Below, one piece after another: positions 1-64,000 of a stretch of 64,000 nt of DNA. Every line of letters starts with the position of its first letter. Within the stretch, counting starts at the first letter, position 1. The stretch comes from Candidatus Uhrbacteria bacterium. Lineage in GTDB: Bacteria; Patescibacteriota; Patescibacteriia; UBA9934. The notes beneath the pieces are model-generated. The model worked only from the letters and a program-made list of their open reading frames with translations. It was not told where the DNA came from and ran no database searches. Location of the stretch: contig CALRCK010000001.1 in the NCBI GenBank assembly GCA_943354605.1, positions 148,936 through 212,935 of the forward strand. The letters run 5' to 3'. A program made the position numbers and the translations under genes.

Positions 1-773
1 CGCGTGACCGCGTGAAGGAAGCGGGGGAGGACCGCGCCGAGGCTCTTGCAACGCTCCGCTCCGCACTCGTCACATTCTCCAAGATGCTCGCGCCATTCAT
101 GCCATTCTTGGCGGAAATGATGTACCGCGACGTGACTGGTTCCGCAGAATCGGACTCTGTGCATTTGCAGGAGTGGCCGGTAATGAAGAAAGGATTAGAT
201 CGATTGAAAGAGGGGGTTATGGTCATGGGCGAGCCTTCCGATAGGTTATCGTTACCAGGAAATGACGATCTGATTCTTCAAAGTATGGGCGAAGCCCGTG
301 CCATCGTCTCTCGCGCCATGGAAAAGCGCGACAATGCTGGTCGTTCAGTGAAACAGGCACTTGGGTCGATGACAATCACAACGCCGTCTGGCGCAATCGA
401 CGCGGGAATCCTCGAGGTGATTCTCGACGAAGTGAATGTGAAGACGGCAACCGTGGTGAAAGGTGCCGAGCTCGCGGTTGATGTCGATACCAATCTCACG
501 CCAGAACTTATTCGCGAGGGAATTGCCCGCGAAGTGACTCGCCGCGTGAACGGCATGCGTAAGGATGCTGGACTGACGATCGCCGACCGTATCGACCTTC
601 ACATGGATTCGGCCTCGGACGAGGTGAAGATGATGTTCGAGGAGCATGCAGAGGCCATTAAGGCCGACACGCTCGCGTCCTCGATCTTCCTCGGCCCAAT
701 TCCCGAAGGCGCGACGCAGGTTTCGTTCCGTGTTGCGGAACAGGACATCGTCATCGGGTTCGTTCGCGCGTAA
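1..773 (+). CDS. ileS: isoleucyl-tRNA synthetase, C-terminal fragment (5' end lies outside the window)
   Basis: The translation '...LAPFMPFLAEMMYRDVTG...' matches the C-terminal anticodon-binding region of class I IleRS. The frame is open to position 1. Confidence 0.7.
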   Translation, partial: RDRVKEAGEDRAEALATLRSALVTFSKMLAPFMPFLAEMMYRDVTGSAESDSVHLQEWPVMKKGLDRLKEGVMVMGEPSDRLSLPGNDDLILQSMGEARAIVSRAMEKRDNAGRSVKQALGSMTITTPSGAIDAGILEVILDEVNVKTATVVKGAELAVDVDTNLTPELIREGIAREVTRRVNGMRKDAGLTIADRIDLHMDSASDEVKMMFEEHAEAIKADTLASSIFLGPIPEGATQVSFRVAEQDIVIGFVRA

Positions 774-971
774 TATTTCACCCAACACAGCATCCCCAAA
801 ATCGGGGATGCTGTGTTTTATATTTTGGCTAATATTAGTTTTTTTACTTGACAAAAGTCACTTTTTGTGGCACAGTAGACATATGGCAAGTCGTACCTGG
901 CAAAGGTTCGGCGCCTCAGCTCTCGCCACCGTGCGAGAGTTTTGGTTTTTTAGGCCTGCTATACTTTCGTT

Positions 972-1823
972 ATGTCCCTTGATCCGCTGACTAGTATTAT
1001 CATTTCCCCAAAGAACGACGTGGAGTCGCTCACCATTGTTTCGCTTGCGGAAGCGTTGCATATTCCGTGCATTGTTTCGGCACAGCCGCACGGCGCAACG
1101 CTCGATGCGGAGCCGAATCTCGTCGATAGAATTCGTGAAACCAATCCGGTTGCGCACGATATTGTCATCGTAGAAATGCCCAATGTTTCCACGGAAGACA
1201 AGCTGCGTGAGCTTGGGTTTGACGTGCACGTCGTCGATCATCACCGCTACGAATCGCTTGATCGCATGAAAAAGGAAAGTTCGCTAGAGCAGATTCGTGT
1301 GCTGTTCGATATGGACGACACGACGCTTCGGATTGCGGGATTTGATCCGGTGCTCATTCGTGGCGTTGGGCTGATCGACCGTGGCTTTGTGTGGGAACTC
1401 GCAAAAGAGAATGTTCCGGAAGCTGATCGGAAGCGGATGATTGCGCATTATCGTGAGCAAAACGCGATACTCGATCCTGACCAGGCAAAGGAGGAGAAAG
1501 CGGCGATGAGTGCATGGAAAAAACGGGAAGAGATCGACGGGGTGATTGTGGTAACCATTCCCAATCCTGCACTGCGGATTCGTGAGGCGATTTCGTTCCT
1601 TGCAGCGCAAGATTTTTCCGAAGCGCCAGTAACGGTTATTTATCAACCGGGCCGCATCGTGTACATCCAAGAAACACCAACGGCGCTCGCATTGCAGCAA
1701 ACGTTTGGCGGATTCACGTTTGGACAGAATTTGTGTTGGGGAAAGCCGATAGATGCGGACGGAAATTTACCAACAGTGGACGAAGTGATTGCTGCACATC
1801 GCTTGGCGCTTCTCACGAACTAG
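972..1823 (+). CDS. hypothetical protein
   Basis: 283-aa ORF with no recognisable motif beyond a 'VVDHHRY' segment. Coding-like composition. Confidence 0.4.
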   Translation: MSLDPLTSIIISPKNDVESLTIVSLAEALHIPCIVSAQPHGATLDAEPNLVDRIRETNPVAHDIVIVEMPNVSTEDKLRELGFDVHVVDHHRYESLDRMKKESSLEQIRVLFDMDDTTLRIAGFDPVLIRGVGLIDRGFVWELAKENVPEADRKRMIAHYREQNAILDPDQAKEEKAAMSAWKKREEIDGVIVVTIPNPALRIREAISFLAAQDFSEAPVTVIYQPGRIVYIQETPTALALQQTFGGFTFGQNLCWGKPIDADGNLPTVDEVIAAHRLALLTN

Positions 1824-1824
1824 T

Positions 1825-2994
1825 ATGGATTTTCTCGCGAAGCCAGAGCACCGATCCACGCGATCGGTTCAGACTCTTATCGATGCAATACTTACAGAAT
1901 CTCGGCTACGCGACGCTCGAGATCGGTTCGGCGCGATCGCACAAGGTATTCCATCGCTCTCAGCGTTACCGACCACGCCGCAAACTGCACCGCGCCATTG
2001 CGAAGGACCGTTTGTTTCAGATCACATCGTTCGAACGTTTGCTGCAATCGATGCTATCGCGAGTGGTGAATCGATGCGAGATTGTGAGGATATCGCAACG
2101 GATCCTATACTCTCCCTCGCACTACTCGATGCAGAGGAGGCGATTCGTGATTTTCCCGACGTGTTTCGCGCGTTTGCCGTCATGCACAATATTGCGAAGC
2201 CGGATCGGTTGTTGTTGATCGCTGAGCCTGGATCGGCGGGGGAGAAGGAGGGGTTTGTGCAATCGAATCGGCGAGCAGATGAATACACGACATCATCGGA
2301 ACTTCATCGTTACGATAAAATGCGACGTGCACATGGTGCCGATAATGCATCGTGGTTTGCGCAGTCCGGAATTATCGCAACATACGACGACGCCGATCGT
2401 GCGGTGATTGCTCCTCAGTACGCCGAGGTTCGCGCGGCGATTATTCACCACTTGGGACTCGAGCATGCGTACGAAAAGTTCATTGCGGAGCTGTGTTGGA
2501 GCCACGACGACGTTGAGGAATTTTTCGTTACACCAGGGAATGAATCGGAGTTTGGTGTGTTTGCGGCGCGTGCAGGAAAAGCAGGACTGAACGTTGAAAA
2601 GTTTTTGGATGCGCTACTTGCCATCGCGTTATTGGACCACGATATCGGTCGAATAGGTCTTATTCGACCTATTCCGTTGCCAGTCTTCCGCGCATTCGCG
2701 TTTGCAGAACACGCGGCAATGCCGGAACGGTTTGCAACACGCGAGGCGCGACAGGCTCATGCGCGAAAGCTTCGGATCAAAGCAATTCTTGGGGATTCCG
2801 GCCTTGCTCCGGAAGCGATATTTACACTATTGAACACGCCGATCGGCCCCGAGCGTGGCACGGTGATGGAGCACGTGTATCAGGTGATTCGCGGAGAATC
2901 GAAGGGGGAAGTGTTTGGTGCCCACGCAGATCATATTCGTGACTGCGCGCTTCGTGCACAGAAGCTGCTCGCAGCTGAGGGGCTTTCAGTATAA
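1825..2994 (+). CDS. hypothetical protein (possibly a degenerate HD-like domain)
   Basis: Long ORF. I chose the ATG at 1825, just after the upstream stop. A 'VMHNIAKPD' segment is vaguely HD-like but not convincing. Confidence 0.4.
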   Translation: MDFLAKPEHRSTRSVQTLIDAILTESRLRDARDRFGAIAQGIPSLSALPTTPQTAPRHCEGPFVSDHIVRTFAAIDAIASGESMRDCEDIATDPILSLALLDAEEAIRDFPDVFRAFAVMHNIAKPDRLLLIAEPGSAGEKEGFVQSNRRADEYTTSSELHRYDKMRRAHGADNASWFAQSGIIATYDDADRAVIAPQYAEVRAAIIHHLGLEHAYEKFIAELCWSHDDVEEFFVTPGNESEFGVFAARAGKAGLNVEKFLDALLAIALLDHDIGRIGLIRPIPLPVFRAFAFAEHAAMPERFATREARQAHARKLRIKAILGDSGLAPEAIFTLLNTPIGPERGTVMEHVYQVIRGESKGEVFGAHADHIRDCALRAQKLLAAEGLSV

Positions 2995-3147
2995 GATTTG
3001 TTCAGATTCGATGAGACCCCCAGTTATTCTGAGCGAAGCGAAGAATCTCTCGTAGGTTATCAGAGTGATCCCTGCGGAGATGCTTACCCCTCCGGGGCAC
3101 AAGTCGCCCGTGCTCAGCATGACGGAAGTGAAAAGTGCCCAGAATGT

Positions 3148-3705
3148 ATGATCGCATACTTAGACGGAACAATTACGGGATTAGAATCCGACGGCGTCCT
3201 TTTGGAGGTGAGTGGCGTGGGATACCGTGTTTTTGTCGCGCGACAGAAATGTGAAGTTGGCGACAGAACTCGCTTTTGGATCAGCGAGATTATTCGTGAG
3301 GACAAACACGATTTGTATGGATTCTCCGATCGTTCAGATCAGGCGTTGTTTGAGCAATTCATGGGCGTGTCTGGCGTTGGGCCAAAACTTGCGCAGAAAA
3401 TTCTCGCCGCAGGAAGTGCGGAAGACATTATTCGCCACATTCATACGGACGATGTGGCATTCCTTAACGCGATTTCTGGCGTTGGGAAGAAAACCGCGCA
3501 GAAGATCATTCTCGATTTGAAGGGCGTGCTTGTTTTGGAAGATAGGTCGAATGAGACCAATACGACCTATTCGGAGGTCGCCGACGCCCTTGAAAGTCTC
3601 GGCTACTCAAAGGCGGATATTTCCGGAATTGCAAAAGATATTACTGGCGAAACCACAGAATCTCGCGTAAAATCGGCATTAAAGCTTTTGTCTCGCCACG
3701 TATGA
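3148..3705 (+). CDS. ruvA: Holliday junction DNA helicase RuvA
   Basis: 'MIAYLDGTI...GVGYRVFV...LYGF...LFEQFMGVSGVGPKLAQKIL' is a typical RuvA N-terminal/HhH arrangement. I chose the internal ATG at 3148. Confidence 0.85.
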   Translation: MIAYLDGTITGLESDGVLLEVSGVGYRVFVARQKCEVGDRTRFWISEIIREDKHDLYGFSDRSDQALFEQFMGVSGVGPKLAQKILAAGSAEDIIRHIHTDDVAFLNAISGVGKKTAQKIILDLKGVLVLEDRSNETNTTYSEVADALESLGYSKADISGIAKDITGETTESRVKSALKLLSRHV

Positions 3706-4673
3706 CGACGGAATACTCGCCGCAAGAATGGGATGCGTTGGTTGCGCGCTTTGCTCCAGTAAGCGGGGCTTTTTTGCAGTCGTTTGCGTGGGGGGAGTTT
3801 CAAAAGAGCCAGGGAAGGGAAGTTCGGCGGTTGGCTGAGAGCAACGGAGATCGATTCATGATTGCGCAGGCGATGAAACTCAAGGCTCCGCTCGGCATTT
3901 CCTATTGGCTCGTGCCGAAGGGCCCTATTGGTGATGCGGCCTCGGAGTTCGTGCGTAAGGCGTTGATTGCTGAACTTGGAGCAGGATCGGATTACATTCG
4001 CACGGAATCGATCGCGCGATTGCCGAAATCGATTGCAGCAAAAGAAACGCATCCAAAAACCACGCGGATTCTGGATCTCACGAAAGGCTACGAAGCGGTG
4101 TTTGGCGAGTTCAATGCTCGCGTTCGATACAACACACGGCTTGGAACAAAGAAGGGCGTGGTTTGTGAGTTCGTTGGTCTTGATCGGTTCGACGAGTTTG
4201 TCGACCTGATGAAACAGACTGCAGAACGCGACGCATTCTCGATCCACGAGATTGCGTATTATAAATCCATGATCGAATCACTCGGCGCTGAGCCATCGTG
4301 TCACGCAAAGCTCGCGATTGCGTCGAAGGACGGGATTCCTCTTGCTGCAACACTTACCATCGATTCCTTTGGCACGCGAACGTATCTTCATGGTGCTTCG
4401 GGTAATCAAATGCGCGAACTCAAGGCAACGCATGTCCTTCAAGATTTCGTCATTCACGACGCTATCGACGCCGGAATGATTCGCTACGACTTCTGGGGGA
4501 TTGCGCCTGAAGGATCGTCCGCAAACCACCCCTGGGCCGGCATCACCGAATTCAAAAAAGCCTTCGGTGGCTCCATTTACGCCACCGCCGGCACCTTTGA
4601 TATTCCCGTGAACATTCCGAAATATTGGATGTACCGTGTTGCGAGATTTACGCGATCACTGATCGGAAAATAG
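3702..4673 (+). CDS. FemAB-family peptidoglycan interpeptide-bridge aminoacyltransferase
   Basis: '...YDFWGIAP...GITEFKKAFGG' and the overall FemAB/FemX organisation. The start overlaps the ruvA stop. Confidence 0.75.
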   Translation: MTTEYSPQEWDALVARFAPVSGAFLQSFAWGEFQKSQGREVRRLAESNGDRFMIAQAMKLKAPLGISYWLVPKGPIGDAASEFVRKALIAELGAGSDYIRTESIARLPKSIAAKETHPKTTRILDLTKGYEAVFGEFNARVRYNTRLGTKKGVVCEFVGLDRFDEFVDLMKQTAERDAFSIHEIAYYKSMIESLGAEPSCHAKLAIASKDGIPLAATLTIDSFGTRTYLHGASGNQMRELKATHVLQDFVIHDAIDAGMIRYDFWGIAPEGSSANHPWAGITEFKKAFGGSIYATAGTFDIPVNIPKYWMYRVARFTRSLIGK

Positions 4674-4759
4674 ATTACGCGAGGAGCCCTATCACCAAAA
4701 TCAGCGTAATCGACACTCCCGCGAACACGAGGACTAGGGTGAGGGCGAATTTCATAGGG

Positions 4760-5464
4760 TTACCATGTTGTTTTTCTCGTCGCGCTACGCGCTTCGTCAA
4801 AGAGGTGATTTTGTGGATTCTGGGCCCATTCGACCGCATCGCCATCAATGTATTTCAACTTTCCTGACGGCGTGACTTTGAAATTTGTACAGTTTGTATC
4901 AGGACCAAAGTTTAGAGCGCGGCATTCGTCTAAAAATACGGAGACATCAGTTCCTTTTTTGGGGTATTCTCCGAAGATAAACTCCACACCAAGAATAGTT
5001 TTTTCGTTTTCTTGGAAGAGATGATTTTTAGGGAAGGATTCGGATGCGTTTAGCTGAGCGAGGCGGTTCGCCACGTCCGGAAGCGACGAGTCGAAGTCTT
5101 CAAAAAGGAGGTAGAAGGCATCTTCGACCTTCTTCGCTTTTCGTTCTTTGCCATCTGAGAGGAGAAGATAAAAGATGTCGGTTTTCGTTTGGTCTGGAAG
5201 AATAAAATATGGCTCGCGGTATGAAAGTTTGCTGAGACGAGCAATCTGCCTGTTGTACATTTCATTTTCCGGAGTTTGTGCATAGCGGCCTCGAGAGCGT
5301 TCGTAATGAACTTTTCTGAGCTTCGAGATGTCTTCGTCCCCGATTCCAAGAAAGGCTCGGGTGTGTGTTGTTTTCAAAATTCTCAGAAGCGTTTCCTCGG
5401 CGTATTCTTGGCTAAAAGTTCGCTCTGATGTTTGTGCGTCGAATGATTCAATGGTCATATTCAC
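4760..5464 (-). CDS. hypothetical protein
   Basis: 234-aa ORF with coding-like composition and no confident family assignment. Confidence 0.4.
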   Translation of the reverse strand: MNMTIESFDAQTSERTFSQEYAEETLLRILKTTHTRAFLGIGDEDISKLRKVHYERSRGRYAQTPENEMYNRQIARLSKLSYREPYFILPDQTKTDIFYLLLSDGKERKAKKVEDAFYLLFEDFDSSLPDVANRLAQLNASESFPKNHLFQENEKTILGVEFIFGEYPKKGTDVSVFLDECRALNFGPDTNCTNFKVTPSGKLKYIDGDAVEWAQNPQNHLFDEARSATRKTTW

Positions 5465-6726
5465 GGCAACATGCTGAATTTTTCTTGGTGAATGTGGTGG
5501 TGGGGAACGTTGAGGGCGAAGAGTTGGTCGCGCATCGCTTTCACCATACCACCTGGGCCACAGAGGAACACGTCGGTTTTTGCAGGATCGAGACCGGTGA
5601 GTGCCGATGCTGCGGTGAGGAAGCCTTTTTCTTTGCTATTCCAAACAGCGATTTTGAGGTTTGGTTTGCGTTTCGCGAGCGTAGCAAGATCGCGTTCAAC
5701 AGCGTTTTCGGTATCGTCGGAAATTGCGTAGTACAGCGTGGCGTTGTAGTCGTCGGGAAGCGATTCTGCAAAGGCGAGGAACGGCGTAATCCCAATGCCG
5801 CCAGCAATCCAGCACTGCGTTTTGCCGCCGCTGGTGTATGTGAAGCTTCCGTAGGGCCCCTCAACCATTGCTTCGTCGCCAACAACAAGATTGTGGAGTG
5901 TGTTCGTAAAGTCGCCGAGTTTTTTCGTCACAAACCGAATCGAGCCGTTCGGTCCAGATGCTGCAATCGAGAACGGATGCTCCTCAGCTTTTACGCCGTT
6001 ACTCATGTAGGTGATGTACGCAAACTGTCCTGGTTTGATGTCGAATCCACGATCTTTCGGCGTAAGCGTCACATCAACAAATTTCTCGTTGATGACGTTT
6101 ACGCTTTTGACGACATATGGTGTTCGATGGACAAAGAGACGGTTGAATAGGACGCGATAGACGATGGCGCAAACGCCAAGCGCAAGGAAAATCACGAACA
6201 AAAGCTTCAATAACGGCATGGTTTGAATATCGCCACCAATCATGACGCCGTGGATTGCGCCAAGGATGAACGCGAGGGCAAGGTATTGATGGACCTTTTT
6301 CCAAATGTGATACGGTAGGCGAACGTAGTAGGTACAAATAATGCACACGGTCATGATGATGAGGCTGAACACGCCAAGGTTCTTTGCAAGATCGCCGACC
6401 GGAAGAAGAAAGATCGCGGTGTCCTTGAGGGAGAATTCGATGAATTGCCATGCGAGAAAGAGGGGGTGGAGTACCAGCGCCATGAGGGCGAGGGTGCCGA
6501 TGGTTTGATGGAAGCGATACGACTGACCAAGGTCGCCAAAGATTTTTTCTTGCAGTGGAATGCGAATCGCAAGAAGAATCGCCAGAGTAAACGCCGAAAA
6601 ACCAAACACGCCGAGGATTCGTCCAAGGTAGGGGATTGAGGCAACTGGCGGCTCGGCAACGAGCCAGAGGGCAAGGGGAAGCGCAAGAAAAAGCGAGACG
6701 GGAATTGTGCCCTTAGGAAGCCGCAT
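5461..6726 (-). CDS. ferric reductase-like transmembrane protein with FAD/NAD(P)-binding oxidoreductase domain
   Basis: Multi-helix His-containing membrane domain followed by 'HPFSI', 'GPYG' and 'GGIGITP' FNR-like motifs. I chose the start at 'MRLPKG' (6726) rather than 6816, because the upstream codons run through palindromic operator-like DNA. Confidence 0.65.
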   Translation of the reverse strand: MRLPKGTIPVSLFLALPLALWLVAEPPVASIPYLGRILGVFGFSAFTLAILLAIRIPLQEKIFGDLGQSYRFHQTIGTLALMALVLHPLFLAWQFIEFSLKDTAIFLLPVGDLAKNLGVFSLIIMTVCIICTYYVRLPYHIWKKVHQYLALAFILGAIHGVMIGGDIQTMPLLKLLFVIFLALGVCAIVYRVLFNRLFVHRTPYVVKSVNVINEKFVDVTLTPKDRGFDIKPGQFAYITYMSNGVKAEEHPFSIAASGPNGSIRFVTKKLGDFTNTLHNLVVGDEAMVEGPYGSFTYTSGGKTQCWIAGGIGITPFLAFAESLPDDYNATLYYAISDDTENAVERDLATLAKRKPNLKIAVWNSKEKGFLTAASALTGLDPAKTDVFLCGPGGMVKAMRDQLFALNVPHHHIHQEKFSMLP

Positions 6727-6776
6727 AGATGTCGGAATGATAGCTGATTTTATCGGCGAAGCTAAGCTTCGCCAAA

Positions 6777-6856
6777 ACAAAGTCCGACTTTGATTCATCG
6801 AATTTATAAAATACATGGCGTTTTTAGAAAGAGTTTAGGTCAAAGTCGGACTTTGA
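6777..6856 (-). promoter_or_regulatory. Pair of 15-17 bp palindromes (cAAAGTCcGACTTTg at 6777-6793 and its reverse complement at 6840-6856) bracketing a TATAAA box upstream of the ferric-reductase gene
   Basis: Seen directly in the sequence. The centre-to-centre spacing is about 63 bp, and the intervening minus strand reads 'TATTTTATAAAT'. Confidence 0.45.
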
Positions 6857-6870
6857 CCTAAACGAGAACG

Positions 6871-6892
6871 CCCCGGCCTGCGTGGCCGGGGG
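6871..6892 (-). terminator. GC hairpin (ccccggcc-tgcgt-ggccgggg) downstream of tdk
   Basis: Perfect 8-bp GC stem just 3' of the tdk stop on the minus strand. The U-tract is weak. Confidence 0.35.
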
Positions 6893-6912
6893 TTCGTGGG
6901 GTCGCGCCTTGA

Positions 6913-7500
6913 TCACTCCGCTGGAGTTCCTTCCGGAATCCAGTGGAGGATGCAACGAGCGTCGTAGTTTTCCTTTTCACCGACCAGCACGACCTCGGTG
7001 TCTCTCGTGAGGCGCTGCGAGAAGCTGGCCGTCTGTCCGCACACCGTGCAGATCGCGGTAAGCACCGTGATGCTGTCGGCGACCGCCAGGAGCGCAGGTC
7101 CGGGGCCGGGGAAAGGGTCCCCGGCGAAGGTCTGGTTCAGGATGACGAGGATCACGCGTCGCCCGGTCTGGCGGAGCCACCGAACGAAACCGACAAGCTC
7201 GTCATCGAAGAATTGCGCTTCGTCGATCCCGACGACCTCGATGTCGTCCGTGATGAGCTCTCGCATCTGGGCGACCGTGTGAACCGGATTCGCCATGAAC
7301 CTGCCGCCGCAGTGGCTCGCGATTCGCACCGGATCGTAGCGTCCGGAATCGTTGGCGTGCTTGAACACGATCAGCTTCTGCTTGGCGTATTGCGCACGAC
7401 GCAGGCGCCGAATGAGCTCTTCCGTCTTGCCGCTGAACATGCAGCCGGTGATGGCGTCGATCGAACCTGTAATCTGGCGGGTGTGAGATGCTGCGGTCAT
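6913..7500 (-). CDS. tdk: thymidine kinase
   Basis: 'ITGCMFSGKTEELIRR' P-loop and a C-terminal Cys cluster 'CTVCGQ...ARC'. The gene is conspicuously GC-rich relative to its flanks. Confidence 0.85.
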   Translation of the reverse strand: MTAASHTRQITGSIDAITGCMFSGKTEELIRRLRRAQYAKQKLIVFKHANDSGRYDPVRIASHCGGRFMANPVHTVAQMRELITDDIEVVGIDEAQFFDDELVGFVRWLRQTGRRVILVILNQTFAGDPFPGPGPALLAVADSITVLTAICTVCGQTASFSQRLTRDTEVVLVGEKENYDARCILHWIPEGTPAE

Positions 7501-7639
7501 GAACGGTCTCCTGGTGACCGATGCATTTTAGACGATTTGCGAGTGCGGAAAATGTTGTGCCGTGGATAACTCATTGTTGTGCACAGTCTATGCATTATGT
7601 TGAACACATTTTGTCCACACGGCGTGATAAAATGGGGTC

Positions 7640-8776
7640 ATGAGAATAGGTATCGATGCAAGATTCTACGGCCCGCGTGTTGGAGGCGGCGGCCTCGGCC
7701 GTTACACCGCAGAATTGGTGACGGCACTGCAGGACGTGGATAAGGAAAATGAGTACGTGCTTTTTTTACGCAAGGAAAACTTTCACGAGTGTGCCATTAC
7801 CAACGGAAACTTCACCAAACGCATGGTGGATGTTCCGTGGTATTCGTTTGCAGAACAGCGCGAAATGCCACGCGAAATTGCGTTGGCCAAGGTGAATCTC
7901 ATGCACTATCCGCATTGGAACGTGCCGATATTTTCCCGCGTGCCGTTTGTGGTGACGATTCACGACCTCATCTTGCTCGAAGATCCTGCGTCGTCGCGCG
8001 CAACCACGCGAAATGCCTTTCTGCACGGCATCAAGAGCATCGGCTACCGCATTGCGCTTGAAGCAGCGATTCATCGCAGCAAGCACATCGTCGCGATTTC
8101 CGAATACACCAAGCGATCCATTCTTGAGCACTTCCGGGTGCCTGGAGGAAAGATTTCCGTGGTGTACAACGGGGTTCGTCCGCCAGTAGGCGCCGAAAAG
8201 GCGACGCTTGCAGCGCTTGGTGTGCAACAGCCGTATGTGTTGTCTGTTGGCAATGCGTATCCGCACAAAAATCTCGAAACCACACTTCTTGCCTTCCGAA
8301 AACTTTGTGCCTCCGACGAGCGAACCATGCTTGTGCTCGCGGGAAAGCGCGATATGTTTGTGGAAAAGCTCGAGGCGTTTGCGCTGGAGATTGGCATTCC
8401 GTCGTCGCGGATTCGATTCGTGAACACGCCGACAGACGCGGTGCTTGCGCGGCTCTATCACGATGCTGCCCTCCTCGTGATTGCATCTCGCATTGAAGGG
8501 TTTGGCATTCCACCACTTGAGGCGCTTGCGCTGGGCATTCCTGTTGCCGCAAGCCACGCGTCGTCGTTACCCGAAGTGCTTGGAGACACGGTGCGATATT
8601 TTGACACTGACGATGAAGACGCCCTTGCCCGACTGATGTTCGACGCAGTCCATCAGCCAAGCGCATGGCATGGCCTGAAAGCTGCCGGTATTCGCCAAGC
8701 CGAGAAGTTCTCGTGGAAAAAGACGGCGCTTGCGATGAGAGATATCTATCGAAATTTTGCTGACCGACGACTGTGA
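7640..8776 (+). CDS. glycosyltransferase family 4 (GT1/GT4 fold)
   Basis: 'MRIGIDARFYG...' N-terminus and a C-terminal 'EGFGIPPLEALALGIPV' donor-binding motif. Confidence 0.8.
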   Translation: MRIGIDARFYGPRVGGGGLGRYTAELVTALQDVDKENEYVLFLRKENFHECAITNGNFTKRMVDVPWYSFAEQREMPREIALAKVNLMHYPHWNVPIFSRVPFVVTIHDLILLEDPASSRATTRNAFLHGIKSIGYRIALEAAIHRSKHIVAISEYTKRSILEHFRVPGGKISVVYNGVRPPVGAEKATLAALGVQQPYVLSVGNAYPHKNLETTLLAFRKLCASDERTMLVLAGKRDMFVEKLEAFALEIGIPSSRIRFVNTPTDAVLARLYHDAALLVIASRIEGFGIPPLEALALGIPVAASHASSLPEVLGDTVRYFDTDDEDALARLMFDAVHQPSAWHGLKAAGIRQAEKFSWKKTALAMRDIYRNFADRRL

Positions 8777-11382
8777 AGCTGAACCGCGACAATCTGCCGC
8801 AGTACGATGACGCTCTTCCTGAGCGATTTTCTGATATTCAACGGAACGACGACGCAAAGAAACTCCACATTCATCAGGGTGTGGGGGAGCCTTCGCCGTA
8901 TATTGTGAAACTTTCTCGCGACGACGCAGCTTTGCGTGCACCAATGAGCGTTGCGGAGGAAATTGAGGCACTTGCAAAGAGCTTGATTATCGATGGAGAT
9001 GATGAGCAGATTTCATTGGAATCGAACCAGGAACATGAGGATCTCGGCATCGATTTTGCGGACATTTCGGGACAACTTCGAGAGTTCGACACGGTCATGC
9101 CACGATCCGAAGCTCCACGAGTAAAACAGACCGCTGCAAAATCTGTTGCGCCGAGCATTTCTTTGGACGATGCGCTTGCGGCATTCATCGAGTCTCCAGT
9201 ATCACTTGAGGCTTTGGTGCCAATAACACCAGTTGTCGAGGAGGCGCCGCTCGAATCCATCGCGCAAGAGCAATTCACCCCTGATGCGCCATCGTCGCCG
9301 TGGGTTGTGACATCGCCGATGGTGGTTCGCGAGGCGCGCCAAGCGTATCATGCACCGTCGTCCACCATGCGGAAGGTGTTGCGTTTTGAATGGGGCTTCT
9401 TGCAACATGCGCCGGTTCGGGCGCTTGCGGCCTTCGTGATGCTGTCGTTTGTGGTGGTGTTGCCGCTGCACGCAATGCAGACGCTTTCCGGCACCGCACA
9501 TCAGGTGGGAGCCGTAAAAGATATCGGTATTGCGGCATTGGATGACGTTTCACGCGCAACATCGGCATTGAGCGCCCGCGACTTTGGCGCGGCGCAAACT
9601 GATTTCTCGGCCGCAGCAGAGAAGTTCGCGAATGCGCAGGACTCGTTGAACGATTTACATGCCGGCGTTGTGGCAATGGTGAACGTTATCCCGCAGACGG
9701 ACCGAACATACGAATCGGTGCGTGGTTTGGTGACGGCTGGTCAGGAGTTGTCACAAACGGCTTCCATTATGACGCAGGCGGGAAGCGGAATTACGTCGCA
9801 GTCTTCAACGGACGTTGTCACAAAACTCAATCTTCTTGGAGCGTATATCGAGAACGCCCTTCCGCATGCATTGGCTGCACAGGCGGCGCTCGCAAAAGTG
9901 GATTCGGCGGTTGTTCCGGCGCAATACACGGAAAAAATCGCAAAGCTTCAGTCGGAAACTCCAGCAATTGCCGCATCAATGCAGGAGTTCTTGAAGTTTG
10001 TGCATACCTTAACGTTCCTGCTTGGTGGCGAGAGCACAATGCGATACCTCGCGCTTTTCCAAAACAACACCGAGCTTCGGCCAACGGGCGGATTCGTGGG
10101 GAGCTTTGCGGAAGTAGACATGGACAACGGTGCTATTGCAAACATGCGACTTCCTGGCGGTGGAACATACGACGTCCAAGGCCAGCTCGACGCGTTTGTG
10201 GCGGCGCCGCAGCCGCTGTCGTTGATTAATCCTCGATGGGAGTTCCAGGACGGAAATTGGTTCCCGGATTTCCCAACGTCTGCAAAAAAGATGCAGTGGT
10301 TTTACGAGCATGCGGGTGGACCAACCACGGACGGTGTCGTGTCGGTGAACGCGACATTCATTGAAAAGCTCCTCGATATTGTTGGGCCGATTGAGATGCC
10401 AGAGTACGGGCTCACGATTGATTCTGAGAATTTCCTCTTTGCAACAGAGAAGGCAGTTGAGGTTGATGCAGATAAAACAAAGAACACCCCAAAGGCGATT
10501 CTTGGCGACATGGCACCGAAACTCATCGAAAGGATGAAGACTGCCGATGCAAAGGAACTGGTGAAGATTGTGATGTTGATCGAGCAAGGGCTGATTGAGC
10601 GAGATATTCAGGTGTATTTCCGAGATAACGACGCGCAGAAGGCAATGCAGGACTTGGGTTTTACCGGAAATGTTGAACAGACAGCGGGTGACTACCTGAT
10701 GGTTGTTGATACGAATGTTGGCGGCGGCAAAACCGACGCGGTGATCGATCAGGCGGTGAATGTTGACGTGAATATTTCCGAATCCGGAACTATTGTGGAC
10801 GACCTTACGCTGACAAAAACGCATCATGGCATGGCGAACGCGTTGTTCAGTGGAAAGAATAACGTTGATTATGTGCGGTTTTACGTGCCGGAGGGAAGCG
10901 TGTTGCTTTCTGCGGATGGATTTGAGCCGCCAGCGAAGAGCCTTTTTGAGCCGTCGGATGTGCCGTTGAACATGGACGACGACCTTTCGATTGTGATGAG
11001 CGGCCAAACGCGCGATGCAATTTCTGGCATGGATATTTGGAATGAGTTTGGAAAGACGGTGTTTGGCGGTTGGGTACAGACGGCGCCGGGCGAAACACAA
11101 GTTATTCATGTGTCGTACCGTATTCCGCAAGTGCTCTTCTCCGCCGATTCGGACACATCGTTCTTTGCTCGCGTGCGTCGGCAGCTCGGATTCGACAATC
11201 ATGACGGGTATTCAATGCTTGCTCAGAAGCAGTCTGGCGTCGTGTCTCGAACAACAACGGTGCATCTAAATTATCCATCGACGTTCAAGACGTATTGGAC
11301 GAATGTTGCTGCGGAAGACACGGATACGGCAACGTTCGATAACCTACGCGATGCATTCTCTGGTTGGATTTTGCATCGGTAA
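8773..11382 (+). CDS. DUF4012-domain membrane protein
   Basis: Central 'YLALFQNNTELRPTGGFVGSFAEVDMDNG' segment typical of DUF4012. N-terminal TM helix. Lies between glycosyltransferase genes. Confidence 0.65.
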   Translation: MKLNRDNLPQYDDALPERFSDIQRNDDAKKLHIHQGVGEPSPYIVKLSRDDAALRAPMSVAEEIEALAKSLIIDGDDEQISLESNQEHEDLGIDFADISGQLREFDTVMPRSEAPRVKQTAAKSVAPSISLDDALAAFIESPVSLEALVPITPVVEEAPLESIAQEQFTPDAPSSPWVVTSPMVVREARQAYHAPSSTMRKVLRFEWGFLQHAPVRALAAFVMLSFVVVLPLHAMQTLSGTAHQVGAVKDIGIAALDDVSRATSALSARDFGAAQTDFSAAAEKFANAQDSLNDLHAGVVAMVNVIPQTDRTYESVRGLVTAGQELSQTASIMTQAGSGITSQSSTDVVTKLNLLGAYIENALPHALAAQAALAKVDSAVVPAQYTEKIAKLQSETPAIAASMQEFLKFVHTLTFLLGGESTMRYLALFQNNTELRPTGGFVGSFAEVDMDNGAIANMRLPGGGTYDVQGQLDAFVAAPQPLSLINPRWEFQDGNWFPDFPTSAKKMQWFYEHAGGPTTDGVVSVNATFIEKLLDIVGPIEMPEYGLTIDSENFLFATEKAVEVDADKTKNTPKAILGDMAPKLIERMKTADAKELVKIVMLIEQGLIERDIQVYFRDNDAQKAMQDLGFTGNVEQTAGDYLMVVDTNVGGGKTDAVIDQAVNVDVNISESGTIVDDLTLTKTHHGMANALFSGKNNVDYVRFYVPEGSVLLSADGFEPPAKSLFEPSDVPLNMDDDLSIVMSGQTRDAISGMDIWNEFGKTVFGGWVQTAPGETQVIHVSYRIPQVLFSADSDTSFFARVRRQLGFDNHDGYSMLAQKQSGVVSRTTTVHLNYPSTFKTYWTNVAAEDTDTATFDNLRDAFSGWILHR

Positions 11383-11385
11383 CCT

Positions 11386-13290
11386 ATGCTCACCAAACGC
11401 CGCCACACGCATCATGCGGAAGCTCGGAATCCAAAGCATTCCGCAGAGCAAATCGATGCCGATATTGACGCGGGTCTTTCGGCGATTTATGGCGACGATC
11501 GCGACGACTTAAAGATTGTGACGAAGGGTGGATCTCGACTCACGCGATTTTTGATTCGTGCGATCGTGCTCCTCACGGCGGCGTGTGCGCTGACGCTTGG
11601 TGGATATGTGGTGTATTCACGTTACTTCGGCCCAGAACAGCAAGGGAAGCCGCTTGCGATGTCGTTCGTTGCTCCAGACGAACTGCAGAGTGGTGCGAAA
11701 ACAACCATTGAGTTCGATTACGCAAATCAAACGTCGTACCCACTGACGAATGTAGAGATCGATATGAATCTTCCTGCCGGATTCGTGTTGCAGTCGTCGA
11801 CGCCGACCGTGACGAGCGCGGAAGACATGGTGTTCGATTTGGGGACGATCGCGGGAAAGAGCGACGGAAAAATTCTCATTGAGGGCATTTGGAATGCGGA
11901 TGTACCAAGCACCACGGGAATTCAGGCACTTGCGGCCTATCAGCCGGCGAATTTTAACGCACAGTTTCATGACATTGTGACGAAAACGATCGCGACGAAC
12001 ACGAGCACGACCGTGATCATCATCGACGCTCCGGAAACAGCGAATGTTGGAGAAACCGTGACGTACACTGTCCACGTGCAAAACGCGGGATCGGAAACAT
12101 TGGTCGCTCCGCAAGTAAAATTGACGCTGCCGACGGGATTCTTTGTGCAAACCAGTGTGCCACCATTGGCTGCCGGCGGGGCGTCAACCTACACGCTTCC
12201 GGATATTCCACCGTCTACACCAACGACAGATTCGGTGGCGAGCGATCCGACGGCTGTTCCCGCGCCGGCTGCTCTTGGAGAGTCCACAATTGTGGTGGTC
12301 GGTGCGTTTGCGTCTGATGCCTCTGGAACACAAACGCTTACGGCGGTGAGTGGTATTGCTGGGTCTCGGTTTTCTCCACAAACCACAACAACAGCGCTGA
12401 CGGACGTGAAGGGGAGCGCGCTGTCGCTCTTGATGGTTGGGAATGGATCACCGGGTACGGTTGTTGCTGATCCAGGCTCGTTATTCCGGATTGCGCTTCG
12501 TATTGAGAATACGAGTGATGCCGCGATTACCGACGCAACAGCGCTTCTCGATTTTACCGCCGAAGATAATTTACCGATTGATTGGAGTACTGCGGTACTT
12601 GCTGGAGGAAAAATTACTGCGAAAGGTGTTGCTTTTGACGCAAAATCTCTTGGGAGTATTGCTGCTGGGGATCATAAAACACTCGATCTTGCGTTTCCGC
12701 TGAAAGTGGATCTTTCTGCGGTAAGCAGTAGTTTTTCTGTTGCGTTTCGTGCAACGCGCGGTGCAATAACCGTCCAGGCGTCGCCGTTAACCGTCCAGTT
12801 GAATTCCGATGCGGCGGTGTTGAGCGCTTTGCGATATTTTGACGATGATGGTGCACCGCTCGGAAGTGGTCCGTTGCCGCCAGTGGTTGGAAGCACAACA
12901 CATTATCGGGCAACGTGGACGATTGCGAGTGGGTTGCATGGATTAGATGATATTACGGTTTCCGCCACACTTCCTGAAGGCGTAGTGTGGGACGATTTCT
13001 CCACGGCAACGAGCGGATCGATGTCGTACGACTCGGGAACCCGAACGGTTCGTTGGACGATGTCGAGTATTCCATCCGGATCTGCGGCAGTGACGGCGCG
13101 ATTCAGTGTATCGATCACCCCAACGGTCGCCGATGTTGGTCTTGCAAAGACGTTGGTTGGAAAGACGGTACTGAACGCAAAAGACGATATAACAGGATCG
13201 GTCCTCGAACGATCCGCTGATGCTGTGACCACCGAATGCGAAGGTGATGTGTTGGCAACGGGGAAGGGAGCAGTAAAGGCGGGGGTGTAA
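11386..13290 (+). CDS. membrane-anchored surface protein with repeated Ig-like/DUF11-like segments
   Basis: Basic N-terminus, one TM helix, then a T/S/V/A-rich repetitive ectodomain. Confidence 0.45.
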   Translation: MLTKRRHTHHAEARNPKHSAEQIDADIDAGLSAIYGDDRDDLKIVTKGGSRLTRFLIRAIVLLTAACALTLGGYVVYSRYFGPEQQGKPLAMSFVAPDELQSGAKTTIEFDYANQTSYPLTNVEIDMNLPAGFVLQSSTPTVTSAEDMVFDLGTIAGKSDGKILIEGIWNADVPSTTGIQALAAYQPANFNAQFHDIVTKTIATNTSTTVIIIDAPETANVGETVTYTVHVQNAGSETLVAPQVKLTLPTGFFVQTSVPPLAAGGASTYTLPDIPPSTPTTDSVASDPTAVPAPAALGESTIVVVGAFASDASGTQTLTAVSGIAGSRFSPQTTTTALTDVKGSALSLLMVGNGSPGTVVADPGSLFRIALRIENTSDAAITDATALLDFTAEDNLPIDWSTAVLAGGKITAKGVAFDAKSLGSIAAGDHKTLDLAFPLKVDLSAVSSSFSVAFRATRGAITVQASPLTVQLNSDAAVLSALRYFDDDGAPLGSGPLPPVVGSTTHYRATWTIASGLHGLDDITVSATLPEGVVWDDFSTATSGSMSYDSGTRTVRWTMSSIPSGSAAVTARFSVSITPTVADVGLAKTLVGKTVLNAKDDITGSVLERSADAVTTECEGDVLATGKGAVKAGV

Positions 13291-13386
13291 CCGAAGTGAT
13301 CTGATCTTGGACAGGTTGTGACAGGGGAGAGCAAAAATGTTGTGGGAAGTGTACGCGTATGGTGTGTGTTTTTTTGGTTCCTGCAA

Positions 13387-13463
13387 GTGTAAAGAGGTCT
13401 TTACATACCCTTCTCCACTTTTATTGGGCTTTTTGATCAGAAAAGTGTAAAGACCTCTTTACA
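13387..13463. repeat. Two copies of an 18-bp palindrome (TGTAAAGAggTCTTTACA / TGTAAAGAccTCTTTACA) in inverted orientation, about 58 bp apart, in a convergent intergenic region
   Basis: Seen directly. Each unit is an 8-bp-arm palindrome, and together they can form a ~20-bp stem. Confidence 0.5.
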
Positions 13464-13539
13464 CTCGCAGATGAGGAATATGAGCACGCCCCGCCGCCGA
13501 TGATTCTGCTTTTTCGTTCCACTCACATTTTTCAAAGGA

Positions 13540-14694
13540 TCAGTGTTTTGTTGCGATCTCTCGCAGCGTTTGGAGGATAATCGATCCGGTCTTTTCCCAG
13601 GAAAACTGTTGTGCGCGTTCCGTGCCTCGAGCCCTGAGGATGCCTTGGAGCTTTGGACCGTGAGGTTCGTCGAGAAGTTGATGGAGCGCTTGGACAATGT
13701 CGGTGATATTGAGGGGATCAACGTAGAGCGCGGCGTTGCCGGCAACATCGGGAAGCGAAGATGTGATGCTCGTCATGACCGGAGTTCCGCATGCCATTGC
13801 CTCAAGAACAGGCAGGCCGAAGCCTTCGTAGAATGAGGGGAAGAGGAGTGTTTTTGCACCCCGGATCAGTGCAGCTTTATGCTTTTCCGGAACGTACGCT
13901 ACTTCGCGAATGTCGTCGCGATATGCTGACGCGGCAAGTGCGGCGTCGATGTGTCGCGTTTTCCATCCTTTTGCGCCGGCAAGCACGAGTGGGATTGCTT
14001 TTCCACCATGGTCGCGGAACATGGTGTATGCCGTAATGACACTGTCGATATTTTTTCGCGGTTCGCGAGTGGCGAGGGCAAGAAGATATGGCTGGTTTAG
14101 ATCGTATGCCGCTCGGTACGATTTATCCGACGGCTGTTCGCGTGGGCCGTACACGCTGTGATCAACACCAAGGTTGGCAACGGTGACTCGATCTGGGAGG
14201 ACGTTATAGTACTCAATAGCGTCGTTTTTACTGTGTTCTGAGACTGCGATGACGCGCTTCGCTTCCCGAAACACGCGGCTTTCATTCGTCACCAGAGCGC
14301 GAAGATGGTCTTTGAGCGTGAAAAAGTTTGGAACCGTGCGCAGTGTCGCGTCGTGGAAGATGACGGCGTACGGAAGTGTTGTTTTCAAAAGATGTGCATT
14401 TGGAAAGAGCCAAACGTCCGGAGTTTGTGGGAGGAACCGTTCCATGGTTGGCCCATGGGGAATCGCCCAAAGCGCGCTGGCGATTTTGTTTGGGATGGTC
14501 ACCGGCGAGAGGACAATATTTGGCTCCCGAAACGCCGGAAGGTTCATGAGTGTTTCTTCTGTTCCGGTCGCAAAAAGCAGAAACGTATCATTTGGGGCTT
14601 GCGCGGCCATGGTTCGCACGAGTGACTCTGTCACAATGCCCACTCCAGTTTTGTGGGGCGCAGTCAGTGATCGAATGTCTATAGCGAACTTCAT
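13540..14694 (-). CDS. glycosyltransferase family 4
   Basis: 'MKFAIDIRSL...' and a C-terminal 'EGFGLPVLEAMACGTPV' motif. Confidence 0.8.
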   Translation of the reverse strand: MKFAIDIRSLTAPHKTGVGIVTESLVRTMAAQAPNDTFLLFATGTEETLMNLPAFREPNIVLSPVTIPNKIASALWAIPHGPTMERFLPQTPDVWLFPNAHLLKTTLPYAVIFHDATLRTVPNFFTLKDHLRALVTNESRVFREAKRVIAVSEHSKNDAIEYYNVLPDRVTVANLGVDHSVYGPREQPSDKSYRAAYDLNQPYLLALATREPRKNIDSVITAYTMFRDHGGKAIPLVLAGAKGWKTRHIDAALAASAYRDDIREVAYVPEKHKAALIRGAKTLLFPSFYEGFGLPVLEAMACGTPVMTSITSSLPDVAGNAALYVDPLNITDIVQALHQLLDEPHGPKLQGILRARGTERAQQFSWEKTGSIILQTLREIATKH

Positions 14695-15797
14695 GATCGG
14701 CTCGCGTTTTTTTCTTCCCAGGTTTTTGTGACGGCGTCGTGCATGGCTTTCCGGAAATTCGAGAGTGAGAACTGCTCCGCGTACGCTTTAATCGCCGAAG
14801 GATTGAATGTGCTCTCCTTAAAATGCAGAACCGTGTCTGCAAGCGCTTCCCAACTTTGCTCTTCAAAGAATGTTCCGGTAACGCCTTCAACCACCGTTTC
14901 GGTTGCACCACCTTTGTTGAAGGCAATCACCGGACGGCCGGCAGCCATGGATTCCACGGCGGTCATTCCAAAATCTTCTTCATGCGGATGAATGAATGCG
15001 ATCGCATTTGCAAAAAGCCGTGCGCGTTCGTCGTCGGTGATGCGTCCAACAAACGTAATATTCTCGTTTGCCATGGCACGAAGATTCGCTTCTTCCGGGC
15101 CACTGCCAAAAACAACGAGCGGCATGCCGAGGCGATTGAATGCTTCAACGACGAGATCGTAGCGCTTGTACGATACAAGTCGGCCACCAATGAGAAATGC
15201 GGTTTTTGGTGCGGCGCTGATGGAAAATTCTTCCGTGTTTACTGGCGGGTGAATAACAATACTGTCCTTACCGTAATATTTTTTGATGCGCTGACGGACG
15301 GTTTCGGAATTCGCCACAAAAAGGTCCACGCGGTCTGCTGCGAGCTTATCCCAGCTTCGAAGAATGCTCTGGAGAATGGGAAGAAACGCCTTGACGAATC
15401 CCGGAGCGCGAAGTTCGTCTACATAACTTGTTGCGTCGCTCCACAGGTACCGCGTCGGTGTATGGCAGTAGCAAACGTGAATGGCCTTCGCATTCGTCAC
15501 AACACCCTTCGCAAAACTGCTCGCGCTGGAAACAACAACGTCGTACTCATTCAGCGGATAGTGTTCGGTGGCAACCGGCATGAGGGGCAGGAGCCAACGC
15601 ATTCGCCGAATCGCGCCAGGGATTTTTTGAAGAAACGACGTGCGAATATCTTTGTGGCCAAAGACGGGGTCCATTGCGGATGCGTCGTAGAGAAGGGTGT
15701 ATGTTGGTGCAAGTGGCCAAAGGCTTTGCAGCACCTCAAGGACCCGCTCCGCTCCACCAAGTTGCGTCAGATGATCGTGGACAAGAGCAACCCGCAT
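14691..15797 (-). CDS. glycosyltransferase family 4
   Basis: 'MRVALVHDHL...' and 'EDFGMTAVESMAAGRPVIA'. Confidence 0.8.
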   Translation of the reverse strand: MRVALVHDHLTQLGGAERVLEVLQSLWPLAPTYTLLYDASAMDPVFGHKDIRTSFLQKIPGAIRRMRWLLPLMPVATEHYPLNEYDVVVSSASSFAKGVVTNAKAIHVCYCHTPTRYLWSDATSYVDELRAPGFVKAFLPILQSILRSWDKLAADRVDLFVANSETVRQRIKKYYGKDSIVIHPPVNTEEFSISAAPKTAFLIGGRLVSYKRYDLVVEAFNRLGMPLVVFGSGPEEANLRAMANENITFVGRITDDERARLFANAIAFIHPHEEDFGMTAVESMAAGRPVIAFNKGGATETVVEGVTGTFFEEQSWEALADTVLHFKESTFNPSAIKAYAEQFSLSNFRKAMHDAVTKTWEEKNASRS

Positions 15798-15814
15798 AAT
15801 AATGCATCAAGAGG

Positions 15815-17215
15815 TTAGTAGGCGCCGCTTCGAAAAAGGACTGCCAGTGGAGTTTTCATAACGATCACCAGGTCCAGCCAGGGGCTCCAGTTCTCAATAT
15901 AGTACATATCTAGTCGGACTTCGTCGTCGAAGTCAAGCGATGCCCGGCCACTCACTTGAGCCATGCCGGTAATACCCGGTTTGATGGTGAGAACCTTGCG
16001 CTGGTGCGGTTTGTACATCGCAACCTCTTCTGGAAGGTGCGGACGGGGCCCCACAAGACTCATACTGCCCATGAGCACCGAATAAAACTGCGGAATTTCA
16101 TCTAAACTCCAATTGCGAATGAATTTGCCAACGCGGGTAACGCGGGGATCGTTCTGCAGCTTAAAGAGAGGCGTGCCTTCGCGTTCGTTGCCGTAGGTTT
16201 TGAGGAATTCAGGATCGGATCGGAGTGCGTGGGCGCCTTGGACCATCGATCGGAATTTCAAGAAGGAAAACTCTTTGCCGCTTTGGCCAACCCGAGGACG
16301 GGAAAAAAAGATCGATCCCGGGTTCTCGATGACGATGGCGAGCGCGATGAGAATTTGCAGTGGGAATGTGAGAATGATGAGTATAGTGGAAGCGATGATA
16401 TCGAAAATGCGCTTATAGATTGCGCCCCATCCGTCTAATGGAGTTTTCGGTACTTCGATGACCGGTTGTTCGGCGAATGTGTGCATGATTGGCCGAAGCG
16501 TGCTGCCGGCAAAGAGATCGGCGCTATACAGGAATGTGCAGTGTTCAATGTCGGTAAAGACTTTGATGGCGGTAACGTCAACGCGAGACGCATCAGGATC
16601 TGCAAGGACGATGGCGTCGAGTTCGTCGTTCTTTTTGAGCTCAAGGAGCCGCTCGCGGCTCTCCGAAGTGAATTGTGCAATGTGGGAAACCACGCGGTAG
16701 CCAACGCTTGGGTGGGTTTCGAAGAACCGCTTGAGTTCGTTTCCACTCTTTGTTTTCCCAATGATAACGACGGAATGGACGCCGATGCCGAATCGGCGAA
16801 GGGATCGCTGGAGCATTCGGAGAAGAATGCGAATGGTGAGCACGAAGACGATCGCCAAAATCCATGCGGCGAGCACGATGAATCGGGATTCGAAGAGCGC
16901 ACGGGAGAAGAAAGCAACGGCGAGAATAATCGCGATACTCGTGGAAACGCCAGTGACGACGCGGGTCATTTCGGACGCGATCCGACGCGGGTGAATAACG
17001 TACAGACCAGACATCGCAAAAATCGCCATGGTGATGAGCGCCATGGGGAGAATAACGCCGACGTATTGTTCGAACGACAGCGCGAAGAGAATCGGTTTGA
17101 TGGAGGTGAAAAGGGAGGTAAAGCGAAGGGAATATGCCGCCATTGCTGCAGAAACGAGTGCAAGATAATCGAGAGGGATGAGGAGTGACGCAAATGCTAA
17201 ATCTGCTCGCTTCAT
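15815..17215 (-). CDS. polyprenyl-phosphate glycosyl-1-phosphate transferase (WbaP/EpsB-like bacterial sugar transferase)
   Basis: C-terminal 'FFSRPRVGQSGKEFSFLKFRSM...LDEIPQFYSVLMGSMSLVGPRP' bacterial sugar transferase domain with N-terminal TM helices. I chose the start at 'MKRADL'. Confidence 0.8.
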   Translation of the reverse strand: MKRADLAFASLLIPLDYLALVSAAMAAYSLRFTSLFTSIKPILFALSFEQYVGVILPMALITMAIFAMSGLYVIHPRRIASEMTRVVTGVSTSIAIILAVAFFSRALFESRFIVLAAWILAIVFVLTIRILLRMLQRSLRRFGIGVHSVVIIGKTKSGNELKRFFETHPSVGYRVVSHIAQFTSESRERLLELKKNDELDAIVLADPDASRVDVTAIKVFTDIEHCTFLYSADLFAGSTLRPIMHTFAEQPVIEVPKTPLDGWGAIYKRIFDIIASTILIILTFPLQILIALAIVIENPGSIFFSRPRVGQSGKEFSFLKFRSMVQGAHALRSDPEFLKTYGNEREGTPLFKLQNDPRVTRVGKFIRNWSLDEIPQFYSVLMGSMSLVGPRPHLPEEVAMYKPHQRKVLTIKPGITGMAQVSGRASLDFDDEVRLDMYYIENWSPWLDLVIVMKTPLAVLFRSGAY

Positions 17216-17295
17216 ATGCGAGTAGTTTACACCAGAAACGAAAATCACGACCGTCTGGCCGTGATTCTCGATAATGCTTTCCGTTGGGGGATACT

Positions 17296-17721
17296 GGTAA
17301 GCCGAATTTTGTCATAGCGCGAATCTTCCACCACGAAGACTGTTGCCGGGACGATCATCTCTCTGTGCGAGCGACCAATCTTGCTCTTGCACCAGCGTGG
17401 GTTTGCCACACGTTCATGTTGCCATGACGTGAGCGATGAAGCATGTGCCTTGCGGCAACACACACCATCGCACTTTTCACTTTTGATCAGACCGAAGCCT
17501 GACTTGTATGGTCTCTGTGGTACTTTCCCTCGGTTTAAGCATCGTCATTCAGGGCGATGGTGCGCCGATTCTGAATCGTCATGCTGTATGCCGGGTCGCC
17601 GTTAGCGACACACTGTTTCGTCTGCGATTGCTCGCAAACGGGTGTTCGGACTTTCCTCTCTGCGCAGCCCCAGTGGAGCCACGCCGAGCGACCGCCTTAT
17701 ATCCCCAGCGGAAGGCAAGAA
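17296..17721 (-). ncRNA. rnpB: RNase P RNA (bacterial type A-like)
   Basis: The minus strand carries 'AGGAAAGUCCGAAcACCC' (P4 5' strand) and 'ACAAAAUUCGGCUUACC' (P4 3' strand), with compensatory GG→AA / CC→UU pairing. It also has 'GUGAAAAGUGCG' and possible P1 pairing CCGCUGGGGAUA/UAUCCCCCAACGG. It fills an otherwise gene-free 500-bp gap. The ends are approximate. Confidence 0.6.
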
Positions 17722-17846
17722 TAGCAGAAAAAGACTGAAAAGTAAACTTGGCAAAATAAAGCTGTTTTTTTAAACGACAGACGGCGCCCCACGTTGAGGC
17801 GCCGCTGCGTAGTGTTCTCGAGCCGAAGCCCGGAACGAAGGTCACG

Positions 17847-18470
17847 TCACGGGAAGTTCGGCCACCACGTCTCGAAGGCGTTCGGAGCGTTGAAGGTCGC
17901 GGCGTTCGGGCGTTCGCGCTTGAGGCGCTCGGCGTAGGCCGCGGCGATCTCGATGCACTCGGCGGAGAGGCCACACTTCGAGGAGACGTGGCTCAGCGCC
18001 AAGTCTTTCACCTCGGGGACGAGGCTCGCCGTGCAGATCGTCAGCATCGCCTTCACCTTCTGGATCACCATCTCGGCCGCTTCGCTGGGGAAGCAGAGCG
18101 GGACGAGCTGTTCGGCGTTCTTCGTACCCTGACACACCTCTGTGCCCATCGCTGCCGCTTTTCGCCGAGCCTGGATGCTGCTCGCCGTGGGCTGGCGGGA
18201 GAGCCACATGCTGACCACGAGCAGGGCGAGCCGCTTGTCCTCCGGGAAGTCGGAGTTGCCGCACAGCTCACGGAGCTCCAAGACGGTGATGCTGTCGGGG
18301 AGCCGGTTCGGGAGAACCTGCTTCCGACGCGGGGCGGGCGACGGGGGGCCGCCCTTGAGCTTGCCGCTATTGCCCTTGGGCGTGGAGTCCGGCTCGCTGG
18401 CCCACCCTTTGTCGAGGGTGGCACGACGGCCGGTGCCGGAGGGTGAAGCGAAAGGGGAGTCGAAGAACAT
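17847..18470 (-). CDS. hypothetical protein (inside a GC-rich island)
   Basis: 207-aa ORF preceded by a TTGACG-N18-TATACT promoter-like sequence and followed by hairpins. No family recognised. Confidence 0.4.
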   Translation of the reverse strand: MFFDSPFASPSGTGRRATLDKGWASEPDSTPKGNSGKLKGGPPSPAPRRKQVLPNRLPDSITVLELRELCGNSDFPEDKRLALLVVSMWLSRQPTASSIQARRKAAAMGTEVCQGTKNAEQLVPLCFPSEAAEMVIQKVKAMLTICTASLVPEVKDLALSHVSSKCGLSAECIEIAAAYAERLKRERPNAATFNAPNAFETWWPNFP

Positions 18471-18535
18471 GGAGAGACCTCTGTAGTGTCTGACGTGGGG
18501 TTGCCACCACCGGCGATTCCGGGGGAGCGGGGGAA

Positions 18536-18565
18536 AGTATATGCCACTTTTTTGGCAAACGTCAA
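18536..18565 (-). promoter_or_regulatory. sigma70-like promoter (TTGACG-N18-TATACT) for the 17847..18470 gene
   Basis: Read on the minus strand as 'TTGACGtttgccaaaaaagtggcaTATACT'. Confidence 0.4.
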
Positions 18566-18584
18566 TAAATTTTCCTAAAAGTAG

Positions 18585-18663
18585 TGCGATAAAAATCGAA
18601 TCCCTCCGATCTACGCGTGAGATCGGAGGGTCCGTGGGTGCGGCGGCTGATGAGCCGCCGCAC
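18585..18663 (-). terminator. Two tandem perfect hairpins (18602-18630 and 18638-18663) followed by a U-run on the minus strand, forming a terminator for the 18706..19122 gene
   Basis: ccctccgatc-N9-gatcggaggg and gtgcggcggc-tgatga-gccgccgcac, followed on the minus strand by 'AUUCGAUUUUUAUC'. Confidence 0.5.
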
Positions 18664-18705
18664 CGGGTTGTGGAGCCGAACGGCGAGCGAAGCTCGGTCG
18701 CCTGG

Positions 18706-19122
18706 TTAGTTCGTGTCCTCGTCGTCTTCCGGCGGCCGAGGTTGGTTCTTCAGGCGGACCGGTTTCTCCTCGGCAGGACGCTTCTTGCGGATCTCACGAG
18801 CCTTGAGCTTCGGCGCCACGGCGTAGATGCTCCGCGCCTCGGCCATGACTTCGTCGATGATCTGGTGCGTGCCGTTGGGCAGCGCCTCCGGGCACTGCCC
18901 GATCGTGAGGATCACTTCCACGAGGCGACGGCGCGCGGCTTCGAGGGCCTTGCGCTGTTCACCGGGTTGCGTCCGCTGCTTCATGCTGCGGATGCGCTGA
19001 TGATGCGCGGTGGCACGACGCTCCAGCCGGGAGATGGGATCTGCCTTGGAGCTGTTCCCGCGCGGGATGCGGCGGACGTGGTGCTGCGGGTTGTGGCGAG
19101 GGGTGATGTTGACGAGGTTCAA
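18706..19122 (-). CDS. hypothetical basic protein (inside a GC-rich island)
   Basis: 138-aa ORF, Arg/Lys-rich, no family recognised. Confidence 0.35.
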   Translation of the reverse strand: MNLVNITPRHNPQHHVRRIPRGNSSKADPISRLERRATAHHQRIRSMKQRTQPGEQRKALEAARRRLVEVILTIGQCPEALPNGTHQIIDEVMAEARSIYAVAPKLKAREIRKKRPAEEKPVRLKNQPRPPEDDEDTN

Positions 19123-19223
19123 GAGCGTGCTCCTGGTTCGGTTTGCCTAACGCCGCCCCGGGATGGGAACGGTCGCGAAAGAGTGTCATACTTTTGAGGT
19201 TTCGTCAACGACAAAAACGTGTA

Positions 19224-19342
19224 GGGGTTTCTCATTTGTGACAATTTTCGGTGCGTATCAAGCAAATCTCGCGAGGCGTACTTTATGTGTACGTTGAGCG
19301 AGTTTGCGATGATGCAAGCCGAAAATTGGCCAAATGAGGAAG
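19224..19342 (-). mobile_element. ~120-bp MITE-like element with terminal inverted repeats (copy A, reverse orientation)
   Basis: Aligns end to end with the copies at 30424-30544 and 41096-41215. Its TIRs are 'cttcctcatttggccaattttcg' and 'cgaaaattgtcacaaatgagaaaccc'. Confidence 0.7.
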
Positions 19343-19447
19343 ACCGAACGAAAACCCCCAGGATCATCGATTTTCGATAACCCTGGGGGTCGGTCGAGGC
19401 GTTTCGTCGCCTCGACCCGTTGCGAGCCGCACTGGAACGTACCGAAC

Positions 19448-20077
19448 CTAGTGGTGCCCGCCGCCTCCGCCGCTCGGTTTGGGTGCAGCGTGGCCACCCT
19501 TCCCGCCGCTCAGCGCGAAGGCGCCGAAAGCGAAGAAGATTCCCCAGCACGCCTCTTTGGTGAGGAGGTGGTTGAGGCCCCAATACATCAGGCTTTCCGG
19601 GATGGCCCAGAACACCAGGTGCACCAGGGAGCCGACCACCCAGCCGAAGGGGTGCTGGGAGAACGGACACCCGCTCATCTTCTGCGGGATCGAGATCACA
19701 TCGCCACCGAAGTGGCAGAGGCTGTCCCAGATGCCGTAGAAGAAGTTCGCGAAGCCGATCAGGACGTACCAGACGACTCCCAGGTATCCGCTGTGGAAGT
19801 CGATGGTGTTCGCGGGGTTGTGGAGGTACGCGCTGCCGACCACTGCCACGATGACGAACGTCGCGAGCACTTTGTGGTGCCAGGCGAAGCCGACGAGGAG
19901 GAACGGGAGGCGGACGATCCACCAGATGATGCGGAAGGGGAGAGAGAAGAGCCAGAACAGGGACGTGAGCACGAGAAACTCCGGGAACGAGAAGAAATGG
20001 AAGGTTAAGAAGGGCTCCAGAGGAAACAACGAGTGTTGCGCCTTCTGGTGCCGGCCGATGCTCCGCGTGGGGAACAT
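19448..20077 (-). CDS. polytopic membrane protein, hypothetical
   Basis: Several hydrophobic helices. I chose the start at 'MFPTRS' to avoid overlap with the next gene. Gly/His-rich C-terminus. Confidence 0.4.
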   Translation of the reverse strand: MFPTRSIGRHQKAQHSLFPLEPFLTFHFFSFPEFLVLTSLFWLFSLPFRIIWWIVRLPFLLVGFAWHHKVLATFVIVAVVGSAYLHNPANTIDFHSGYLGVVWYVLIGFANFFYGIWDSLCHFGGDVISIPQKMSGCPFSQHPFGWVVGSLVHLVFWAIPESLMYWGLNHLLTKEACWGIFFAFGAFALSGGKGGHAAPKPSGGGGGHH

Positions 20078-20108
20078 CGGCCAGTGTCGTTGCTGTCGCG
20101 GGAGGCGA

Positions 20109-20507
20109 TCAGCGGGGGTCGAGGATGAGCGGCCGGCGGGAGCTTGCCAGGCGGCGACGGGCCGGACCGGTCGTGGCGTCATCGATGCTGACGCGGACGA
20201 TCTCCAACAGCTCCCTGGCTTCGAACACCATCCACACACCCGTGCCACCCAGCATCAGGACGATGCAGAGGCCGAGGAGCTCTCCCTGCTCGAAGAGGCG
20301 GAGCTCCGGGTGGCGGATACTACAGATCACCAGCGGGGAGATCGCGACCGCCGCGGCGGTGATGCTCGCCCAGCAGAAGAAGCGGGTCCGGCCGCCGACG
20401 AAGAGGTTGAGGAGTGTGAGGGGAAGGGATTGGAGAACCATGAGAGCACCGGGGAACGGGTGGAAGGTAACGCGATGTATCATAGCAGAAAAACACCCTT
20501 TTGTCAA
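20109..20507 (-). CDS. small membrane protein, hypothetical
   Basis: 132-aa ORF with three predicted helices. The start may instead be at 20483. Confidence 0.35.
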   Translation of the reverse strand: MTKGCFSAMIHRVTFHPFPGALMVLQSLPLTLLNLFVGGRTRFFCWASITAAAVAISPLVICSIRHPELRLFEQGELLGLCIVLMLGGTGVWMVFEARELLEIVRVSIDDATTGPARRRLASSRRPLILDPR

Positions 20508-20519
20508 TGCAAAAAGGCG
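20482..20519 (-). terminator. rho-independent terminator downstream of trpS
   Basis: The minus strand reads 'cgccuuuuugcauugacaaaagggug' as a hairpin followed by 'UUUUUCUGC'. Confidence 0.5.
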
Positions 20520-20552
20520 TTTTTTGTGGCTAATCTTAGCCGGTTTTGTTGT

Positions 20553-21533
20553 TTATAACACTAGCCCCATGTGTGCTTTTGTGAGCTGGATTTTGGTGTT
20601 TGCCTGCGCCGCCGCTTTTTCTGCTCCTTTGGCCAAAATCGCGATGAGCGCGAATTCGTCCACGAGCAATTCAGTCATTTTCTGCTGGATTGGGGAGAGA
20701 AAATCGATCAGCGCGGTTGCGGTGGCGTCTTTGAACGCTTTGTTTCCTTGGCTATCGAATTCTGCTGCGATGTCTGTGATTGATCGGCCGGTGGCGAGCG
20801 AATGAATGGTGAGGAGGTTCTTGAGCCCAGGCCGCGAGTCGTCAGCGGTGATGCCCGGCAGGGAATCGGTGACGGCTGAGCGAATCTTTTTCGCGATGGT
20901 ATCGGCGTCGTCGGTCATCGAAATGTAGTTCTTTGCACTTGCCGCGCTTTTGCTCATTTTCTTCTCCGGATTATCGAGCCCGAGAATGCGCGCGCCTTCG
21001 GATCGGATGATCGGCTTTGGCACCACAAACGTCTCACCAAAATCGCGGTTGAATCGCTCGGCAAGGTCGCGCGTCAGCTCAACGTGTTGCTTCTGATCCT
21101 CACCGACCGGAACAACGTCGGCGTCATGCAAAAGAATATCGGCTGCCATCAAAATGGGGTAGGTAAAGAGACCAACAGAAACGTTTTCCTTTTTTGCCGT
21201 CGCCTTGTCTTTATATTGCGTCATGCGTTCAAGCTCACTCATACGGCCAACGGTCTGCAACAACCATCCCAGCTCGGCATGAGCAGGGACTTGAGACTGT
21301 TGAAAGAGCACAGTCTTCTCTGGATCGATCCCAGCTGCAAGGTACGCCGCGGCAAGGAAGAGAATGTTCTTCCGAAGTTGTGCAGGATCCTGAGGAACCG
21401 TGATGGCGTGCAAATCCACGATCATCATTGTCAGGTCATAGGTTTTCTGCATTTCGACTGCTGGAAGCAGTGCGCCAAAGAGGTTCCCGATGTGCAAAGT
21501 ATTCGTAGGTTGAATTCCGGTGAGTGCTCGCAT
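20553..21533 (-). CDS. trpS: tryptophanyl-tRNA synthetase
   Basis: 'TGIQPTNTLHIGNLFGAL' (HIGH region) and 'KMSKSAASAKNYI' (KMSKS). I chose the start at 'MRALTG'. Confidence 0.85.
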   Translation of the reverse strand: MRALTGIQPTNTLHIGNLFGALLPAVEMQKTYDLTMMIVDLHAITVPQDPAQLRKNILFLAAAYLAAGIDPEKTVLFQQSQVPAHAELGWLLQTVGRMSELERMTQYKDKATAKKENVSVGLFTYPILMAADILLHDADVVPVGEDQKQHVELTRDLAERFNRDFGETFVVPKPIIRSEGARILGLDNPEKKMSKSAASAKNYISMTDDADTIAKKIRSAVTDSLPGITADDSRPGLKNLLTIHSLATGRSITDIAAEFDSQGNKAFKDATATALIDFLSPIQQKMTELLVDEFALIAILAKGAEKAAAQANTKIQLTKAHMGLVL

Positions 21534-21629
21534 ATGCGTTGCAGTGTAGCAGAGGAGAGAGGTAGTCGGTAAGGCGTATTGGGGGTAAAAGTTTGAAAAT
21601 TTGGCCAAAATCTGCTACAATCCTCGCTT

Positions 21630-23015
21630 ATGAATACACGCCTTTTTTCCGGGTTTCTCCTTGCCTTGATTATCGCAAGCCTCGCCCCTGCTCATGTTTT
21701 TGCGTCATCGGCCTGGCCGGCAAGTGCCGGAACGGACATTGGTTTGGTTTCACTTGCGGCAACGGTGCCAGCGTTTGATGCTTCGGGTGTGGCATATGAT
21801 TCCGTGCTTGGAAAACTCATCGGTATTGGCGACGATGGCGACATCATTACGATGAATACCGACGGTTCTGGTGTGACGGCATACACCGTATCAGGGGATC
21901 CCGAAGATGTGGCAATTGCCGCTGAGGGCTCAAATGTCATTTACCTTTCCGACGAAAACGCCGGAACTGTTTCGGCATTCGATCTTGCGACGGGTGCACT
22001 CACTGGAAAATCGTGGACAGTGTCGTCGTACATCACCACGGCGACAAGGCAGGGTATTGAGGCCATGACATTTGTGCCGAATGGATATCATCCCTATGCC
22101 GACAGTACGTCCGGCGGATTGTTTTATGTTGGATCGCAATACAACGGCGATATCGCGGTGCTCGACATCGATACATCCACCAGCGGATCCGTTTCCCTCA
22201 TCGATACCATCGCGACTGGTCGCACCGATCTTTCTGGATTGAATTGGAATAGCGATACGCAAATGCTCTATGCCGCGTACGATGGCTATGACCTTCTTGC
22301 GGAACTGAAGTCCGATGGAACGCTCGTGCATGAATATGCGATGCCAACAGGAATTGATCAGGAAGGAGTAACGGTTATTCCAAACTGTGCTGCTGGAAGC
22401 GCCGATGTGTATGTTGCCGACGACGGCGCACCGAATGTTTGGAAATACACGGGCTACCCAATTGATACAGATACCGTCTACGCCGATGCTGACGGGGATG
22501 GTCTTGGAGATCCTTCGTTAACGGCATCGGTCTGTGTTGGTGGGTCGTTTGCGGGATATGTCTCCAACAGTGACGACACGAATGACACCATTCCAAACGC
22601 GGGCATCGAAATTGGCGGCGACGGAAAGGATAATGATGGTGATGGCGTCGTCGATGAATACAACATGATCGCGTCAAACGGCGCACACCCATATTATTCA
22701 ACGTTGAGCGCGGCAGATACGTCGGCGTATGGTTCAACAATGACCAGTGTGCGCATTGTGCAAAAAACTGGAGCACTGCTCGTGACATTAGGCGACGCAT
22801 CCGTCTATTCGTACACCGTATGGTCTGGTGGATGGCGTGGTCGCCCTTGGATGACAGCAGTAAGCGTGAAAAACTCGGCATACATCCTCGTCTCTTATAA
22901 TTTCTCGTCTCGCCGTATTTATAATGCGTACGACGGAAGTCTTGTCGCTTCGGGTCGTGGATTCATGACAAAAACGAACGCCCAGGTTTGGGCGGCGAGT
23001 GTGCTTGGTCTTTAG
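21630..23015 (+). CDS. secreted protein with signal peptide and Ca-binding-like 'DADGDGLGD'/'DGKDNDGDGVVDEY' motifs
   Basis: N-terminal 'MNTRLFSGFLLALIIASLAPAHVFA' signal peptide. Aspartate-rich repeats resembling thrombospondin-type-3/dockerin-like Ca sites. Confidence 0.5.
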   Translation: MNTRLFSGFLLALIIASLAPAHVFASSAWPASAGTDIGLVSLAATVPAFDASGVAYDSVLGKLIGIGDDGDIITMNTDGSGVTAYTVSGDPEDVAIAAEGSNVIYLSDENAGTVSAFDLATGALTGKSWTVSSYITTATRQGIEAMTFVPNGYHPYADSTSGGLFYVGSQYNGDIAVLDIDTSTSGSVSLIDTIATGRTDLSGLNWNSDTQMLYAAYDGYDLLAELKSDGTLVHEYAMPTGIDQEGVTVIPNCAAGSADVYVADDGAPNVWKYTGYPIDTDTVYADADGDGLGDPSLTASVCVGGSFAGYVSNSDDTNDTIPNAGIEIGGDGKDNDGDGVVDEYNMIASNGAHPYYSTLSAADTSAYGSTMTSVRIVQKTGALLVTLGDASVYSYTVWSGGWRGRPWMTAVSVKNSAYILVSYNFSSRRIYNAYDGSLVASGRGFMTKTNAQVWAASVLGL

Positions 23016-23049
23016 CAGAAAATGGAGTACAGTGCGCCCTGTTCGCCCT

Positions 23050-23136
23050 GCGGATGTGGCGGAATTGGTATACGCGTAGGTCTCAGAAGCCTATGCCCTT
23101 ACAGGCTTGAGGGTTCGAGTCCCTCCATCCGCACCA
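23050..23136 (+). tRNA. tRNA-Leu (anticodon CAG), type II with long variable arm, CCA encoded
   Basis: Manual fold: acceptor gcggatg/catccgc, anticodon stem taggt/gccta, loop cuCAGaa, T-arm gaggg-ttcgagt-ccctc, 3' ACCA. Confidence 0.8.
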
Positions 23137-23266
23137 CAAAAACATCGTAATTTCCCCCAAGACGTTGTCACAAAGTTCCGCATCGCCTCACCGTACCGCG
23201 AAGTACGCCTCGGCGATTGCTCGCTTTGTTCCTAGTCTTGAGAAAAATTACGGTGTTTTTGTCTTT

Positions 23267-25021
23267 TTAAAAGCTCACTTTTGTTTTGCGGTACCAACCT
23301 TCCACGTTGGCGAAGCGGTCGGATGGAGTGGTGACGTTGGCGACCGTTGTTCCGTAAAGCTTTGGACTGAGCGCGTATAAGTACTGTGGTTGGTACAGCA
23401 TGATGGCTGGCTGTTCTTCGGCAAACGTACTTGCAAGAAGTTGTCCGGCCTCCACGGCTTTTGCAGGGTCGGCACTCGTTCGTGCGGTTTCGATAGCAGT
23501 ATCAACTTTTCGGTTTGCGAATCCGCTGAGGTTCAGGCCCGGGTATGTGCTCTGCGATGAATGCCAGAAGGGGTAAAGGTCTGGGTATGCGCCGTATCGT
23601 TCACCGGCAAGCAGCGCGTCAAAATTGTGATTTTTTACGACTTCGTTTTGGAGTGTGGCTTGGTCGACGACTGCGATACTGACATTTGCGCCAATCGCTG
23701 CCCATTCGCGCTGCAGTTCATTGGCGGCGGCGATAAGATCTGGTGAATCGAGTGTTGTGAGGGTGAATGCAAGCTCGGATCCGGATTTTGTGCGAACCGT
23801 TGCACCGTCTGCCATGCTCCAGCCCTTACTTTCAAGGAGACCCTTCGCGCCTTCAATATCGGCGGTCGGGATTGTGGCGGCGCTATCAAATCCAGGCATA
23901 CCTGGAAGAAGTGGGGAAGCGAGTGGTGTTGCGTACGATCCTGTTGACGCCTGTGCAACGAGTGTACGATCCGTGGCAAGAACAAGGGCTTGGCGAACGT
24001 TGTCGTCGGCAAGCACTGCGGACTGCTTTTGATTAAAGAATGTTGCGGTGAATTGTGAGAGCAACGGTGAGCCGAGCGCGATCACACCGTCGTGAGCAAG
24101 GCTTTGTGCGTCCTGCGCAGCAAGCACTGAAGCGCCCTCCACGTTTTTGTTTCGCACGGCGTCAGTAAGCTCTTGGAACCCGTTGTAGAACTTTAACGTG
24201 ATGTCGTTGAGATACACCGTACCGCGATAAAAGTGGGGATTTCGTTCAACGGTGTAGCTTCGGAGTGCGCCTTTGTTGTCTTTGACGAGTTTAGAAAACA
24301 TGAACGGGCCGCTGCCGACTGGCTTGATATTGAGTTGGGCGAGTGGAGCATTTTGTGGTGCAACTTCTTCCCAAAGATGGGCTGGAAGAATGCCAACGGT
24401 GAGCGCAGCAAGGAACGGAGCAAATGGTTCGTCCAACGTGAACACGACGGTGTGTTCGTCTGGTGCTTCCACGGTAGATCCGCTAAAACTCACGGAAAGC
24501 GGGCTATGGTATTCGGGGTTTTGGATTGCGTCGATAGTAAAGAGAACATCGGCGCTCGTCACAAGTTCGCCGTCGTGCCACAGTGCATTGTTGCGAAGCG
24601 TGAACGTGTACGTTTTTTGGTCGTCGGAAACGGTGTAGTTTTCTGCGAGGTCTGGAACAAGACCATGATCCCCATCAAACCGCATGAGGCCTGAGAACAT
24701 GAGGCGGGTGAGGTCGCTGTCTACGTCGCTTCCAATGGCGTAGAGAGGATTAATGTATTGCGGTGAGCCAAGTGCACCTTCGGTATATGATCCGCCAACT
24801 GCAGGAAGGAGCGTTTCATTGGAAAGCCAAAATCGAACGCCGAGGAGCCCGCCGGAAAGCGCACAGACGATGAGCGCACCAGTAAAGAGCTTCCGTTCTT
24901 TTATGGAAAGAAAACGTGGAAGTTCTTTCCATTGCTTCCATGTAGGAAATCGATTGCCACGAAGACCAACGAGCTGCCGAACGGCGACAGTGTTTGCTGA
25001 CGGGGATTGGCGCATTTGCAC
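23267..25021 (-). CDS. ABC transporter substrate-binding protein, family 5 (oligopeptide/dipeptide-binding)
   Basis: Length, an N-terminal TM/signal segment, and overall SBP_bac_5-like composition with a YxxxxW-rich core. Confidence 0.7.
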   Translation of the reverse strand: MQMRQSPSANTVAVRQLVGLRGNRFPTWKQWKELPRFLSIKERKLFTGALIVCALSGGLLGVRFWLSNETLLPAVGGSYTEGALGSPQYINPLYAIGSDVDSDLTRLMFSGLMRFDGDHGLVPDLAENYTVSDDQKTYTFTLRNNALWHDGELVTSADVLFTIDAIQNPEYHSPLSVSFSGSTVEAPDEHTVVFTLDEPFAPFLAALTVGILPAHLWEEVAPQNAPLAQLNIKPVGSGPFMFSKLVKDNKGALRSYTVERNPHFYRGTVYLNDITLKFYNGFQELTDAVRNKNVEGASVLAAQDAQSLAHDGVIALGSPLLSQFTATFFNQKQSAVLADDNVRQALVLATDRTLVAQASTGSYATPLASPLLPGMPGFDSAATIPTADIEGAKGLLESKGWSMADGATVRTKSGSELAFTLTTLDSPDLIAAANELQREWAAIGANVSIAVVDQATLQNEVVKNHNFDALLAGERYGAYPDLYPFWHSSQSTYPGLNLSGFANRKVDTAIETARTSADPAKAVEAGQLLASTFAEEQPAIMLYQPQYLYALSPKLYGTTVANVTTPSDRFANVEGWYRKTKVSF

Positions 25022-25102
25022 AAAAGAGCGGATCGAGGCGATCCAGCGAGAGCACTTTGCACGAAGAGAGGAAAGAGGAGACGAAATAGTGGATGTGGAC
25101 TA

Positions 25103-25318
25103 TTAGAACGAGAACAGGCTGTTTGCGAGGGCTACTCCAAAGAAGAGCACGGCAAGAACAACCGTAGCGATGTGAAGCTTCTTTTCGATGCCGCGACGGG
25201 TGCGGTAGAAATCTCCGCTACCGCCAAAGGCTAATCCAACGCTTGCTCCGCGTGCCTGGAGAAGGATTGCTGTGGTTAAGAGAATCGCGAGAACAACCTG
25301 AACAATATCGAGAATCAT
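25103..25318 (-). CDS. secG: preprotein translocase subunit SecG
   Basis: 'MILDIVQVVLAILLTTAILLQARGASVGLAFGGSG...RG.EK.L...T' pattern. I chose the internal start at 25318. Confidence 0.65.
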   Translation of the reverse strand: MILDIVQVVLAILLTTAILLQARGASVGLAFGGSGDFYRTRRGIEKKLHIATVVLAVLFFGVALANSLFSF

Positions 25319-25393
25319 AGTGCGAAAAGCATACCAAATTGGGCCTGTGCCGTAAAGATCGACCCACAATATTATGATATCATTCAGTCAAAT

Positions 25394-26170
25394 ATGGAGG
25401 AGATCGAGGAAATCAATATGCTTCCTACGCAGACCCCGCCGCCGACGAAGCGCCGGTGGTCTCCGGCTCGGATGCTGGGTGCGGTTGGCTTCGTCCTGGT
25501 CCTTTTTTGTGTTTTAGGGTTTTCCTGGAGGGTGTTCTCGTTTTATCGTGACATTCGGAACGGATCAATCAATCCCGCATTGGCATACACCACAACGAAT
25601 TTTACTCGTGCAGTGACCGCATTTGCGGCAAAGGCTGCGGCAAATACCGATGCTGCTTCATTGATCGGGACGAGCGACCCCTCACTGGGAAACAAGAATG
25701 CGAAGATCACCGTCGTGGAATTCGCTGACTTTGGTTGCCCGTATTCGCAAGAAGTCGCCCCAATCGTTCGTGCAATCGCAAAACAATATTCCAGCGACGT
25801 TCGGGTGGTTTTTCGAAACTTTCCCATCGAGGAACTTCATCCTGGTGCAACGATCGCTGCGCAGGCTGGGGGTTGTGCGGCAGAGCAGGGGAATTTTTGG
25901 GAGTATCATGATGCAGTGTTCGCAAGTAAGGAACCGCTTGGTGTGGACATGCTGAGCGGGATTGCGGACACGATTGGTCTGGATGCGGATCAATTCGCGC
26001 GCTGTCTTGATTCCGATTACTACGCTGCCGACGTCACCACTGACGGAACCGATGGCGCTGCGGCAGGCGTAACGGGCACTCCAACATTTTTCTTTAATGG
26101 TCAGAAAGTAGAGGGATCAATTCCTTTTACGATCTTTACCCAAATTCTCGATGCCATGCGTCAAACGTAG
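25394..26170 (+). CDS. DsbA-family thiol:disulfide oxidoreductase, membrane-anchored
   Basis: TM anchor plus 'FADFGCPYSQEV' CxxC thioredoxin-fold motif. Confidence 0.7.
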   Translation: MEEIEEINMLPTQTPPPTKRRWSPARMLGAVGFVLVLFCVLGFSWRVFSFYRDIRNGSINPALAYTTTNFTRAVTAFAAKAAANTDAASLIGTSDPSLGNKNAKITVVEFADFGCPYSQEVAPIVRAIAKQYSSDVRVVFRNFPIEELHPGATIAAQAGGCAAEQGNFWEYHDAVFASKEPLGVDMLSGIADTIGLDADQFARCLDSDYYAADVTTDGTDGAAAGVTGTPTFFFNGQKVEGSIPFTIFTQILDAMRQT

Positions 26171-27578
26171 TTTTCTCGCCTTCGCCGTTGTGGCGCTCCT
26201 CACCTTTTTCCCAAAGGTGTCGTTTGCGTCGACGACGACGTGTGAATGTTTTTGTGGATCATCTGGCACCGGCGCAGTAGACGCCGATCAGATGACGAAT
26301 AGTGCCTGTCAGCAAACGTGTATCGATACAAATACCCAATTTGTTGGATGCTTCTCTGATCCTCAACAATATCCTGATCGAAATCCAAAGTGCTGGACGC
26401 AAGATCAGTGTGATGCCTGGAGTGGATACAGCGGCGCAACACTGATTGGCGCATCGTGGGCCGGTGGAGACATGCCGTACGACTGCGCAAAGACAAAAAC
26501 CAGTAGCTTACCCCAGAAGTATTGTTACGCAGACGATGCACCATACACGCTGAACGTAGCGATCGGGAACGTGAAGGAGGTCGCGAATCTCCCAACATAC
26601 ATTAATGATATTTATGTATGGCTGTTGCCTGCGGCCTCGCTGGTCGCGGTCGTTATGATGATGATCGGTGGACTGCAATACGTCATGTCGCGTGGAAAGA
26701 GTAAGTATATTGAAAAGGCGAAAACGCGCATCACCAATGCGATCACTGGACTGGTGATGTTGTTGAGTATCTTTGTGCTCTTGAACCTGATCGATCCTCG
26801 TCTTACCGCGCTGAACGCGTTACGGATTCCAATGATTAAGGAGGTGACAATCCTTGATGTGGAGTCGTCCTGTGAACGTCTGACTGATACCGATGTTGGT
26901 TATGATGTGACGTTGAAAACGGGTACCGAAGCGTGTGGCGGAACGGGGACGGTTTCTGGAGCTCCGGTGGAGGGGACGATCGGGTCGTGGAAGGAGGGCG
27001 ATGTGTGTAATTACACAAAATGTACGGGTGCCGATGCTGGAAAGGTTTGTATACGAGATGGCTCGACGAATTCTTGTAAATCTTGCGCAGAAATTCCGAG
27101 CCCGTCAGAATCGAATTGTAAATCGGCGGAAAAGTTTAATGCGGGGTCCGGTGATACGCAAGAATATTGTGAATATGATTCAACACTGAATAGCTGCGTT
27201 ACTGCTGGAACGAATCTTGATACGATGCCGGGTTTTTATTGTGGCGCATTAAAAACTGCCGCAATGGATCCAAAAAAGGATAAAACAAAATGGAAGGGAT
27301 GCGCTGTATATGAGGATCTAGATGCTTGGTATACTGTTGAGCAGGTGGGAGTTGGTGGAAGAAAGTTGTTTCCTACAACGCTGAATACAGCTCAAGGCTC
27401 ATCACTGCTCAAGACAATTTGTAACGATGATAAATGTGAAATTGCAAAGGCCGTCGGCGCTTCAACGTGTAATTACAATATTGGTTCAAAAGATCCCGGA
27501 TATATTAAGGAATTTTTAAGCCTATATTTTTCCTCGGTCTCTCTTGAAACGACCGGATATTTCTGCCACACCTTTTAA
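26151..27578 (+). CDS. Cys-rich secreted/membrane protein, hypothetical
   Basis: Signal peptide 'MPCVKRSFLAFAVVALLTFFPKVSFA', a Cys-rich N-domain, two hydrophobic helices (pilin/TrbC-like 'GGLQYVMSRG...NAITGLVML'), and a Cys-rich C-domain. Confidence 0.45.
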   Translation: MPCVKRSFLAFAVVALLTFFPKVSFASTTTCECFCGSSGTGAVDADQMTNSACQQTCIDTNTQFVGCFSDPQQYPDRNPKCWTQDQCDAWSGYSGATLIGASWAGGDMPYDCAKTKTSSLPQKYCYADDAPYTLNVAIGNVKEVANLPTYINDIYVWLLPAASLVAVVMMMIGGLQYVMSRGKSKYIEKAKTRITNAITGLVMLLSIFVLLNLIDPRLTALNALRIPMIKEVTILDVESSCERLTDTDVGYDVTLKTGTEACGGTGTVSGAPVEGTIGSWKEGDVCNYTKCTGADAGKVCIRDGSTNSCKSCAEIPSPSESNCKSAEKFNAGSGDTQEYCEYDSTLNSCVTAGTNLDTMPGFYCGALKTAAMDPKKDKTKWKGCAVYEDLDAWYTVEQVGVGGRKLFPTTLNTAQGSSLLKTICNDDKCEIAKAVGASTCNYNIGSKDPGYIKEFLSLYFSSVSLETTGYFCHTF

Positions 27579-27633
27579 CGTTTCATCAAACACAAAACTC
27601 CGGCTCATTTCTGAGCCGGAGTTTTGATGTGAC

Positions 27634-28014
27634 TTACGCCTTTTTTACGACGAGTTCGCGGAGCTTGCGGCCGAAGTCTTTCATGAAGTTCAGCTTGCGC
27701 TTTCGAACTTTGTAGCGCTTTACTACTTCGATCTTTACGATAACTGGTGAAGATGTTGGGAAGATCTTTTCTACGCCGAATCCGTTGCTTTCCTTGCGGA
27801 CCACGAAGGACTTTGAGGCGCCAGCACCACGGGTGGACGTGACCAAACCTTCGAAGATCTGGATACGTTCGCGTGGTTCGCCTTTTGCGTTCACGTCTTG
27901 AATTTTCTCGTGAATACGGATCACCATGCCTGTTTCCACAACGGTTGGGGCAACTGCCACAACTTCTGCTGCTGGAGCGGTAGTGATTTCTACTGTTTCG
28001 GTGGTGTCGGTCAT
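27634..28014 (-). CDS. rplS: 50S ribosomal protein L19
   Basis: 'IQIFEGLVTSTRGAGASKSFVVRKESNGFGVEKIFPTSSPVIVKIEVV'. I chose the start at 'MTDTTET' (28014) rather than the upstream ATG at 28185. Confidence 0.8.
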   Translation of the reverse strand: MTDTTETVEITTAPAAEVVAVAPTVVETGMVIRIHEKIQDVNAKGEPRERIQIFEGLVTSTRGAGASKSFVVRKESNGFGVEKIFPTSSPVIVKIEVVKRYKVRKRKLNFMKDFGRKLRELVVKKA

Positions 28015-28067
28015 AGATCGATAGTTCCTAAAAGATGGGCGAAGTGTAGCGGAAAAGCAGTTGAGGG

Positions 28068-28622
28068 TCAAGAATTTTTGGGGAGAGCTGCAATAATAGC
28101 TGCCGCAACATCGGTGGCGGGAATGTGGGTGGTGTCGATGGTAAAGTCGAAATTTTCGCTGTTTTGCAGGGAAATCCCGTACCATTTCTGGTATCTTGCT
28201 ATGGTGTTTGCTAGGCGTTCGTCCATAATTTGCCGTGCCTGTTCTGATGAGGAATACTCCGGCTCATCGTCTCGGCCTTCCTCTGAGCTTCTGGCTTTGA
28301 AGATGCGTTCTGCGGCAATATCGGGGTCTACCGTAAGCTGAACTTTGAACGCGTTCGGGATGAAATACCATGAAAGCCACCCGTCGATAATGAAATTATC
28401 CTCTGTTTCCCCAAGTTTTGTTTGGAATTCGTCTACTTCGCGGTCCGAAGCGATATCGTCCAAACCGAGCGCATTCAGCTCGTCGATCGTAATTCCCTTA
28501 CTCAACGCCATCTTTCCGCGCAAATCACCCATGGAATAGGACTTTAAGCCGAGTTTTTCGGCAAGAAGGTTCTTAATGGTGGTTTTGCCGGCACCAGATA
28601 ATCCAGAGAGGGCGATGATCAT
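28068..28622 (-). CDS. cytidylate kinase-like P-loop nucleoside monophosphate kinase
   Basis: 'IIALSGLSGAGKTT' Walker A and a cmk-like overall layout. Confidence 0.55.
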   Translation of the reverse strand: MIIALSGLSGAGKTTIKNLLAEKLGLKSYSMGDLRGKMALSKGITIDELNALGLDDIASDREVDEFQTKLGETEDNFIIDGWLSWYFIPNAFKVQLTVDPDIAAERIFKARSSEEGRDDEPEYSSSEQARQIMDERLANTIARYQKWYGISLQNSENFDFTIDTTHIPATDVAAAIIAALPKNS

Positions 28623-28623
28623 A

Positions 28624-29556
28624 CTATTTGTTTATTCTTTGAAGGTGAGGCTCTGAAAGTTTTGTGAGTGCAAGCTCGAGTTCTGGTGGTAATGGGGCTT
28701 CAAACGTCTTTTGTTCCCCATTTGGGAGATTAATGCCAAGTGATCGGGCATGAAGGAATAATCTACCAAGAGGAATCGTTTTTACGCCGCGAATTGTGTA
28801 CAGCTCGTCGCCGGCAACTGGGTGACAAAGGGCAAAGAAGTGAGCGCGGATCTGGTGTGTGCGGCCTGTTTCAATACGAACATCCAAAAGTGTAGCGCTT
28901 GCATAGCGGTGTAGAACGTCGAAATGGGTGATGGCATCTTTGCCTTCTTGCGAGTTTGGTCGTGCTGCCATTCGGGCGTTCGATTGCGAACGGGCAATGG
29001 GGAAGGTGATGGTGTCAGAATCCTCGGTGACATTGCCCATCACGAGTGCGGTGTAGCGTTTTTCGGTGAGGCGTTGCGCGAACTGTGCTTTGAGATGAGC
29101 AAATGCTTCTGGAGTTTTTGCGACAATAACCACGCCGGACGCCAGCTTGTCTAAGCGATGCACAATGCCGGCGCGCGCTTTGTCGTCGCCAACGGCATCC
29201 AGGCCCGGGATGTGGGCGCGAAGAAGATCGAGGAGGGTCGGTTCGGTGCTTGTGGTGGTTGGGTGAACGAGGAGGCCAGCGGGCTTGTTTACCACAAGAA
29301 CATCGGCGTCTTCGTAGAGAATGTTCAGAGGCGCTGGCGGTTTTGCGTTCGGATCGATGACTGGAGCTTTTGGCTCGGCAATTTCGATATTCGAAGCCGA
29401 AGAAACCAATTCGTGGGCATTTGCCTCCGCGCCGTTTACGAGCACGCGGCCGTCGGCGATGATCTTTTGGGCCTTTGAACGGCTCAATCCAAGGACTTCC
29501 GCGAGTGCGATGTCGAGACGTTTTGGTTCAATGCCTGGAATTTCGATGGTTTTCAT
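28624..29556 (-). CDS. RluA-family 23S rRNA pseudouridine synthase (RluD-like) with N-terminal S4 domain
   Basis: 'HRLDKLASGVVIVAKT' catalytic motif, with an S4-like N-terminus. Confidence 0.8.
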   Translation of the reverse strand: MKTIEIPGIEPKRLDIALAEVLGLSRSKAQKIIADGRVLVNGAEANAHELVSSASNIEIAEPKAPVIDPNAKPPAPLNILYEDADVLVVNKPAGLLVHPTTTSTEPTLLDLLRAHIPGLDAVGDDKARAGIVHRLDKLASGVVIVAKTPEAFAHLKAQFAQRLTEKRYTALVMGNVTEDSDTITFPIARSQSNARMAARPNSQEGKDAITHFDVLHRYASATLLDVRIETGRTHQIRAHFFALCHPVAGDELYTIRGVKTIPLGRLFLHARSLGINLPNGEQKTFEAPLPPELELALTKLSEPHLQRINK

Positions 29557-29687
29557 GGGCGGAGTATGGCATGGATCAGCCTTTTTTGAAAGCGTTATAC
29601 TTGAGGGAAAGCTCTAGCCGGAGTAGAATTACTGGCATCGAATCGATGAAAAACTATTACGTTTGCCGGATGCTAGGAGCGCCGAGG

Positions 29688-29735
29688 ACCGAAGCGAGGC
29701 GTACTTCATGTGTACGTTGAGCGAGGACCGGAGGC
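29688..29735 (-). repeat. Core-only degenerate copy of the MITE-like element (copy B)
   Basis: 'gcgaggcgtacttcatgtgtacgttgagcgag' matches the palindromic core of copies A/C/D but has no TIRs. Confidence 0.5.
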
Positions 29736-29770
29736 ACGACAACGCAGCCGACAAACTTGGATAGTTTTTC

Positions 29771-29847
29771 TGGGCTCATAGCTCAGTTGGTTAGAGCGCC
29801 GAGCTTATACCTCGGTGGTCCCTGGTTCGAGTCCAGGTGAGCCTACC
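29771..29847 (+). tRNA. tRNA-Ile (anticodon TAT/UAU), CCA encoded
   Basis: Manual fold: gggctca|ta|gctc|agttggtta|gagc|g|ccgag|cuUAUac|ctcgg|tggtc|cctgg-ttcgagt-ccagg|tgagcct|a|cca. Confidence 0.75.
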
Positions 29848-30020
29848 AGAATTCTATGTACTTCATTCCACCTCTTCTTCTTTTTCTCGGCGTGGTGTTT
29901 AGCATCATGGGCCGACAGCACCATAACCACGAATTTGTCGGGTTGGGGTATATTTTCTTTCTTGCAGCATTTGCTGCGGGGACCGTGTTGTTTCTTGCGC
30001 TCTCTGCGCTGTAGTAATTT

Positions 30021-30419
30021 ATGATGACGGCAAATCCTCATACCGCGGTGTTTTTTCTCTCCCTTTCGTGGTTTGTGATCTATTGGATTTTGGGAGGCGT
30101 GGTATTTGCGTTGATTGCGGCAGCAAACGCAATGCACATGCGGAAGGCCCGGTTTAGTTGTTTGTTTACGATCGGCGCCGCGGCCGCGGCACTTGGCGCC
30201 GCGTACACTGGTGTCGTGCTTTCTCGTCCGCAAGGGCTCCGATGTCCAGACGAACTCGTTTCTCGAGGGACGCTCCAGGGCGCGGAACATTTCAATATTC
30301 AATCGATCCTCGTGTGCGATTTCCGTGCCGTCCTCATCGCTGGTAGTTTGTTTTTCGGTCTCCTTCTTGCTGCCGGCATGGTGGCGATGCTTCTTTCCCG
30401 AACCGAAAAGCAGCGATAA
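30021..30419 (+). CDS. small membrane protein, hypothetical
   Basis: 132-aa ORF with three or four hydrophobic helices. Confidence 0.4.
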   Translation: MMTANPHTAVFFLSLSWFVIYWILGGVVFALIAAANAMHMRKARFSCLFTIGAAAAALGAAYTGVVLSRPQGLRCPDELVSRGTLQGAEHFNIQSILVCDFRAVLIAGSLFFGLLLAAGMVAMLLSRTEKQR

Positions 30420-30423
30420 GGAG

Positions 30424-30544
30424 GACTTTCTCATTTGGTCTATTTTCGACTCAGATCATCGGAAACTCGCTCAACGTACAGATGAAGTATGTCTCGCGAG
30501 CTTTCCTCGGTCTTCATCGAAACTAGACCAAATGAGAAAGTCCT
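30424..30544 (+). mobile_element. ~120-bp MITE-like element with ~27-bp terminal inverted repeats (copy C)
   Basis: 'ggactttctcatttggtctattttcga ... tcgaaactagaccaaatgagaaagtcc', with a palindromic core 'aaactcgctcaacgtacagatgaagtatgtctcgcgagcttt'. Starts 4 bp after the stop of the upstream ORF. Confidence 0.75.
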
Positions 30545-30573
30545 CGCATATTCAAGTATCGAGAAAACAAAAC

Positions 30574-30598
30574 ACCGTCCGCGATGGACGGTGTTTTG
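30574..30598 (-). terminator. bidirectional hairpin terminator (caccgtcc-gcgatg-gacggtg flanked by A/T runs) 3' of tRNA-Val(GAC)
   Basis: Seen directly as 'caaaacaccgtccgcgatggacggtgttttgtg'. Confidence 0.55.
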
Positions 30599-30675
30599 TG
30601 GTGCGCGCACGTGGACTCGAACCACGGACCTTCACAATGTCAATGTGACGCTCTAACCAACTGAGCTATGCGCGC
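30599..30675 (-). tRNA. tRNA-Val (anticodon GAC), CCA encoded
   Basis: The minus strand reads gcgcgca|ta|gctc|agttggtta|gagc|g|tcaca|uuGACau|tgtga|aggtc|cgtgg-ttcgagt-ccacg|tgcgcgc|a|cca. Confidence 0.8.
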
Positions 30676-30727
30676 AAAATGTGTGCATAGGATAGTGGCG
30701 AATGGCGTCGACTGTCAACCGCTGACA

Positions 30728-32155
30728 TTATCCATTCTGCGTGGCGAGATATCGGGCAAAATCCAGTGCTGCAGCGCGGGAGGAAAGATGGCCTTCCAGT
30801 TGAGCGCTGCGGATTTTGTCGAGGATTCCTCGGAGATGTGCGCCGGGGGAGAAGTTGAGGGCGAGGAGGTCGCGGCCGCGGACGAGTTCGTCTGGTGCGG
30901 GATTGTTCAGCCAACGATTGCGCTCGTTTCGAAGATCAACAAGATTCTCGCGAGCGATACCATGTTCGTGCTTTGCACTTGCGGTGGCATCAAGAAGCGC
31001 GAGAAGTTCTGCGCCGCGTTGGCCGCGAACAAGGCGCTCGCGTTCGGCGGGGGAGAGTGCTGCTGCGTGTCCTTGGGTAAGAGTGACGGTTTTGTTCAGC
31101 ATCCAGCCCGCGTCCGTATGGTCGAAATGTAGGCGATGATCGTCGACGGCATGAAGATGAAGACGGGTGACGATGTCGCGAAGCGTTCCCATGGCGCGAT
31201 CCTCAAGCAGCGTGAGGAGGCCGGCAAGGTACAGCGTCGCGCTCTTTTTTGCGGTGCCGTAGGCGCGAGCAATGTCGTGATGCTCAAGAATATCAAAGAG
31301 ACGGTTGGTTTTTTGCCAACCGGTTTCACCGTCGTCATGGATGGTTGCGCCGTGATGAAGAAGCTCTGGAACAAGGGACTCTAACGCGCCGCTGTCTTTG
31401 AGTAATGCGAGTGCGTATTTGGGATTGTATGCGAGCGCCATCAAAACATCATGGCCAAGCCGTACGCGAGGAATGACGTATTGATTGTTGCCGTCGTCAT
31501 CGTGATCGGTGCGATGAACCGATGCGTGATGGCGAGGAATGGCGTTCCACAACGCGTGATCGAACGTTAGCCCGTGCTGACTCGCTAAGCGAATTGCGCG
31601 AGACACGAGTGCGGGTTCTTGGGACAGGTGAAGCTCTGGATGATGAAGGGTGCGAAGAGTTTTGCGAGTGATGAGGTCGTGTAATCCACCGTGAGGGTCG
31701 TGAAGAACCCCATCTTTCAATGAATACGCCATCGAGTTGATGGAGAAATCACGAGCGGCAAGGTCGTCATGGAGCGAACGTTCGTGTGCGGGAATTCGCG
31801 TTGCCGTTCCAGAATGATCGAGCGCTCGAATATGCGGCACAGAAACGGAGATTGTTTCGTTCGTGCCGCGAGGGGTGACGTGCCAGTGACCGTTGGTGTG
31901 CTGGGTAACGGCACCGTTGGCGTTGAGGAATGTGTTGAGGACTGGCGGTGCAACGTCGCGAACGAGGACATGAGCGCGATGTGGCACAACGCCAAGAACC
32001 GCGTCGCGAACCGTGCCGCCCACAAGATACGGATCCGCGGCAGGAATATCGCGAACAAGCTTAAACAATAGCCCGAGTGGAGCGGTATCGGCAATATACG
32101 CGCCGACTCTTCGATGAGCCGGCATAGCGCGAGTTGAGTACCAGAGCGAGTCCAT
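30728..32155 (-). CDS. cca: CCA-adding tRNA nucleotidyltransferase / poly(A) polymerase family with HD domain
   Basis: 'YLVGGTVRDAVLG...RDFSINSMAY' Pol-beta-like head domain, followed by a His/Asp-rich HD-like region. Confidence 0.7.
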   Translation of the reverse strand: MDSLWYSTRAMPAHRRVGAYIADTAPLGLLFKLVRDIPAADPYLVGGTVRDAVLGVVPHRAHVLVRDVAPPVLNTFLNANGAVTQHTNGHWHVTPRGTNETISVSVPHIRALDHSGTATRIPAHERSLHDDLAARDFSINSMAYSLKDGVLHDPHGGLHDLITRKTLRTLHHPELHLSQEPALVSRAIRLASQHGLTFDHALWNAIPRHHASVHRTDHDDDGNNQYVIPRVRLGHDVLMALAYNPKYALALLKDSGALESLVPELLHHGATIHDDGETGWQKTNRLFDILEHHDIARAYGTAKKSATLYLAGLLTLLEDRAMGTLRDIVTRLHLHAVDDHRLHFDHTDAGWMLNKTVTLTQGHAAALSPAERERLVRGQRGAELLALLDATASAKHEHGIARENLVDLRNERNRWLNNPAPDELVRGRDLLALNFSPGAHLRGILDKIRSAQLEGHLSSRAAALDFARYLATQNG

Positions 32156-32169
32156 GACGATATTGTAAC

Positions 32170-32436
32170 ATGGCTCGTTCCGTCATTTCGAGCGTCAGCG
32201 AGAAATCTTGTACGCATTCTTGCTCCGTTTACTCATTTCGCATGATACGATTTCCGCATATGCAGCCTATCGAATCTGAATGCCCGCTCTGCGGCGGCAA
32301 AGAAACGTGGACCGGTGCAACGGAACAGCGAAAGAATCTCACGTATTTTGAAATGAAGTGCATGAACTGCGGGTCGGTGGGGTTTGAGTGGAGCAAAGAA
32401 TGGACGGCCGCTGTGCCAAAAGTCGAATTGGAATAG
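32170..32436 (+). CDS. small zinc-ribbon protein, hypothetical
   Basis: 'CPLCGG...CMNCGS' two CxxC pairs. The true start is probably internal. Confidence 0.3.
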   Translation: MARSVISSVSEKSCTHSCSVYSFRMIRFPHMQPIESECPLCGGKETWTGATEQRKNLTYFEMKCMNCGSVGFEWSKEWTAAVPKVELE

Positions 32437-32496
32437 GCTTTGAAATTGAAGAGACCGCGCGAGCGATCCCTCCACTAGGGTTCGAACTCGACGCGG

Positions 32497-32745
32497 TCAG
32501 CAGACGATGATCTCCGTGTACGTGCCGTCGGGATTCCTGAAACAGAGTACCCGACCTTCTTGCTTTCCATGGACCACAGTCCCGAGAAGGTCGGAAGCGC
32601 GGCGCAGGGTTTCTGATCGTGAAGTTGCGCCGATGAGCTCGGTAGTTGCGTCGAGCTCGTCCACCATCCGTTGTGTGGCATCGATTTGGAGTCGGATTCT
32701 GGGGCTTGTACTCATTGTTGTGCAATCTCCTGTGGGGTCGGGCAC
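32497..32745 (-). CDS. hypothetical small protein
   Basis: 82-aa ORF with coding-like composition. Confidence 0.3.
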   Translation of the reverse strand: MPDPTGDCTTMSTSPRIRLQIDATQRMVDELDATTELIGATSRSETLRRASDLLGTVVHGKQEGRVLCFRNPDGTYTEIIVC

Positions 32746-32805
32746 ATCGTCCGCCGGGTGGCGAGACGAAGTGCTAGAGTATGTGAAAATTATTGAAAAG
32801 TAAAG

Positions 32806-33945
32806 CTATTTTTGGCGCAAACTTGTTTTGAGGTGCGAAATAATACCGCGTTCAGCGGAGACGATGTCGGCTTGAGTAAGGGAAAGATGCGCAAATTCGC
32901 GGGTGCCGGTGGCGCGGAATGGGGCGCCAAGGAGAAGAGCATCGAACGGGCGTTGAGCAAACAGCTGGCCGGCGATGGTTCCGGTTTGGGTTTCAAAAAG
33001 GATGAGAGCAACTTTGGCAGAAGGGGAGGTGAGGAGAAGCTCGTCGGCAATGTCGCGCAATGCGTCGTCGCCTGCACCGGCGGTAACAAAATCCTGTTTA
33101 GTGATGAGCGTCCACACAAGACCAATCGATTCGTCAGCCTTGAGTCGAGCAAGTGCGCGGCCCCACAGTCTAAGTGTCTCCACCGACCGCGTTCGATAGA
33201 GATGTTCAACGATCGCTTCACGATTGGCATTTTTCTCCATGAGCTTTTGAGCAATCTCGAGCGTCTTTGGCGAGACGTTTGGTGCGCGGAAGCTCTTTGT
33301 TTTGCTCATCATGCCGGTGAGGAGTGTTGTTGCAACGTCGGGCGTAACGATAGACGCATCAAGGTGCATAAAAAGATTAAAGCAGACTTCGGACACGCTT
33401 GTAGCCGTCAGGTCCACAATATTGATGGTACCAAAGTGTTCGTTTTCTGGGCCGTGGTCGATAACGATGGTTGGCGTTTTCAAAAAGAAATCGGCGTAGG
33501 TTGGAAAGAGTGCGCCGAGACTTGAACGATCCGGCGTGCCGATTGCAATAACGAGATCGAATCGATAATCATCGCTTGCAATACGAACATCGCTTGGCTG
33601 CCATGCGCCAGTTTTTGGCGTGATGGTGACGACGAGATCGTTACCATCCACGGCGTAGGTTAGTCCATCAACTTTTGCGCGATTCAGGTCGACGCGAAGG
33701 GTGAGAGCGTTGATGTTTCCAAGGTCGCCGATAACGTTTTGCGCCGTCGAAAGAAATGTGAGTGCCTCTGGTGCGCGTCCGCCGCTTGTGACAATCGGAC
33801 AAGGAACGCCAAGGGTTTTGCAGAGCGTAACGATGCTAAACGCGGCGGTAAAGTCGTCCACGGTTGGTTCGGATCGAAGCACAACCACCGGACGCTTGGC
33901 GCGCTTGAGTGCCTCGTGAAATTGCTGGAAGAGCGCCAGGGACAT
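32806..33945 (-). CDS. DHH-family phosphoesterase (NrnA-like nanoRNase/pAp phosphatase)
   Basis: 'IVIDHGPENEHFG' DHH-like motif and a DHHA1-like C-terminus. I chose the start at 'MSLALFQQ' (33945). Confidence 0.55.
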   Translation of the reverse strand: MSLALFQQFHEALKRAKRPVVVLRSEPTVDDFTAAFSIVTLCKTLGVPCPIVTSGGRAPEALTFLSTAQNVIGDLGNINALTLRVDLNRAKVDGLTYAVDGNDLVVTITPKTGAWQPSDVRIASDDYRFDLVIAIGTPDRSSLGALFPTYADFFLKTPTIVIDHGPENEHFGTINIVDLTATSVSEVCFNLFMHLDASIVTPDVATTLLTGMMSKTKSFRAPNVSPKTLEIAQKLMEKNANREAIVEHLYRTRSVETLRLWGRALARLKADESIGLVWTLITKQDFVTAGAGDDALRDIADELLLTSPSAKVALILFETQTGTIAGQLFAQRPFDALLLGAPFRATGTREFAHLSLTQADIVSAERGIISHLKTSLRQK

Positions 33946-34112
33946 GCAGAAGATGAAGAAAGTGTGAGGAACTAGCCTATCGGCTGCGGAGGTTATGGTC
34001 AAGGTTTTTAGTGTACGAAGTGTGGGTATTCGCCCAATGTTGGCCGAAAACAATCCACGGCCCAGACTCCCAAGGGGATCCAGGCCGTGGCGTGCGTCGG
34101 CGTATGAACAAC

Positions 34113-34595
34113 TCACTCCACTGACTGTGCTTTTCCTCGAATGCACGGTGTTTGCCCGCAGCACGGACCTTGGTAGGCGTCGAGCACGCGTCGAATGGTC
34201 CTAGTTTTCTCGCCGGAAGGGACGCCGGCTGGACAACTCTGGACGAGGATTTCGAGGAGCTCCTTGGTTCCGCAGCGTTCCTGACATCCGCGTTGATCCT
34301 GCGCTCCTTGGATGACCCGTGCCGTGAACGCGGTGGCGAATGCCGGGTTCAGGGCGCCGCTCATGATTCGTTCCGAGATCCGTGCTGCGCATGAAGCGAT
34401 GGTGCCAGAGCCCGGTTCGCCGAGAAGGGGCTCGAGATGCTCCACAGGGATCATGTTCAGAACGAGGTCTGCAGCGATCAGAGCAGCGATTTTTTCTAGG
34501 GCAGGAGAGGTGTTGGGCGGCGTCTTGGCAGCTGTCATTGTCGTTATCCGAAGCGAAGAAAGCCAGTTGGACCACGAATCTACCCCAAAATCCAC
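34113..34595 (-). CDS. hypothetical Cys-rich protein (doubtful)
   Basis: 160-aa ORF in a GC-rich 675-bp gap between the DHH and valS genes. Could be spurious. Confidence 0.2.
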   Translation of the reverse strand: MDFGVDSWSNWLSSLRITTMTAAKTPPNTSPALEKIAALIAADLVLNMIPVEHLEPLLGEPGSGTIASCAARISERIMSGALNPAFATAFTARVIQGAQDQRGCQERCGTKELLEILVQSCPAGVPSGEKTRTIRRVLDAYQGPCCGQTPCIRGKAQSVE

Positions 34596-34620
34596 TTTTC
34601 GTCTACACTTGCCTTCATCT

Positions 34621-37272
34621 ATGGCAAACGAAATGGCAAAGGCGTACGAGGCGAAGCTTGTGGAGGATGGAATCTACGAATCTTGGCTAAGCTCAGGCTT
34701 TTTTACGCCAGAGAACCTGCCGAATGTTACGGATTCTACCGAAGCCTTCACCATTGTCATGCCGCCGCCAAACGTTACCGGTGTTCTTCACCTTGGCCAC
34801 GCCCTGGAAAATTCCCTCATGGATGCAATGGTTCGCTACCAGCGCCTTTTGGGAAAGAAAGCGCTACTCGTTCCGGGCACCGACCACGCCGCTATCGCCA
34901 CACAAGCTCGAGTAGAGAAAAATCTCATGGCTGGCGGAATGAAACATCCTCGGCAGGAGCTTGGCCGCGAAGCGCTTGTGGAGAAGATTCGCGAATTTGC
35001 GGAGGAATCAAAGGCGACCATTTTGAAGCAGGTAAAGAAATTGGGAACCAGCGCGGACTGGAGCCGTTTGGCGTATACATTCGACGCGAAGCGTAATACT
35101 GCAGTGAATGAATTGTTTGCGCGAATGTACAACGACGGTTTGATCTATCGTGGATTTCGCGTGGTGAATTGGTCGGTGAAGGGCCAGTCCACATGTTCTG
35201 ACGACGAGATCGAGACGATCGAGCGCGAATCCGTCCTTTATACGTTTAAGTACAGCAAAGATTTCCCAATCGCGATTTCGACGACACGACCGGAAACGAA
35301 GGTTGGTGATACTGCTGTTGCAGTGCACCCAACCGACGATCGCTATAAAGCATTTATCGGAAAGACGTTTGATGTTGATTTCGCGGGGGCGAAGCTCTCG
35401 ATCAAAGTGATTGCGAGCGATGCGGTTGATCCGTCGTTTGGAACCGGTGCGCTCGGCGTGACTCCTGCGCATAGCGCAATCGACTTCGGTATGTACGAAG
35501 TGCAGAAAGCAAAACAGGATCCTATTGCAATCAAACAGGTGATTGGTGCGGACGGGAAGATGACCGCCGATGCGGGGTCTGTTGCTGGCATGAGCTTCGA
35601 AGCGGCGCGCGAATCGATCGTTGCGTGGTTGAAAGAACAAGGACTTCTCGAAAAAGAAGACAAGGTTGTTCAGAACGTCGGCACGTCCGATCGGTATGGC
35701 GACGTGATCGAAGCCATTCCGATGACACAGTGGTGGCTGGATGTGAATAGAGAAATTCCGGGGCGCGGCAAAACATTGCGTGACTTGATGCGTGAAGCGG
35801 TGACGACTGGAATTGGGGGAGACTCGAGTCAGAAGGTGTCGATCACGCCAGATCGATTTACAAAACTCTATCTCGATCGCGTGGAAAACCTCCGCGACTG
35901 GTGCCTTTCGCGTCAGCTGTGGTGGGGTCATCGTATTCCTGCGTGGTACCGCGGGGAAGAGCTTGTTGTTGGCGTAAGGCCAGAAGGGGACGGTTGGGTT
36001 CAGGACGAAGACACGCTCGACACGTGGTTCAGTTCCGGAAGCTGGACATTCTCGACGCTTGGCTGGCCAGAACAGACTGCGGACCTCAAGACCTTCCATC
36101 CAACGAACTGGATTCAGATGGGGTACGAGATTTTGTATCTCTGGTTGATGCGCATGATTTTGATGAGCTCCTACGCGCTCAATCAAATCCCGTTTACGGA
36201 CACCTACATTCATGGAATCCTCCGCGACAAGGACGGAAAGAAGTTCTCAAAGTCGTCTGGCAACGGAATCGATCCTATTGAAGTCATCGAAGCATACGGC
36301 TGCGACGCACTGCGTATTTCGGTGCTTTCTGGCAACACGCCAGGAAACGATTCGCGCTATTACACAGAGAAAGTGGAAGCTGCACGCAACCTTGTGAACA
36401 AGCTGTGGAACATTTCGCGATTTATCATCGGAAACGCCGGAGGAGCACGACACGTAGACGCCCCCTCCGACTCCCCCATAAATGGGGGAGAGGCGTCGTT
36501 GACTCTCGCGGATCGATGGATTCTTGCGCGATTCAGCGAGACGGCGAAGAAGGTTGGATCGTTGATCGACCGTTACGACTTCTCGTTGGCCATCGAAGTG
36601 TTGCGCGACTTCACGTGGAACGACTTTGCCGATTGGTACCTCGAGATTGCGAAGATCGAAGGCGAGAAGAGCGACGTGCTCCTCTACATTCTCGAGCGTT
36701 TGCTCATCCTTTGGCACCCATTCGCGCCATTCGTGACAGAGGAAATCTACAAGAGCTTCGATTCTGGAATGATCATCGTTGCGAAGTGGCCAAGGGATTT
36801 GGATGGAAAATGGAAAATGGAAAATGGAAAATTGTTTGAGGAGCTCAAAGAAACAATCATCGCAATTCGAAACTATTTGTCCGAACACAAGACATTACCG
36901 AAGGATGTGGAATCGATCACGATAGTGAACACTGGTGCTTTGGCGGGGATGGAGTCGATTATTGGCGGATTGACCAAAGTGAAATCGATCCGATCGAGTG
37001 ATGAGCGTCCGGAATCGATTACGCCAATTGTCGTCGGTGCGGCGCAAATCTTTGTTCAGTTGCCAGCTGTCGATGCCGCATCGGAGAAGATCCGTATTGA
37101 ATCCGAGATCGCCGACGCGACAACATTCATCGCAGCTCAGGAATCAAAGCTCGCGAATGAAGATTTTGTGAAGCGTGCGCCGGAGAAGGTGATTGCGCTG
37201 GAGCGACAAAAGCTTGCCGATCTTCAGGAAAAACTCGCCGCGCTCCAAAAAGAGCACGCAGCGTTTCTATAA
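34621..37272 (+). CDS. valS: valyl-tRNA synthetase
   Basis: 'PPPNVTGVLHLGHALENSLMD' (HIGH), 'KMSKSSGNGIDP' (KMSKS), and a C-terminal coiled coil. Confidence 0.9.
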   Translation: MANEMAKAYEAKLVEDGIYESWLSSGFFTPENLPNVTDSTEAFTIVMPPPNVTGVLHLGHALENSLMDAMVRYQRLLGKKALLVPGTDHAAIATQARVEKNLMAGGMKHPRQELGREALVEKIREFAEESKATILKQVKKLGTSADWSRLAYTFDAKRNTAVNELFARMYNDGLIYRGFRVVNWSVKGQSTCSDDEIETIERESVLYTFKYSKDFPIAISTTRPETKVGDTAVAVHPTDDRYKAFIGKTFDVDFAGAKLSIKVIASDAVDPSFGTGALGVTPAHSAIDFGMYEVQKAKQDPIAIKQVIGADGKMTADAGSVAGMSFEAARESIVAWLKEQGLLEKEDKVVQNVGTSDRYGDVIEAIPMTQWWLDVNREIPGRGKTLRDLMREAVTTGIGGDSSQKVSITPDRFTKLYLDRVENLRDWCLSRQLWWGHRIPAWYRGEELVVGVRPEGDGWVQDEDTLDTWFSSGSWTFSTLGWPEQTADLKTFHPTNWIQMGYEILYLWLMRMILMSSYALNQIPFTDTYIHGILRDKDGKKFSKSSGNGIDPIEVIEAYGCDALRISVLSGNTPGNDSRYYTEKVEAARNLVNKLWNISRFIIGNAGGARHVDAPSDSPINGGEASLTLADRWILARFSETAKKVGSLIDRYDFSLAIEVLRDFTWNDFADWYLEIAKIEGEKSDVLLYILERLLILWHPFAPFVTEEIYKSFDSGMIIVAKWPRDLDGKWKMENGKLFEELKETIIAIRNYLSEHKTLPKDVESITIVNTGALAGMESIIGGLTKVKSIRSSDERPESITPIVVGAAQIFVQLPAVDAASEKIRIESEIADATTFIAAQESKLANEDFVKRAPEKVIALERQKLADLQEKLAALQKEHAAFL

Positions 37273-37319
37273 ACGCGGGGTTTCTGCTAGAATTGAAGTA
37301 AGAATCACTCAAGAATCAT

Positions 37320-37520
37320 ATGGTTTCTCTCGCGGTAAAGATTCGAAAAGGGCAAGGATCACAAACCGTCTCACTTGAGATGAGTTCACGTTCGTTTGAA
37401 CGCTTTGCGGCAGCTTTCGGGCTTTTTCGCAAAGAGTTTCTTCAGAGCTTAGCTCGCTCTCAGCGAGATATCCGCGAAGGACGTGTGAGAACGATTACAT
37501 CCTTCAAAGAACTGGAGTAG
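37320..37520 (+). CDS. putative antitoxin of a RelE/ParE toxin-antitoxin pair
   Basis: 66-aa ORF ending 4 nt upstream of the toxin gene. Small and charged. Confidence 0.45.
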   Translation: MVSLAVKIRKGQGSQTVSLEMSSRSFERFAAAFGLFRKEFLQSLARSQRDIREGRVRTITSFKELE

Positions 37521-37524
37521 ATGT

Positions 37525-37797
37525 ATGTGGACGATTCGCGTATCGGAAGAATTTGTAAAACAGTATAAAGCATTGCCAATTCTTATTCGTAAGCGCATTC
37601 AAAGGCAAGAAGACTTGTTTCAAGAAAATCCATTTCATCCATCGCTTCATACCGAAAAACTTGAGCCGAAGAAAGACCAAGTGTGGAGTATTCGTGTTGA
37701 TCGTCGATACCGTATTCTTTTCCAGTTTCAGGATTCCAATACGGTAATATTCGTTGCAGTTGGTCCGCATGATTGGATTTATACGTCTGCGATGTAA
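37525..37797 (+). CDS. RelE/ParE-family type II toxin
   Basis: 'MWTIRVSEEFVKQYKALP...LHTEKLEP...VWSIRVDRRYRILFQF.DSN.VIFVAVGPH' is a typical RelE/ParE fold signature. Confidence 0.6.
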   Translation: MWTIRVSEEFVKQYKALPILIRKRIQRQEDLFQENPFHPSLHTEKLEPKKDQVWSIRVDRRYRILFQFQDSNTVIFVAVGPHDWIYTSAM

Positions 37798-37799
37798 TT

Positions 37800-38171
37800 A
37801 TGGTATTTTCCCTCGGCGCACATCTCATTTTTGTCTCAGACGTAGAAGCGTCGAAAGCTTTTTATCGGGACATTCTTGGGTTTGCGCTTGTTGAGGAGAA
37901 TCCGCACTTTACCGAATATACGTTGCCCGGCGGGCGGCTGTACGTTGAGGAAAAGAATCCCAGCCGGGCAAAAGGTTTTGAGAATATTCATATCGGCGGT
38001 CCAACAGGAATCGTGCTCGCGGTTGACGATATTCGCGCCGCGATCGACGAGTTGCGACGCGCAGGCGTGACGATTCTCGTAGAGCCTATCCAACAGACAT
38101 GGGGCGGATGGAATGCCATTATTGCTGATGTGGATGGCAACCAACTTATTCTCGATGAAGATCATGCGTAA
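37800..38171 (+). CDS. VOC-family (glyoxalase/bleomycin-resistance fold) protein
   Basis: 'AHLIFVSDVEASKAFYRDILGF' and paired beta-alpha-beta-beta-beta modules. Confidence 0.6.
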   Translation: MVFSLGAHLIFVSDVEASKAFYRDILGFALVEENPHFTEYTLPGGRLYVEEKNPSRAKGFENIHIGGPTGIVLAVDDIRAAIDELRRAGVTILVEPIQQTWGGWNAIIADVDGNQLILDEDHA

Positions 38172-39387
38172 TTCTATGAACGTCATTACCGATGAACACA
38201 AAATTGATCGTCTCCTTACGCGCGGTGTCGCCGCCGTGTATCCAACTGCAGAAAAGTTGCGTGAACAGCTTATGAGCGGGCGGCGATTGCGTATTTACCA
38301 TGGCGTCGATCCTACGGCGCCGTACTTGCATATCGGCCACGCAGTGCAGTTCCGCAAGCTTCGCGAATTCCAGAATCTTGGTCATGAGGTGATTTTGTTG
38401 CTCGGATCGTTTACTGCGATGATTGGTGATCCAACGGATAAGCTCGCAACACGAAAGCAGCTCACCAAACAGGAAGTGCTCAACAACGCCGCAACGTACA
38501 AAAAGCAGGCGTCGAAGATTCTCAAGTTCTCTGGCGACAACGCCGTGAAGCTGATGTTTAATGATAAATGGTTGGCAAAGATGACGTTTGCAAACGTTGT
38601 CGATCTTGCAAGTCACTTCACCGTTCAGCAGATGATGGAGCGCGACATGTTTGCGAAGCGCGAGGCTGAGCAGAAGCCAATTTATCTTCATGAATTCTTC
38701 TACCCGCTGATGCAGGGCTACGATTCTGTGGCGATGGATGTGGATGTCGAGCTTGGTGGAAATGACCAAACCTTCAACATGCTTGCGGGCCGCACGTTGA
38801 TGCGAGAGATGAAGCAGAAGGAGAAATTCGTCGTTGCAACGTCGCTCCTCACGAACAGCGAAGGAAAGAAGATGAGCAAGAGTGAGGGCGGCATCATCGG
38901 TCTCACTGATGCGCCGGAAGATATGTTTGGAAAGATCATGGCAATGGACGACAGCATGATCGTTCCATACTTCACGCTTGCAACTGATCTTGAAGATGAG
39001 GAAATCGCCGCTGTTGAATCCGCGATTGCTGGCGGCATGAACCCGCGTGATGCAAAGATGCGCTTGGCCGAAACGGTGGTGGAGACGTACCACAACAAGA
39101 GCAAAGCGAAGGCGGCGAAGAAGCATTTCTTGCAAGTGTTCAGCAACAAAGAAATGCCAGATGTTATTCCAGAACTACAACTGAGCGGTCGAACGCTGAC
39201 CATCGTTGAAGTGTTGGTTGAGGCTGGATTCGCGCCATCGAAGGGCGAGGCAAAGCGGCTTATCGAACAGGGTGGTGTAAAGATCGGATCCGGAGTTGTC
39301 GGCGATCCGATGTTGCAGGTTTCGCCTCGTACTGATGAAGTGATAGTCCAAAAGGGCAAGCGATTCTTCGTGAAACTTCTTCCATAA
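38164..39387 (+). CDS. tyrS: tyrosyl-tRNA synthetase
   Basis: 'PTAPYLHIGHAVQFRKL' (HIGH), 'KMSKSEGG' (KMSKS), and a C-terminal S4 domain. The start may be at 38176 instead. Confidence 0.9.
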   Translation: MRNSMNVITDEHKIDRLLTRGVAAVYPTAEKLREQLMSGRRLRIYHGVDPTAPYLHIGHAVQFRKLREFQNLGHEVILLLGSFTAMIGDPTDKLATRKQLTKQEVLNNAATYKKQASKILKFSGDNAVKLMFNDKWLAKMTFANVVDLASHFTVQQMMERDMFAKREAEQKPIYLHEFFYPLMQGYDSVAMDVDVELGGNDQTFNMLAGRTLMREMKQKEKFVVATSLLTNSEGKKMSKSEGGIIGLTDAPEDMFGKIMAMDDSMIVPYFTLATDLEDEEIAAVESAIAGGMNPRDAKMRLAETVVETYHNKSKAKAAKKHFLQVFSNKEMPDVIPELQLSGRTLTIVEVLVEAGFAPSKGEAKRLIEQGGVKIGSGVVGDPMLQVSPRTDEVIVQKGKRFFVKLLP

Positions 39388-39388
39388 T

Positions 39389-41095
39389 ATGACCGCACGA
39401 AGTGTTGCACGGAAAGAGGTGTTTACCGCGCTCAAAAAGGCGTTGGGAAAAACATTCACCCTCACGGCGGACATGATTGTGTCGCCGCCAAAGCCGGGAT
39501 TCGGCGACTTGTGCTTTCCGTGTTTTACGTTGGCAAAGGGTATGAGTCGCAACCCGGCCGAGATCGCCACAGAACTTGCGGCAAAGATTGGGCCGTCGAA
39601 GATGATCAAGAAAATTACGTCCGCTGGGCCGTATGTGAACTTCACGTTTGACGACGAAGCGTTTGGTGCGCACGTGCTTGATGATGTCGCAAAGGCCAAG
39701 AAGCGATACGGTCGAGGCACCACAGGGAAGGGGAAGCGTGTGCTTGTAGAATACGCACAGCCAAATACACACAAAGAATTCCACGTTGGCCATTTGCGCA
39801 ACGCTATCTATGGTCAGTCGATCGTGAACCTTGTTTCGGCGAATGGATACGACACGATTGCTGCGGCGTATATTGGCGACATTGGGGCACACGTCGCAAA
39901 GGCGATTTGGGGATTCAAAAAGTTCTACGGCGAAGAGGCTGTTGCAAAGGAAAATCGCGCAAAGGTTCTTGGCGATGCGTACACGAAGGCGACACAATAT
40001 ATCGACGACCATCCAGACGCGAAGGAGGAGATTTCCGATATTCAACGAAAGCTCGAGGCTGAAGAGCAGCCTTGGCTTGGATTGTGGAAGGAAACGCGGG
40101 AGTGGAGTTTGGACGAGTTCCGAAAGGTGTTCGCCGAGCTCGGCGTGAAGCCGGGCGTATGGTACTTCGAAAGCGAAGTAGAGAAGCCGGGGAAAGAGCT
40201 TGTTCGGAAAATGCTGACCGATGGAATCGCAAAGAAGAGCGAGGGCGCGACGATTGTTGATCTTGCCGACGAAAATCTTGGTGTGTTCCTTGTATTAAAG
40301 ACCGATGGGTCGTCGTTGTACGCAACAAAAGATCTTGCGCTCGCGCTACAGAAAGATCGCGATTACGCCCCGGACCGGCAGATTTTTGTCATCGATGTGC
40401 GACAGTCGCTGTACATGAAGCAGCTGTTCGCAACATTGAAGCGCCTCGATTTCCATAAGGAGCTTGTGCATGTTGGCTACGAAATGGTGACATTGCCCGA
40501 TGGTGCGATGTCGTCGCGAAAGGGGAATATTGTTCGCTACGACGAGCTTCGCGATGCGATGTTCCAGACACTCGTGGATTCCACGAAGCTTCGTCATCCA
40601 GAATGGAAGGAAAAGGCGGTGAACACGAATGCGTTAACTCTTGCACTCGCGGCAATGAAATTCATGATGCTTCGCCAAGACCCGGGGAAAATTTTGGTCT
40701 TCGACATGGAAGAGGCCATGGCGACGGATGGATTCACGGGGCCGTATATTTTGTACACGATCGCTCGCATCAACAGTTTGCACGGAAAGACGAAGGTTTC
40801 CGCATTCCCGTTGGCATCGGCATTAACGGATCCCCAAGAGGTTCAGCTGTTGCGCAAAGTGTCGGAGTATCCCGACATTGTTGCACAGGCCGGAACGGAG
40901 ATGCGTCCATCGTTGGTGTGTTTGTACGCGTTTGAACTTGCGCAGATGTTCTCACGGTACTACGCCGAAGTGCACATGATTGACGAAGATCAACCATCGT
41001 TGACTGCCGCGAGACTCGGATTAGCGGATATTGTGAGCTCGACTTTAACGAACGCGATGGAGCTTCTGAATATTCAGGTTGTGAAGTCGATGTAG
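39389..41095 (+). CDS. argS: arginyl-tRNA synthetase
   Basis: 'EYAQPNTHKEFHVGHLRNAIYGQSI' and a C-terminal DALR-like anticodon-binding domain. Confidence 0.9.
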   Translation: MTARSVARKEVFTALKKALGKTFTLTADMIVSPPKPGFGDLCFPCFTLAKGMSRNPAEIATELAAKIGPSKMIKKITSAGPYVNFTFDDEAFGAHVLDDVAKAKKRYGRGTTGKGKRVLVEYAQPNTHKEFHVGHLRNAIYGQSIVNLVSANGYDTIAAAYIGDIGAHVAKAIWGFKKFYGEEAVAKENRAKVLGDAYTKATQYIDDHPDAKEEISDIQRKLEAEEQPWLGLWKETREWSLDEFRKVFAELGVKPGVWYFESEVEKPGKELVRKMLTDGIAKKSEGATIVDLADENLGVFLVLKTDGSSLYATKDLALALQKDRDYAPDRQIFVIDVRQSLYMKQLFATLKRLDFHKELVHVGYEMVTLPDGAMSSRKGNIVRYDELRDAMFQTLVDSTKLRHPEWKEKAVNTNALTLALAAMKFMMLRQDPGKILVFDMEEAMATDGFTGPYILYTIARINSLHGKTKVSAFPLASALTDPQEVQLLRKVSEYPDIVAQAGTEMRPSLVCLYAFELAQMFSRYYAEVHMIDEDQPSLTAARLGLADIVSSTLTNAMELLNIQVVKSM

Positions 41096-41215
41096 GACTT
41101 CCTCATTTGGTCTATTTTCGATTTGCGCCATCGCAAACTCGCTCAACGTACACATGAAGTACGTCTCGCGAGCTTTGCTCGTCGCGCATCGAAACTAGCC
41201 TCAAATGAGAAACTC
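41096..41215 (+). mobile_element. ~120-bp MITE-like element with TIRs (copy D)
   Basis: Begins at the base after the argS stop with 'ggacttcctcatttggtctattttcga ... tcgaaactagcctcaaatgagaaactcc'. The core is near-identical to copy C. Confidence 0.75.
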
Positions 41216-41256
41216 CTATAATCTAGCCTATAATCAGTTATTATCTTGAAATCTTT

Positions 41257-41631
41257 ATGGCAAAAGGAACAGGTCCGGAAACGATCATTGCGCACGGAGT
41301 GCGGCTGGAAGGTGATTTGCATGCAGAAGGCGATATCGTGATTGAAGGCGAGGTGCACGGCACCGTCAAAACAAAGGGCGATCTTCGTATCGGCGATCAG
41401 GCTCTTGTGGAGGCGAACATTGAGGCAACGAATGCGGTGGTGAGCGGAGAAATTCGCGGGAACATTGTGGTTCATGGAAAGCTCGAGCTGTTCCCGTCGT
41501 CAAAAATGACCGGCGATGTCACAACAGAAGTTCTTGCGATCGGCCCCGGCGCGCAGGTGAACGGCAATATCAGCATGGGTGGCGAAGTCGTGAAGGGAAA
41601 GAAGCGTGCTGAGGCGGTTGATGAATCCTAA
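41257..41631 (+). CDS. bactofilin (CcmA-like polymer-forming cytoskeletal protein)
   Basis: Repetitive beta-helical 'GDLHAEGDIVIEGEVHGTVKTKGDLRIG...' DUF583 pattern. Confidence 0.8.
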   Translation: MAKGTGPETIIAHGVRLEGDLHAEGDIVIEGEVHGTVKTKGDLRIGDQALVEANIEATNAVVSGEIRGNIVVHGKLELFPSSKMTGDVTTEVLAIGPGAQVNGNISMGGEVVKGKKRAEAVDES

Positions 41632-41633
41632 GT

Positions 41634-42368
41634 GTGTATTGCTACGTGTACGACGAAGCGCTCCAAGACCGACGGTTTGAGCGAGAGCTCGCCCAAATTG
41701 AAACGCGCTTAACGGACTTGGGTATTGCCGGCAAGATTGCTCGCTTGGCCTTGTTTCGCGAACCGATCGAGTTGATTCGCGACGAAATTCGCGGGGGAGT
41801 GACGACTGTGGTTGCGGTAGGGAACGACATGACGCTTCGGCGGGTGATTGACGCTGTGCAAGATCGAAAAACCGTCGTGGCATTGCTTCCCGTTGGCCCA
41901 CAAGGCGGCATGGCCGAACTTTTGGGCATGCCAAGCGGCGTTGCGGCATGCGATGTGCTCAGTGCTCGAATCGTTGAAGAGCTCGATGTCGGCGAAGTGA
42001 ACGGCAAGCGATTCGTGCAGTCCGTCCACATCGACGGAACAGATTTCTCTATCCATCACGGCAAACAGTATGTCATTACGCCAATGCGCAAAGCTTCCAT
42101 CGAGGTGAGAAACTTCGCTGCACCCGACGACGCCGGTATGATCAGTCCGATCGATGGCCGACTTTCTCTTATTCTTCGTCTTCCAAAGTTTTCATTATTC
42201 AAAGGCAAGGCCGACGTTGGCGTGATTCCGTTCGAAGAAATGTTCGTTGCTTGCGAAAATCACATTACCGCCACAGTGGACGGGGATCAGCTTCTAGGAA
42301 AAGATTTTTCCTTCCGTGTTATCCCGAAAGCGCTCCGATTGGTTACGGGGAAATCGAGGAAGTTTTAG
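41634..42368 (+). CDS. diacylglycerol-kinase-catalytic-domain lipid kinase (YegS/BmrU-like)
   Basis: 'VVAVGNDMTLRRVIDAV' corresponds to the GGDGT region of DAGK_cat. Confidence 0.6.
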   Translation: MYCYVYDEALQDRRFERELAQIETRLTDLGIAGKIARLALFREPIELIRDEIRGGVTTVVAVGNDMTLRRVIDAVQDRKTVVALLPVGPQGGMAELLGMPSGVAACDVLSARIVEELDVGEVNGKRFVQSVHIDGTDFSIHHGKQYVITPMRKASIEVRNFAAPDDAGMISPIDGRLSLILRLPKFSLFKGKADVGVIPFEEMFVACENHITATVDGDQLLGKDFSFRVIPKALRLVTGKSRKF

Positions 42369-42798
42369 TGTTTTGCAGGTACTCCTTTGAGAAATACACA
42401 ATCGACGCAACAAACATCGTGGTCGAGGTAAACGCGGAGAACATGCAATACTGGCAAATAGCGTGGATGACGAAGAATTGCAGATAGACGAACCAGGCGG
42501 AGAAGAGAAAACCGAAGGTTGTGGCGATGGCGATGAAGCGGAGGAGATCGAATTTTTTGGTTTCGAGAATAATGTACACGGAAAGGAAGATTGCCAGGTA
42601 GTAGAGCGCGCCAAGGAGGGCAACGGGAACACCCATGATTGATGAGTATTCGCTTTTTGTGACGAGATCGCATCCGTGAGTGATAGTGCAGGGAAGGGTG
42701 AATTGCGTGTAGTGCTGGATGGTGAGGTACGCCGCATCGAAGAATCCGACGATACTCACGCCAAGAACGGTGAAGGGATACCAGCGAGATGCGGACAT
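42343..42798 (-). CDS. vitamin K epoxide reductase (VKOR) family membrane protein
   Basis: Four TM helices, a 'TITHGCDLV' loop Cys pair, and a 'CQYC' active-site CxxC. Confidence 0.7.
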   Translation of the reverse strand: MSASRWYPFTVLGVSIVGFFDAAYLTIQHYTQFTLPCTITHGCDLVTKSEYSSIMGVPVALLGALYYLAIFLSVYIILETKKFDLLRFIAIATTFGFLFSAWFVYLQFFVIHAICQYCMFSAFTSTTMFVASIVYFSKEYLQNTKTSSISP

Positions 42799-42801
42799 AG
42801 T

Positions 42802-43512
42802 TTATTGCGCTGCTTCCGAGCTCGCGGAAGATGCTGGCGGGGTTTCTGTGTCGTGGATTGGCGGAAGTGCGGCGTCGATGAGCGCCTTAAACGGCTCGAG
42901 ACCTTGTGGGCTCTTAATTTCCATGCCGTTCAAGAAAAACGTTGGGGTTGCGTTGATATTCGCTGCATTGCCACCGTTCATGTCGTCTTTAATGGCGCTG
43001 AGAACGGCGTCGCTGGTAAGATCGGTTTTGAATTTTTCAACATCGAGACCAAGCGACGTTGCGTACCCAAGAAAAAGACCTGTTGGATCAGCTTCGGCGC
43101 TCCACGTTTTCTGGTTGCCGAACAGTACATCGTGCATCAAGAAAAACTTTCCCTGGATTCCTGCAGCTTCTGCGGCTTGAGCAGCGAGTTGAGCATTCGG
43201 ATGAATCGTTGTGAGTGGATAGTTACGATAGACGATTTTCAGCTTGTCGCCGTACGCTTCCTCAAGACCTTTCACGACTGGGAAATACGCACCACATGCC
43301 GGGCACTGGAAGTCGCTGTACTCCACGAGCACGACAGAAGCGTCCTTGTTGCCAACAAACCAATCGCTGTCGTTCACTGGAACGCTGAGGGTCTGTGGAT
43401 CATTTGCGTGGTCCTGTGCGTTGCCAATCCATGCCATGCCCGCAACCACCACAACGATGCCGGCAAGAATCGTGGTGATGCGCCCAACAAGCCCAAATTT
43501 CATGTTTGCCAT
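42802..43512 (-). CDS. DsbA-family thiol-disulfide oxidoreductase
   Basis: 'SDFQCPACGAYFPV' CxxC motif with an N-terminal membrane anchor. Sits immediately downstream of the VKOR gene. Confidence 0.75.
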   Translation of the reverse strand: MANMKFGLVGRITTILAGIVVVVAGMAWIGNAQDHANDPQTLSVPVNDSDWFVGNKDASVVLVEYSDFQCPACGAYFPVVKGLEEAYGDKLKIVYRNYPLTTIHPNAQLAAQAAEAAGIQGKFFLMHDVLFGNQKTWSAEADPTGLFLGYATSLGLDVEKFKTDLTSDAVLSAIKDDMNGGNAANINATPTFFLNGMEIKSPQGLEPFKALIDAALPPIHDTETPPASSASSEAAQ

Positions 43513-43577
43513 AGTGCGATAAGGGTATCAAAGAACAGGGAAACGAAAAAGAAGTCCGTTCAGGACTTCTTCATCGA

Positions 43578-43653
43578 TGGTGGACCGTATCGGGATCGAA
43601 CCGATGACCTTCTGACTGCCAGCCAGACGCTCTACCAGCTGAGCTAACGGCCC
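43578..43653 (-). tRNA. tRNA-Ala (anticodon GGC), G3:U70, CCA encoded
   Basis: The minus strand reads gggccgt|ta|gctc|agctggta|gagc|g|tctgg|cuGGCag|tcaga|aggtc|atcgg-ttcgatc-ccgat|acggtcc|a|cca. Confidence 0.8.
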
Positions 43654-43664
43654 AAAGGATGTCC

Positions 43665-43741
43665 TGGTGGACGCCGGGGGATTCGAACCCTCGACCCTCT
43701 CGGTGTAAACGAGATGCTCTAACCAGCTGAGCTAGGCGTCC
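43665..43741 (-). tRNA. tRNA-Val (anticodon TAC), CCA encoded
   Basis: The minus strand reads ggacgcc|ta|gctc|agctggtta|gagc|a|tctcg|uuUACac|cgaga|gggtc|gaggg-ttcgaat-ccccc|ggcgtcc|a|cca. Confidence 0.8.
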
Positions 43742-43823
43742 AAATATCCTATCGCCGAGCAATAGTACCGGAAGGCTTGAATCTTTTCAATCTTGAGGTT
43801 ATGCTTCTGCCCGTTCCTTTGGT

Positions 43824-45446
43824 CTATTTGCGCGGATGGTGAAATGGTAGACACGCCAGCTTGAGGGGCTGGTGGCCGCAAGGTCGTGGAGGTTCGAGTC
43901 CTCTTCCGCGCACCAATACAGAACTCAACGGCTTTTTCAAAGCCAGAAGGTGGGACGCGCGAAGCGCGTCCCACTGATTTCCCCCCATTTTTCCAAACGA
44001 ATTTGGAGCACCGCCTTCGGCGGTGCGCACTGTTTTTTCGCCAAGAAGCAGGTTCGAGCCAAAGATTTCTTTGGCAACGACCTTTTTCGCAAAAGGGTTG
44101 CTATCCCGTGCGATTCTACTTAGATTTTGAGCGTCTTTTATCCACTCCTTCATCGGTTCGAGCCAATCATTTTGCTTTTGTAGAAGTGAAGATATTTTCT
44201 CTTCCAGCGACTTCTTTGTAAATAACAACTTTGATTTTTCAGCACGATATATTTCTTGTTCAATAACTTGGTCTAAATAGCCGTCAAGAAGTCGCTGGAG
44301 CTTCGCTTCAATATTTTTGATTTCTTTTTTCACTTCTTCTACAAAAGCAGAATTAGACTGGGCAGATTTTTTGTGGTCTTGCAGAGCAAGACGATTTAGT
44401 TCTTCCGCCCAGTCTGGTGGCAAAGAAACTGATTTGATAAGTGATGATAGCTGTTTGTCTAATTCCTCTTGGCGAATACAAGGTTCGGGACATTTTATAT
44501 TTTTGTTTTTCTTTGAACAATGGTAGTAAGTGTAATTATGCACATTTCCATTTTTCTGTTTCTTAACCTTGTATTCGCCAGTTATCATCATTCCGCATGA
44601 GGCGCAAGAAATTAGTCCACAAAAAGGTTGAGGTTCATTTTTAGATTTTCTGTCAGGTACACCGCGAAGTTTCAAAATTTCTTGCGCCTTATCAAACAGT
44701 TTCTTTGACACAATTGGCTCGTACTTTCCCTCATGGCGTTCACCGCCATATTTGAACAAACCGATGTAAAAAGGATTGGAAAGAATAAAAGACGCTCTAG
44801 TTTTGGAGATTATCTTTCCGCCTCTCGAAACGATTCCATTTTTCGCCAAAAAGTTTGAGATGTCTTCTAATCTACTTTCACCTTTCGCGTATTTCTCAAA
44901 AGCCAAGCGAATGACGCGAGATTTTTTCTTGTCCACTACGACAGATTTTGTGCGAGAGTCGTTGATATACCCCACTGGCGCTTGGCTTGGATAATCGCCA
45001 TTACGAACTTTTTGGCGAAGCCCTCGTTTCGTGTTTTCGGAAAGAGAATCTACATAGTATTTGCTTTGCCCAAAGGCGATGTTGAGCATAAATTTTCCTT
45101 GTGAAGTGTTTTCACACCAAAAAGTTGGAAATTTCAATATCGCCAAATGCCCGCAATCCAAAAGATAAATTATTCGTCCACCGTCCACAGAATTGCGCGC
45201 CAAGCGATCCGGATGCCAAGCAAGGATAGCATTTGCATCGCCGTTTTCAATACGCGAAATCATTTTATTAAACACTGGACGACCAGGAATTTTAGCCGAT
45301 TGTTTTTCAATCAATTCTTCGGCGATATGCAAACCCTCTTGCTTGGCATACGCGCGCAATTCGGTGAGTTGGGCGTCAATAGATAAAACCTGCTTGTCCT
45401 CAACATCGGTGGACTTGCGGGCATACAAAAAGAATTTTTGTTCCAT
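43824..45446 (-). CDS. large serine recombinase (resolvase/invertase N-domain + recombinase domain + zinc ribbon)
   Basis: 'FFLYARKSTDVEDKQVLSIDAQ' catalytic Ser region, 'LAWHPDRLARN', and 'CGLISCASCGMMI...YYHCSKK' Cys cluster. I chose the start at 'MEQKFF' (45446). The frame stays open through IR1-L and antisense across tRNA-Leu, so the natural C-terminus is uncertain. Confidence 0.75.
   Translation of the reverse strand: MEQKFFLYARKSTDVEDKQVLSIDAQLTELRAYAKQEGLHIAEELIEKQSAKIPGRPVFNKMISRIENGDANAILAWHPDRLARNSVDGGRIIYLLDCGHLAILKFPTFWCENTSQGKFMLNIAFGQSKYYVDSLSENTKRGLRQKVRNGDYPSQAPVGYINDSRTKSVVVDKKKSRVIRLAFEKYAKGESRLEDISNFLAKNGIVSRGGKIISKTRASFILSNPFYIGLFKYGGERHEGKYEPIVSKKLFDKAQEILKLRGVPDRKSKNEPQPFCGLISCASCGMMITGEYKVKKQKNGNVHNYTYYHCSKKNKNIKCPEPCIRQEELDKQLSSLIKSVSLPPDWAEELNRLALQDHKKSAQSNSAFVEEVKKEIKNIEAKLQRLLDGYLDQVIEQEIYRAEKSKLLFTKKSLEEKISSLLQKQNDWLEPMKEWIKDAQNLSRIARDSNPFAKKVVAKEIFGSNLLLGEKTVRTAEGGAPNSFGKMGGNQWDALRASHLLALKKPLSSVLVRGRGLEPPRPCGHQPLKLACLPFHHPRK
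43830..43915 (+). tRNA. tRNA-Leu (anticodon GAG), type II, CCA encoded. Its 3' end is the junction of an inserted element.
   Basis: gcgcgga|tg|gtg|aaatggtaga|cac|g|ccagc|uuGAGgg|gctgg|long variable arm|gaggttcgagtcctc|ttccgcgc|a|cca. Confidence 0.8.
43909..44057 (+). repeat. IR1-L: ~150-bp inverted repeat (left copy) containing three GC hairpins, including gcaccgcc-UUCG-ggcggtgc
   Basis: Nearly identical, in reverse complement, to 45514-45661. Confidence 0.8.
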
Positions 45447-45513
45447 AGAGGGATTATAGCAAAAATTCTTTTTGTTGGGCAAATCCTTTTTTGAATTTGT
45501 ATCGCACGGGATT

Positions 45514-45661
45514 TCGAACCTGCTTCTTGGCGAAAAAACAGTGCGCGTCGCCGAAGGCGACGCTCCGAATTCGTTTGGAAAAATGGGGGGAAATCAGTGG
45601 GACGCGCTTCGCGCGTCCCACCTTCTGGCTTTGAAAAAGCCGTTGAGTTCTGTATTGGTGC
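45514..45661 (-). repeat. IR1-R: inverted copy of IR1
   Basis: Reverse complement of 43909-44057, with one point difference plus two compensatory base-pair swaps in the UUCG hairpin. Confidence 0.8.
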
Positions 45662-45970
45662 CTTTACTATACCAAGTTAGAACCTATTTTCAAAATAAAA
45701 TATCATAGTGTTTCCCGCGCGCTAAAGCGCCACCACGCGAAGCGTGGTGCTTCTGCTGAAGCAGAAGTGCGGGAAAACGCTCTGCACTCCGCCACAATGT
45801 TTTGGGGGCAAAGGAGGCGGAGTGCAGAAATGCGGAACGCGAGCGAAATTTTGCGAAATGCTGGGGGTTTGGGGGAAAGTATTTCGCAAAATTCGCTTCG
45901 CGTGCTTCCTGATTTTTTGGCGACAGAATTGCGGGGTAAAATTGTTCAAATTCGGATTTTTTGATATAAT
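45656..45970 (+). repeat. IR2-L: ~313-bp perfect inverted repeat (left copy) ending in an inward-facing promoter
   Basis: Exact reverse-complement match to 48518-48830. Contains hairpins ccacgcg/cgcgtgg, cttctgc/gcagaag and ctgcactccgcc/ggcggagtgcag. Confidence 0.85.
45942..45970 (+). promoter_or_regulatory. sigma70-like promoter TTGTTC-N17-TATAAT driving the HD-hydrolase gene (inside IR2-L)
   Basis: Perfect -10 and a 17-nt spacer, with the ATG 13 nt downstream. Confidence 0.55.
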
Positions 45971-45982
45971 GTTTTTGATATT

Positions 45983-46576
45983 ATGAAGTTTACTATCAAA
46001 GTTATTAATGCGATTAGCCAAGCAGCGATTTGGCATAAAGACCAAGTTCGCAAGGACTTTGAAGAAACGCCTTATATTGCGCATCCATTTTCTGTAATGC
46101 TGACCCTTTTGGAATTTACAAATGATGAAGATGTTTTAATCGCTTCATTATTCCATGATGTTTTAGAAGATGTAAATCTAAAACTTGCTGAAATTATAGA
46201 AAAAGAATATGGCTCCAAGGTTATAAAAATTGTAAAAGCATTGAGCGAAGACAAAGATCCTGAAAAACAAACTGATGCCAAAGCCACATGGCGCTCGAGA
46301 AAATTAGGATATTTAGAACATCTTAAACTTGCTCCGAAGGAGGTCCTTTTGATAAGCTGTGCGGACAAGCTAGACAATTACCATACGCTTGCCAACACCA
46401 TCGAAAATTACGGCTTCAATATAGCATTAAAAAATTTTAATGCTCCGCTCAAAGATCAATTATGGTTTGCTGATGAAATAATAGAAATTTTCAAGAACCG
46501 TCTACATGGTCATCCACTGGTCAATCGTCTTTCGCAAATAATCAATCACATCAAAATCCTATCAAATACTCATTAA
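45983..46576 (+). CDS. small alarmone hydrolase (SpoT/RelA-like HD-domain (p)ppGpp hydrolase, SAH)
   Basis: 'PYIAHPFSV...LFHDVLEDV...VKALSEDKD...RKLGYLEHL...CADKLDNYHTL' parallels the RelA/SpoT HD hydrolase motifs (HPL.V, HDVVED, VTK, RKM, KLADRLHN). AT-rich codon usage. Confidence 0.65.
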   Translation: MKFTIKVINAISQAAIWHKDQVRKDFEETPYIAHPFSVMLTLLEFTNDEDVLIASLFHDVLEDVNLKLAEIIEKEYGSKVIKIVKALSEDKDPEKQTDAKATWRSRKLGYLEHLKLAPKEVLLISCADKLDNYHTLANTIENYGFNIALKNFNAPLKDQLWFADEIIEIFKNRLHGHPLVNRLSQIINHIKILSNTH

Positions 46577-46887
46577 TTAATTTCAGAATCTAATTTTTCT
46601 TTAGCCTTTGCAAAATCCACCATTGTTTTTTCCTCAGGCAAACTGCCATAATATAACCTTGTATATTCATCAATTATTTCTTGGCCTTCGCTTCCGTTTA
46701 GATCTTTCCCTTGTATGTCTTGGCGCCAATAAAGCTCAACAAATTTTTGATAATCAAACGGTTCCTTATTGTAAGGATTTTCATTAATTAACTTATCCAA
46801 GCTCGCTTTTTTTTCTTCTCTAATTTTCTTATAAATCATATTCTGGTCTTCTGGGGATATAAAGTTTGTTTTTTCATTCATAGACAT
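46573..46887 (-). CDS. hypothetical protein (last gene of the zeta-like operon)
   Basis: 104-aa Lys/Glu-rich ORF in AT-rich cargo. Confidence 0.35.
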   Translation of the reverse strand: MSMNEKTNFISPEDQNMIYKKIREEKKASLDKLINENPYNKEPFDYQKFVELYWRQDIQGKDLNGSEGQEIIDEYTRLYYGSLPEEKTMVDFAKAKEKLDSEIN

Positions 46888-46916
46888 AATTAGTATTCTT
46901 AAATTTAATTATAATA

Positions 46917-48332
46917 TTATTGCGCTTTACTATCAAGAGCCACGCCGATAGTTTTACCTAAATATTGTCGTAAAGTTTCTGCTGTTTTTTCTGCAAATTG
47001 TTGTGATTTTTCATCGAAATATGTCGCTGTAAAATTTTGTATGTATTCTTCTGTGATTACAGTATTGTTGATCCTTTCTATCTCTTCTTCCGGTTCTTCA
47101 ATTGATTGGCCGGCTAAATTCTCTCTACCCTCAATAATTCTAACTTTTCCAGCTTCTTCATCCCACACGGCGACTTCAACGGATTGTCTTAATTCCTTGT
47201 CATAAGCCATTAAAACATATCCATTGACTAACTGCGGATTATCATCTAAAGATTTATGTTGGACCTCACGATTTCCTCTAATCCCTCGAAATCCCTGCGC
47301 CACACCATCAAAGGCTATGTTTGGATCGGCGCCTCCCTTTTCACGTTCCAAAACTCTTACAGCGGAAAGCTCGAGCGGAACATCAATATCCATAATTGCA
47401 ATCTTACGGCCAGTTTCCTTAGCACTTTCAATCATTTCTTCTATGTCCGCATGCTCATTCATTAATTTATCGAAAACTACCGATGTATCTGCGCTAGATA
47501 CTTCTTTTTTAACAGCTCTTCCCAACATGGTACTTTCAGCATGAACTTGAGTAGACGATAAATTGCCTTTTTCTTTGAGCGGTCCCTTGAAAACATCTGG
47601 CGCCAATGAGCCGCTTGGTTGTCCTTTTTCATCTAAAATGCCTTTAAACATCTCATGCCCCCTGCGAAGAGCGGTTGTTTTACCTGCCCCGGGAGATCCG
47701 CGTAAAGCAAAAATTGTTGGGGGAGGAATTCTAGGGTTTTCTCTTTCGAGCCTCCTAGATAAATCCAAGGCCTGTTGAGTGTTTTCTCTTTTCAATCGTT
47801 CGTGTAATGACCGTCTACCATCCCAATTTTCAGGATTATCGTAGATTGTGCTTCTTTCTTTCTTAGACAATCCTGTCGTATCAACAAGGCAAAAAACCTT
47901 AGATGTATCTATATTTGGGTCTCTTGATAATAATTCAATGTTTTTATCATAACCTTCTTCACTTCTATGGCCTTCTTGGCTTGATGTAGGTTCTCCCGCG
48001 TCCGTTATTTCTCTAATTTTCCCCACTTCTTCGCCTGCAAGTTGCGTAGCTTCTGTTTGTATTTCATTCAGTTTTCCATCAAGCCCTTGTTCCTGCCGAA
48101 CGGCTGATAACATATCGGGAGATACACTCATGCTTTGAGATGATAACTCAATTCTCTGTTGCGCTTCCGGCAAAACATTGGCTGTTTGTTCAGCAATATT
48201 TTTTTCGGCGGAAACAGCGAATTGTTCTACCTGTTTGTTGCTGACCTCCGCCTCAACGGCTTCTTCCGGTGACCTGATTTCTGTTTCTGCTGTTTCTATT
48301 TTAGCTTGGGGTGAAAAACGTTCTGTTTTCAT
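46917..48332 (-). CDS. zeta-toxin-family P-loop kinase with long acidic N-terminal extension
   Basis: 'PTIFALRGSPGAGKTTAL' Walker A, followed by 'LAPDVFKGPL' (zeta/PezT-like Asp region) and 'IAIMDIDVPLELS'. The N-terminal ~190 aa are acidic and low-complexity. Confidence 0.55.
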   Translation of the reverse strand: MKTERFSPQAKIETAETEIRSPEEAVEAEVSNKQVEQFAVSAEKNIAEQTANVLPEAQQRIELSSQSMSVSPDMLSAVRQEQGLDGKLNEIQTEATQLAGEEVGKIREITDAGEPTSSQEGHRSEEGYDKNIELLSRDPNIDTSKVFCLVDTTGLSKKERSTIYDNPENWDGRRSLHERLKRENTQQALDLSRRLERENPRIPPPTIFALRGSPGAGKTTALRRGHEMFKGILDEKGQPSGSLAPDVFKGPLKEKGNLSSTQVHAESTMLGRAVKKEVSSADTSVVFDKLMNEHADIEEMIESAKETGRKIAIMDIDVPLELSAVRVLEREKGGADPNIAFDGVAQGFRGIRGNREVQHKSLDDNPQLVNGYVLMAYDKELRQSVEVAVWDEEAGKVRIIEGRENLAGQSIEEPEEEIERINNTVITEEYIQNFTATYFDEKSQQFAEKTAETLRQYLGKTIGVALDSKAQ

Positions 48333-48499
48333 AGTTGCTTTAATGATTTTCTAAGCTCGTCCAATTTTTTCTCTTTGAGCGTGTCTAAAAAATCGGCGAC
48401 GATATCATCGCGCTTTTTCTTAAGCACGGAAAATTTGGCTGCAAATTCCGTCACTATTTTCTCAATTTCTTTTTTCTTTTGTAAATTTTTATTGGTCAT
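48329..48499 (-). CDS. 56-aa helical ORF translationally coupled (ATGA overlap) to the zeta-like kinase; candidate epsilon-like antitoxin
   Basis: Not in the supplied ORF track (<60 aa). Translated by hand it reads 'MTNKNLQKKKEIEKIVTEFAAKFSVLKKKRDDIVADFLDTLKEKKLDELRKSLKQL*'. Its stop overlaps the kinase ATG. Confidence 0.35.
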   Translation of the reverse strand: MTNKNLQKKKEIEKIVTEFAAKFSVLKKKRDDIVADFLDTLKEKKLDELRKSLKQL

Positions 48500-48517
48500 A
48501 TTCTATATATTGAGTCT

Positions 48518-48830
48518 ATTATATCAAAAAATCCGAATTTGAACAATTTTACCCCGCAATTCTGTCGCCAAAAAATCAGGAAGCACGCGAAGCGAATTTT
48601 GCGAAATACTTTCCCCCAAACCCCCAGCATTTCGCAAAATTTCGCTCGCGTTCCGCATTTCTGCACTCCGCCTCCTTTGCCCCCAAAACATTGTGGCGGA
48701 GTGCAGAGCGTTTTCCCGCACTTCTGCTTCAGCAGAAGCACCACGCTTCGCGTGGTGGCGCTTTAGCGCGCGGGAAACACTATGATATTTTATTTTGAAA
48801 ATAGGTTCTAACTTGGTATAGTAAAGGCAC
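48518..48830 (-). repeat. IR2-R: inverted copy of IR2 carrying the mirror promoter (ATTATA...GAACAA on the plus strand at 48518-48546) reading leftwards
   Basis: Exact reverse complement of 45656-45970. Confidence 0.85.
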
Positions 48831-48835
48831 CATCG

Positions 48836-48865
48836 AAAACGAAGCCTGACCGGGCTTCGTTTTTG
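48836..48865. terminator. bidirectional hairpin terminator just outside IR2-R
   Basis: 'aaaacgaagcc-tgaccg-ggcttcgtttt' flanked by A-run and T-run. Confidence 0.5.
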
Positions 48866-48886
48866 TTTGTGATAAAATAACCGTAT

Positions 48887-49120
48887 ATGTTTCAGCGAAT
48901 TCTTATTGGCCTCTTCATTACTGCGATGGGGTGGATGATGGTGTGGAAAACGCGGTGGTTTGAAGACATGCTCGGGCCAGTGGCGTGGGCGGAACAGCAT
49001 TTGGGCACCACAAACTTTTTTTACAAGCTTTTGGGAACCGCGGTGATGATTCTTGGCTTCATCGTAACGTTGAACTTGTTTGATATCATCATTGGCAGTT
49101 TTGTTCGCTCTATTTTCTAA
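48887..49120 (+). CDS. small membrane protein, hypothetical
   Basis: 77-aa ORF with two hydrophobic helices. Confidence 0.3.
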   Translation: MFQRILIGLFITAMGWMMVWKTRWFEDMLGPVAWAEQHLGTTNFFYKLLGTAVMILGFIVTLNLFDIIIGSFVRSIF

Positions 49121-49123
49121 TCC

Positions 49124-49669
49124 ATGGCTGGTAGCGCTTTACTCGATGCAAACGTGATCCTTGAGATTGCGAACCTCCGCCCCGGGTATCGTGTGGCGGA
49201 TTTTGGCGCCGGCGGCTCCGGACATTTAGTGTTGCCGGCTGCGCGATTCCTTGCAGACGACGGCGTGGTGTACGCGGTAGATATTCATCCCGAAGCGCTG
49301 TCCATGTTGCGCGGCCATCGATCGCTGCATTCGCTCTTGAATTTGTATCCTGTCCGAGGAGACATCGAACGATTTGGTGGAATTGCCCACATTGAACAGG
49401 GTTCACTTGATCGCATTTTCCTCATCAACACCTTGTGGTCGGCACGTCGCAGGGCATCAATCGTCGCCGAGGCTCGTCGTTTGCTCGCGCCGGAGGGTCA
49501 GATTATCGTTGTGGATTGGGAGCCGCAAACCCGCCATGTGGTAGCACCGAATGTCGCCGATCGCGTTGCGCCGTACGCGGTTGATCGTCTCTTTTCCGAA
49601 GGCGGATGCCAGGAATGCGGCAAGTTCCGCGCAAGCCGCGATCATTGGGGGAGAATTTACAGTCATTAG
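49124..49669 (+). CDS. class I SAM-dependent methyltransferase
   Basis: 'VADFGAGGSG' motif I and 'VVYAVDI' motif II. Confidence 0.6.
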   Translation: MAGSALLDANVILEIANLRPGYRVADFGAGGSGHLVLPAARFLADDGVVYAVDIHPEALSMLRGHRSLHSLLNLYPVRGDIERFGGIAHIEQGSLDRIFLINTLWSARRRASIVAEARRLLAPEGQIIVVDWEPQTRHVVAPNVADRVAPYAVDRLFSEGGCQECGKFRASRDHWGRIYSH

Positions 49670-49693
49670 CTTTTCGGCTACCATCGTGCCCAT

Positions 49694-50110
49694 ATGAATT
49701 TCCTCTCACCACTTTGGAGCTTGAGCTTTTGGTTCGATTTGACGCCAACACGCATGGCCGCAGCATTCGAAGCAGGCTTCTTCGCCTTCTTCGCTCTGGC
49801 GATTATTGCAGGATCGGTGATTCGTATGATGATCCGCAACGGAAAATACGATCGGTATCGAGCGATTGTGCTGAAGAAGGTCGCGACCCTTTGTTCGCTT
49901 TCTGGCGCAGTCGGATTGGTATGGTTCTTCCTTACGTTTGAAGAGATTCAATTCTTCGGTTCCCGTTTTTGGTTCTTCATTTGGGTTGTTGCCGTTCTCG
50001 CCGGTGTTGTTTCTATTGTGCGTTACGTGAAAACCGAAGTTCCAGCATTGCAGCACCGCGAACAGTCGCGAGCAGATGTGAATAAATATTTGCCGAAACG
50101 AGCCCGGTAA
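49694..50110 (+). CDS. membrane protein, hypothetical
   Basis: 138-aa ORF with four hydrophobic helices. Confidence 0.35.
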   Translation: MNFLSPLWSLSFWFDLTPTRMAAAFEAGFFAFFALAIIAGSVIRMMIRNGKYDRYRAIVLKKVATLCSLSGAVGLVWFFLTFEEIQFFGSRFWFFIWVVAVLAGVVSIVRYVKTEVPALQHREQSRADVNKYLPKRAR

Positions 50111-50115
50111 TCGTT

Positions 50116-50466
50116 ATGGTCGATAAGAGGAGGATTTTCGGAAACGCAGCGGAGGCCGACGCCGCTGCGTTTTTGAAATCCAAGAAAATGAAAATCCTCG
50201 AAACGCAGTATCGGAATCGTTTCGGTGAGATCGACGTCATCGCGAAGGACGGAGAGGAATTCGTCATGATCGAAGTGAAAGCCCGCAACAATCACGAATT
50301 CGGCTACCCCGAAGAATCAGTCACCCGATCGAAGCTTCGCAAGATTGCGATCGTCGCCGAACACTTTATGAGTGACCACCCAAAGTCCGAATGGCGCATC
50401 GACGTGATCGCGATTGAATACGATCACGTTCCTCCCCGAATCACGCATATTATCGGGGTGGGGTAG
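50116..50466 (+). CDS. YraN-family (UPF0102) endonuclease-like protein
   Basis: 'AEADAAAFLKSKKMKILETQYRNRFGEIDVIAKDGEEFVMIEVKAR' matches the YraN signature. Confidence 0.7.
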   Translation: MVDKRRIFGNAAEADAAAFLKSKKMKILETQYRNRFGEIDVIAKDGEEFVMIEVKARNNHEFGYPEESVTRSKLRKIAIVAEHFMSDHPKSEWRIDVIAIEYDHVPPRITHIIGVG

Positions 50467-50468
50467 AA

Positions 50469-51035
50469 TTGAGGGATATGCAAAAGGAGTTCATTCCGCC
50501 GCAGGAAAAGCCCGAAGCGCGTATTGCGACGGTTGCGGACGCGGCGGACATCGCTCGGATTCAGCATGAGTCGTGGCTTGCGACGTATCCGAGTGAGAAG
50601 GCGGGGATCACTCGCGAGGATATTGCGGAACACTTGGGAATCGTTGATGATCGTGCGCAACGATGTGCGAATCGTTTAAACCTCGAGGCGAAAGATATCG
50701 ATTTCATTGGAGCAACGTATGTTCTTGAGATCGGTGGTCGTGTTGTGGGATTTTGTAAGGTGGCTCGTGGAATGCATACAGGACATGTTGATGCGTTGTA
50801 TTTGGATCCGGCATTTGCGCAAAAGGGATTCGGCGGGGAGCTGTTTCAAAAAGGGTTGCAGTGGCTTGGCGACGAGGCGCCGATTGATTTGGAAGTTGCG
50901 AGCTATAACGATCGCGCTATTCACTTTTATGAGCGATTTGGTTTCCGAAAACAGGACAAGGCTAAGCCCCTAGAACTTCTCGGTGGAAAATTTCTCCCAC
51001 TGACACTTATGGTTCGGGATGTTGTGGAGAAATGA
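50469..51035 (+). CDS. GNAT-family N-acetyltransferase
   Basis: 'VVGFCKVARG...QKGFGGELF...FYERFGF' resembles acetyl-CoA-binding motifs A/B. Confidence 0.65.
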   Translation: MRDMQKEFIPPQEKPEARIATVADAADIARIQHESWLATYPSEKAGITREDIAEHLGIVDDRAQRCANRLNLEAKDIDFIGATYVLEIGGRVVGFCKVARGMHTGHVDALYLDPAFAQKGFGGELFQKGLQWLGDEAPIDLEVASYNDRAIHFYERFGFRKQDKAKPLELLGGKFLPLTLMVRDVVEK

Positions 51036-51101
51036 GATGACGGGGAGGAATATTGTTGGTAGGATAGTCTCAATCCCCACGAATTATTCTTAACGTCATC
51101 T

Positions 51102-51368
51102 ATGCTCAACAAAAATGATATTCAGATCCTTCGTGACATGTTTCGAGAAAATAATGAGGTCTTTGGTTCTCAATTGAAGCGTGAAATGCGAGATGAAATA
51201 CACGCAATCGTGAACGGAGCGGTTTTCGCATCCGAAGAGCGTCTCAGTAAGAAAATCGATACACTTCGTGACGATATTCTCGATCTTGTGAATGAAGAAA
51301 TTCTCCCCCAAATCGATCAATGCCAGCGCGATATCGTTCAGTTAAAGATCGCGACGAATATTGCGTAG
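51102..51368 (+). CDS. hypothetical coiled-coil protein
   Basis: 88-aa ORF. Confidence 0.3.
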   Translation: MLNKNDIQILRDMFRENNEVFGSQLKREMRDEIHAIVNGAVFASEERLSKKIDTLRDDILDLVNEEILPQIDQCQRDIVQLKIATNIA

Positions 51369-51455
51369 TCGATAGTATCGTGGTACCTTATTTCCATGTT
51401 GAAACCTGGCCGCAATGCCAGGTTTCACTGCTAAAAAACTGAAGAACAATCTTTT

Positions 51456-52679
51456 ATGGCAAGTGCAATCGAGTTAGCAATCCGTCAGATCTGTGACGAA
51501 AAGGGCCTTTCGTATGAGAGTGTGATGACCACGATCGAATCCGCGTTGGCGGCGGCGTATCGCAAGGATTTTGGTGATAAGTATCACAACCTCGAGGCGA
51601 AGTTCGATACTGAAACGGGCCTTGCCCGAATTTTCGACGTGAAAACGGTGGTTGCAGACATCACTCCAGAGGAAATGGAAGAAGTGAAGAAGCTTGAGGC
51701 TGAGGAATCGGCTCGACGCGAAGCGATGAAGGCGCTTGGTGACTTTATGCCACCAACAGAAACGCCGGTGGACGAGATTGCGCCAAAGTTCAACCCAAAG
51801 ACTGACATTATGCTTTCCGATGCACAGCTCATGAAGATGGGCGCAAAGGTGGGCGACGTGTTGCGTACCGAACTTCCACAGGCGGTGGAATTCGGCAGAA
51901 TGGCGGCCATGACGGCAAAGCAAGTTATTACGCAGAAGCTTCGTGAAGCCGAGCGTGAAATCATTTTCAATGAATTTAAGGGCGTTGAGGGCGACGTGAT
52001 TGTCGGAACGGTACAACGTCGTGAAGGCCGCATTATTTTGGTGGACATTGGCCGCACCGCAGGAATTATTAAGCCAGAAGACGCCATGCCGACGGAGCGC
52101 TATCGCTCTGGAGACCGTTTGAAGTTTTACGTCCGCGAAGTGTCGCTCGGTTCACGTGGTGCGCAGATTTTATTGTCTCGGACCAGCGAAGAGCTTGTGA
52201 AAAAGTTGTTCATGGTGGAAATTCCAGAAGTTGCTGAAGGAACCGTCGTCATTAAGGCGATTGCTCGTGAAGCTGGCGCGCGAACGAAGATCGCTGTGGC
52301 ATCCACGGACGCAGGAATCGATCCGATTGGTGCATGTATCGGTCAGCGTGGAAGCCGTATTCAGACGATTACTGGTGAGCTCTCCGGCGAAAAGATCGAC
52401 ATCGTGCAATGGAGCGAGAATCCTCGCGAACTCATTACGCACGCACTGTCTCCAGCAAAGGTGCTCGAAGTGAATCTTGATGAGGCAGAACACGCGGCGA
52501 TTGTCGTCGTTCCAAGCGATCAGTTGTCGCTCGCGATTGGTCGCGGTGGTCAGAACGTGCGTTTGGCTGCAAAGCTGACGGGCTGGAAAGTGAACATTCA
52601 GGAACGTCGGCCAGATGGGGAAGTCGCGCCAGTGGAAAATGTGGAGGCTGTTGCTGAAACTCCAGTAGTCGCAGAGTAA
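51456..52679 (+). CDS. nusA: transcription termination/antitermination factor NusA
   Basis: N-terminal domain, an S1 region 'GDVIVGTVQRREGRIILVDIG', and tandem KH domains 'GACIGQRGSRIQ' / 'LAIGRGGQNVRLA'. Confidence 0.85.
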   Translation: MASAIELAIRQICDEKGLSYESVMTTIESALAAAYRKDFGDKYHNLEAKFDTETGLARIFDVKTVVADITPEEMEEVKKLEAEESARREAMKALGDFMPPTETPVDEIAPKFNPKTDIMLSDAQLMKMGAKVGDVLRTELPQAVEFGRMAAMTAKQVITQKLREAEREIIFNEFKGVEGDVIVGTVQRREGRIILVDIGRTAGIIKPEDAMPTERYRSGDRLKFYVREVSLGSRGAQILLSRTSEELVKKLFMVEIPEVAEGTVVIKAIAREAGARTKIAVASTDAGIDPIGACIGQRGSRIQTITGELSGEKIDIVQWSENPRELITHALSPAKVLEVNLDEAEHAAIVVVPSDQLSLAIGRGGQNVRLAAKLTGWKVNIQERRPDGEVAPVENVEAVAETPVVAE

Positions 52680-52680
52680 T

Positions 52681-53403
52681 ATGGCGTCTTTCTTCTTTAC
52701 GATTCTCTACCAGCCGCTCTACAACCTTCTTGTTTTCATCTACGACATCGCGCCATGGGGCGGGCTTGGATTGTCGATTATCGTCATGACCGTGTTGGTA
52801 AAGAGTTTGGTGTTGCCACTCACGTATAAGTCCATGAAGGCGCAGAAGGAGCTGCAAGAGATCCAGCCAAAGATTGCCGAGATTAAGGAAAAGTATAAGG
52901 ACGACAAAGAAACGATGGCGAAGGAGCTCATGAGTGTATACAAGGTGCACAATGTGAACCCATTTGCATCGTGCTTGCCAACCATCGTGCAGTTGTTCGT
53001 GTTCATTGCGCTGTATCGCGCGCTTTCGGCCGGTATTCATACGATCGATCCATCGATTTTGTACGATTTCGTTTCTAATCCTGGAACGATGTCACCAATC
53101 TTCTTGGGTATGGATTTGAGCAAGGTGTCTATCCCGCTCGCGGTGTTGTCGGCGGTATGTCAGTACTTCCAGGCAAAGCAGATGATTACTCGTCGTCCAC
53201 CAGCAGTGGCCCGCGGAACTAGCCCCGCGCTTGATGAAGACATGACCGCAACGATGAACAAGATGATGGTGTACATGTTGCCGGTGATGATGTTGATTTT
53301 GGGTGTAACGACCTTGGTGGGTGGTGCAACACTCTACATTTTTGTGAGCACTGCGTTCACCTACACGATGTACGCCCTGTTCCTGAGTCCGAAGAAGAGC
53401 TAG
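52681..53403 (+). CDS. yidC: membrane protein insertase YidC (short form)
   Basis: 'LYNLLVFIY...GLSIIVMTVLVKSLVLPLTYKSMKAQKELQEIQPKIAEIKEKYK...MAKELMSVYKVHNVNPFASCLP'. Confidence 0.8.
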   Translation: MASFFFTILYQPLYNLLVFIYDIAPWGGLGLSIIVMTVLVKSLVLPLTYKSMKAQKELQEIQPKIAEIKEKYKDDKETMAKELMSVYKVHNVNPFASCLPTIVQLFVFIALYRALSAGIHTIDPSILYDFVSNPGTMSPIFLGMDLSKVSIPLAVLSAVCQYFQAKQMITRRPPAVARGTSPALDEDMTATMNKMMVYMLPVMMLILGVTTLVGGATLYIFVSTAFTYTMYALFLSPKKS

Positions 53404-53428
53404 GGCGGGTAGGGTACAATTCCACAGT

Positions 53429-54445
53429 ATGGCCAAAGGTTTTTCGTGGCGCGTTTTTGGGGTCGTTGCAAGCGGCGTTGTTGGTGTAGGCCTTTTGTAC
53501 GCGCTTCTTGCAAAAGAGGGCTGGGCGAATGTGCTCCAAAACATGAGCACGTTTGGCGCATGGCCGTTCATTGGTCTTGTGGCGATTTCGATGCTGAACT
53601 TTACACTGTATAGCATTCGCTGGACCATCATTCTGCATCGGCAAGTCACAGAAAAGAAACAGAAACTTTCGGTGTGGCGCATGTATTGGCACCGCATGAC
53701 GGGTTACGCGGTTGGGTATTTAACGCCGCTGAACCAAGCGGGCGGTGAGCCGGTTCGTGTAGCGCTGTTGATGGCGGATGGTGTGTCAGGAAAGAGCGCG
53801 GTGGCATCGGCAACGCTCGATATCGCCTTTGAGCTCTGTTCGTATGTGGTGTTCATCGCGCTTGGCGTGATTTTCGCCTTGGTTGAGCATCAGGGTGGCG
53901 CAGGAACGTTGTGGATTATGGCTATTGGGCTGGCGATTGCATTTAGCGTGTTGCTCTCGTTCTTTGCGGCACTTGGCCGAGGAACGCCGATGGCAAAGCC
54001 TCTGTTTCATGTGTTGCGACTGGACCGCGTGAAACGATTCCGTGGTATCGAACATTGGTTAGAGGAAACGGAAGATTTAATGCGCGGTTTTTTTGCGGGT
54101 GGGGGCTGGGTGGTGTTTGGCATTTCGGCATTATCGATGGCGATGGTGGCATTTCGAGTGGTGGAGACCCTCTACATCGCTTGGGGATTCGGTGTAACGT
54201 TGAACTTCGCGCAAGCATTTCTTGCAAGTTCGCTCCCTGGCCTTGCGCTCATTCTTCCGGTGCCGGGTGGACTCGGAATATTTGAGGGTGGGTTTACTGC
54301 CGTATTCGCCGCATTAAACGTACCGATGGACCCTTTGGCATTTGCCTTGATGATTCGTTTGCGCGACGCGGTGTTTATCGCATTTGGCGTATTCCATATG
54401 ATTCGCACCGGTTCTGGTTGGGTGCTGAAAAAGGTGAAGGCATAA
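53429..54445 (+). CDS. flippase-like / lysylphosphatidylglycerol-synthase-TM-domain family membrane protein
   Basis: Eight predicted helices and a UPF0104-like overall layout. Confidence 0.5.
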   Translation: MAKGFSWRVFGVVASGVVGVGLLYALLAKEGWANVLQNMSTFGAWPFIGLVAISMLNFTLYSIRWTIILHRQVTEKKQKLSVWRMYWHRMTGYAVGYLTPLNQAGGEPVRVALLMADGVSGKSAVASATLDIAFELCSYVVFIALGVIFALVEHQGGAGTLWIMAIGLAIAFSVLLSFFAALGRGTPMAKPLFHVLRLDRVKRFRGIEHWLEETEDLMRGFFAGGGWVVFGISALSMAMVAFRVVETLYIAWGFGVTLNFAQAFLASSLPGLALILPVPGGLGIFEGGFTAVFAALNVPMDPLAFALMIRLRDAVFIAFGVFHMIRTGSGWVLKKVKA

Positions 54446-54448
54446 CGT

Positions 54449-55402
54449 ATGCCAACATCCCTCGAGCAATCGTTGTTTCGGACGCTCGCGTACTTTGTCT
54501 ATTTTCAGTTTCCGTTAACGGCGTTCGAGCTTTGGAAATGGTGCGATGCTCCGAGCGTCACACTGTTGGATGTTGAAGAAGCGTTGGCGAATTCCTCCTG
54601 GCTTCGTTCGCGCGGATGCATGGAGGACCAAGGATTCTTTGCGCTTGGCAACGCCGCGGCTTGGCGAACAGAGCGACTATCTCGAGTAACCGACGCGCTT
54701 CGGAAATCCCGACGGGCATCACGGTTTGTAAAATTCGCATCGCGGTTGCCATGGGTGAAGATGGTTGCGGTGTGTAATTCATTGGCGTTTTCCTTTACGA
54801 ATCACGAAAGCGATATTGATTTGTTTGTTGTGACGGGGCGGGGAGCGATTTGGTCTACGCGATTGATTCTTGCGGGTGCTCTCGCGCTGTTGCGTGCGCG
54901 ACCAGGTGAACGCGCAAAAGATCCCCTGTGTTTAAGCTTTTTTGTTGCCGATGATCGGCTGGATTTGTCGTCGGTGAAGATTGGATCAAAAGATCCGTAT
55001 TTCACATTCTGGATTGCGACGTTGGCGCCAGTATTGGATCGCGGGGACATCCTGGCAAAGTTGCGTGGAGCAAATGGTTGGATGCGGCCGGAGATTCCTC
55101 GAGCACTGAGCGTTCGTAGAGCACAAGCCTACGTTGCGCCGGCAGTACGACCGCTTCCGAATGTTGTGAGAGGCGAGCGTATGGCGGAGCGAATGCAGCG
55201 TGCCCGATTCCCGGCGGCACTTCGGACAATGATGAATGCAGACACGCGCGTTGTTGTGAGCGATGGCATGCTAAAATTTCATCATAATGATCGTCGGCAA
55301 GATATTCTTTCGTCGTATGAAGCGCTTCTTTCCCAACTGGACGACGGTGTTCCTGTCCATAACGATCTTTCTTCTCCCGTGGCAAACGCGGTGGATGTAT
55401 AG
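54449..55402 (+). CDS. hypothetical protein
   Basis: 317-aa ORF with no family recognised. Confidence 0.35.
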   Translation: MPTSLEQSLFRTLAYFVYFQFPLTAFELWKWCDAPSVTLLDVEEALANSSWLRSRGCMEDQGFFALGNAAAWRTERLSRVTDALRKSRRASRFVKFASRLPWVKMVAVCNSLAFSFTNHESDIDLFVVTGRGAIWSTRLILAGALALLRARPGERAKDPLCLSFFVADDRLDLSSVKIGSKDPYFTFWIATLAPVLDRGDILAKLRGANGWMRPEIPRALSVRRAQAYVAPAVRPLPNVVRGERMAERMQRARFPAALRTMMNADTRVVVSDGMLKFHHNDRRQDILSSYEALLSQLDDGVPVHNDLSSPVANAVDV

Positions 55403-56663
55403 CGAGGTTTCGATTGCCGGAGCGCACACGGAGTTTGGAGTGATGAGTGTGTACGCCGTTGAACTTCTTCTTGCTGCGGCGCTTATTGGCGGAAGTATTC
55501 TTGATCGAAAATGGTGGAAGATTGATGAACAGCGTCAGCTTCCGGTTCGTCTTGGTGCGATCGTGGTCGTCGTTGCCGTTCTTGGAACTGCGTTTGCTGA
55601 TCGGTCGGCGTTTTCATTATCGGCGGCAACGCATCTTGGGCTTGCGTATGCGTTGTTTGTTGCGATTCTCATCGACCGTGTCAGCGTAAAACATCTGTTA
55701 TTCGCCTTTGCCGCATCATTGATCGCGCCGCTTGTCCTTGGATGCATTCAAGTATTTGGCGGTTCGTCGTCGGCGAATTCCTGGCTCGGGCTTGCGTATC
55801 GCGATGCTGCTCAGTTGGGCGATGCGGTGTTCACAGTGAACGGCGAGCGCGTACTTCGCGCCTACGGAAGTTTTCCGCATCCGAACGTATTTGGCGGATT
55901 CCTTGGTGTTGGATTGTTCGCGTGGTGGGCCTTTATGGCTCAGGTGAAGTCCCTCCCCCCATTTATGGGGGGAGTTGGAGGGGGGCTTTTTCGTCGAAAG
56001 ATGATGCTTATTACGAGTATCGGCACGGTCGTTTTGATCGTTGGGATGCTTCTCACTGGATCACGTTCGGCGTTCCTTGGGCTGTTCGTGGGCCTTGCAT
56101 TGGTATTTGTCGTCAAATCGATTCCATCAATGAAGGTTGCGCGTCCGGCTGCCGCGATTCTTGGAATTGTCGCAGTCCTTGGCTCGCTTTTCGCGTCGTT
56201 TTATCTGACCGATTTGGCGTCGAGTATTCGTGGCGGGGGAGTGAATGAAGAACGATCACTCACGGAACGCATCGCGCTGTACGAGGATTTTGTTCCGTTT
56301 ATGGCCGCCACGAATCCGGTTATCGGCCACGGTATCGGTTCGTATGTTCTGTCGCTTTCTGATGCCGATCCGGGAAAGAGTGTGTTCGATTATCAGCCGG
56401 TGCATAATGTATTTCTGTTGATTCTTGCTGAACTTGGGCTTCTCGGACTTGCCGCGATGGTGTGTTGGGGTGTGAGTGTTGTGTGGATGAATGTTTCCCG
56501 ATTTCCGCATCGCGACGCGCTGTACGCATTCGGGATGGGTAATGTGGTGTTCATGATTTGTTTCTTCGATCACTACTTGTGGTCGTCGTGGTCTGGTCTT
56601 GCGCTAATCGCCTTTGCGATGGGCATGATGGTGCGATTGGGGGAGGAGAAGGAGTATTCTTAG
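55317..56663 (+). CDS. O-antigen ligase/polymerase-like polytopic membrane protein
   Basis: More than 10 TM helices with a Wzy_C-like loop. I chose the start at 'MKRFFPNW'. It overlaps the upstream ORF. Confidence 0.5.
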   Translation: MKRFFPNWTTVFLSITIFLLPWQTRWMYSEVSIAGAHTEFGVMSVYAVELLLAAALIGGSILDRKWWKIDEQRQLPVRLGAIVVVVAVLGTAFADRSAFSLSAATHLGLAYALFVAILIDRVSVKHLLFAFAASLIAPLVLGCIQVFGGSSSANSWLGLAYRDAAQLGDAVFTVNGERVLRAYGSFPHPNVFGGFLGVGLFAWWAFMAQVKSLPPFMGGVGGGLFRRKMMLITSIGTVVLIVGMLLTGSRSAFLGLFVGLALVFVVKSIPSMKVARPAAAILGIVAVLGSLFASFYLTDLASSIRGGGVNEERSLTERIALYEDFVPFMAATNPVIGHGIGSYVLSLSDADPGKSVFDYQPVHNVFLLILAELGLLGLAAMVCWGVSVVWMNVSRFPHRDALYAFGMGNVVFMICFFDHYLWSSWSGLALIAFAMGMMVRLGEEKEYS

Positions 56664-56726
56664 CACTCTTGACCCATGACTGCTAATTTCGTATCATTGA
56701 GCCGTAAGAATTTCACATTTTTCTCT

Positions 56727-57014
56727 ATGAAACTTCGCCCACTTGGAGGTCATATTATTGTTGAGCCACAGGAAAGAGAAACAAAAACGGCTTCGGGAAT
56801 TTACCTTCCGGACGCGGGTGAAAAGCGCCAGGGGCAGGGAATTGTCGTGGCCGTTGGTCCAGGAAAGATTGAGAAAGGTGAGCGGCAAGCTGTCGAGGTG
56901 AAGGTTGGAGATGCTGTCGTCTTTAAGCAATACGCCCCAGACGAAGTGAAGCTGGAAAATAAAACATTCTTGATCGTTTCCGTAGACGACGTAACCGCGG
57001 TGATCGAGGCATAG
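56727..57014 (+). CDS. groES: co-chaperonin GroES
   Basis: 'MKLRPLGGHIIVEP...TASGIYLPD...GIVVAVGPG'. Confidence 0.9.
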   Translation: MKLRPLGGHIIVEPQERETKTASGIYLPDAGEKRQGQGIVVAVGPGKIEKGERQAVEVKVGDAVVFKQYAPDEVKLENKTFLIVSVDDVTAVIEA

Positions 57015-57054
57015 CGTTGCTACTGCCCACTTCCTACTTACTATTGCCTAATAT

Positions 57055-58677
57055 ATGTCAAAGACGATTGTTTTTAGCGACGACGCACGAAAGAAAATGA
57101 AGGACGGTGCAGATCAGTTGGCAAACGCGGTGAAGGTGACGATGGGCCCACGCGGCCGAACGGTGATTATCGATCGTGGGTTTGGTTCGCCGATGGTGAC
57201 AAAGGACGGCGTGTCTGTGGCAAAGGAAGTTGAGCTTGCCGACAAGCTTGAAAATCTTGGCGCCACACTCGTGAAAGAAGCTGCGAGCAAGACGAATGAC
57301 GTTGCTGGCGATGGGACGACTACCGCTGTTGTTCTTGCGCAATCAATCATTTCCGAAGGCCTGCGCGTGGTTTCTGCTGGCGTAAACTCGCAAGCGCTTC
57401 GTCGTGGCATCGAAAAAGGCGTTGAGGCGATTGTGAAAAAAATTGCAGAGATCTCGACTCCGGTTCATGGCAACGCCATCGAGCAAGTCGCATCTATTTC
57501 CGCGAACGATCCTGAAATCGGTAAGATGATTGCGGAGGCCATGAAGAAAGTGAGTGAGAACGGCGTGATTACGGTTGAAGAAGGCCAGTCCTTCGGGATC
57601 GAAGTCGATGTCGTCGAAGGCATGCAGTTTGATAAAGGCTACGTGTCGCCATATATGGTGACGAGCTCCGAGCGCATGGAAGCCGTGTACAACGATGTTC
57701 CTGTGCTCGTGACCAGTGAAAAAATCAGTAGCATGCAAACGTTGATGCCGATCTTGGAAAAACTTCTTGGCACTGGTCGAAAAGACCTCGTGATTATTGC
57801 GGAAGATGTCGATGGGGAAGCGATGACGGCACTTGTGCTGAACAAACTTCGCGGTGCGTTGAACGTGTTGGCAATTAAAGCCCCAGCGTACGGCGATCGC
57901 CGAAAGGCCATGCTTGAGGACATTGCCATCGTGACTGGTGCGAAGTTCATTGCTCCAGAAACGGGAATGAAGTTCGAGACACTCGAGCTTTCGGATCTTG
58001 GCCACGCACGTCGCGTTATTTCTACAAAGGACACAACAACGATCGTTGAAGGTGCTGGCGACAAGGTGGCGATTGCTGAACGCGTGATGAATATCAAAGC
58101 ACAGCTCGAAAATTCCGACTCCGACTTTGACAAAGAAAAGTTCCGCGAGCGCATGGCGAAGATTTCCGGCGGCGTAGCTGTGATCAAGGTTGGTGCAGCA
58201 AGCGAAGTGGAGATGAAAGAGAAGAAGCACCGCATTGAAGACGCTGTGGCTGCAACAAAAGCAGCCATCGAAGAGGGAATTGTCGCTGGTGGTGGCGTGG
58301 CGTTGATTCGTGCAAAAGCGGTACTTGCCGATCTCGTTGTGAGCGCAGAAGAAAAGATTGGTGTCGATATTTTGAGTCGTGCCGTTGAATCTCCACTTCG
58401 TCAGATCGCGGAGAACGCTGGACATGAAGGCGGCGTCATCGTGGAACGCGTGAAGGCGATGACGGGAAATAACGGTTGGGACGCGGCTGAGGACAAAGAC
58501 GTGGACATGGTTGCGGTCGGCATCATCGACCCAGCGAAAGTCACCCGATCTGCGCTGCAGAACGCAGCATCGGTGGCGGTCATGATTCTCACCACCGAAG
58601 CAGCGATCACTGAAGTTCCGAAGGCTGAAAAAGAAAGTGCTGGTGGCGCTGGCGGAGGCATGGGCGACATGTATTAA
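57055..58677 (+). CDS. groEL: chaperonin GroEL
   Basis: Full-length Cpn60 with a C-terminal 'GGAGGGMGDMY'. Confidence 0.95.
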   Translation: MSKTIVFSDDARKKMKDGADQLANAVKVTMGPRGRTVIIDRGFGSPMVTKDGVSVAKEVELADKLENLGATLVKEAASKTNDVAGDGTTTAVVLAQSIISEGLRVVSAGVNSQALRRGIEKGVEAIVKKIAEISTPVHGNAIEQVASISANDPEIGKMIAEAMKKVSENGVITVEEGQSFGIEVDVVEGMQFDKGYVSPYMVTSSERMEAVYNDVPVLVTSEKISSMQTLMPILEKLLGTGRKDLVIIAEDVDGEAMTALVLNKLRGALNVLAIKAPAYGDRRKAMLEDIAIVTGAKFIAPETGMKFETLELSDLGHARRVISTKDTTTIVEGAGDKVAIAERVMNIKAQLENSDSDFDKEKFRERMAKISGGVAVIKVGAASEVEMKEKKHRIEDAVAATKAAIEEGIVAGGGVALIRAKAVLADLVVSAEEKIGVDILSRAVESPLRQIAENAGHEGGVIVERVKAMTGNNGWDAAEDKDVDMVAVGIIDPAKVTRSALQNAASVAVMILTTEAAITEVPKAEKESAGGAGGGMGDMY

Positions 58678-58683
58678 ATTGTA

Positions 58684-58748
58684 GAGACGGCCCGGTGGGC
58701 CGTCTCAAACAACCCACAAAACGGATCCGTTTATTCGGATCCGTTTTG
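58684..58748 (+). terminator. two hairpins after groEL (gagacggcccggtgggccgtctc; aaaacggatccg-tttatt-cggatccgtttt)
   Basis: Seen directly. The second hairpin is followed by 'GUG'. Confidence 0.45.
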
Positions 58749-59279
58749 TGCTATCCTCGATGTGTACGGTGTGCGAGGGGGAATGATCGTCGATAGGTTA
58801 GGGTTCGGAGGAACGCGGGGAATTCGGAAACGGGGAAACAGAGACGGTCGAGAGGTTTTACGAGGAGTAATCCTCGACGCAGCTGCTGCTGCGATTCAAT
58901 CTGGGTAACCGCGAAGGGGAACCTCTGCGGAAATGGTGGTAGCCAACGCACATCAGCCGTGATTCCTACGGGCACGGTCCCTTGATTGGATGAAAAACCA
59001 GACCAACAGCTAAGGCGACCTGATGGTCATAAATCGAGCGAGCTGATGAAGTTCGTTTTCCGAAAGGACGGCTGGGGAGCCGGATGCCGAAGCTTTGGGC
59101 GCGGGGCTGACGGGCCAAAAGCCCGAACAGACAACAGCGCGGTACTCTCCACACCACCCTTACGAGAAGCACTTTCGGCCATACGCGGCTGGAGGTGCTT
59201 CTTCATTAAAAACCGACGAGCCCGACCTCTTGCGAAGCCGGGCTCTCGTGGGGTTCTGACCGGCGCGGTTGCGCTTGGG

Positions 59280-59807
59280 TCAGTTCTCGTTGCTGGCGAC
59301 CGTCGGCACCGGCACGTTGACGATCTGCCCGATCGCCAACTTGTTCACGTCGATGTCCGGGTTCGCCTTCTCCATGTCCAGCCGGTTGATCCCGTACAGC
59401 TTGCCGATGCTGGCCAGGTGCTCGCCGGCTTTCACCTTGTGCTGCCGCATGCCGCCGGTGTTGGCCGGGGTCTGCGTGGCGGTCGCGGGCTGCGGCGGCT
59501 GCGGGTTCGGGGTGGTGGTGCCGTGGCCGTTGTAGGCGATGAGGCACACGACCACGAACGCCACGGACATGGCCGAGAAGGCGAGGTTGATCGGCGCCTT
59601 GCGGTTCCAGGCCACGAAGCCGAAGAGGATCGATCCCCCCTTCCGCTTGGCCCAGCCGTAAAGCGCGCTGACGCCGCTGCCGAAGGCCTGCGTCGACTCG
59701 ACGAAGCTGCGGGCGTCGCGGTGGACGCCCATGTTCTCGAGATCGCTGTCCGACAGGCGGTCGGGGTTGGAGGGGGTGGGGGACGGGGGGAGGACGGGTT
59801 CGTCCAT
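59280..59807 (-). CDS. LysM-domain protein with N-terminal TM anchor (GC-rich gene)
   Basis: C-terminal 'HKVKAGEHLASIGKLYGINRLDMEKANPDIDVNKLAIGQIVNVP' is a canonical LysM. I chose the start at 'MDEPVL'. Confidence 0.65.
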   Translation of the reverse strand: MDEPVLPPSPTPSNPDRLSDSDLENMGVHRDARSFVESTQAFGSGVSALYGWAKRKGGSILFGFVAWNRKAPINLAFSAMSVAFVVVCLIAYNGHGTTTPNPQPPQPATATQTPANTGGMRQHKVKAGEHLASIGKLYGINRLDMEKANPDIDVNKLAIGQIVNVPVPTVASNEN

Positions 59808-59933
59808 GAGGGACTCCAAGGGCCGAGAAAGTGAGTGGCCACTGCAATTCTACCTCATTTTCAGCCAAAAGTCCACTTTATAGCTATTCTCGGCTCGGTT
59901 TGGTATCGTGTGGGTATTCTTGACCCCTATTTT

Positions 59934-60314
59934 ATGGACGATATGAACGATGGGAGCACTCAGGGTTCGGCAAAACAGGCGGAGGTAGTTCCGCCAGGAA
60001 GGGGCGCATCGAACGATCGGTTGATGGCGGCACTCGGGTACGTTGGTGCGCTGTGTCTTATTCCGCTGATCTTCGCTCGCCAGTCTCCGTTCGCTCAGGA
60101 ACATGCCAAACAAGGACTCGTGCTTTCGTTGATTGCCATTGTGGTAAAGGTTTTTGCGCCTGGCTTATGGCATATCCCGTTCGGTGGCTTGCTGGTGATG
60201 GTGGCGGGTTTTGCGATCTTTATCACGGCGATCATGGGGTTGGTTAAGGCATTACAGGGCGAGAAGTTTGAAATCCCGTATATCAGTGATTGGGCACGAA
60301 AGATTCACTTCTAG
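59934..60314 (+). CDS. DUF4870-like small membrane protein
   Basis: 'RLMAALGYVGALCLIPLIFARQSPFAQEHAKQGLVLSL' pattern. Confidence 0.5.
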   Translation: MDDMNDGSTQGSAKQAEVVPPGRGASNDRLMAALGYVGALCLIPLIFARQSPFAQEHAKQGLVLSLIAIVVKVFAPGLWHIPFGGLLVMVAGFAIFITAIMGLVKALQGEKFEIPYISDWARKIHF

Positions 60315-60323
60315 GATCGGTGC

Positions 60324-61436
60324 ATGTCGCTGTTAGACGACAAACTCAAAAATCTTGCTGAGCGCCATGGCCTTGCGGTTGTGGCGCTTGGGCTTGAGGC
60401 ATCTCGCGCTCGAGCCATCGAGCTTGAGGCCGACATGAGTGATCCTGGATTTTGGAGCGACCAGGAAAAGGCGCGAAAAGTTGCGCAAGAAGCATCGGAT
60501 CTCAAGAAGGAAGTAGAGGCGTGGGACGACATCGGCAAGCAGATCTCGGAGGTTCGCGATGTTGTTGCGATGGCGGAATCGGAAGGATCGGCAGAGGATA
60601 AACACGAAGCTGAGCGGCTTGTTGCGGATCTCGAGGAACGCTTTACCGCCATGGAGTTCCAGATGCTGTTTTCCGGCGAGTACGACAGGCGCAATGCGAT
60701 CCTTTCCATTCATGCTGGTGCTGGTGGTACCGATGCAAACGACTGGGTAGCGATGCTTTTGCGCATGTTCATGCGTTTTGCTGAGCGAAAAGGATTTACT
60801 GTGGATATTCTCGACGAATCGCGTGGGGAAGAAGCGGGGTATAAGAGTGTCACGATTGCGGTGCGCGGTCGGTATGGATACGGATTTCTCCGATCGGAGG
60901 CTGGCGTACATCGTCTTGTTCGCATCTCGCCGTTCGACGGAGAAAAGATGCGACACACCACATTCGCGCTCGTGGAAGTGCTCCCGGAGTTTGATGCGAT
61001 GGATGCCGCGACTGTTGAGCTTGATATGGACGACGTGCGTATCGACACGTTCCTGTCGTCCGGCAAAGGCGGACAGTCGGTGAACACCACGTACAGCGCC
61101 GTTCGCGTGACGCATTTGCCGACCGGAATCTCGGTGAGCTGTCAGAACGAGCGTTCGCAGTTGCAAAACAAAGAAACCGCGTTAAACGTCCTCAAAGCAA
61201 AGCTCTTCCAGCTCATGGTAACAGCGCGCGCAGAGAAGCTTTCGGATATTAAGGGTGAACACAAAACAGCGGCGTGGGGCAACCAAATTCGCAGTTACGT
61301 GCTGCATCCGTATAAAATGGTGAAAGATCATCGTACCGACGTCGAAACATCAGATACGGACGCCGTGCTCGATGGAGAACTCCTTCCGTACATTGAGGCA
61401 TACTTACGCAACGACGCGGCGAAAAGAAATGAGTAA
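60324..61436 (+). CDS. prfB: peptide chain release factor 2 (no programmed frameshift needed)
   Basis: 'SPF' (RISPFD) and 'GGQSVNTT' (GGQ) motifs. A single uninterrupted frame. Confidence 0.85.
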   Translation: MSLLDDKLKNLAERHGLAVVALGLEASRARAIELEADMSDPGFWSDQEKARKVAQEASDLKKEVEAWDDIGKQISEVRDVVAMAESEGSAEDKHEAERLVADLEERFTAMEFQMLFSGEYDRRNAILSIHAGAGGTDANDWVAMLLRMFMRFAERKGFTVDILDESRGEEAGYKSVTIAVRGRYGYGFLRSEAGVHRLVRISPFDGEKMRHTTFALVEVLPEFDAMDAATVELDMDDVRIDTFLSSGKGGQSVNTTYSAVRVTHLPTGISVSCQNERSQLQNKETALNVLKAKLFQLMVTARAEKLSDIKGEHKTAAWGNQIRSYVLHPYKMVKDHRTDVETSDTDAVLDGELLPYIEAYLRNDAAKRNE

Positions 61437-61442
61437 AACCAT

Positions 61443-62366
61443 ATGCAAATATCATCACTCGTGACTGGTGGGTCGGGATTTATTGGTTCCCATCTTGTGG
61501 ATGCGCTTGTTCATCGTGGCGATCGTGTTGTTGTTGTTGACTGGGTGGAGCCAACCGCGGATCGGCGTAATTCCAAAGCGGAATATATCCTTTGCGATAT
61601 TCGCGATCGGAAACTTGAGCACATTGTTGCCAACGCCGCACCAAACATTGTCTTCCATCTTGCTGCGCATATTGATGATCGTGCGTCTGTTCTTGATCCC
61701 ATCATGAACGCCGAGCACAACGAGCTTGGTTCCATTAATGTTTTTGCATCAGCCTTTGCGGCAAAGGTGCAGAGCATCGTTTTTGCCTCAAGTTGTGCGG
61801 TGTACGGCATGCCTGAATCTGTTCCCGTTTCTGAGTTCGCACGTTGTCGGCCACGAACCCCATACGGCATTTCAAAATTCGCCGCAGAAACTTATCTGGA
61901 TTCGTACGCCCTTTGCGACGACATACATACCGTCTCGTTGCGATTCGCTAATGTGTACGGACCCAGACAATATGGCAACACAGAGGCGGGCGCGATTGCG
62001 ATTTTTACGGAGAAGCTGTTGCGCGGAGAATCGCCATTTTTGAATGGCGACGGATCAACAACGCGAGATTATGTTTTTGTGCACGATGTTGTTGCAGCGT
62101 TGATTGCAGCATCGGCCAGCGCGGTATCTGGCGTGTACAACGTGGGAACCGGGCGAGAAATACCAACAAAAGCGTTGTATGAAATGATCGCTGGCGAAAT
62201 TGCTACCGATATTCGGCCAACACCACGGCCCGAGGTGAAGGATGCGGTGATGCGGATGAGTCTTGATATCACAGCGATTCGTGAAGCGATGTTTTGGCGC
62301 CCTACTGTGGAACTTGAAGAGGGAATCCGAGAAACAATCGCGTGGTACCGAAAATTTTTAGCGTGA
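61443..62366 (+). CDS. NAD-dependent epimerase/dehydratase (UDP-sugar 4-epimerase-like)
   Basis: 'VTGGSGFIGSHLVDAL' Rossmann motif and a 'Y...K' catalytic pair region. Confidence 0.8.
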   Translation: MQISSLVTGGSGFIGSHLVDALVHRGDRVVVVDWVEPTADRRNSKAEYILCDIRDRKLEHIVANAAPNIVFHLAAHIDDRASVLDPIMNAEHNELGSINVFASAFAAKVQSIVFASSCAVYGMPESVPVSEFARCRPRTPYGISKFAAETYLDSYALCDDIHTVSLRFANVYGPRQYGNTEAGAIAIFTEKLLRGESPFLNGDGSTTRDYVFVHDVVAALIAASASAVSGVYNVGTGREIPTKALYEMIAGEIATDIRPTPRPEVKDAVMRMSLDITAIREAMFWRPTVELEEGIRETIAWYRKFLA

Positions 62367-62396
62367 AATCGCAAAAGAAAGCCTGATCCAAATGTC

Positions 62397-63212
62397 ATGA
62401 AAAAATCCTACGGCCAGCATTTTCTTCACGACAAAAACATCATTGCGAAGATCGTTGCAACGGTGTCGATGGAACCCGGCGAGCTTCTCGTTGAGGTTGG
62501 GCCAGGTGCTGGCGCGTTGACGCTCCCCCTCCTTACGAAGGCGCTCGACGAGCCTGGAGCGGGGCGAGGAGAGTGGGTCGGGGGGAGGTGCATCTTGATC
62601 GAAGCCGACCGCGATCTCGTTCCATCCCTTCACGATCGATTCCCTCAGGCCGAGATCGTGCAGGCTGATGCCGCAATGGTGGACTACGATGCGATTACTC
62701 AAGGTCGGCCGTGGGTGTTTGTGAGCAACCTTCCATACAACGCTGGAAATGCCATTCTCGAGAAGATTTTCACGTCGAAGAATCCACCACGCCAACTCGT
62801 GGTGATGGTTCAGAAAGAGGTGGGGGAGCGCATGATGGCAAAAGCGGGGGAAATGAGCGTCCTTTCGGTTGCAACGCAGCTGTATTGCGACGTCGAAAGA
62901 CTTTTCATTGTAAAGCCCGGAGCCTTCGTCCCTCCACCAAAGGTCGATTCAGTGGTGTTGCGCATGACGACGAAAACCTCCCCCCATTCATGGGGGGATC
63001 GAGGGGGGCTTGAGGCTATCATCGCCCTTGCAAAACTCGGCTTTGCTCACCGTCGAAAACAGCTTCGCCAGACTCTCGCTCAAGCTGGCGTTTCCGATCT
63101 CGCTGTTATCGACGCAGCAATCGAAACCATCGGCCACCCAAAAACCGTCCGTCCGCAGGAGCTGAAGACTGAGGATTGGGTGAAGTTTTTTTCTGCGCTG
63201 AATCTCTCATAG
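62397..63212 (+). CDS. rsmA: 16S rRNA (adenine1518/1519-N6)-dimethyltransferase RsmA/KsgA
   Basis: 'YGQHFLHDKNII...VEVGPGAGALT...FVSNLPYNAG'. Confidence 0.85.
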   Translation: MKKSYGQHFLHDKNIIAKIVATVSMEPGELLVEVGPGAGALTLPLLTKALDEPGAGRGEWVGGRCILIEADRDLVPSLHDRFPQAEIVQADAAMVDYDAITQGRPWVFVSNLPYNAGNAILEKIFTSKNPPRQLVVMVQKEVGERMMAKAGEMSVLSVATQLYCDVERLFIVKPGAFVPPPKVDSVVLRMTTKTSPHSWGDRGGLEAIIALAKLGFAHRRKQLRQTLAQAGVSDLAVIDAAIETIGHPKTVRPQELKTEDWVKFFSALNLS

Positions 63213-63243
63213 GCGAGACTTCGCTCACTCACCAACGGGTCCT

Positions 63244-63269
63244 GTCACGTCAGTCGCGACTGACGTGAC
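63244..63269. repeat. 26-bp perfect palindrome gtcacgtcagtcg|cgactgacgtgac downstream of rsmA
   Basis: Seen directly. Possible GC hairpin terminator lacking a U-tract, or a protein-binding site. Confidence 0.5.
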
Positions 63270-63485
63270 CTGTCGCCTCGGACCCCGTTACAGTGCTCAC
63301 CGCGCACTCGACGTCTTCGGTAATCATCATCGGTATTCTGTGCTCGTTGCGCTCCGTGCGGGGGCCTCCCTCGGCGCCACCCGTTGAATCGTTCGTTTCG
63401 TCGCTGAACACCTTCATGTTCCTGTGCATACACCATCCGTGTTCACCCTGTATCGATGATATACTTGCCCTACGATATTGCGCGT

Positions 63486-64000
63486 ATGGCGGAGGGAGAA
63501 AGAATTATCATCACGCGAAAAAAAGCCATCCTGAACCGTGAACAAAAAACGGGATTGGGTATGGTGGTTGGCTTTGGATCGCTCGCACTCATTTTTGGAG
63601 TGTTTTTCTTGTGGAAGCATATCGCTTCTCCATTTGTCATTTCCTACGTTGGTCCGAAGTTTTTAACTGGTGATGAAAAACAGCAGCAGGAAATGGAAAC
63701 GCTGAAAAAGCAGGACACTGACGCTGATGGCTTGGACGACTATAGTGAACTGTATATCTACAAAACGAGCCCGTATTTGAAGGACTCCGACAGTGACGGC
63801 ACGGAGGACAAGGCGGAGATTGCTCACGGTGATGATCCGAACTGCGCGCCAAATATGCCATGTGCAGCTGCCGCGGCAGACGCCGTGAATCCTGCAACGC
63901 TCCAGGGAACGTTCGCGGAGAAGGTTGCTGCAGAAGCTGGTGCTACTCCAGCTCCAGAAGCACCGGCAACGTCGGTGGACATTGAGGCGACGTTGGCGTC
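63486..64000 (+). CDS. membrane-anchored protein with Ca-binding-like 'DTDADGLDDYSE' / 'DSDSDGTEDKAE' repeats (3' end outside the window)
   Basis: Hand-translated open frame from the ATG at 63486 to the window end. It is absent from the ORF track because it has no stop. It has a TM helix 'MVVGFGSLALIFGVFFLW'. Confidence 0.4.
   Translation, partial: MAEGERIIITRKKAILNREQKTGLGMVVGFGSLALIFGVFFLWKHIASPFVISYVGPKFLTGDEKQQQEMETLKKQDTDADGLDDYSELYIYKTSPYLKDSDSDGTEDKAEIAHGDDPNCAPNMPCAAAAADAVNPATLQGTFAEKVAAEAGATPAPEAPATSVDIEATLA

Follow-up and report, generated by a model that had tools for sequence, protein, structure and literature searches.

Why should two perfect inverted repeats present the same promoter-like sequence to a small alarmone hydrolase (SAH) gene at one end and to an opposing toxin operon at the other? 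In the window (the whole 64-kb stretch of DNA analyzed), the arms of this repeat (IR2), located at 45656-45970 (IR2-L) and 48518-48832 (IR2-R), are complementary at 315 of 315 positions (100%) and lie 2547 nt apart. The original prediction described 313-bp perfect inverted repeats that deliver a strong promoter inward; the perfection is exact, whereas the length is 315 bp. The observation itself was confirmed, and its interpretation was partly supported. We estimate a probability of roughly three in four that the segment 43916-48832 is a 4.9-kb integrative element with a duplicated, inverted attachment region, inserted at the 3' end of a tRNA-Leu(gag) gene.

Twin promoter-like sites and the cargo cassette

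The cargo cassette consists of an AvrRxo1-like kinase, an Arc1-like ORF, a 56-aa ORF, and a convergent SAH. This agrees with the gene content given previously (a hydrolase, a zeta-like kinase, and ORFs of 56 and 104 aa), with sharpened identities. The SAH (197 aa; 45983-46576, plus strand) has an HD_4 domain with the RelA/SpoT hydrolase fold, and its structure matches include 7qoc (3e-24) and MESH1. On the minus strand, the stop codon of the 56-aa ORF (48329-48499) overlaps the start of the AvrRxo1-type zeta-like kinase toxin (471 aa; 46917-48332) as ATGA. The kinase matches Pfam Zeta_toxin/AAA_33, NCBIfam XopAJ/AvrRxo1 (1.9e-60), and PDB 4z8q_A (9e-30). The best PDB match of the following 104-aa ORF (46573-46887, minus strand) is AvrRxo1-ORF2 (4z8q_B), which is full length but weak (E 0.057), and from its sequence the ORF is probably an Arc1-like partner of the kinase, encoded in cis as the toxin's own. 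Its stop codon and that of the SAH overlap by 4 nt, tail to tail. An ORF of ~102-119 aa is conserved at this place in all relatives, and the 56-aa ORF is kept as 51-56 aa in relatives with at least 71% identity but is missing from distant homologues. The convergent arrangement of the SAH and the opposing toxin operon, four genes in all, is conserved down to 71% identity.

As predicted, both opposing transcription units are preceded by an identical promoter-like sequence: TTGTTC (45942-45947), a 17-nt spacer, and TATAAT (45965-45970) on the plus strand, with its mirror at 48518-48546. The site also has TG at −15/−14, giving an extended −10 (TGATATAAT) and the pattern TTGTTC-N17-TGaTATAAT at both inner ends. 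Its −35 matches TTGACA at only three of six positions, and the consensus promoter scan did not list it for this reason; the strength formerly ascribed to the promoter can be credited to the extended −10 but not to the poor −35. The motif TGNTATAAT occurs three times in the window, with a chance expectation of ~0.65 matches. All three copies are within the element and directly upstream of a start codon, namely those of the recombinase (see below), the SAH, and the 56-aa ORF. The identity of the arms breaks off right at TATAAT, which is followed by GTTTTT on one side and by AGACTC on the other, and the −10 is separated from the ATG by 12 nt in front of the SAH (45983) and by 18 nt in front of the 56-aa ORF (48499). 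Because the sequences diverge straight after the −10, the initially transcribed regions and translation starts differ, and the equal strength that had been proposed for the two promoters does not follow.

Comparison with related loci (designated by L numbers) revealed that IR2 is a mosaic. Its outer 267 nt, which contain a putative recombinase half-site, hairpins, and a terminator-like hairpin, are family DNA and are 95% identical to the repeat of L031, an element with unrelated cargo. The part specific to this cargo cassette is confined to the last 48 nt, which contain the promoter-like site. The inner 48 nt of IR2-L (45923-45970, plus strand; −35 at 45942-45947, TG plus −10 at 45962-45970) are absent from L031 and are kept upstream of the SAH in L081, L090, L091, L093, and L082; the SAH-side promoter-like site itself is conserved in L082 and L091. 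The duplicated copy in IR2-R (48518-48565, minus strand; −10 at 48518-48523, −35 at 48541-48546) faces the operon of the 56-aa ORF, the kinase, and the 104-aa ORF. This twin copy is kept in L090 (94% kinase identity), L093 (86%), and L081 (87%), the last of which has its toxin-side inverted repeat reduced to 43 nt. The toxin side is devoid of it in L091 (80% kinase identity), L082-L089, and L092, and no sampled relative with 71-77% kinase identity has it there; L082-L089 and L092 have another promoter or an HTH regulator gene instead. Because more distant copies of the cassette differ on the toxin side, the twin promoter appears to be derived and to have arisen as an extension of the repeat. 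The repeat of 13 complete relatives stops at a hairpin and T-run (...TTTTTTGGCGGGC), and their promoter-like boxes are located in unique cargo DNA.

These findings bear on whether the repeat is a regulatory device that serves to place an identical promoter before two opposing units, so that the ratio of the SAH to the toxin operon would be fixed or one regulator would control both. We regard this as unlikely. It agrees with the identical TGATATAAT sites at both inner ends, with the retention of the twin copy in L090, L093, and L081 (even though L081 is without a long repeat on one side), and with the conservation of the SAH and toxin operon as a convergent unit that has overlapping stops and no terminator in between; moreover, an HTH-regulated version (L085) was apparently replaced by the twin promoter. 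However, 267 of the 315 nt surround unrelated cargo elsewhere, the toxin-side copy is missing at 80% (L091) and 71-77% kinase identity, and the sequence differs from +1, so that equal output cannot be taken for granted. In addition, the toxin is accompanied by an Arc1-like partner of its own, and distant homologues are entirely without the SAH. Copies of IR2 elsewhere adjoin other genes, indicating that most of IR2 is mobile-element DNA, contrary to the promoter-delivery role first proposed for it.

A probable attachment region at tRNA-Leu

IR2 meets a second repeat (IR1; 148 nt, flanking a large serine recombinase gene) at a 6-nt core, TGGTGC. The two had been kept as separate repeats, but jointly they make up one attachment region, in which the two arms of IR2 are the Y arms and those of IR1 the X arms. 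The central core (45656-45661; GCACCA on the minus strand) is shared by both repeats, with the same junction logic as in 13 relatives. The tRNA-Leu 3' end (43910-43915) and 48827-48832 both read as its reverse complement. The insertion target, tRNA-Leu(gag) (43830-43915, plus strand), was identified by ARAGORN, Rfam, and junction comparison, and its terminal GCACCA is the left core copy. The right copy, GCACCA on the plus strand at 48827-48832, marks the end of the island in the junction comparison. Directly 3' of it, the terminator scan located an intrinsic terminator (48834-48865, plus strand; 14-pair stem and T-run), which has no other client and is presumably the original tRNA-Leu terminator, displaced 4.9 kb by the insertion. 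The GC content returns to the host level at this terminator: the arcs and Y arms form a low-GC island (37-46%) between flanks of 51-52%. The description of IR2 as GC-rich is valid only in relative terms, because the Y arms have 46% GC compared with 37% in the cargo and 51-52% in the host flanks.

Because the core is common to both repeats, 45514-45970 reads as an intact, inverted, attP-like site of 457 bp (Y arm, core, and X arm). The second copy is split into attL (43910-44057) and attR (48518-48832). The junctions fit attL/attP/attR logic, as in the 13 relatives, with tRNA joined to X at J1, Y to X at J2, and Y to host at J3. The minimal common core at the family junctions is CAC.

The X arm is conserved throughout the element family. 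Copy 1, on the attL side (43916-44057, plus strand; inverted repeat I2, 148 nt with the core, 97%), contains the hairpin GTGGGACGCGCGAAGCGCGTCCCAC and a terminator-like hairpin with a T-run (44008-44026), which is now 3' of the tRNA; its antisense strand encodes the C-terminal tail of the recombinase. Copy 2 (45514-45655, minus strand), delimited by inverted repeat comparison, is in the intact internal site. Four of the five mismatches between the copies are compensatory in the stem of the terminator-like hairpin. Y arm copy 1, the family-conserved part of IR2-L (45662-45922, plus strand), was delineated by comparison with L031, alignment, folds, and a promoter scan, and is 95% identical to the Y arm of L031 as far as 45922. 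It contains a predicted recombinase half-site with a GGTTC motif, an outward promoter-like TTGAAA-16-TGgTATAGT (45693 to 45666, minus strand), a hairpin cluster (45707-45827), and a long hairpin (45837-45903) with the loop GGGGGTTTGGGGGAAAG, followed by a T-run (45913-45918). The GGTTC motif and CACC are 24 nt apart in the Y arm and 20 nt apart in tRNAs, where the motif belongs to the T-loop. A terminator role of the large-loop hairpin is suggested by its conserved T-run. Y arm copy 2, on the attR side (48566-48826, minus strand), is the family-conserved part of IR2-R, as defined by the inverted repeat and the L031 comparison.

The predicted fold of IR2 (−129 kcal/mol, z = −7.0) bears out the strong structure noted before, with four to five internal hairpins rather than three. 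The Cys-rich ORF reported in both copies is present (80 and 82 aa), and in both its stop overlaps the downstream ATG (ATGA), but it is probably not a gene, judging from its sequence features. A Pfam search with it gave no match, a stop interrupts it in L081 (the 87% relative), its resemblance among relatives merely follows DNA similarity, and the hairpin-rich repeats are open for 35-126 codons in all three frames. The ORF would sit upstream of the proposed transcription start.

The recombinase (540 aa; 43824-45446, minus strand, with its ATG at 45446) has the Pfam domains Resolvase, Recombinase, and Zn_ribbon_recom and is Ccr/XisF-like in NCBIfam. It is 100% identical to a 540-aa database protein and has thousands of relatives at 70% identity or more. 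Its ORF extends through X, over the core, and into the antisense strand of tRNA-Leu. The promoter scan and motif count place its promoter-like site, TTGCCC-N18-TGcTATAAT, at 45453-45482 on the minus strand. The −10 of this site stops 6 nt short of the ATG, which predicts a leaderless mRNA. No member of the recombinase family turned up in the viral collection, which fits a non-phage element and gives no evidence of a free form. No directionality factor was identified in the element.

Related elements and a proposed mechanism

The same layout recurs around unrelated cargo in at least 35 related Patescibacteria loci, and insertion is at the 3' ends of tRNA genes that cover at least 10 amino acids. 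In 13 complete and 3 partial relatives, the X pair flanks the recombinase gene and abuts the Y pair around 1.4-5.2 kb of cargo. The cargo is unrelated between elements, although Y is up to 95% identical. L085 has the same layout and cassette with a recombinase of only 41% identity, and in L052 and L053 the island is located between tRNA-Val and tRNA-Ala. Compared with L031, identity is 77.5% in X, 74% in the recombinase arc, and 95% in Y; compared with L001, X (94%) and the recombinase arc (92%) are similar, whereas Y is unrelated. The step is at the core in both cases. Rules limited to attP x attB do not predict module exchange exactly at the core, which speaks against the integrative-element reading, as does the single attP of canonical large-serine-recombinase elements.

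We propose that the element, one of a large family in Patescibacteria, is driven by its large serine recombinase. Two inverted copies of the attachment region (Y arm, CAC(CA) core, and X arm; 457 bp here) separate its recombinase arc from its cargo arc. The copy lying 3' of the recombinase gene would have served for integration and become split into attL (tRNA, core, and X) and attR (Y, core, and the old tRNA terminator), while the other stays intact in the middle of the element. From the core outward, each Y arm carries the putative recombinase half-site, conserved hairpins, and a terminator-like hairpin with a T-run facing the cargo, and the terminator-like hairpins of the X arms face the recombinase gene. 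These hairpins may therefore insulate the arcs from the tRNA, the host flank, and each other. In this cargo lineage, the repeat would have grown 48 nt inward, most likely by gene conversion between the arms, which would have copied the SAH promoter to the other end; the toxin operon and the convergent SAH would consequently start from the same extended −10 promoter.

Among 80 related loci, 35 read Y-recombinase-tRNA, as in the window, and in another 22 the assembly breaks at the repeat that immediately precedes the recombinase gene. The 3' end of the recombinase gene faces the tRNA in 57 loci, and the 5' side does so in only 6, contrary to the expectation that both integration isomers would be common if both copies were equally active. 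Y occurs on both sides of the recombinase gene in L032; in L042 it is downstream, and the contig ends upstream. Such flanking is the expected appearance of an un-integrated form. A search for an empty tRNA-Leu site found none, and no circular copy was demonstrable, the sole metagenome match to the junction being a recombinase-less remnant.

The recombinase gene is flanked by inverted copies of its presumed site, assemblies break very often at the repeat, and the cassettes of L091 and L085 are oriented relative to the tRNA opposite to that of the window. These features would be expected if the enzyme flipped the 2.5-kb cargo, its own gene, or both, as Hin, Gin, and Cin do. Such an invertible switch is nevertheless quite improbable. 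Flipping would change nothing, because promoters move with the arcs and the flanks of each arc are identical; a cargo-side motif adjoins the distal arm in all five relatives sharing it, and the recombinase orientation is strongly biased. Furthermore, the enzyme belongs to the large serine recombinases of the integrase/transposase type and not to the small invertases, and the outer junctions with the tRNA end and its terminator point to insertion.

We likewise attach little weight to two adjacent elements at the same target, an X-ended unit with only the recombinase and a Y-ended non-autonomous cargo unit. X-only recombinase units with tRNA ends on both sides (L007, L023, and L073) and Y-flanked cargo without a recombinase (L091, L093, and L081) do exist, and the histories of X with the recombinase and of Y with the cargo differ. 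However, a conservative serine recombinase cannot excise a segment between inverted sites, both "ends" have one core in common rather than one each, and X abuts Y in at least 35 loci. The recombinase-less copies resemble deletion remnants, with 45 nt of X in L091 and a 20-nt X palindrome in L094. An inverted chimera or collapsed repeat is conceivable in a metagenome-type contig with perfect repeat identity, because short-read assemblers struggle with such repeats and many contigs end in X. An assembly artefact is, however, extremely improbable, given the precise junctions at the tRNA end and given that dozens of independent assemblies, produced in various studies and by various assemblers, show the same design with different sequences and with arcs of their own.

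Comparison with known systems

The recombinase has the Resolvase, Recombinase, and zinc-ribbon architecture of the phage integrases phiC31/Bxb1/A118 and of the SCCmec Ccr, Tn4451 TnpX, and Tn5397 TndX enzymes, and its nearest curated families are Ccr and XisF. As in those elements, the junctions have a short shared core with no long target duplication, and the element arms differ from the target arms. The distance of the GGTTC motif from the core is 4 nt greater in the element arm than in the tRNA, which resembles the zinc-ribbon shift between attP and attB, where the motif reportedly lies ~5 bp further outward in attP. Here, as in Tn4451, a promoter-like sequence is found on the other side of the joint from the recombinase gene. 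Unlike these systems, the present element has two inverted attachment copies, so that a whole attP-like site survives integration, and its family uses the 3' ends of tRNA genes for at least ten different amino acids as targets instead of a single site. Its recombinase ORF crosses the site, its cargo is tiny and hypervariable, and no directionality factor was seen.

The yeast 2-micron plasmid carries FLP target sites (FRT) in 599-bp inverted repeats that separate two unique arcs, one of which contains the recombinase gene. The likeness is one of architecture only, a small element with long inverted repeats holding the target of its own recombinase. The 2-micron plasmid has a tyrosine recombinase, is a eukaryotic, non-integrating replicon, and uses its repeats for copy-number amplification, whereas the present element has no identified replication gene or origin and gives no evidence of flipping. 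Hin, Gin, and Cin also have a serine recombinase gene adjoining a segment between inverted repeats that carry its site. However, they are small invertases with an enhancer, Fis, and 26-bp sites, and their inversion switches expression; inversion here would leave expression unchanged, and the junctions at the outer ends are those of an insertion. In MiMIC/RMCE, a serine integrase acts on an engineered cassette between two inverted phiC31 attP sites. The natural mosaic seen here, with modules swapped at the core, is the pattern that a similar exchange would be expected to leave, although MiMIC/RMCE is man-made and uses attP x attB pairs.

Like tRNA-targeting genomic islands, the element is inserted at a tRNA 3' end and leaves the tRNA intact. 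The pTN3 integrase inverts chromosomes between tRNA genes (Cossu et al. 2017, PMC5495485), and L007, L023, and L073, with two different tRNA ends, are the leftovers expected of integrase exchange between tRNA genes. These islands and pTN3 use tyrosine recombinases, long identity segments, and one tRNA target each, in contrast to the serine recombinase, 3-6 nt core, and many tRNA targets found here.

AvrRxo1-Arc1 is a toxin-antitoxin module (Triplett et al. 2016, PMC4938570; Schuebel et al. 2016, PMC5087710; Shidore et al. 2017, PMC5491322), and Parcubacteria AvrRxo1 homologues with a short downstream ORF had already been noted. The kinase aligns with AvrRxo1-ORF1 over ~300 residues and is followed, as by arc1, by an ORF of ~100 aa whose best match, although weak, is ORF2. 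Unlike AvrRxo1-Arc1, the subclade described here adds an upstream 56-aa ORF and a convergent SAH, neither of which is present in homologues with 38-50% identity. Our literature search found no paper connecting an alarmone hydrolase to AvrRxo1. The 197-aa protein is a single-domain HD_4 hydrolase like the solved SAHs, and we infer that it might remove the 3'-phosphate that the kinase adds to NAD.

Architecture of the element and its presumed attachment sites

The inverted repeat of the original prediction (IR2) is real and exact. Its arms at 45656–45970 and 48518–48832 are 315 nt each and 100% complementary, they enclose 2547 nt, and their identity stops exactly after a TATAAT box. A second inverted repeat (IR1; 43910–44057 and 45514–45661; 148 nt, 97%) surrounds the gene for a 540-aa large serine recombinase. 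IR1 and IR2 have in common the six bases at 45656–45661, TGGTGC, the reverse complement of GCACCA, which forms both the 3′ end of tRNA-Leu(gag) (43910–43915) and the final six bases of the right arm (48827–48832). We designated this hexamer as the core and the arms that it joins as X (142 nt) and Y (309 nt). The layout is tRNA-Leu, core, X, recombinase (minus strand), X′, core′, Y, cargo, Y′, core and terminator, with a recombinase arc between the X copies and a cargo arc between the Y copies. An intact 457-bp unit lies at 45514–45970, and the second unit appears to have been split by insertion into the end of tRNA-Leu. The junctions tRNA-GCACCA-X, Y-GCACCA-X and Y-GCACCA-terminator are hybrids of target and element with a common short core. 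The tRNA and X meet on the left, Y and host DNA on the right, and Y and X in the middle, which is the pattern expected of attL, attR and an intact inverted attP.

The element spans 43916–48832 (4917 bp). Its recombinase arc has a GC content of 40% and its cargo arc one of 37%, lower than the 51–52% of the flanks. A strong intrinsic terminator at 48834–48865 begins two bases past the right core and has no other client; it is most simply explained as the original terminator of tRNA-Leu. The position of this terminator, the GC drop and the span of the element fit an insertion. The empty tRNA-Leu/terminator junction is predicted to be GAGTCCTCTTCCGCGCACCATCGAAAACGAAG, a pattern that had no match in metagenome contigs, and a junction-sequence scan of metagenome contigs for a circular form gave one recombinase-less remnant only. 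No further copies of X or Y were found elsewhere in the window, where the remaining repeats are unrelated. A palindromic repeat of ~125 nt (19222–19345, 30421–30545 and 41094–41218, with a fragment at 29694–29725; copies 79–85% alike), unrelated to X and Y, looks like a host element of the MITE/REP type. Two of its copies lie near tRNA-Ile and tRNA-Val (29772–30675).

The recombinase has Resolvase, Recombinase and zinc-ribbon domains (PF00239, PF07508 and PF13408, all above the Pfam cut-offs), and its N-terminus, YARKST, is accompanied by the catalytic-serine motif. Judged by this enzyme and by the junctions, the element appears to work like a large-serine-recombinase integrative element. Relatives of the recombinase at 70% identity or above number in the thousands and are, where named, Patescibacteria proteins. 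None was found in the viral collection, and thus nothing points to a phage. An insertion sequence or composite transposon was also considered and rejected: there is no DDE transposase and only a weak partial IS607 match, and the outer ends, X on the left and Y on the right, do not form an inverted repeat. The recombinase ORF lacks its own stop codon (end region 43824–44057) and crosses X and the core into antisense tRNA-Leu, so that its last ~30 residues are set by the sequence across the attachment site. In the un-integrated configuration, its predicted end is ...PLLYQVRTYFQNKIS. Because the ORF end depends on the DNA across the site, the lengths of the relatives range from 515 to 600 aa. The −10 box of the recombinase gene (45453–45461) ends 6 nt before the ATG, and a leaderless mRNA is therefore predicted.

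Distribution among tRNA genes and signs of module movement

We fetched 80 genome loci with recombinase relatives, compared each with itself, and classed them by the flanks of the recombinase. The same double repeat as in the window is present in 13 complete and 3 partial loci, in which the X pair around the recombinase abuts the Y pair around 1.4–5.2 kb of cargo. The upstream and downstream flanks are Y and a tRNA, as in the window, in 35 of the 80 loci, and a contig end and a tRNA in 22; the other classes are tRNA and tRNA (3), tRNA and contig end (3), Y and Y (1), contig end and Y (1), and other arrangements (15). Most contigs stop within X just upstream of the recombinase, as expected because the repeat breaks short-read assemblies. 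An intact inverted second attachment copy, rather than a single attP, is found in the window and in at least 35 relatives. This element family is very abundant in Patescibacteria, and full-text literature searches found no description of such elements.

The tRNA gene is always joined exactly at its 3′ end. The targets are tRNAs for Arg, Val, Gly, Leu, Met, Ile, Glu, Lys, Tyr and Phe, and the junctions of the 13 loci follow the same logic with a minimal common core of CAC. The island of L052 and L053 lies between tRNA-Val and tRNA-Ala, within one tRNA cluster. The locus L085, in which the recombinase is 41% identical and the target is tRNA-Ser, has the same layout and the same cargo cassette, with an X pair of 120 nt and a Y pair of 405 nt at 100%; the architecture is therefore older than the subfamily of the window. 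Several genomes hold at least two family elements at different tRNA genes (L009/L051, L046/L052 and L050/L072; L024 at 5756–5778), and the X/Y subtypes of these co-resident elements differ.

The arrangement is probably not an invertible-DNA switch (Hin/Gin type or inverton), in which an arc would be flipped between two states. Since each arc has the same sequence on its two sides and carries its promoters at its ends, flipping it would leave all connections as they are. The motif shared at the cargo end is always distal (five of five relatives), and the tRNA lies at the 3′ end of the recombinase in 57 loci versus its 5′ side in 6. In L091 and L085 the same cassette does have the orientation opposite to that in the window, though on different backbones.

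Two relatives place a mosaic breakpoint at the core. Compared with L031, the window is 77.5% identical in X, 74% in the recombinase arc and 95% in Y; compared with L001, it is 94% identical in X and 92% in the recombinase arc, and Y is unrelated past the outer half-site. In both cases the identity jumps exactly at the core, suggesting that X and the recombinase arc are of one history and Y and the cargo of another. No protein, such as a replication protein or a directionality factor, was found to be shared among the cargo of the 13 relatives. Other elements carry LemA, a SocA/Panacea antitoxin, NYN, Vsr, a methyltransferase with a Vut_1 transporter, a permease, a tRNA synthetase fragment or a pilin.

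Three recombinase units (L007, L023 and L073) have precise tRNA-CCA-X junctions on both sides, with two different tRNA genes, and their X arms are only 88–89% alike or belong to different subtypes. These units may be a trace of recombination between tRNA genes. Such a junction upstream as well as downstream of the recombinase was also observed in L030, L041 and L061. One recombinase-less remnant (L094, 1980–2150) consists of a Y arm and the core, followed by a 20-nt X palindrome and tRNA-Leu(taa); in another (L091, 906–1110), tRNA-Arg and 45 nt of X are joined straight to inner Y and an AvrRxo1 cassette. The recombinase of L032 is flanked by a Y+X junction on either side; that of L042 has, downstream, an X with Y beyond it, and its contig ends upstream.

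The mosaics, two-tRNA units, remnants and the layouts of L032 and L042 are compatible with continued activity of the internal site and equally with homologous exchange among resident elements. We give roughly one chance in three to the reading that the inverted second copy is functional rather than a relic, acting as a live attP-like site, a platform for cassette exchange and a driver of tRNA-gene rearrangement. The identity jump at the core, the hypervariable cargo and the two-tRNA recombinase units fit such a functional copy. Every integrated family element would then keep a live attP-like site. With two inverted cores enclosing each arc, exchange at the core would be able to replace entire modules, Y-cargo-Y or X-recombinase-X. 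A functional second copy would also let the family drive rearrangements, with tRNA genes as endpoints, in the small Patescibacteria genomes.

Structure of the X and Y arms

Alignment of the Y arms reveals three zones: a conserved outer 45 nt, variable hairpins and an innermost long hairpin. We take the outer 45 nt (TGGTGnnTTTAT..ACCAAGTTAGAACCTATTTT) to be a recombinase half-site. The Y arm has GGTTC at 24 nt from CACC, and the T-loop GGTTC of the tRNA genes is at 20 nt from CACC. In large serine integrases, the zinc-ribbon motif is displaced by ~5 bp in attP relative to attB; the likeness of the GGTTC offset to this displacement may serve as a lead. An outward promoter-like site, TTGAAA-16-TGgTATAGT, is present in the presumed half-site (45666–45693 on the minus strand and 48795–48822 on the plus strand). 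It would start transcription approximately at the core and, at the right end, into the old tRNA terminator. The site is kept in one Y subfamily and is absent in L046, L053, L060 and L070.

The folding of IR2 is well above that of shuffled sequence (z = −7.0), in agreement with the highly structured repeat of the original prediction, although we count four to five hairpins instead of three. The innermost Y hairpin (45849–45891; mirror 48597–48639) has stems that vary by subfamily (AUUUUGCG.../GGGCGGGC...) and always an unpaired purine loop of 15–25 nt with GGGGG-N3-GGGGGAAAG, as found in the Y arms of the window, L020, L028, L044, L046, L060, L064 and L070. These folds are single-sequence folds, with covariation judged by eye only, and RNAalifold gave no consensus structure for a sequence-based alignment across subfamilies. 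In most members TTTTTTGG follows the hairpin. A simple terminator would not usually have a loop of this kind.

Of the two conserved hairpins in X, the second is followed by a T-run. Four of the five differences between the X copies in the window are paired changes that preserve the stem of this T-run hairpin. The terminator-like elements of X and Y both point away from the core, and they would shield each arc from tRNA read-through, the host flank and the other arc. Such shielding is a plausible reason for the presence of the attachment region on both sides of each arc. An Rfam search over the island, at gathering thresholds and at E ≤ 1, found tRNAs only, besides a sub-threshold NmsRb match of the X arm (43947–44034; 30 bits versus a cut-off of 52, E 0.07), which we attribute to chance hairpin-terminator similarity.

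The Cys-rich ORF of the original prediction (80/82 aa) is present in both copies of the repeat, and in both its stop codon overlaps the downstream ATG. We rejected it as a gene, because it has no family match, a stop codon interrupts it in L081 (an 87% relative), its resemblance among relatives just tracks DNA similarity, and all frames of such hairpin-rich repeats stay open for 35–126 codons.

The cargo cassette, its predicted twin promoter and comparison with known systems

The cargo cassette consists of four genes, and the same convergent arrangement is found in kinase relatives down to 71% identity. The 471-aa protein is an AvrRxo1-type zeta kinase (NCBIfam NF041405, E 1.9e-60, 205 bits against a curated cut-off of 300; PDB 4z8q_A, E 9e-30 over residues 164–466). 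AvrRxo1 phosphorylates NAD to 3′-NADP (PMC5087710, PMC5491322). Its antitoxin partner is Arc1, a small protein encoded downstream, and homologues followed by a short ORF are on record for Parcubacteria (PMC4938570). The 104-aa ORF occupies the position of Arc1, and its place and size are conserved in relatives. Its best match among solved structures is AvrRxo1-ORF2 (4z8q_B), over the whole length but weak (E 0.057). The 197-aa protein is a single-domain RelA/SpoT-type hydrolase of the small alarmone hydrolase class: it matches PF13328 (HD_4), TIGR00691 in the hydrolase region only, and the solved structures 7qoc (E 3e-24) and MESH1 (E 1e-9), and it has no synthetase domain. The 3′ ends of the hydrolase gene and the 104-aa ORF overlap by 4 nt in convergent orientation, which leaves no room for a terminator, and the two units must therefore transcribe into each other.

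Kinase homologues at 38–50% identity keep the kinase and the downstream ORF but have neither the hydrolase nor the 56-aa ORF. The hydrolase is therefore an addition to an already complete pair. These loci (L095–L099) are in ordinary chromosomal contexts, one of them in a ribosomal protein cluster, with a downstream ORF of 113–119 aa and no hydrolase or recombinase. We hypothesize that the hydrolase may dephosphorylate the 3′-phosphorylated product of the kinase. An enzymatic antidote is suggested by the conserved linkage of a small alarmone hydrolase to an AvrRxo1-type NAD kinase. Full-text literature searches found no link between AvrRxo1 and small alarmone hydrolases, and PADLOC gave no defence-system match for the four cargo proteins.

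Each inner end of IR2 carries TTGTTC-N17-TGATATAAT. This promoter-like site has a perfect extended −10 (6/6 with the upstream TG), a 17-nt spacer and a −35 of 3/6, which is why a consensus scan missed it. The sequence TGNTATAAT occurs three times in the 64-kb window (0.65 expected by chance), always within the element and once per transcription unit: at 45453–45461, 45962–45970 and 48518–48526, which lie upstream of a start codon by 6 nt (recombinase), 12 nt (hydrolase) and 18 nt (56-aa ORF). An alternative from the scan, TTGATA-16-TAGAAT (48527–48500), was set aside as the operon promoter because it abuts the ATG.

The original prediction regarded IR2 as a repeat that delivers one promoter to both sides. 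The predicted promoter survives as a lineage-specific secondary feature, but most of IR2 is DNA of the element family. The Y arms of the window and L031 are 95% identical up to position 45922 and unrelated beyond it, and the cargo of L031 is entirely different. The repeat stops at, or shortly beyond, ...TTTTTTGGCGGGC in the 13 complete relatives, and promoter-like TGnTAnAAT boxes lie just inside, in unique DNA. The last 48 nt of IR2 (45923–45970) are therefore not family DNA, and they belong to the cargo cassette.

Upstream of the hydrolase, the promoter-like site is conserved in five relatives (L081, L090, L093, L091 and L082). On the toxin side, the twin promoter is present at kinase identities of 94% (L090), 87% (L081, with only a 43-nt repeat left) and 86% (L093, with TATGAT in one copy). 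It is deleted at 80% (L091), the promoter is a different one at 77% (L082–L084) and 71% (L092), and an HTH regulator gene comes first at 72% (L085–L089). The sequences thus point to the twin promoter as a real, heritable feature of one subclade. In the 72% relatives, a 66-aa Xre-type HTH gene precedes the 56-aa ORF (L085 at 6622–6822, also L086–L088); it is missing in the lineage of the window, which has the duplicated hydrolase promoter in its place. The best explanation is that the repeat grew inward, which would have replaced the original control region of the toxin operon with a copy of the hydrolase promoter. Gene conversion between the arms would shift the repeat boundary in this way, and it is the obvious mechanism because the arms are 93–100% identical within otherwise diverged elements. 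Equal strength of the two promoters does not follow: the two sides differ from the first base past the −10, and the same promoter sequence therefore does not guarantee the same output. With the twin promoter, one sequence is predicted to drive two opposing units that overlap, a natural example of such an arrangement.

If confirmed, a serine recombinase that recognizes generic tRNA 3′ ends may interest designers of integration tools, and the natural architecture with two inverted sites may explain the shuffling of small cassettes (toxin-antitoxin pairs, restriction-related genes, transporters and pilins) in reduced genomes. It would also explain why many Patescibacteria assemblies break beside tRNA genes. 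In contrast to large-serine-recombinase elements, the element in the window keeps its attachment region as an inverted duplicate and has a recombinase ORF that crosses the site, and its family targets the generic 3′ end of many tRNAs and carries tiny, interchangeable cargo. The nearest architectural analogue is the 2-micron plasmid, in which the recombinase targets lie in long inverted repeats that split a small circle, and among engineered systems cassette exchange between inverted attP sites comes closest; the element belongs to neither family.

Follow-up and report, generated by a model that had tools for sequence, protein, structure and literature searches.

A window of 64,000 nt from a Candidatus Uhrbacteria contig carries a mobile cargo of four genes that we read, at a probability of roughly 0.55, as a mobile toxin–antitoxin cassette built around an AvrRxo1/Arc1-type pair. 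The cargo consists of a small alarmone hydrolase (SAH), an Arc1-like ORF, a kinase and a 56-aa ORF (S56), and its GC content is 33–43% versus ~52% in the flanks. The kinase/Arc1 couple is of an already known toxin–antitoxin type, while the accompanying SAH appears to be an unreported addition: no combination of an AvrRxo1-like kinase, an Arc1-like inhibitor and a SpoT-like hydrolase was found in the literature searched. The original prediction, made from the sequence alone, listed three of these ORFs and missed the fourth, a 104-aa ORF at 46573–46887 on the minus strand; its statements on ORFs, motifs, the gene overlap and the AT-rich cargo were each confirmed.

The putative toxin is a 471-aa kinase (46917–48332, minus strand) of the AvrRxo1/XopAJ type, assigned through NCBIfam, PDB and Foldseek matches. 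Its earlier placement in the zeta-toxin superfamily holds, with matches to Pfam Zeta_toxin (E 4.9e-9, 36.3 bits against a cut-off of 22.3) and AAA_33 and with the catalytic residues kept. A generic zeta/PezT assignment does not: Foldseek aligned the kinase with AvrRxo1 over the whole domain (target-normalised TM 0.86, rmsd 2.6 Å, E 9e-22), as compared to TM values of 0.51–0.57 (target-normalised) and an rmsd of 7–8 Å for zeta/PezT. The kinase also matched PDB entry 4z8q_A (AvrRxo1-ORF1, E 9.3e-30) and the NCBIfam profile NF041405 (XopAJ/AvrRxo1; E 1.9e-60, profile positions 15–322 of 324), the latter with a score of 204.8, which is under the curated cut-off of 300. The counterparts of the AvrRxo1 catalytic residues K166, T167, D193 and K196 (listed in PMC4938570) are invariant across the kinase family, as are the Walker A motif G215–T219, D246 (equivalent to AvrRxo1 D193) and K249 of the window kinase.

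AvrRxo1 makes 3'-NADP and 3'-NAADP and slowly phosphorylates ATP and ADP as well (PMC5087710, PMC4938570). Cells accumulate the 3'-NADP, which classical NADP phosphatases reportedly do not use as a substrate (PMC5491322). Extrapolating from this relative, with 30–31% identity over the structural alignment, the window kinase most likely phosphorylates NAD too. Phosphorylation of UDP-GlcNAc, the zeta-toxin chemistry invoked in the original prediction, is not expected, since the fold is AvrRxo1-like rather than zeta/PezT-like and the characterised member makes 3'-NADP/3'-NAADP.

The kinase domain starts at about residue 158, with AvrRxo1 homology beginning at residues 158–164. The N-terminal extension before it had been described as acidic, disordered and ~190 aa long; it is indeed acidic (pI 4.5), but it measures about 160 aa and is partly helical in the AlphaFold2 model, where residues 32–111 form long helices (pLDDT 64–74) and residues 1–31 and 109–140 are of low confidence. 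Among relatives the extension varies, with tandem repeats at one locus (L031).

Directly downstream of the kinase, the 104-aa ORF is, judging by its profile match, a homologue of the cognate antitoxin Arc1. Searched alone against the PDB, its sequence gave AvrRxo1-ORF2 (Arc1) as the best match (E 0.057), and the profile of its family retrieved Arc1 as the sole match in the whole PDB (E 2.2e-10). Within the family, K41, F44, Y79 and Y80 never vary and E42 and D45 hardly do, which fits the KExFD…YY motif described for Arc1 (PMC4938570). In every locus but one that has sequence downstream of the kinase, an Arc1-like ORF comes next. In the window, the stops of the Arc1-like ORF and of the SAH gene share 4 nt. 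A consensus scan found, as a pattern match alone, a promoter-like site (TTGATA-17 nt-TATAAT, 11/12 matches; 46908–46936, minus strand) within the 3' end of the kinase gene and 20 nt upstream of the Arc1-like ORF, and this could possibly serve as a separate promoter for the antitoxin.

The HD protein (197 aa, 45983–46576, plus strand) consists of a single RelA/SpoT-type HD_4 domain, and its earlier interpretation as an SAH is upheld by matches to Pfam HD_4 (E 1.1e-14, 54.9 bits against a cut-off of 27.2) and to the hydrolase part of TIGR00691 spoT_relA (E 1.5e-19). Its best solved relative is the SAH structure 7qoc (E 3.2e-24), and the PDB entries nearest to the protein are (p)ppGpp/(p)ppApp hydrolases. 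It carries the motifs HPFSV (34), HDVLED (58), VKALSED (84), RKLGYLEH (106) and CADKLDN (126), with the catalytic residues H34, H58-D59, E62-D63, D128 and N131 kept; the H/HD/ED/D..N pattern is present in all cassette SAHs. The protein is therefore an SAH with intact catalytic residues and predicted hydrolase activity. Stand-alone homologues with 31–50% identity occur in related genomes and are mixed with the cassette SAHs in the tree, so the cassette SAHs are not obviously a specialised lineage. Known reactions of bacterial SAHs are the hydrolytic removal of the 2'-phosphate from NADPH and of the 3'-pyrophosphate from A or G alarmones (PMC9765508). Against toxSAS toxins, SAHs act by undoing the 3'-pyrophosphorylation that the toxin leaves on the tRNA CCA end (bioRxiv 10.1101/2021.04.30.441581).

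S56 (48329–48499, minus strand) is a real, conserved protein whose homologues form 12 clusters, all on short contigs (the longest of 5.9 kb). As originally claimed, its stop codon overlaps the kinase start in an ATGA ('...caactATGAaaaca'), a translationally coupled arrangement. S56 is basic (pI 9.7), and AlphaFold2 models it as one helix spanning residues 2–55 (pLDDT 95.7). It is confined to SAH-containing cassettes and is missing from most kinase loci.

The SAH is clearly no passenger of the cassette. It adjoins the kinase/Arc1 pair in ~15 of 22 non-redundant evaluable loci gathered by kinase-only queries, a count that is not fully independent, as the linkage is partly inherited with the mobile cassette; elsewhere in the flanks of these loci, an SAH was never found. 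Adjacency extends through all three kinase clades, down to ~32% kinase identity, and the co-occurrence noted at this single locus recurs in many independent loci and in four gene orders (KIN>ARC><SAH, KIN>SAH>ARC, S56>KIN>SAH>ARC and KIN>ARC>SAH). For locus P0030, unseen until then, the linkage was predicted in advance, and the locus indeed has the KIN>ARC>SAH order. Gene overlaps of 1–14 nt in several SAH loci indicate co-translation. In the window, the SAH gene and the kinase operon are transcribed towards each other and do not form a single operon. At locus L004, the kinase and Arc1 are kept at 73% and 72% identity, yet the SAH is just 39% identical, indicating a swap of the SAH lineage with the position kept. 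No kinase–HD_4 fusion was present among 38 long family members scanned. A whole Saccharibacteria-like kinase sub-clade (L005–8, L011, L012, L014, L016 and L038) is without any SAH, so the hydrolase is dispensable.

The cassette resides on an island inserted at a tRNA-Leu(GAG) gene (43830–43915, plus strand; ARAGORN, Rfam tRNA 53.3 bits), whose 3' end GCACCA (43910–43915) is the left, attL-like copy of a 6-nt core. The core recurs at 48827–48832 in direct and at 45656–45661 in inverted orientation. A 552-aa ORF (43824–45482, minus strand) encodes a large serine recombinase (Pfam Resolvase 7.6e-21, Recombinase 3.8e-16, Zn_ribbon_recom 6.2e-9; PHROG 95 integrase 4.6e-81), the final ~78 codons of which cross the left arm of inverted repeat A into the tRNA-Leu antisense; homologous recombinases adjoin the related cassettes in L001 and L046. 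The arms of repeat A (43910–44057, 148 nt, and 45514–45661, 97% matching) bracket the recombinase gene. The right arm ends in the inverted core TGGTGC (45656–45661), which is common to the start of repeat B and forms an attP-like junction. Inverted repeats flank a recombinase gene in the same way at tRNA-Ser in L001, and the left arm of repeat A is 96% identical to positions 3301–3447 of L046.

Inverted repeat B, with 100% identical arms of 315 nt (45656–45970, plus strand, and 48518–48832, minus strand), brackets the cargo. By inspection of the sequence, the inner end of its left arm holds an extended -10 promoter (TG at 45962–63, TATAAT at 45965–70) aimed at the SAH gene, and the right arm holds an identical one aimed at S56, the kinase and Arc1. 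A palindrome lies within the left arm at 45837–45903. In L024 and L025, the two ends of the cassette both keep the inner ~57 nt of the repeat, and in L031 and L026 both ends do so over 61 and 38 nt and over 30 nt, respectively; the short contigs L027, L028 and L035 keep it at the single end that they contain. The outer end of the right arm, GCACCA (48827–48832), is the attR-like core and is followed by a host terminator hairpin (48834–48865).

In the mechanism that we propose, the kinase would act as the toxin, transferring a phosphate from ATP most likely to the adenosine ribose of NAD or NAAD, at its 3'-OH, and possibly to other adenine nucleotides too, and the 3'-phosphorylated dead-end metabolite would cause growth arrest. 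The Arc1-type protein would bind and block the kinase one-to-one. The convergent SAH would be a second, enzymatic safeguard that strips off the 3'-phosphate put on by the kinase, regenerating NAD and making the intoxication reversible; hydrolases of the RelA/SpoT type are known to remove the 2'-phosphate from NADPH and to cut the 3'-O-P bond in (p)ppGpp, in (p)ppApp and in tRNA ends that carry a pyrophosphate. Such an eraser beside a protein antitoxin is the most likely role of the SAH. We infer it because the SAH linkage is conserved and often operonic, and detoxification of the kinase product by the HD enzyme, one of two hypotheses of the original prediction, fits this linkage best. S56 may be an accessory protein whose part is perhaps regulatory, or perhaps to pair with the acidic, helical N-terminal region of the kinase. 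The identical promoters in the 315-nt arms would drive the SAH and the S56–kinase–Arc1 operon towards each other, the whole cassette being carried on the serine-recombinase island.

An unlikely but substantive alternative keeps the SAH linked to the cassette and lets it act on (p)ppGpp, (p)ppApp or NADPH, for example in stringent or redox tuning during toxin stasis or in protection from incoming (p)ppApp-synthetase toxins, with kinase/Arc1 as an ordinary two-component module. The full canonical RSH-hydrolase motif set, the nature of the best PDB relatives, the stand-alone SAHs of the same lineage in related genomes and the kinase sub-clade working without an SAH are consistent with this alternative, whereas the SAH gene's repeated, tight and sometimes coupled position, either separating the kinase and Arc1 genes or following them (four architectures, three clades) and retained even by a replaced SAH lineage, speaks against it. 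In addition, an alarmone synthetase gene was not found in the island or its flanks, and the 3'-OH chemistry of AvrRxo1 produces the bond type that SAHs cleave. It is rather improbable that the kinase is instead delivered to other cells, such as an episymbiont's host bacterium or competitors, for antagonism and not for addiction or defence. Arc1 would then be a chaperone or immunity protein, the SAH a second, enzymatic immunity with the same chemistry as in our main model, and S56 an adaptor for the N-terminal helices. AvrRxo1 is itself secreted as an effector, and Arc1 is its chaperone (PMC4938570). Long proteins that end in the kinase domain are frequent in the family, 5 of the 38 scanned carrying eCIS_core domains typical of delivered toxins; however, the island showed no secretion signal, no gene of a secretion system and no delivery domain. 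The variable N-terminal extension, with its repeats in L031, and the presence of kinase relatives in Ca. Saccharibacteria also suit delivery, but the tRNA-integrating island, the location of the L053 copy in a toxin–antitoxin gene cluster (Phd/ParE, PIN) and the gene organisation are typical of toxin–antitoxin modules.

The other original hypothesis, in which S56 serves a zeta toxin as its epsilon-like antitoxin and the SAH is an unrelated passenger, is very improbable. The ATGA overlap is real, S56 is conserved, and a physical interaction between basic S56 and the acidic kinase N-terminus is plausible; yet S56 matched no family in profile and database searches, antitoxin families included, it is predicted to be a single long helix and not a three-helix bundle like epsilon, and it is absent from most kinase loci, whereas the kinase is followed by an Arc1-like ORF at all of them but one. 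The clear attachment of the SAH to the cassette also speaks against this hypothesis. HD domains act as phosphoesterases in HD-Pnk enzymes, and the least probable of the readings takes the kinase and the HD protein as an RNA end-healing pair of the HD-Pnk/Pnkp kind, combining a 5'-polynucleotide kinase with a 2',3'-phosphoesterase. Foldseek did match the polynucleotide kinases 4gp7 and 4jt2 (target-normalised TM 0.63–0.69 over ~180 aligned columns), but far less strongly than AvrRxo1 (E 3e-4 vs. 9e-22 over the whole domain); the HD protein belongs with the RelA/SpoT HD_4 domains, a homologue of the cognate antitoxin Arc1 is present, and no ligase or Hen1 partner was found in the island or flanks.

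Among known systems, the closest is AvrRxo1:Arc1 of Xanthomonas oryzae pv. oryzicola and relatives, an experimentally validated toxin–antitoxin pair whose toxin is a zeta-superfamily NAD 3'-kinase and type III effector (PMC4938570, PMC5087710). Shared features are the kinase fold and catalytic residues, a toxin gene followed by a small acidic ~100-aa partner with KExFD…YY, and an AT-rich module on mobile DNA. The window cassette differs in its 30–31% kinase identity and NCBIfam score under the cut-off, in an acidic helical N-terminal extension in place of the type III secretion signal, in the added genes for a conserved SAH and a 56-aa helix, and in the twin-promoter inverted repeats that bracket it. 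PMC4938570 had already listed Parcubacteria and Ca. Saccharimonas among the environmental sources of AvrRxo1 homologues and mentions, for Ca. S. aalborgensis, an unnamed ORF that separates the kinase gene from the arc1-like one; the words “hydrolase” and “SpoT” are absent from its text. With epsilon/zeta and PezAT, whose toxins are UDP-GlcNAc 3'-kinases, the cassette shares the Pfam Zeta_toxin domain, a P-loop kinase with catalytic Asp and Lys, and a toxin–antitoxin module on mobile DNA, but the structural match is much weaker and the expected substrate is NAD and not UDP-GlcNAc. In epsilon/zeta, an antitoxin that folds as a three-helix bundle is encoded upstream, whereas in the window the Arc1-like antitoxin homologue lies downstream of the kinase and the upstream ORF is a single helix.

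The toxSAS–SAH pairs, exemplified by FaRel/ATfaRel and PhRel2/PaSpo (Jimmy et al. 2020, PMC7229694; miscited in the original prediction as “Jimmer et al. 2020”), likewise place a single-domain RelA/SpoT hydrolase gene beside the gene of a nucleotide-modifying toxin. Their SAH neutralises by breaking down what the toxin makes (an adenine nucleotide or tRNA end with a 3'-pyrophosphate) and not by binding the toxin, and the same is proposed here. The present toxin is, however, a zeta-superfamily P-loop kinase and not a RelA/SpoT synthetase, no synthetase gene being nearby; its product would be a 3'-monophosphate, and with a separate Arc1-like protein antitoxin the SAH would be a second layer. In DarT/DarG, the toxin ADP-ribosylates DNA and DarG both erases the modification and binds the toxin. 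The likeness, a covalent modification added by a toxin and erased by its partner enzyme, is a functional analogy alone, as the proteins and chemistry are unrelated, and in the window cassette erasing and binding would be split between the SAH and Arc1.

The four-gene cargo reads, from left to right, as a small alarmone hydrolase (SAH), a 104-aa ORF, a kinase and a 56-aa ORF (S56). The original prediction described three of these genes correctly but left the 104-aa ORF unmentioned. The kinase (46917–48332, minus strand, 471 aa) does contain the expected Pfam Zeta_toxin domain (PF06414, 36.3 bits against a cut-off of 22.3), and it is much nearer to AvrRxo1, the toxin (ORF1) of Xanthomonas oryzae pv. 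oryzicola, than to classical zeta toxins. Residues 164–466 matched the AvrRxo1-ORF1 structure 4z8q_A (E 9.3e-30), and the protein aligned to positions 15–322 of the 324 in the NCBIfam XopAJ/AvrRxo1 profile NF041405 (E 1.9e-60). An AlphaFold2 model, with pLDDT mostly 85–98 in the kinase domain, was superposed by Foldseek on AvrRxo1 with a target-normalised TM-score of 0.86 and an rmsd of 2.6 Å, compared with 0.51–0.57 and 7–8 Å for zeta/PezT structures (1gvn, 3q8x and 2p5t). The NCBIfam score of 204.8 bits lies below the curated XopAJ/AvrRxo1 cut-off of 300 bits, and on its sequence the kinase is best placed as a distant branch outside this curated plant-pathogen effector subfamily.

The catalytic residues of AvrRxo1 are K166, T167, D193, K196 and R287 (PMC4938570). 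In a 23-sequence alignment, the Walker A residues G215, K218 and T219, together with D246 (equivalent to AvrRxo1 D193) and K249 of the window kinase, are invariant, as are R326, R330, R352 and R355, candidate counterparts of R287 in the segment aligned to its region. Across 25 loci, K218, D246, K249 and the four arginines are conserved, and position 219 is Thr except in L040 and L042, two of the related kinase loci (L001–L053) used for comparison, where it is Arg.

At its N-terminus the kinase carries an acidic extension (pI 4.5) with long helices at residues 32–111. This extension is fast-evolving and variable in length, kinases without a Fic-type C-terminal extension measuring 424–579 aa; in L031 it includes four copies of a 48-nt tandem repeat that are 60–100% identical (L031 362–490). 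Clade I kinases (L040 435–2666; L042 4080–6392) reach 743–770 aa with a C-terminal extension, which in L042 shows a weak Fic/Doc match (E 0.007), consistent with Triplett et al. A single protein of such loci would combine two domains of toxin type; its gene is followed first by a divergent HD_4 gene, then by an arc1-like one.

The AvrRxo1-like family is large, comprising 216 clusters at E ≤ 1e-30 and ~440 at E ≤ 1e-10, and many members (P0083–P0227) are 1,000–3,400 aa long, their kinase lying at the C-terminal end or close to it. Of 38 long members scanned, one has a Metallophos domain (calcineurin-like phosphoesterase), possibly a fused eraser of a different fold. When the full kinase alignment was scanned against a genome collection, the P-loop pattern dominated the matches: those listed include one true relative (Ca. 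Saccharibacteria RGIG2542) and two spurious Streptomyces P-loop matches. Together with the homologues listed in PMC4938570, this relative suggests a CPR/Patescibacteria origin for the cassette's host. For scanning metagenomes, the query was rebuilt to leave out the P-loop. No kinase relatives were found in viral contig, phage genome and plasmid collections, so a phage- or plasmid-borne origin is unsupported there.

Immediately downstream of the kinase and on the same strand lies the 104-aa ORF (46573–46887, minus strand). Searched alone, its best PDB match was AvrRxo1-ORF2 (Arc1), the antitoxin partner of AvrRxo1, at a marginal E-value of 0.057; a family profile built from 17 members recovered Arc1 as the sole match among 177,635 PDB sequences (E 2.2e-10). 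Triplett et al. defined the KExFD…YY signature of Arc1 (PMC4938570). Both KEPFD and YY of the fuller motif KExFD…(Y/L)ExxYY are present in the window protein, which has the variant YTRLYY and a spacer of 29 residues compared with 25–27. An Arc1-like ORF follows the kinase in all loci with downstream sequence except L041. Experiments have validated AvrRxo1:Arc1 as a toxin-antitoxin pair whose antitoxin gene lies downstream, and distant homologues in Parcubacteria and Ca. Saccharimonas were already noted in the same study (PMC4938570). Since both the kinase and the 104-aa ORF match this pair, we assign them with high confidence to the AvrRxo1/Arc1 type; the core of the cargo is a module of this kind and not an epsilon/zeta system.

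The HD protein (45983–46576, plus strand, 197 aa) was expected to be SpoT-like, and every motif quoted for it is present. HD_4 is its sole domain (PF13328; 54.9 bits, threshold 27.2), and among solved structures the SAHs 7qoc (E 3.2e-24) and 7qoe (E 8.3e-20) match it best. Every cassette SAH retains the catalytic and metal residues H34, H58-D59, E62-D63, D128 and N131.

The association between SAH and kinase was assessed in loci gathered by kinase-only queries, in which every ORF was scanned with purpose-built HMMs. An SAH is present in about 15 of the 22 non-redundant loci with enough flank to judge, where it always adjoins the kinase/Arc1 pair and never occurs elsewhere in the flanks, and the linkage extends to all three major kinase clades. 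Most commonly listed is a convergent layout, KIN>ARC><SAH (kinase, Arc1-like gene, opposing SAH), with stops that often overlap; it is found in the window, L001, L004, L009, L024, L027/28, L031–34, L043, L046 and L049. The order KIN>SAH>ARC, with overlaps of 1–4 nt, occurs in L040 and L042, whose kinases are the long ones of 743–770 aa, and S56>KIN>SAH>ARC occurs in L048 and L051. L053 was picked beforehand as a test of SAH presence in a distant, unseen relative, and it has the SAH, in the order KIN>ARC>SAH with a 14-nt overlap and within a toxin-antitoxin gene cluster. There (GCA_039738715.1, 5246–10021), Phd/ParE lies upstream of the cassette and two PIN-domain genes lie downstream. Triplett et al. 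reported an unnamed ORF between the kinase and arc1-like genes of Ca. S. aalborgensis (PMC4938570), which probably corresponds to the KIN>SAH>ARC layout.

Compared with the window, the L004 kinase and Arc1-like protein are 73% and 72% identical and its SAH 39%, and L032/33 show the reverse mosaic, indicating that SAH genes have been exchanged while their position was kept. One Saccharibacteria-like kinase sub-clade (L005–8, L011, L012, L014, L016 and L038) has no SAH. SAH relatives at 31–50% identity also stand alone, as do homologues at 51%, 38% and 35%, so that the linkage is not universal when viewed from the SAH side, and a Rosetta-stone test found no kinase-HD_4 fusion in the 38 long family members. 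The SAH, with its catalytic residues intact, is persistently, and often operonically, tied to the kinase and Arc1-like gene, and we consider a functional link to this module very likely.

S56 (48329–48499, minus strand, 56 aa) overlaps the kinase start by ATGA, as had been pointed out. It is a real gene: its homologues form twelve clusters at 66–93% identity with 27 invariant columns, and more distant versions precede kinases of 32–34% identity (L046 and L048) and the L034 kinase. It is missing from most kinase loci, and an SAH is present in all eight evaluable loci that have it. The accompanying proposal of an epsilon-like antitoxin is poorly supported and was rejected. The stop/start overlap with a Zeta_toxin-domain kinase recalls that arrangement, but S56 found no match in protein-family searches and is predicted as one uninterrupted helix (residues 2–55, pLDDT 95.7) rather than the three-helix bundle of epsilon/PezA. 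S56 is basic (pI 9.7), and a reasonable guess from the models is that it pairs as a coiled coil with the acidic kinase N-terminus. Ahead of S56, the L001-type cassettes have an XRE-type HTH gene of 66 aa (L001 5622–5822; also L002 and L003) that the window lacks, and L001 has a second HTH gene just beyond the far repeat arm (8908–9120).

The cargo belongs to an AT-rich island (43916–48832; GC 33–44% against ~52% in the flanks) that directly follows the CCA end of tRNA-Leu(GAG). Elsewhere, window positions 18001–21000 and 59001–60000 have a GC content of 0.58–0.64 against the window average of ~0.52. Beside the tRNA 3′ end lies a large serine recombinase gene (43824–45482, minus strand, 552 aa), an integrase of Resolvase, Recombinase and Zn-ribbon composition. 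The hexamer GCACCA occurs at both island ends (43910–43915 and 48827–48832), and the second copy is followed by a hairpin (48834–48865) that would be the terminator naturally following the tRNA. An inverted copy at 45656–45661 joins two systems of inverted repeats: arms A (43910–44057 and 45514–45661; 148 nt, 97% match) flank the recombinase, and arms B (45656–45970 and 48518–48832; 315 nt, 100%) flank the cargo. The resulting nested order (43830–48865) is tRNA, core, arm A, serine recombinase, arm A′, inverted core, arm B, cargo, arm B′, core and host terminator. As we read the sequence, the flanks of the three core copies fit attL, an inverted attP and attR; since a 6-nt core is short, the exact crossover site is putative.

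The same nested layout recurs at tRNA-Ser in L001 (3401–8819), on an independent 118-kb contig, with arms matching at 95% and 98% and a repeated core of ~44 nt implied by the arm coordinates. Because these arms are imperfect and the contig is independent, we rejected the idea that the perfect repeats of the window are an assembly artefact. The cargo of L001 is oriented opposite to that of the window, as is the recombinase of L046, and both segments therefore look invertible. The recombinase ORF runs through arm A into antisense tRNA-Leu (43824–44057), so that its last ~78 residues are repeat- and tRNA-encoded; the other arm A copy (45472–45708) encodes the same peptide as a separate 78-aa ORF. 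The recombinase C-terminus would change on inversion or excision.

L024 and L025 preserve the inner ~57 nt of arm B at either end of the cassette, L031 and L026 do so in part, and three short contigs keep it at the one end they contain. The inner end of the arm is a putative extended −10 element, TGATATAAT, located 13 nt before the SAH start and 18 nt before the S56 start; with the same element at both ends, identical promoters seem to drive the two convergent units. A further strong promoter-like site lies directly upstream of the Arc1-like ORF. As the SAH and Arc1-like genes are convergent with overlapping stops, their transcripts must overlap, and the arrangement suggests a possible regulatory feature.

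Outer arm B (45700–45960; mirror 48528–48788) is GC-rich and dense in short hairpins, among them a 26-nt palindrome pair (45837–45903). Rfam gave no match for it, and related loci do not conserve it, the L001 equivalent holding a different palindrome pair; possible roles are those of operator, insulator or small RNA. Across 43400–49200, only three tRNAs exceeded the Rfam thresholds. A sub-threshold NmsRb match within arm A (43947–44034; 30.4 bits against a gathering score of 52, E 0.08) is probably due to chance. Arm A also contains a terminator-like hairpin (44008–44026).

What the SAH might do beside an AvrRxo1-like kinase is suggested by the chemistry of both families. AvrRxo1 phosphorylates the adenosine-ribose 3′-OH of NAD and NAAD, and slowly that of ATP and ADP (PMC5087710). 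The product 3′-NADP accumulates in cells and is reportedly no substrate for classical NADP phosphatases (PMC5491322). SAHs cleave the 3′-O-P bond in (p)ppGpp and (p)ppApp, bacterial and metazoan SAHs also remove the 2′-phosphate of NADPH (PMC9765508), and SAHs detoxify toxSAS enzymes by reversing the 3′-pyrophosphorylation of the tRNA CCA end (bioRxiv 10.1101/2021.04.30.441581). We propose that the SAH of the cassette takes off the phosphate that the kinase adds, and put the chance of this chemistry at about even. Control would then have two layers, the Arc1-like protein sequestering the kinase and the SAH erasing its product, and such erasure would make the arrest reversible. A bolder reading is that the SAH is a dedicated phosphatase of 3′-NADP (or 3′-phospho-adenine nucleotides). 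The kinase would then write, and the SAH erase, 3′-phosphorylated NAD as an alarmone-like signal for reversible dormancy in these bacteria, and how far one outweighs the other would depend on the convergent twin promoters and the invertible flanks. We give it a probability of roughly 40%.

Two main rivals compete with the 3′-NADP eraser. The SAH may act on classical alarmones or on NADPH. Against this stand the exchange of SAH genes with their position kept, their linkage in all three major clades, and the lack of a RelA_SpoT synthetase domain in the five island ORFs and in ten flanking ORFs. Nor was any alarmone synthetase family recorded among the called genes of related loci with precomputed Pfam annotation. 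Alternatively, the kinase cassette may serve in an effector/immunity role, as favoured by the eCIS_core domains in 5 of the 38 long family members and by the many long architectures ending in the toxin. A pairing of kinase and HD protein for RNA repair (Pnk/HD) is poorly supported and was rejected, its structural match being far weaker than that to AvrRxo1.

The AvrRxo1/Arc1 pair, its presence in candidate phyla and the role of SAHs as toxSAS antitoxins are already known. As far as the literature could be searched, the conserved kinase-Arc1-SAH(-S56) cassette seems not to have been described: no publication retrieved joins "small alarmone hydrolase" with "zeta toxin", AvrRxo1 was not combined with CPR terms, and AvrRxo1 and alarmones met only in general works (a toxin-antitoxin review and a Dickeya toxin-antitoxin study) that name AvrRxo1 once each. 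PADLOC defence-system models gave no meaningful match to the five island proteins, and a PHROGs search of the island proteins returned generic matches only. If the 3′-NADP reading is true, a 3′-monophosphate on NAD would be a new physiological class of SAH substrate, the SAH would be the first enzyme expected to recycle 3′-NADP, and at least some "orphan" SAHs without an alarmone synthetase partner would gain a rationale. The toxin-antitoxin repertoire would gain a sequestering antitoxin together with an eraser for a zeta-family toxin, and this would be the first toxin system of the zeta superfamily in which a stoichiometric protein antitoxin is joined by an enzyme that erases the product. The cassette occurs widely in metagenomes. 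Some of its carriers, at least, belong to Saccharibacteria or Parcubacteria, where metabolism is minimal and NAD salvage may be critical.

Overall, among known systems the window module resembles AvrRxo1/Arc1 in full-length kinase-domain homology, in its catalytic residues and in the downstream Arc1-like ORF of ~100 aa, and differs in that the kinase scores below the curated subfamily cut-off (204.8 against 300 bits). With epsilon/zeta (PezAT) it has the Zeta_toxin domain in common, but close structural similarity to zeta/PezT is absent (TM 0.51–0.57), and where that system has an upstream three-helix-bundle antitoxin, the upstream ORF of the window is a single predicted helix. Toxic small alarmone synthetases adjoin the hydrolase in toxSAS-SAH systems, whereas the five island ORFs and ten flanking ORFs include none, and the neighbour of the SAH here is an AvrRxo1/Arc1-type module.
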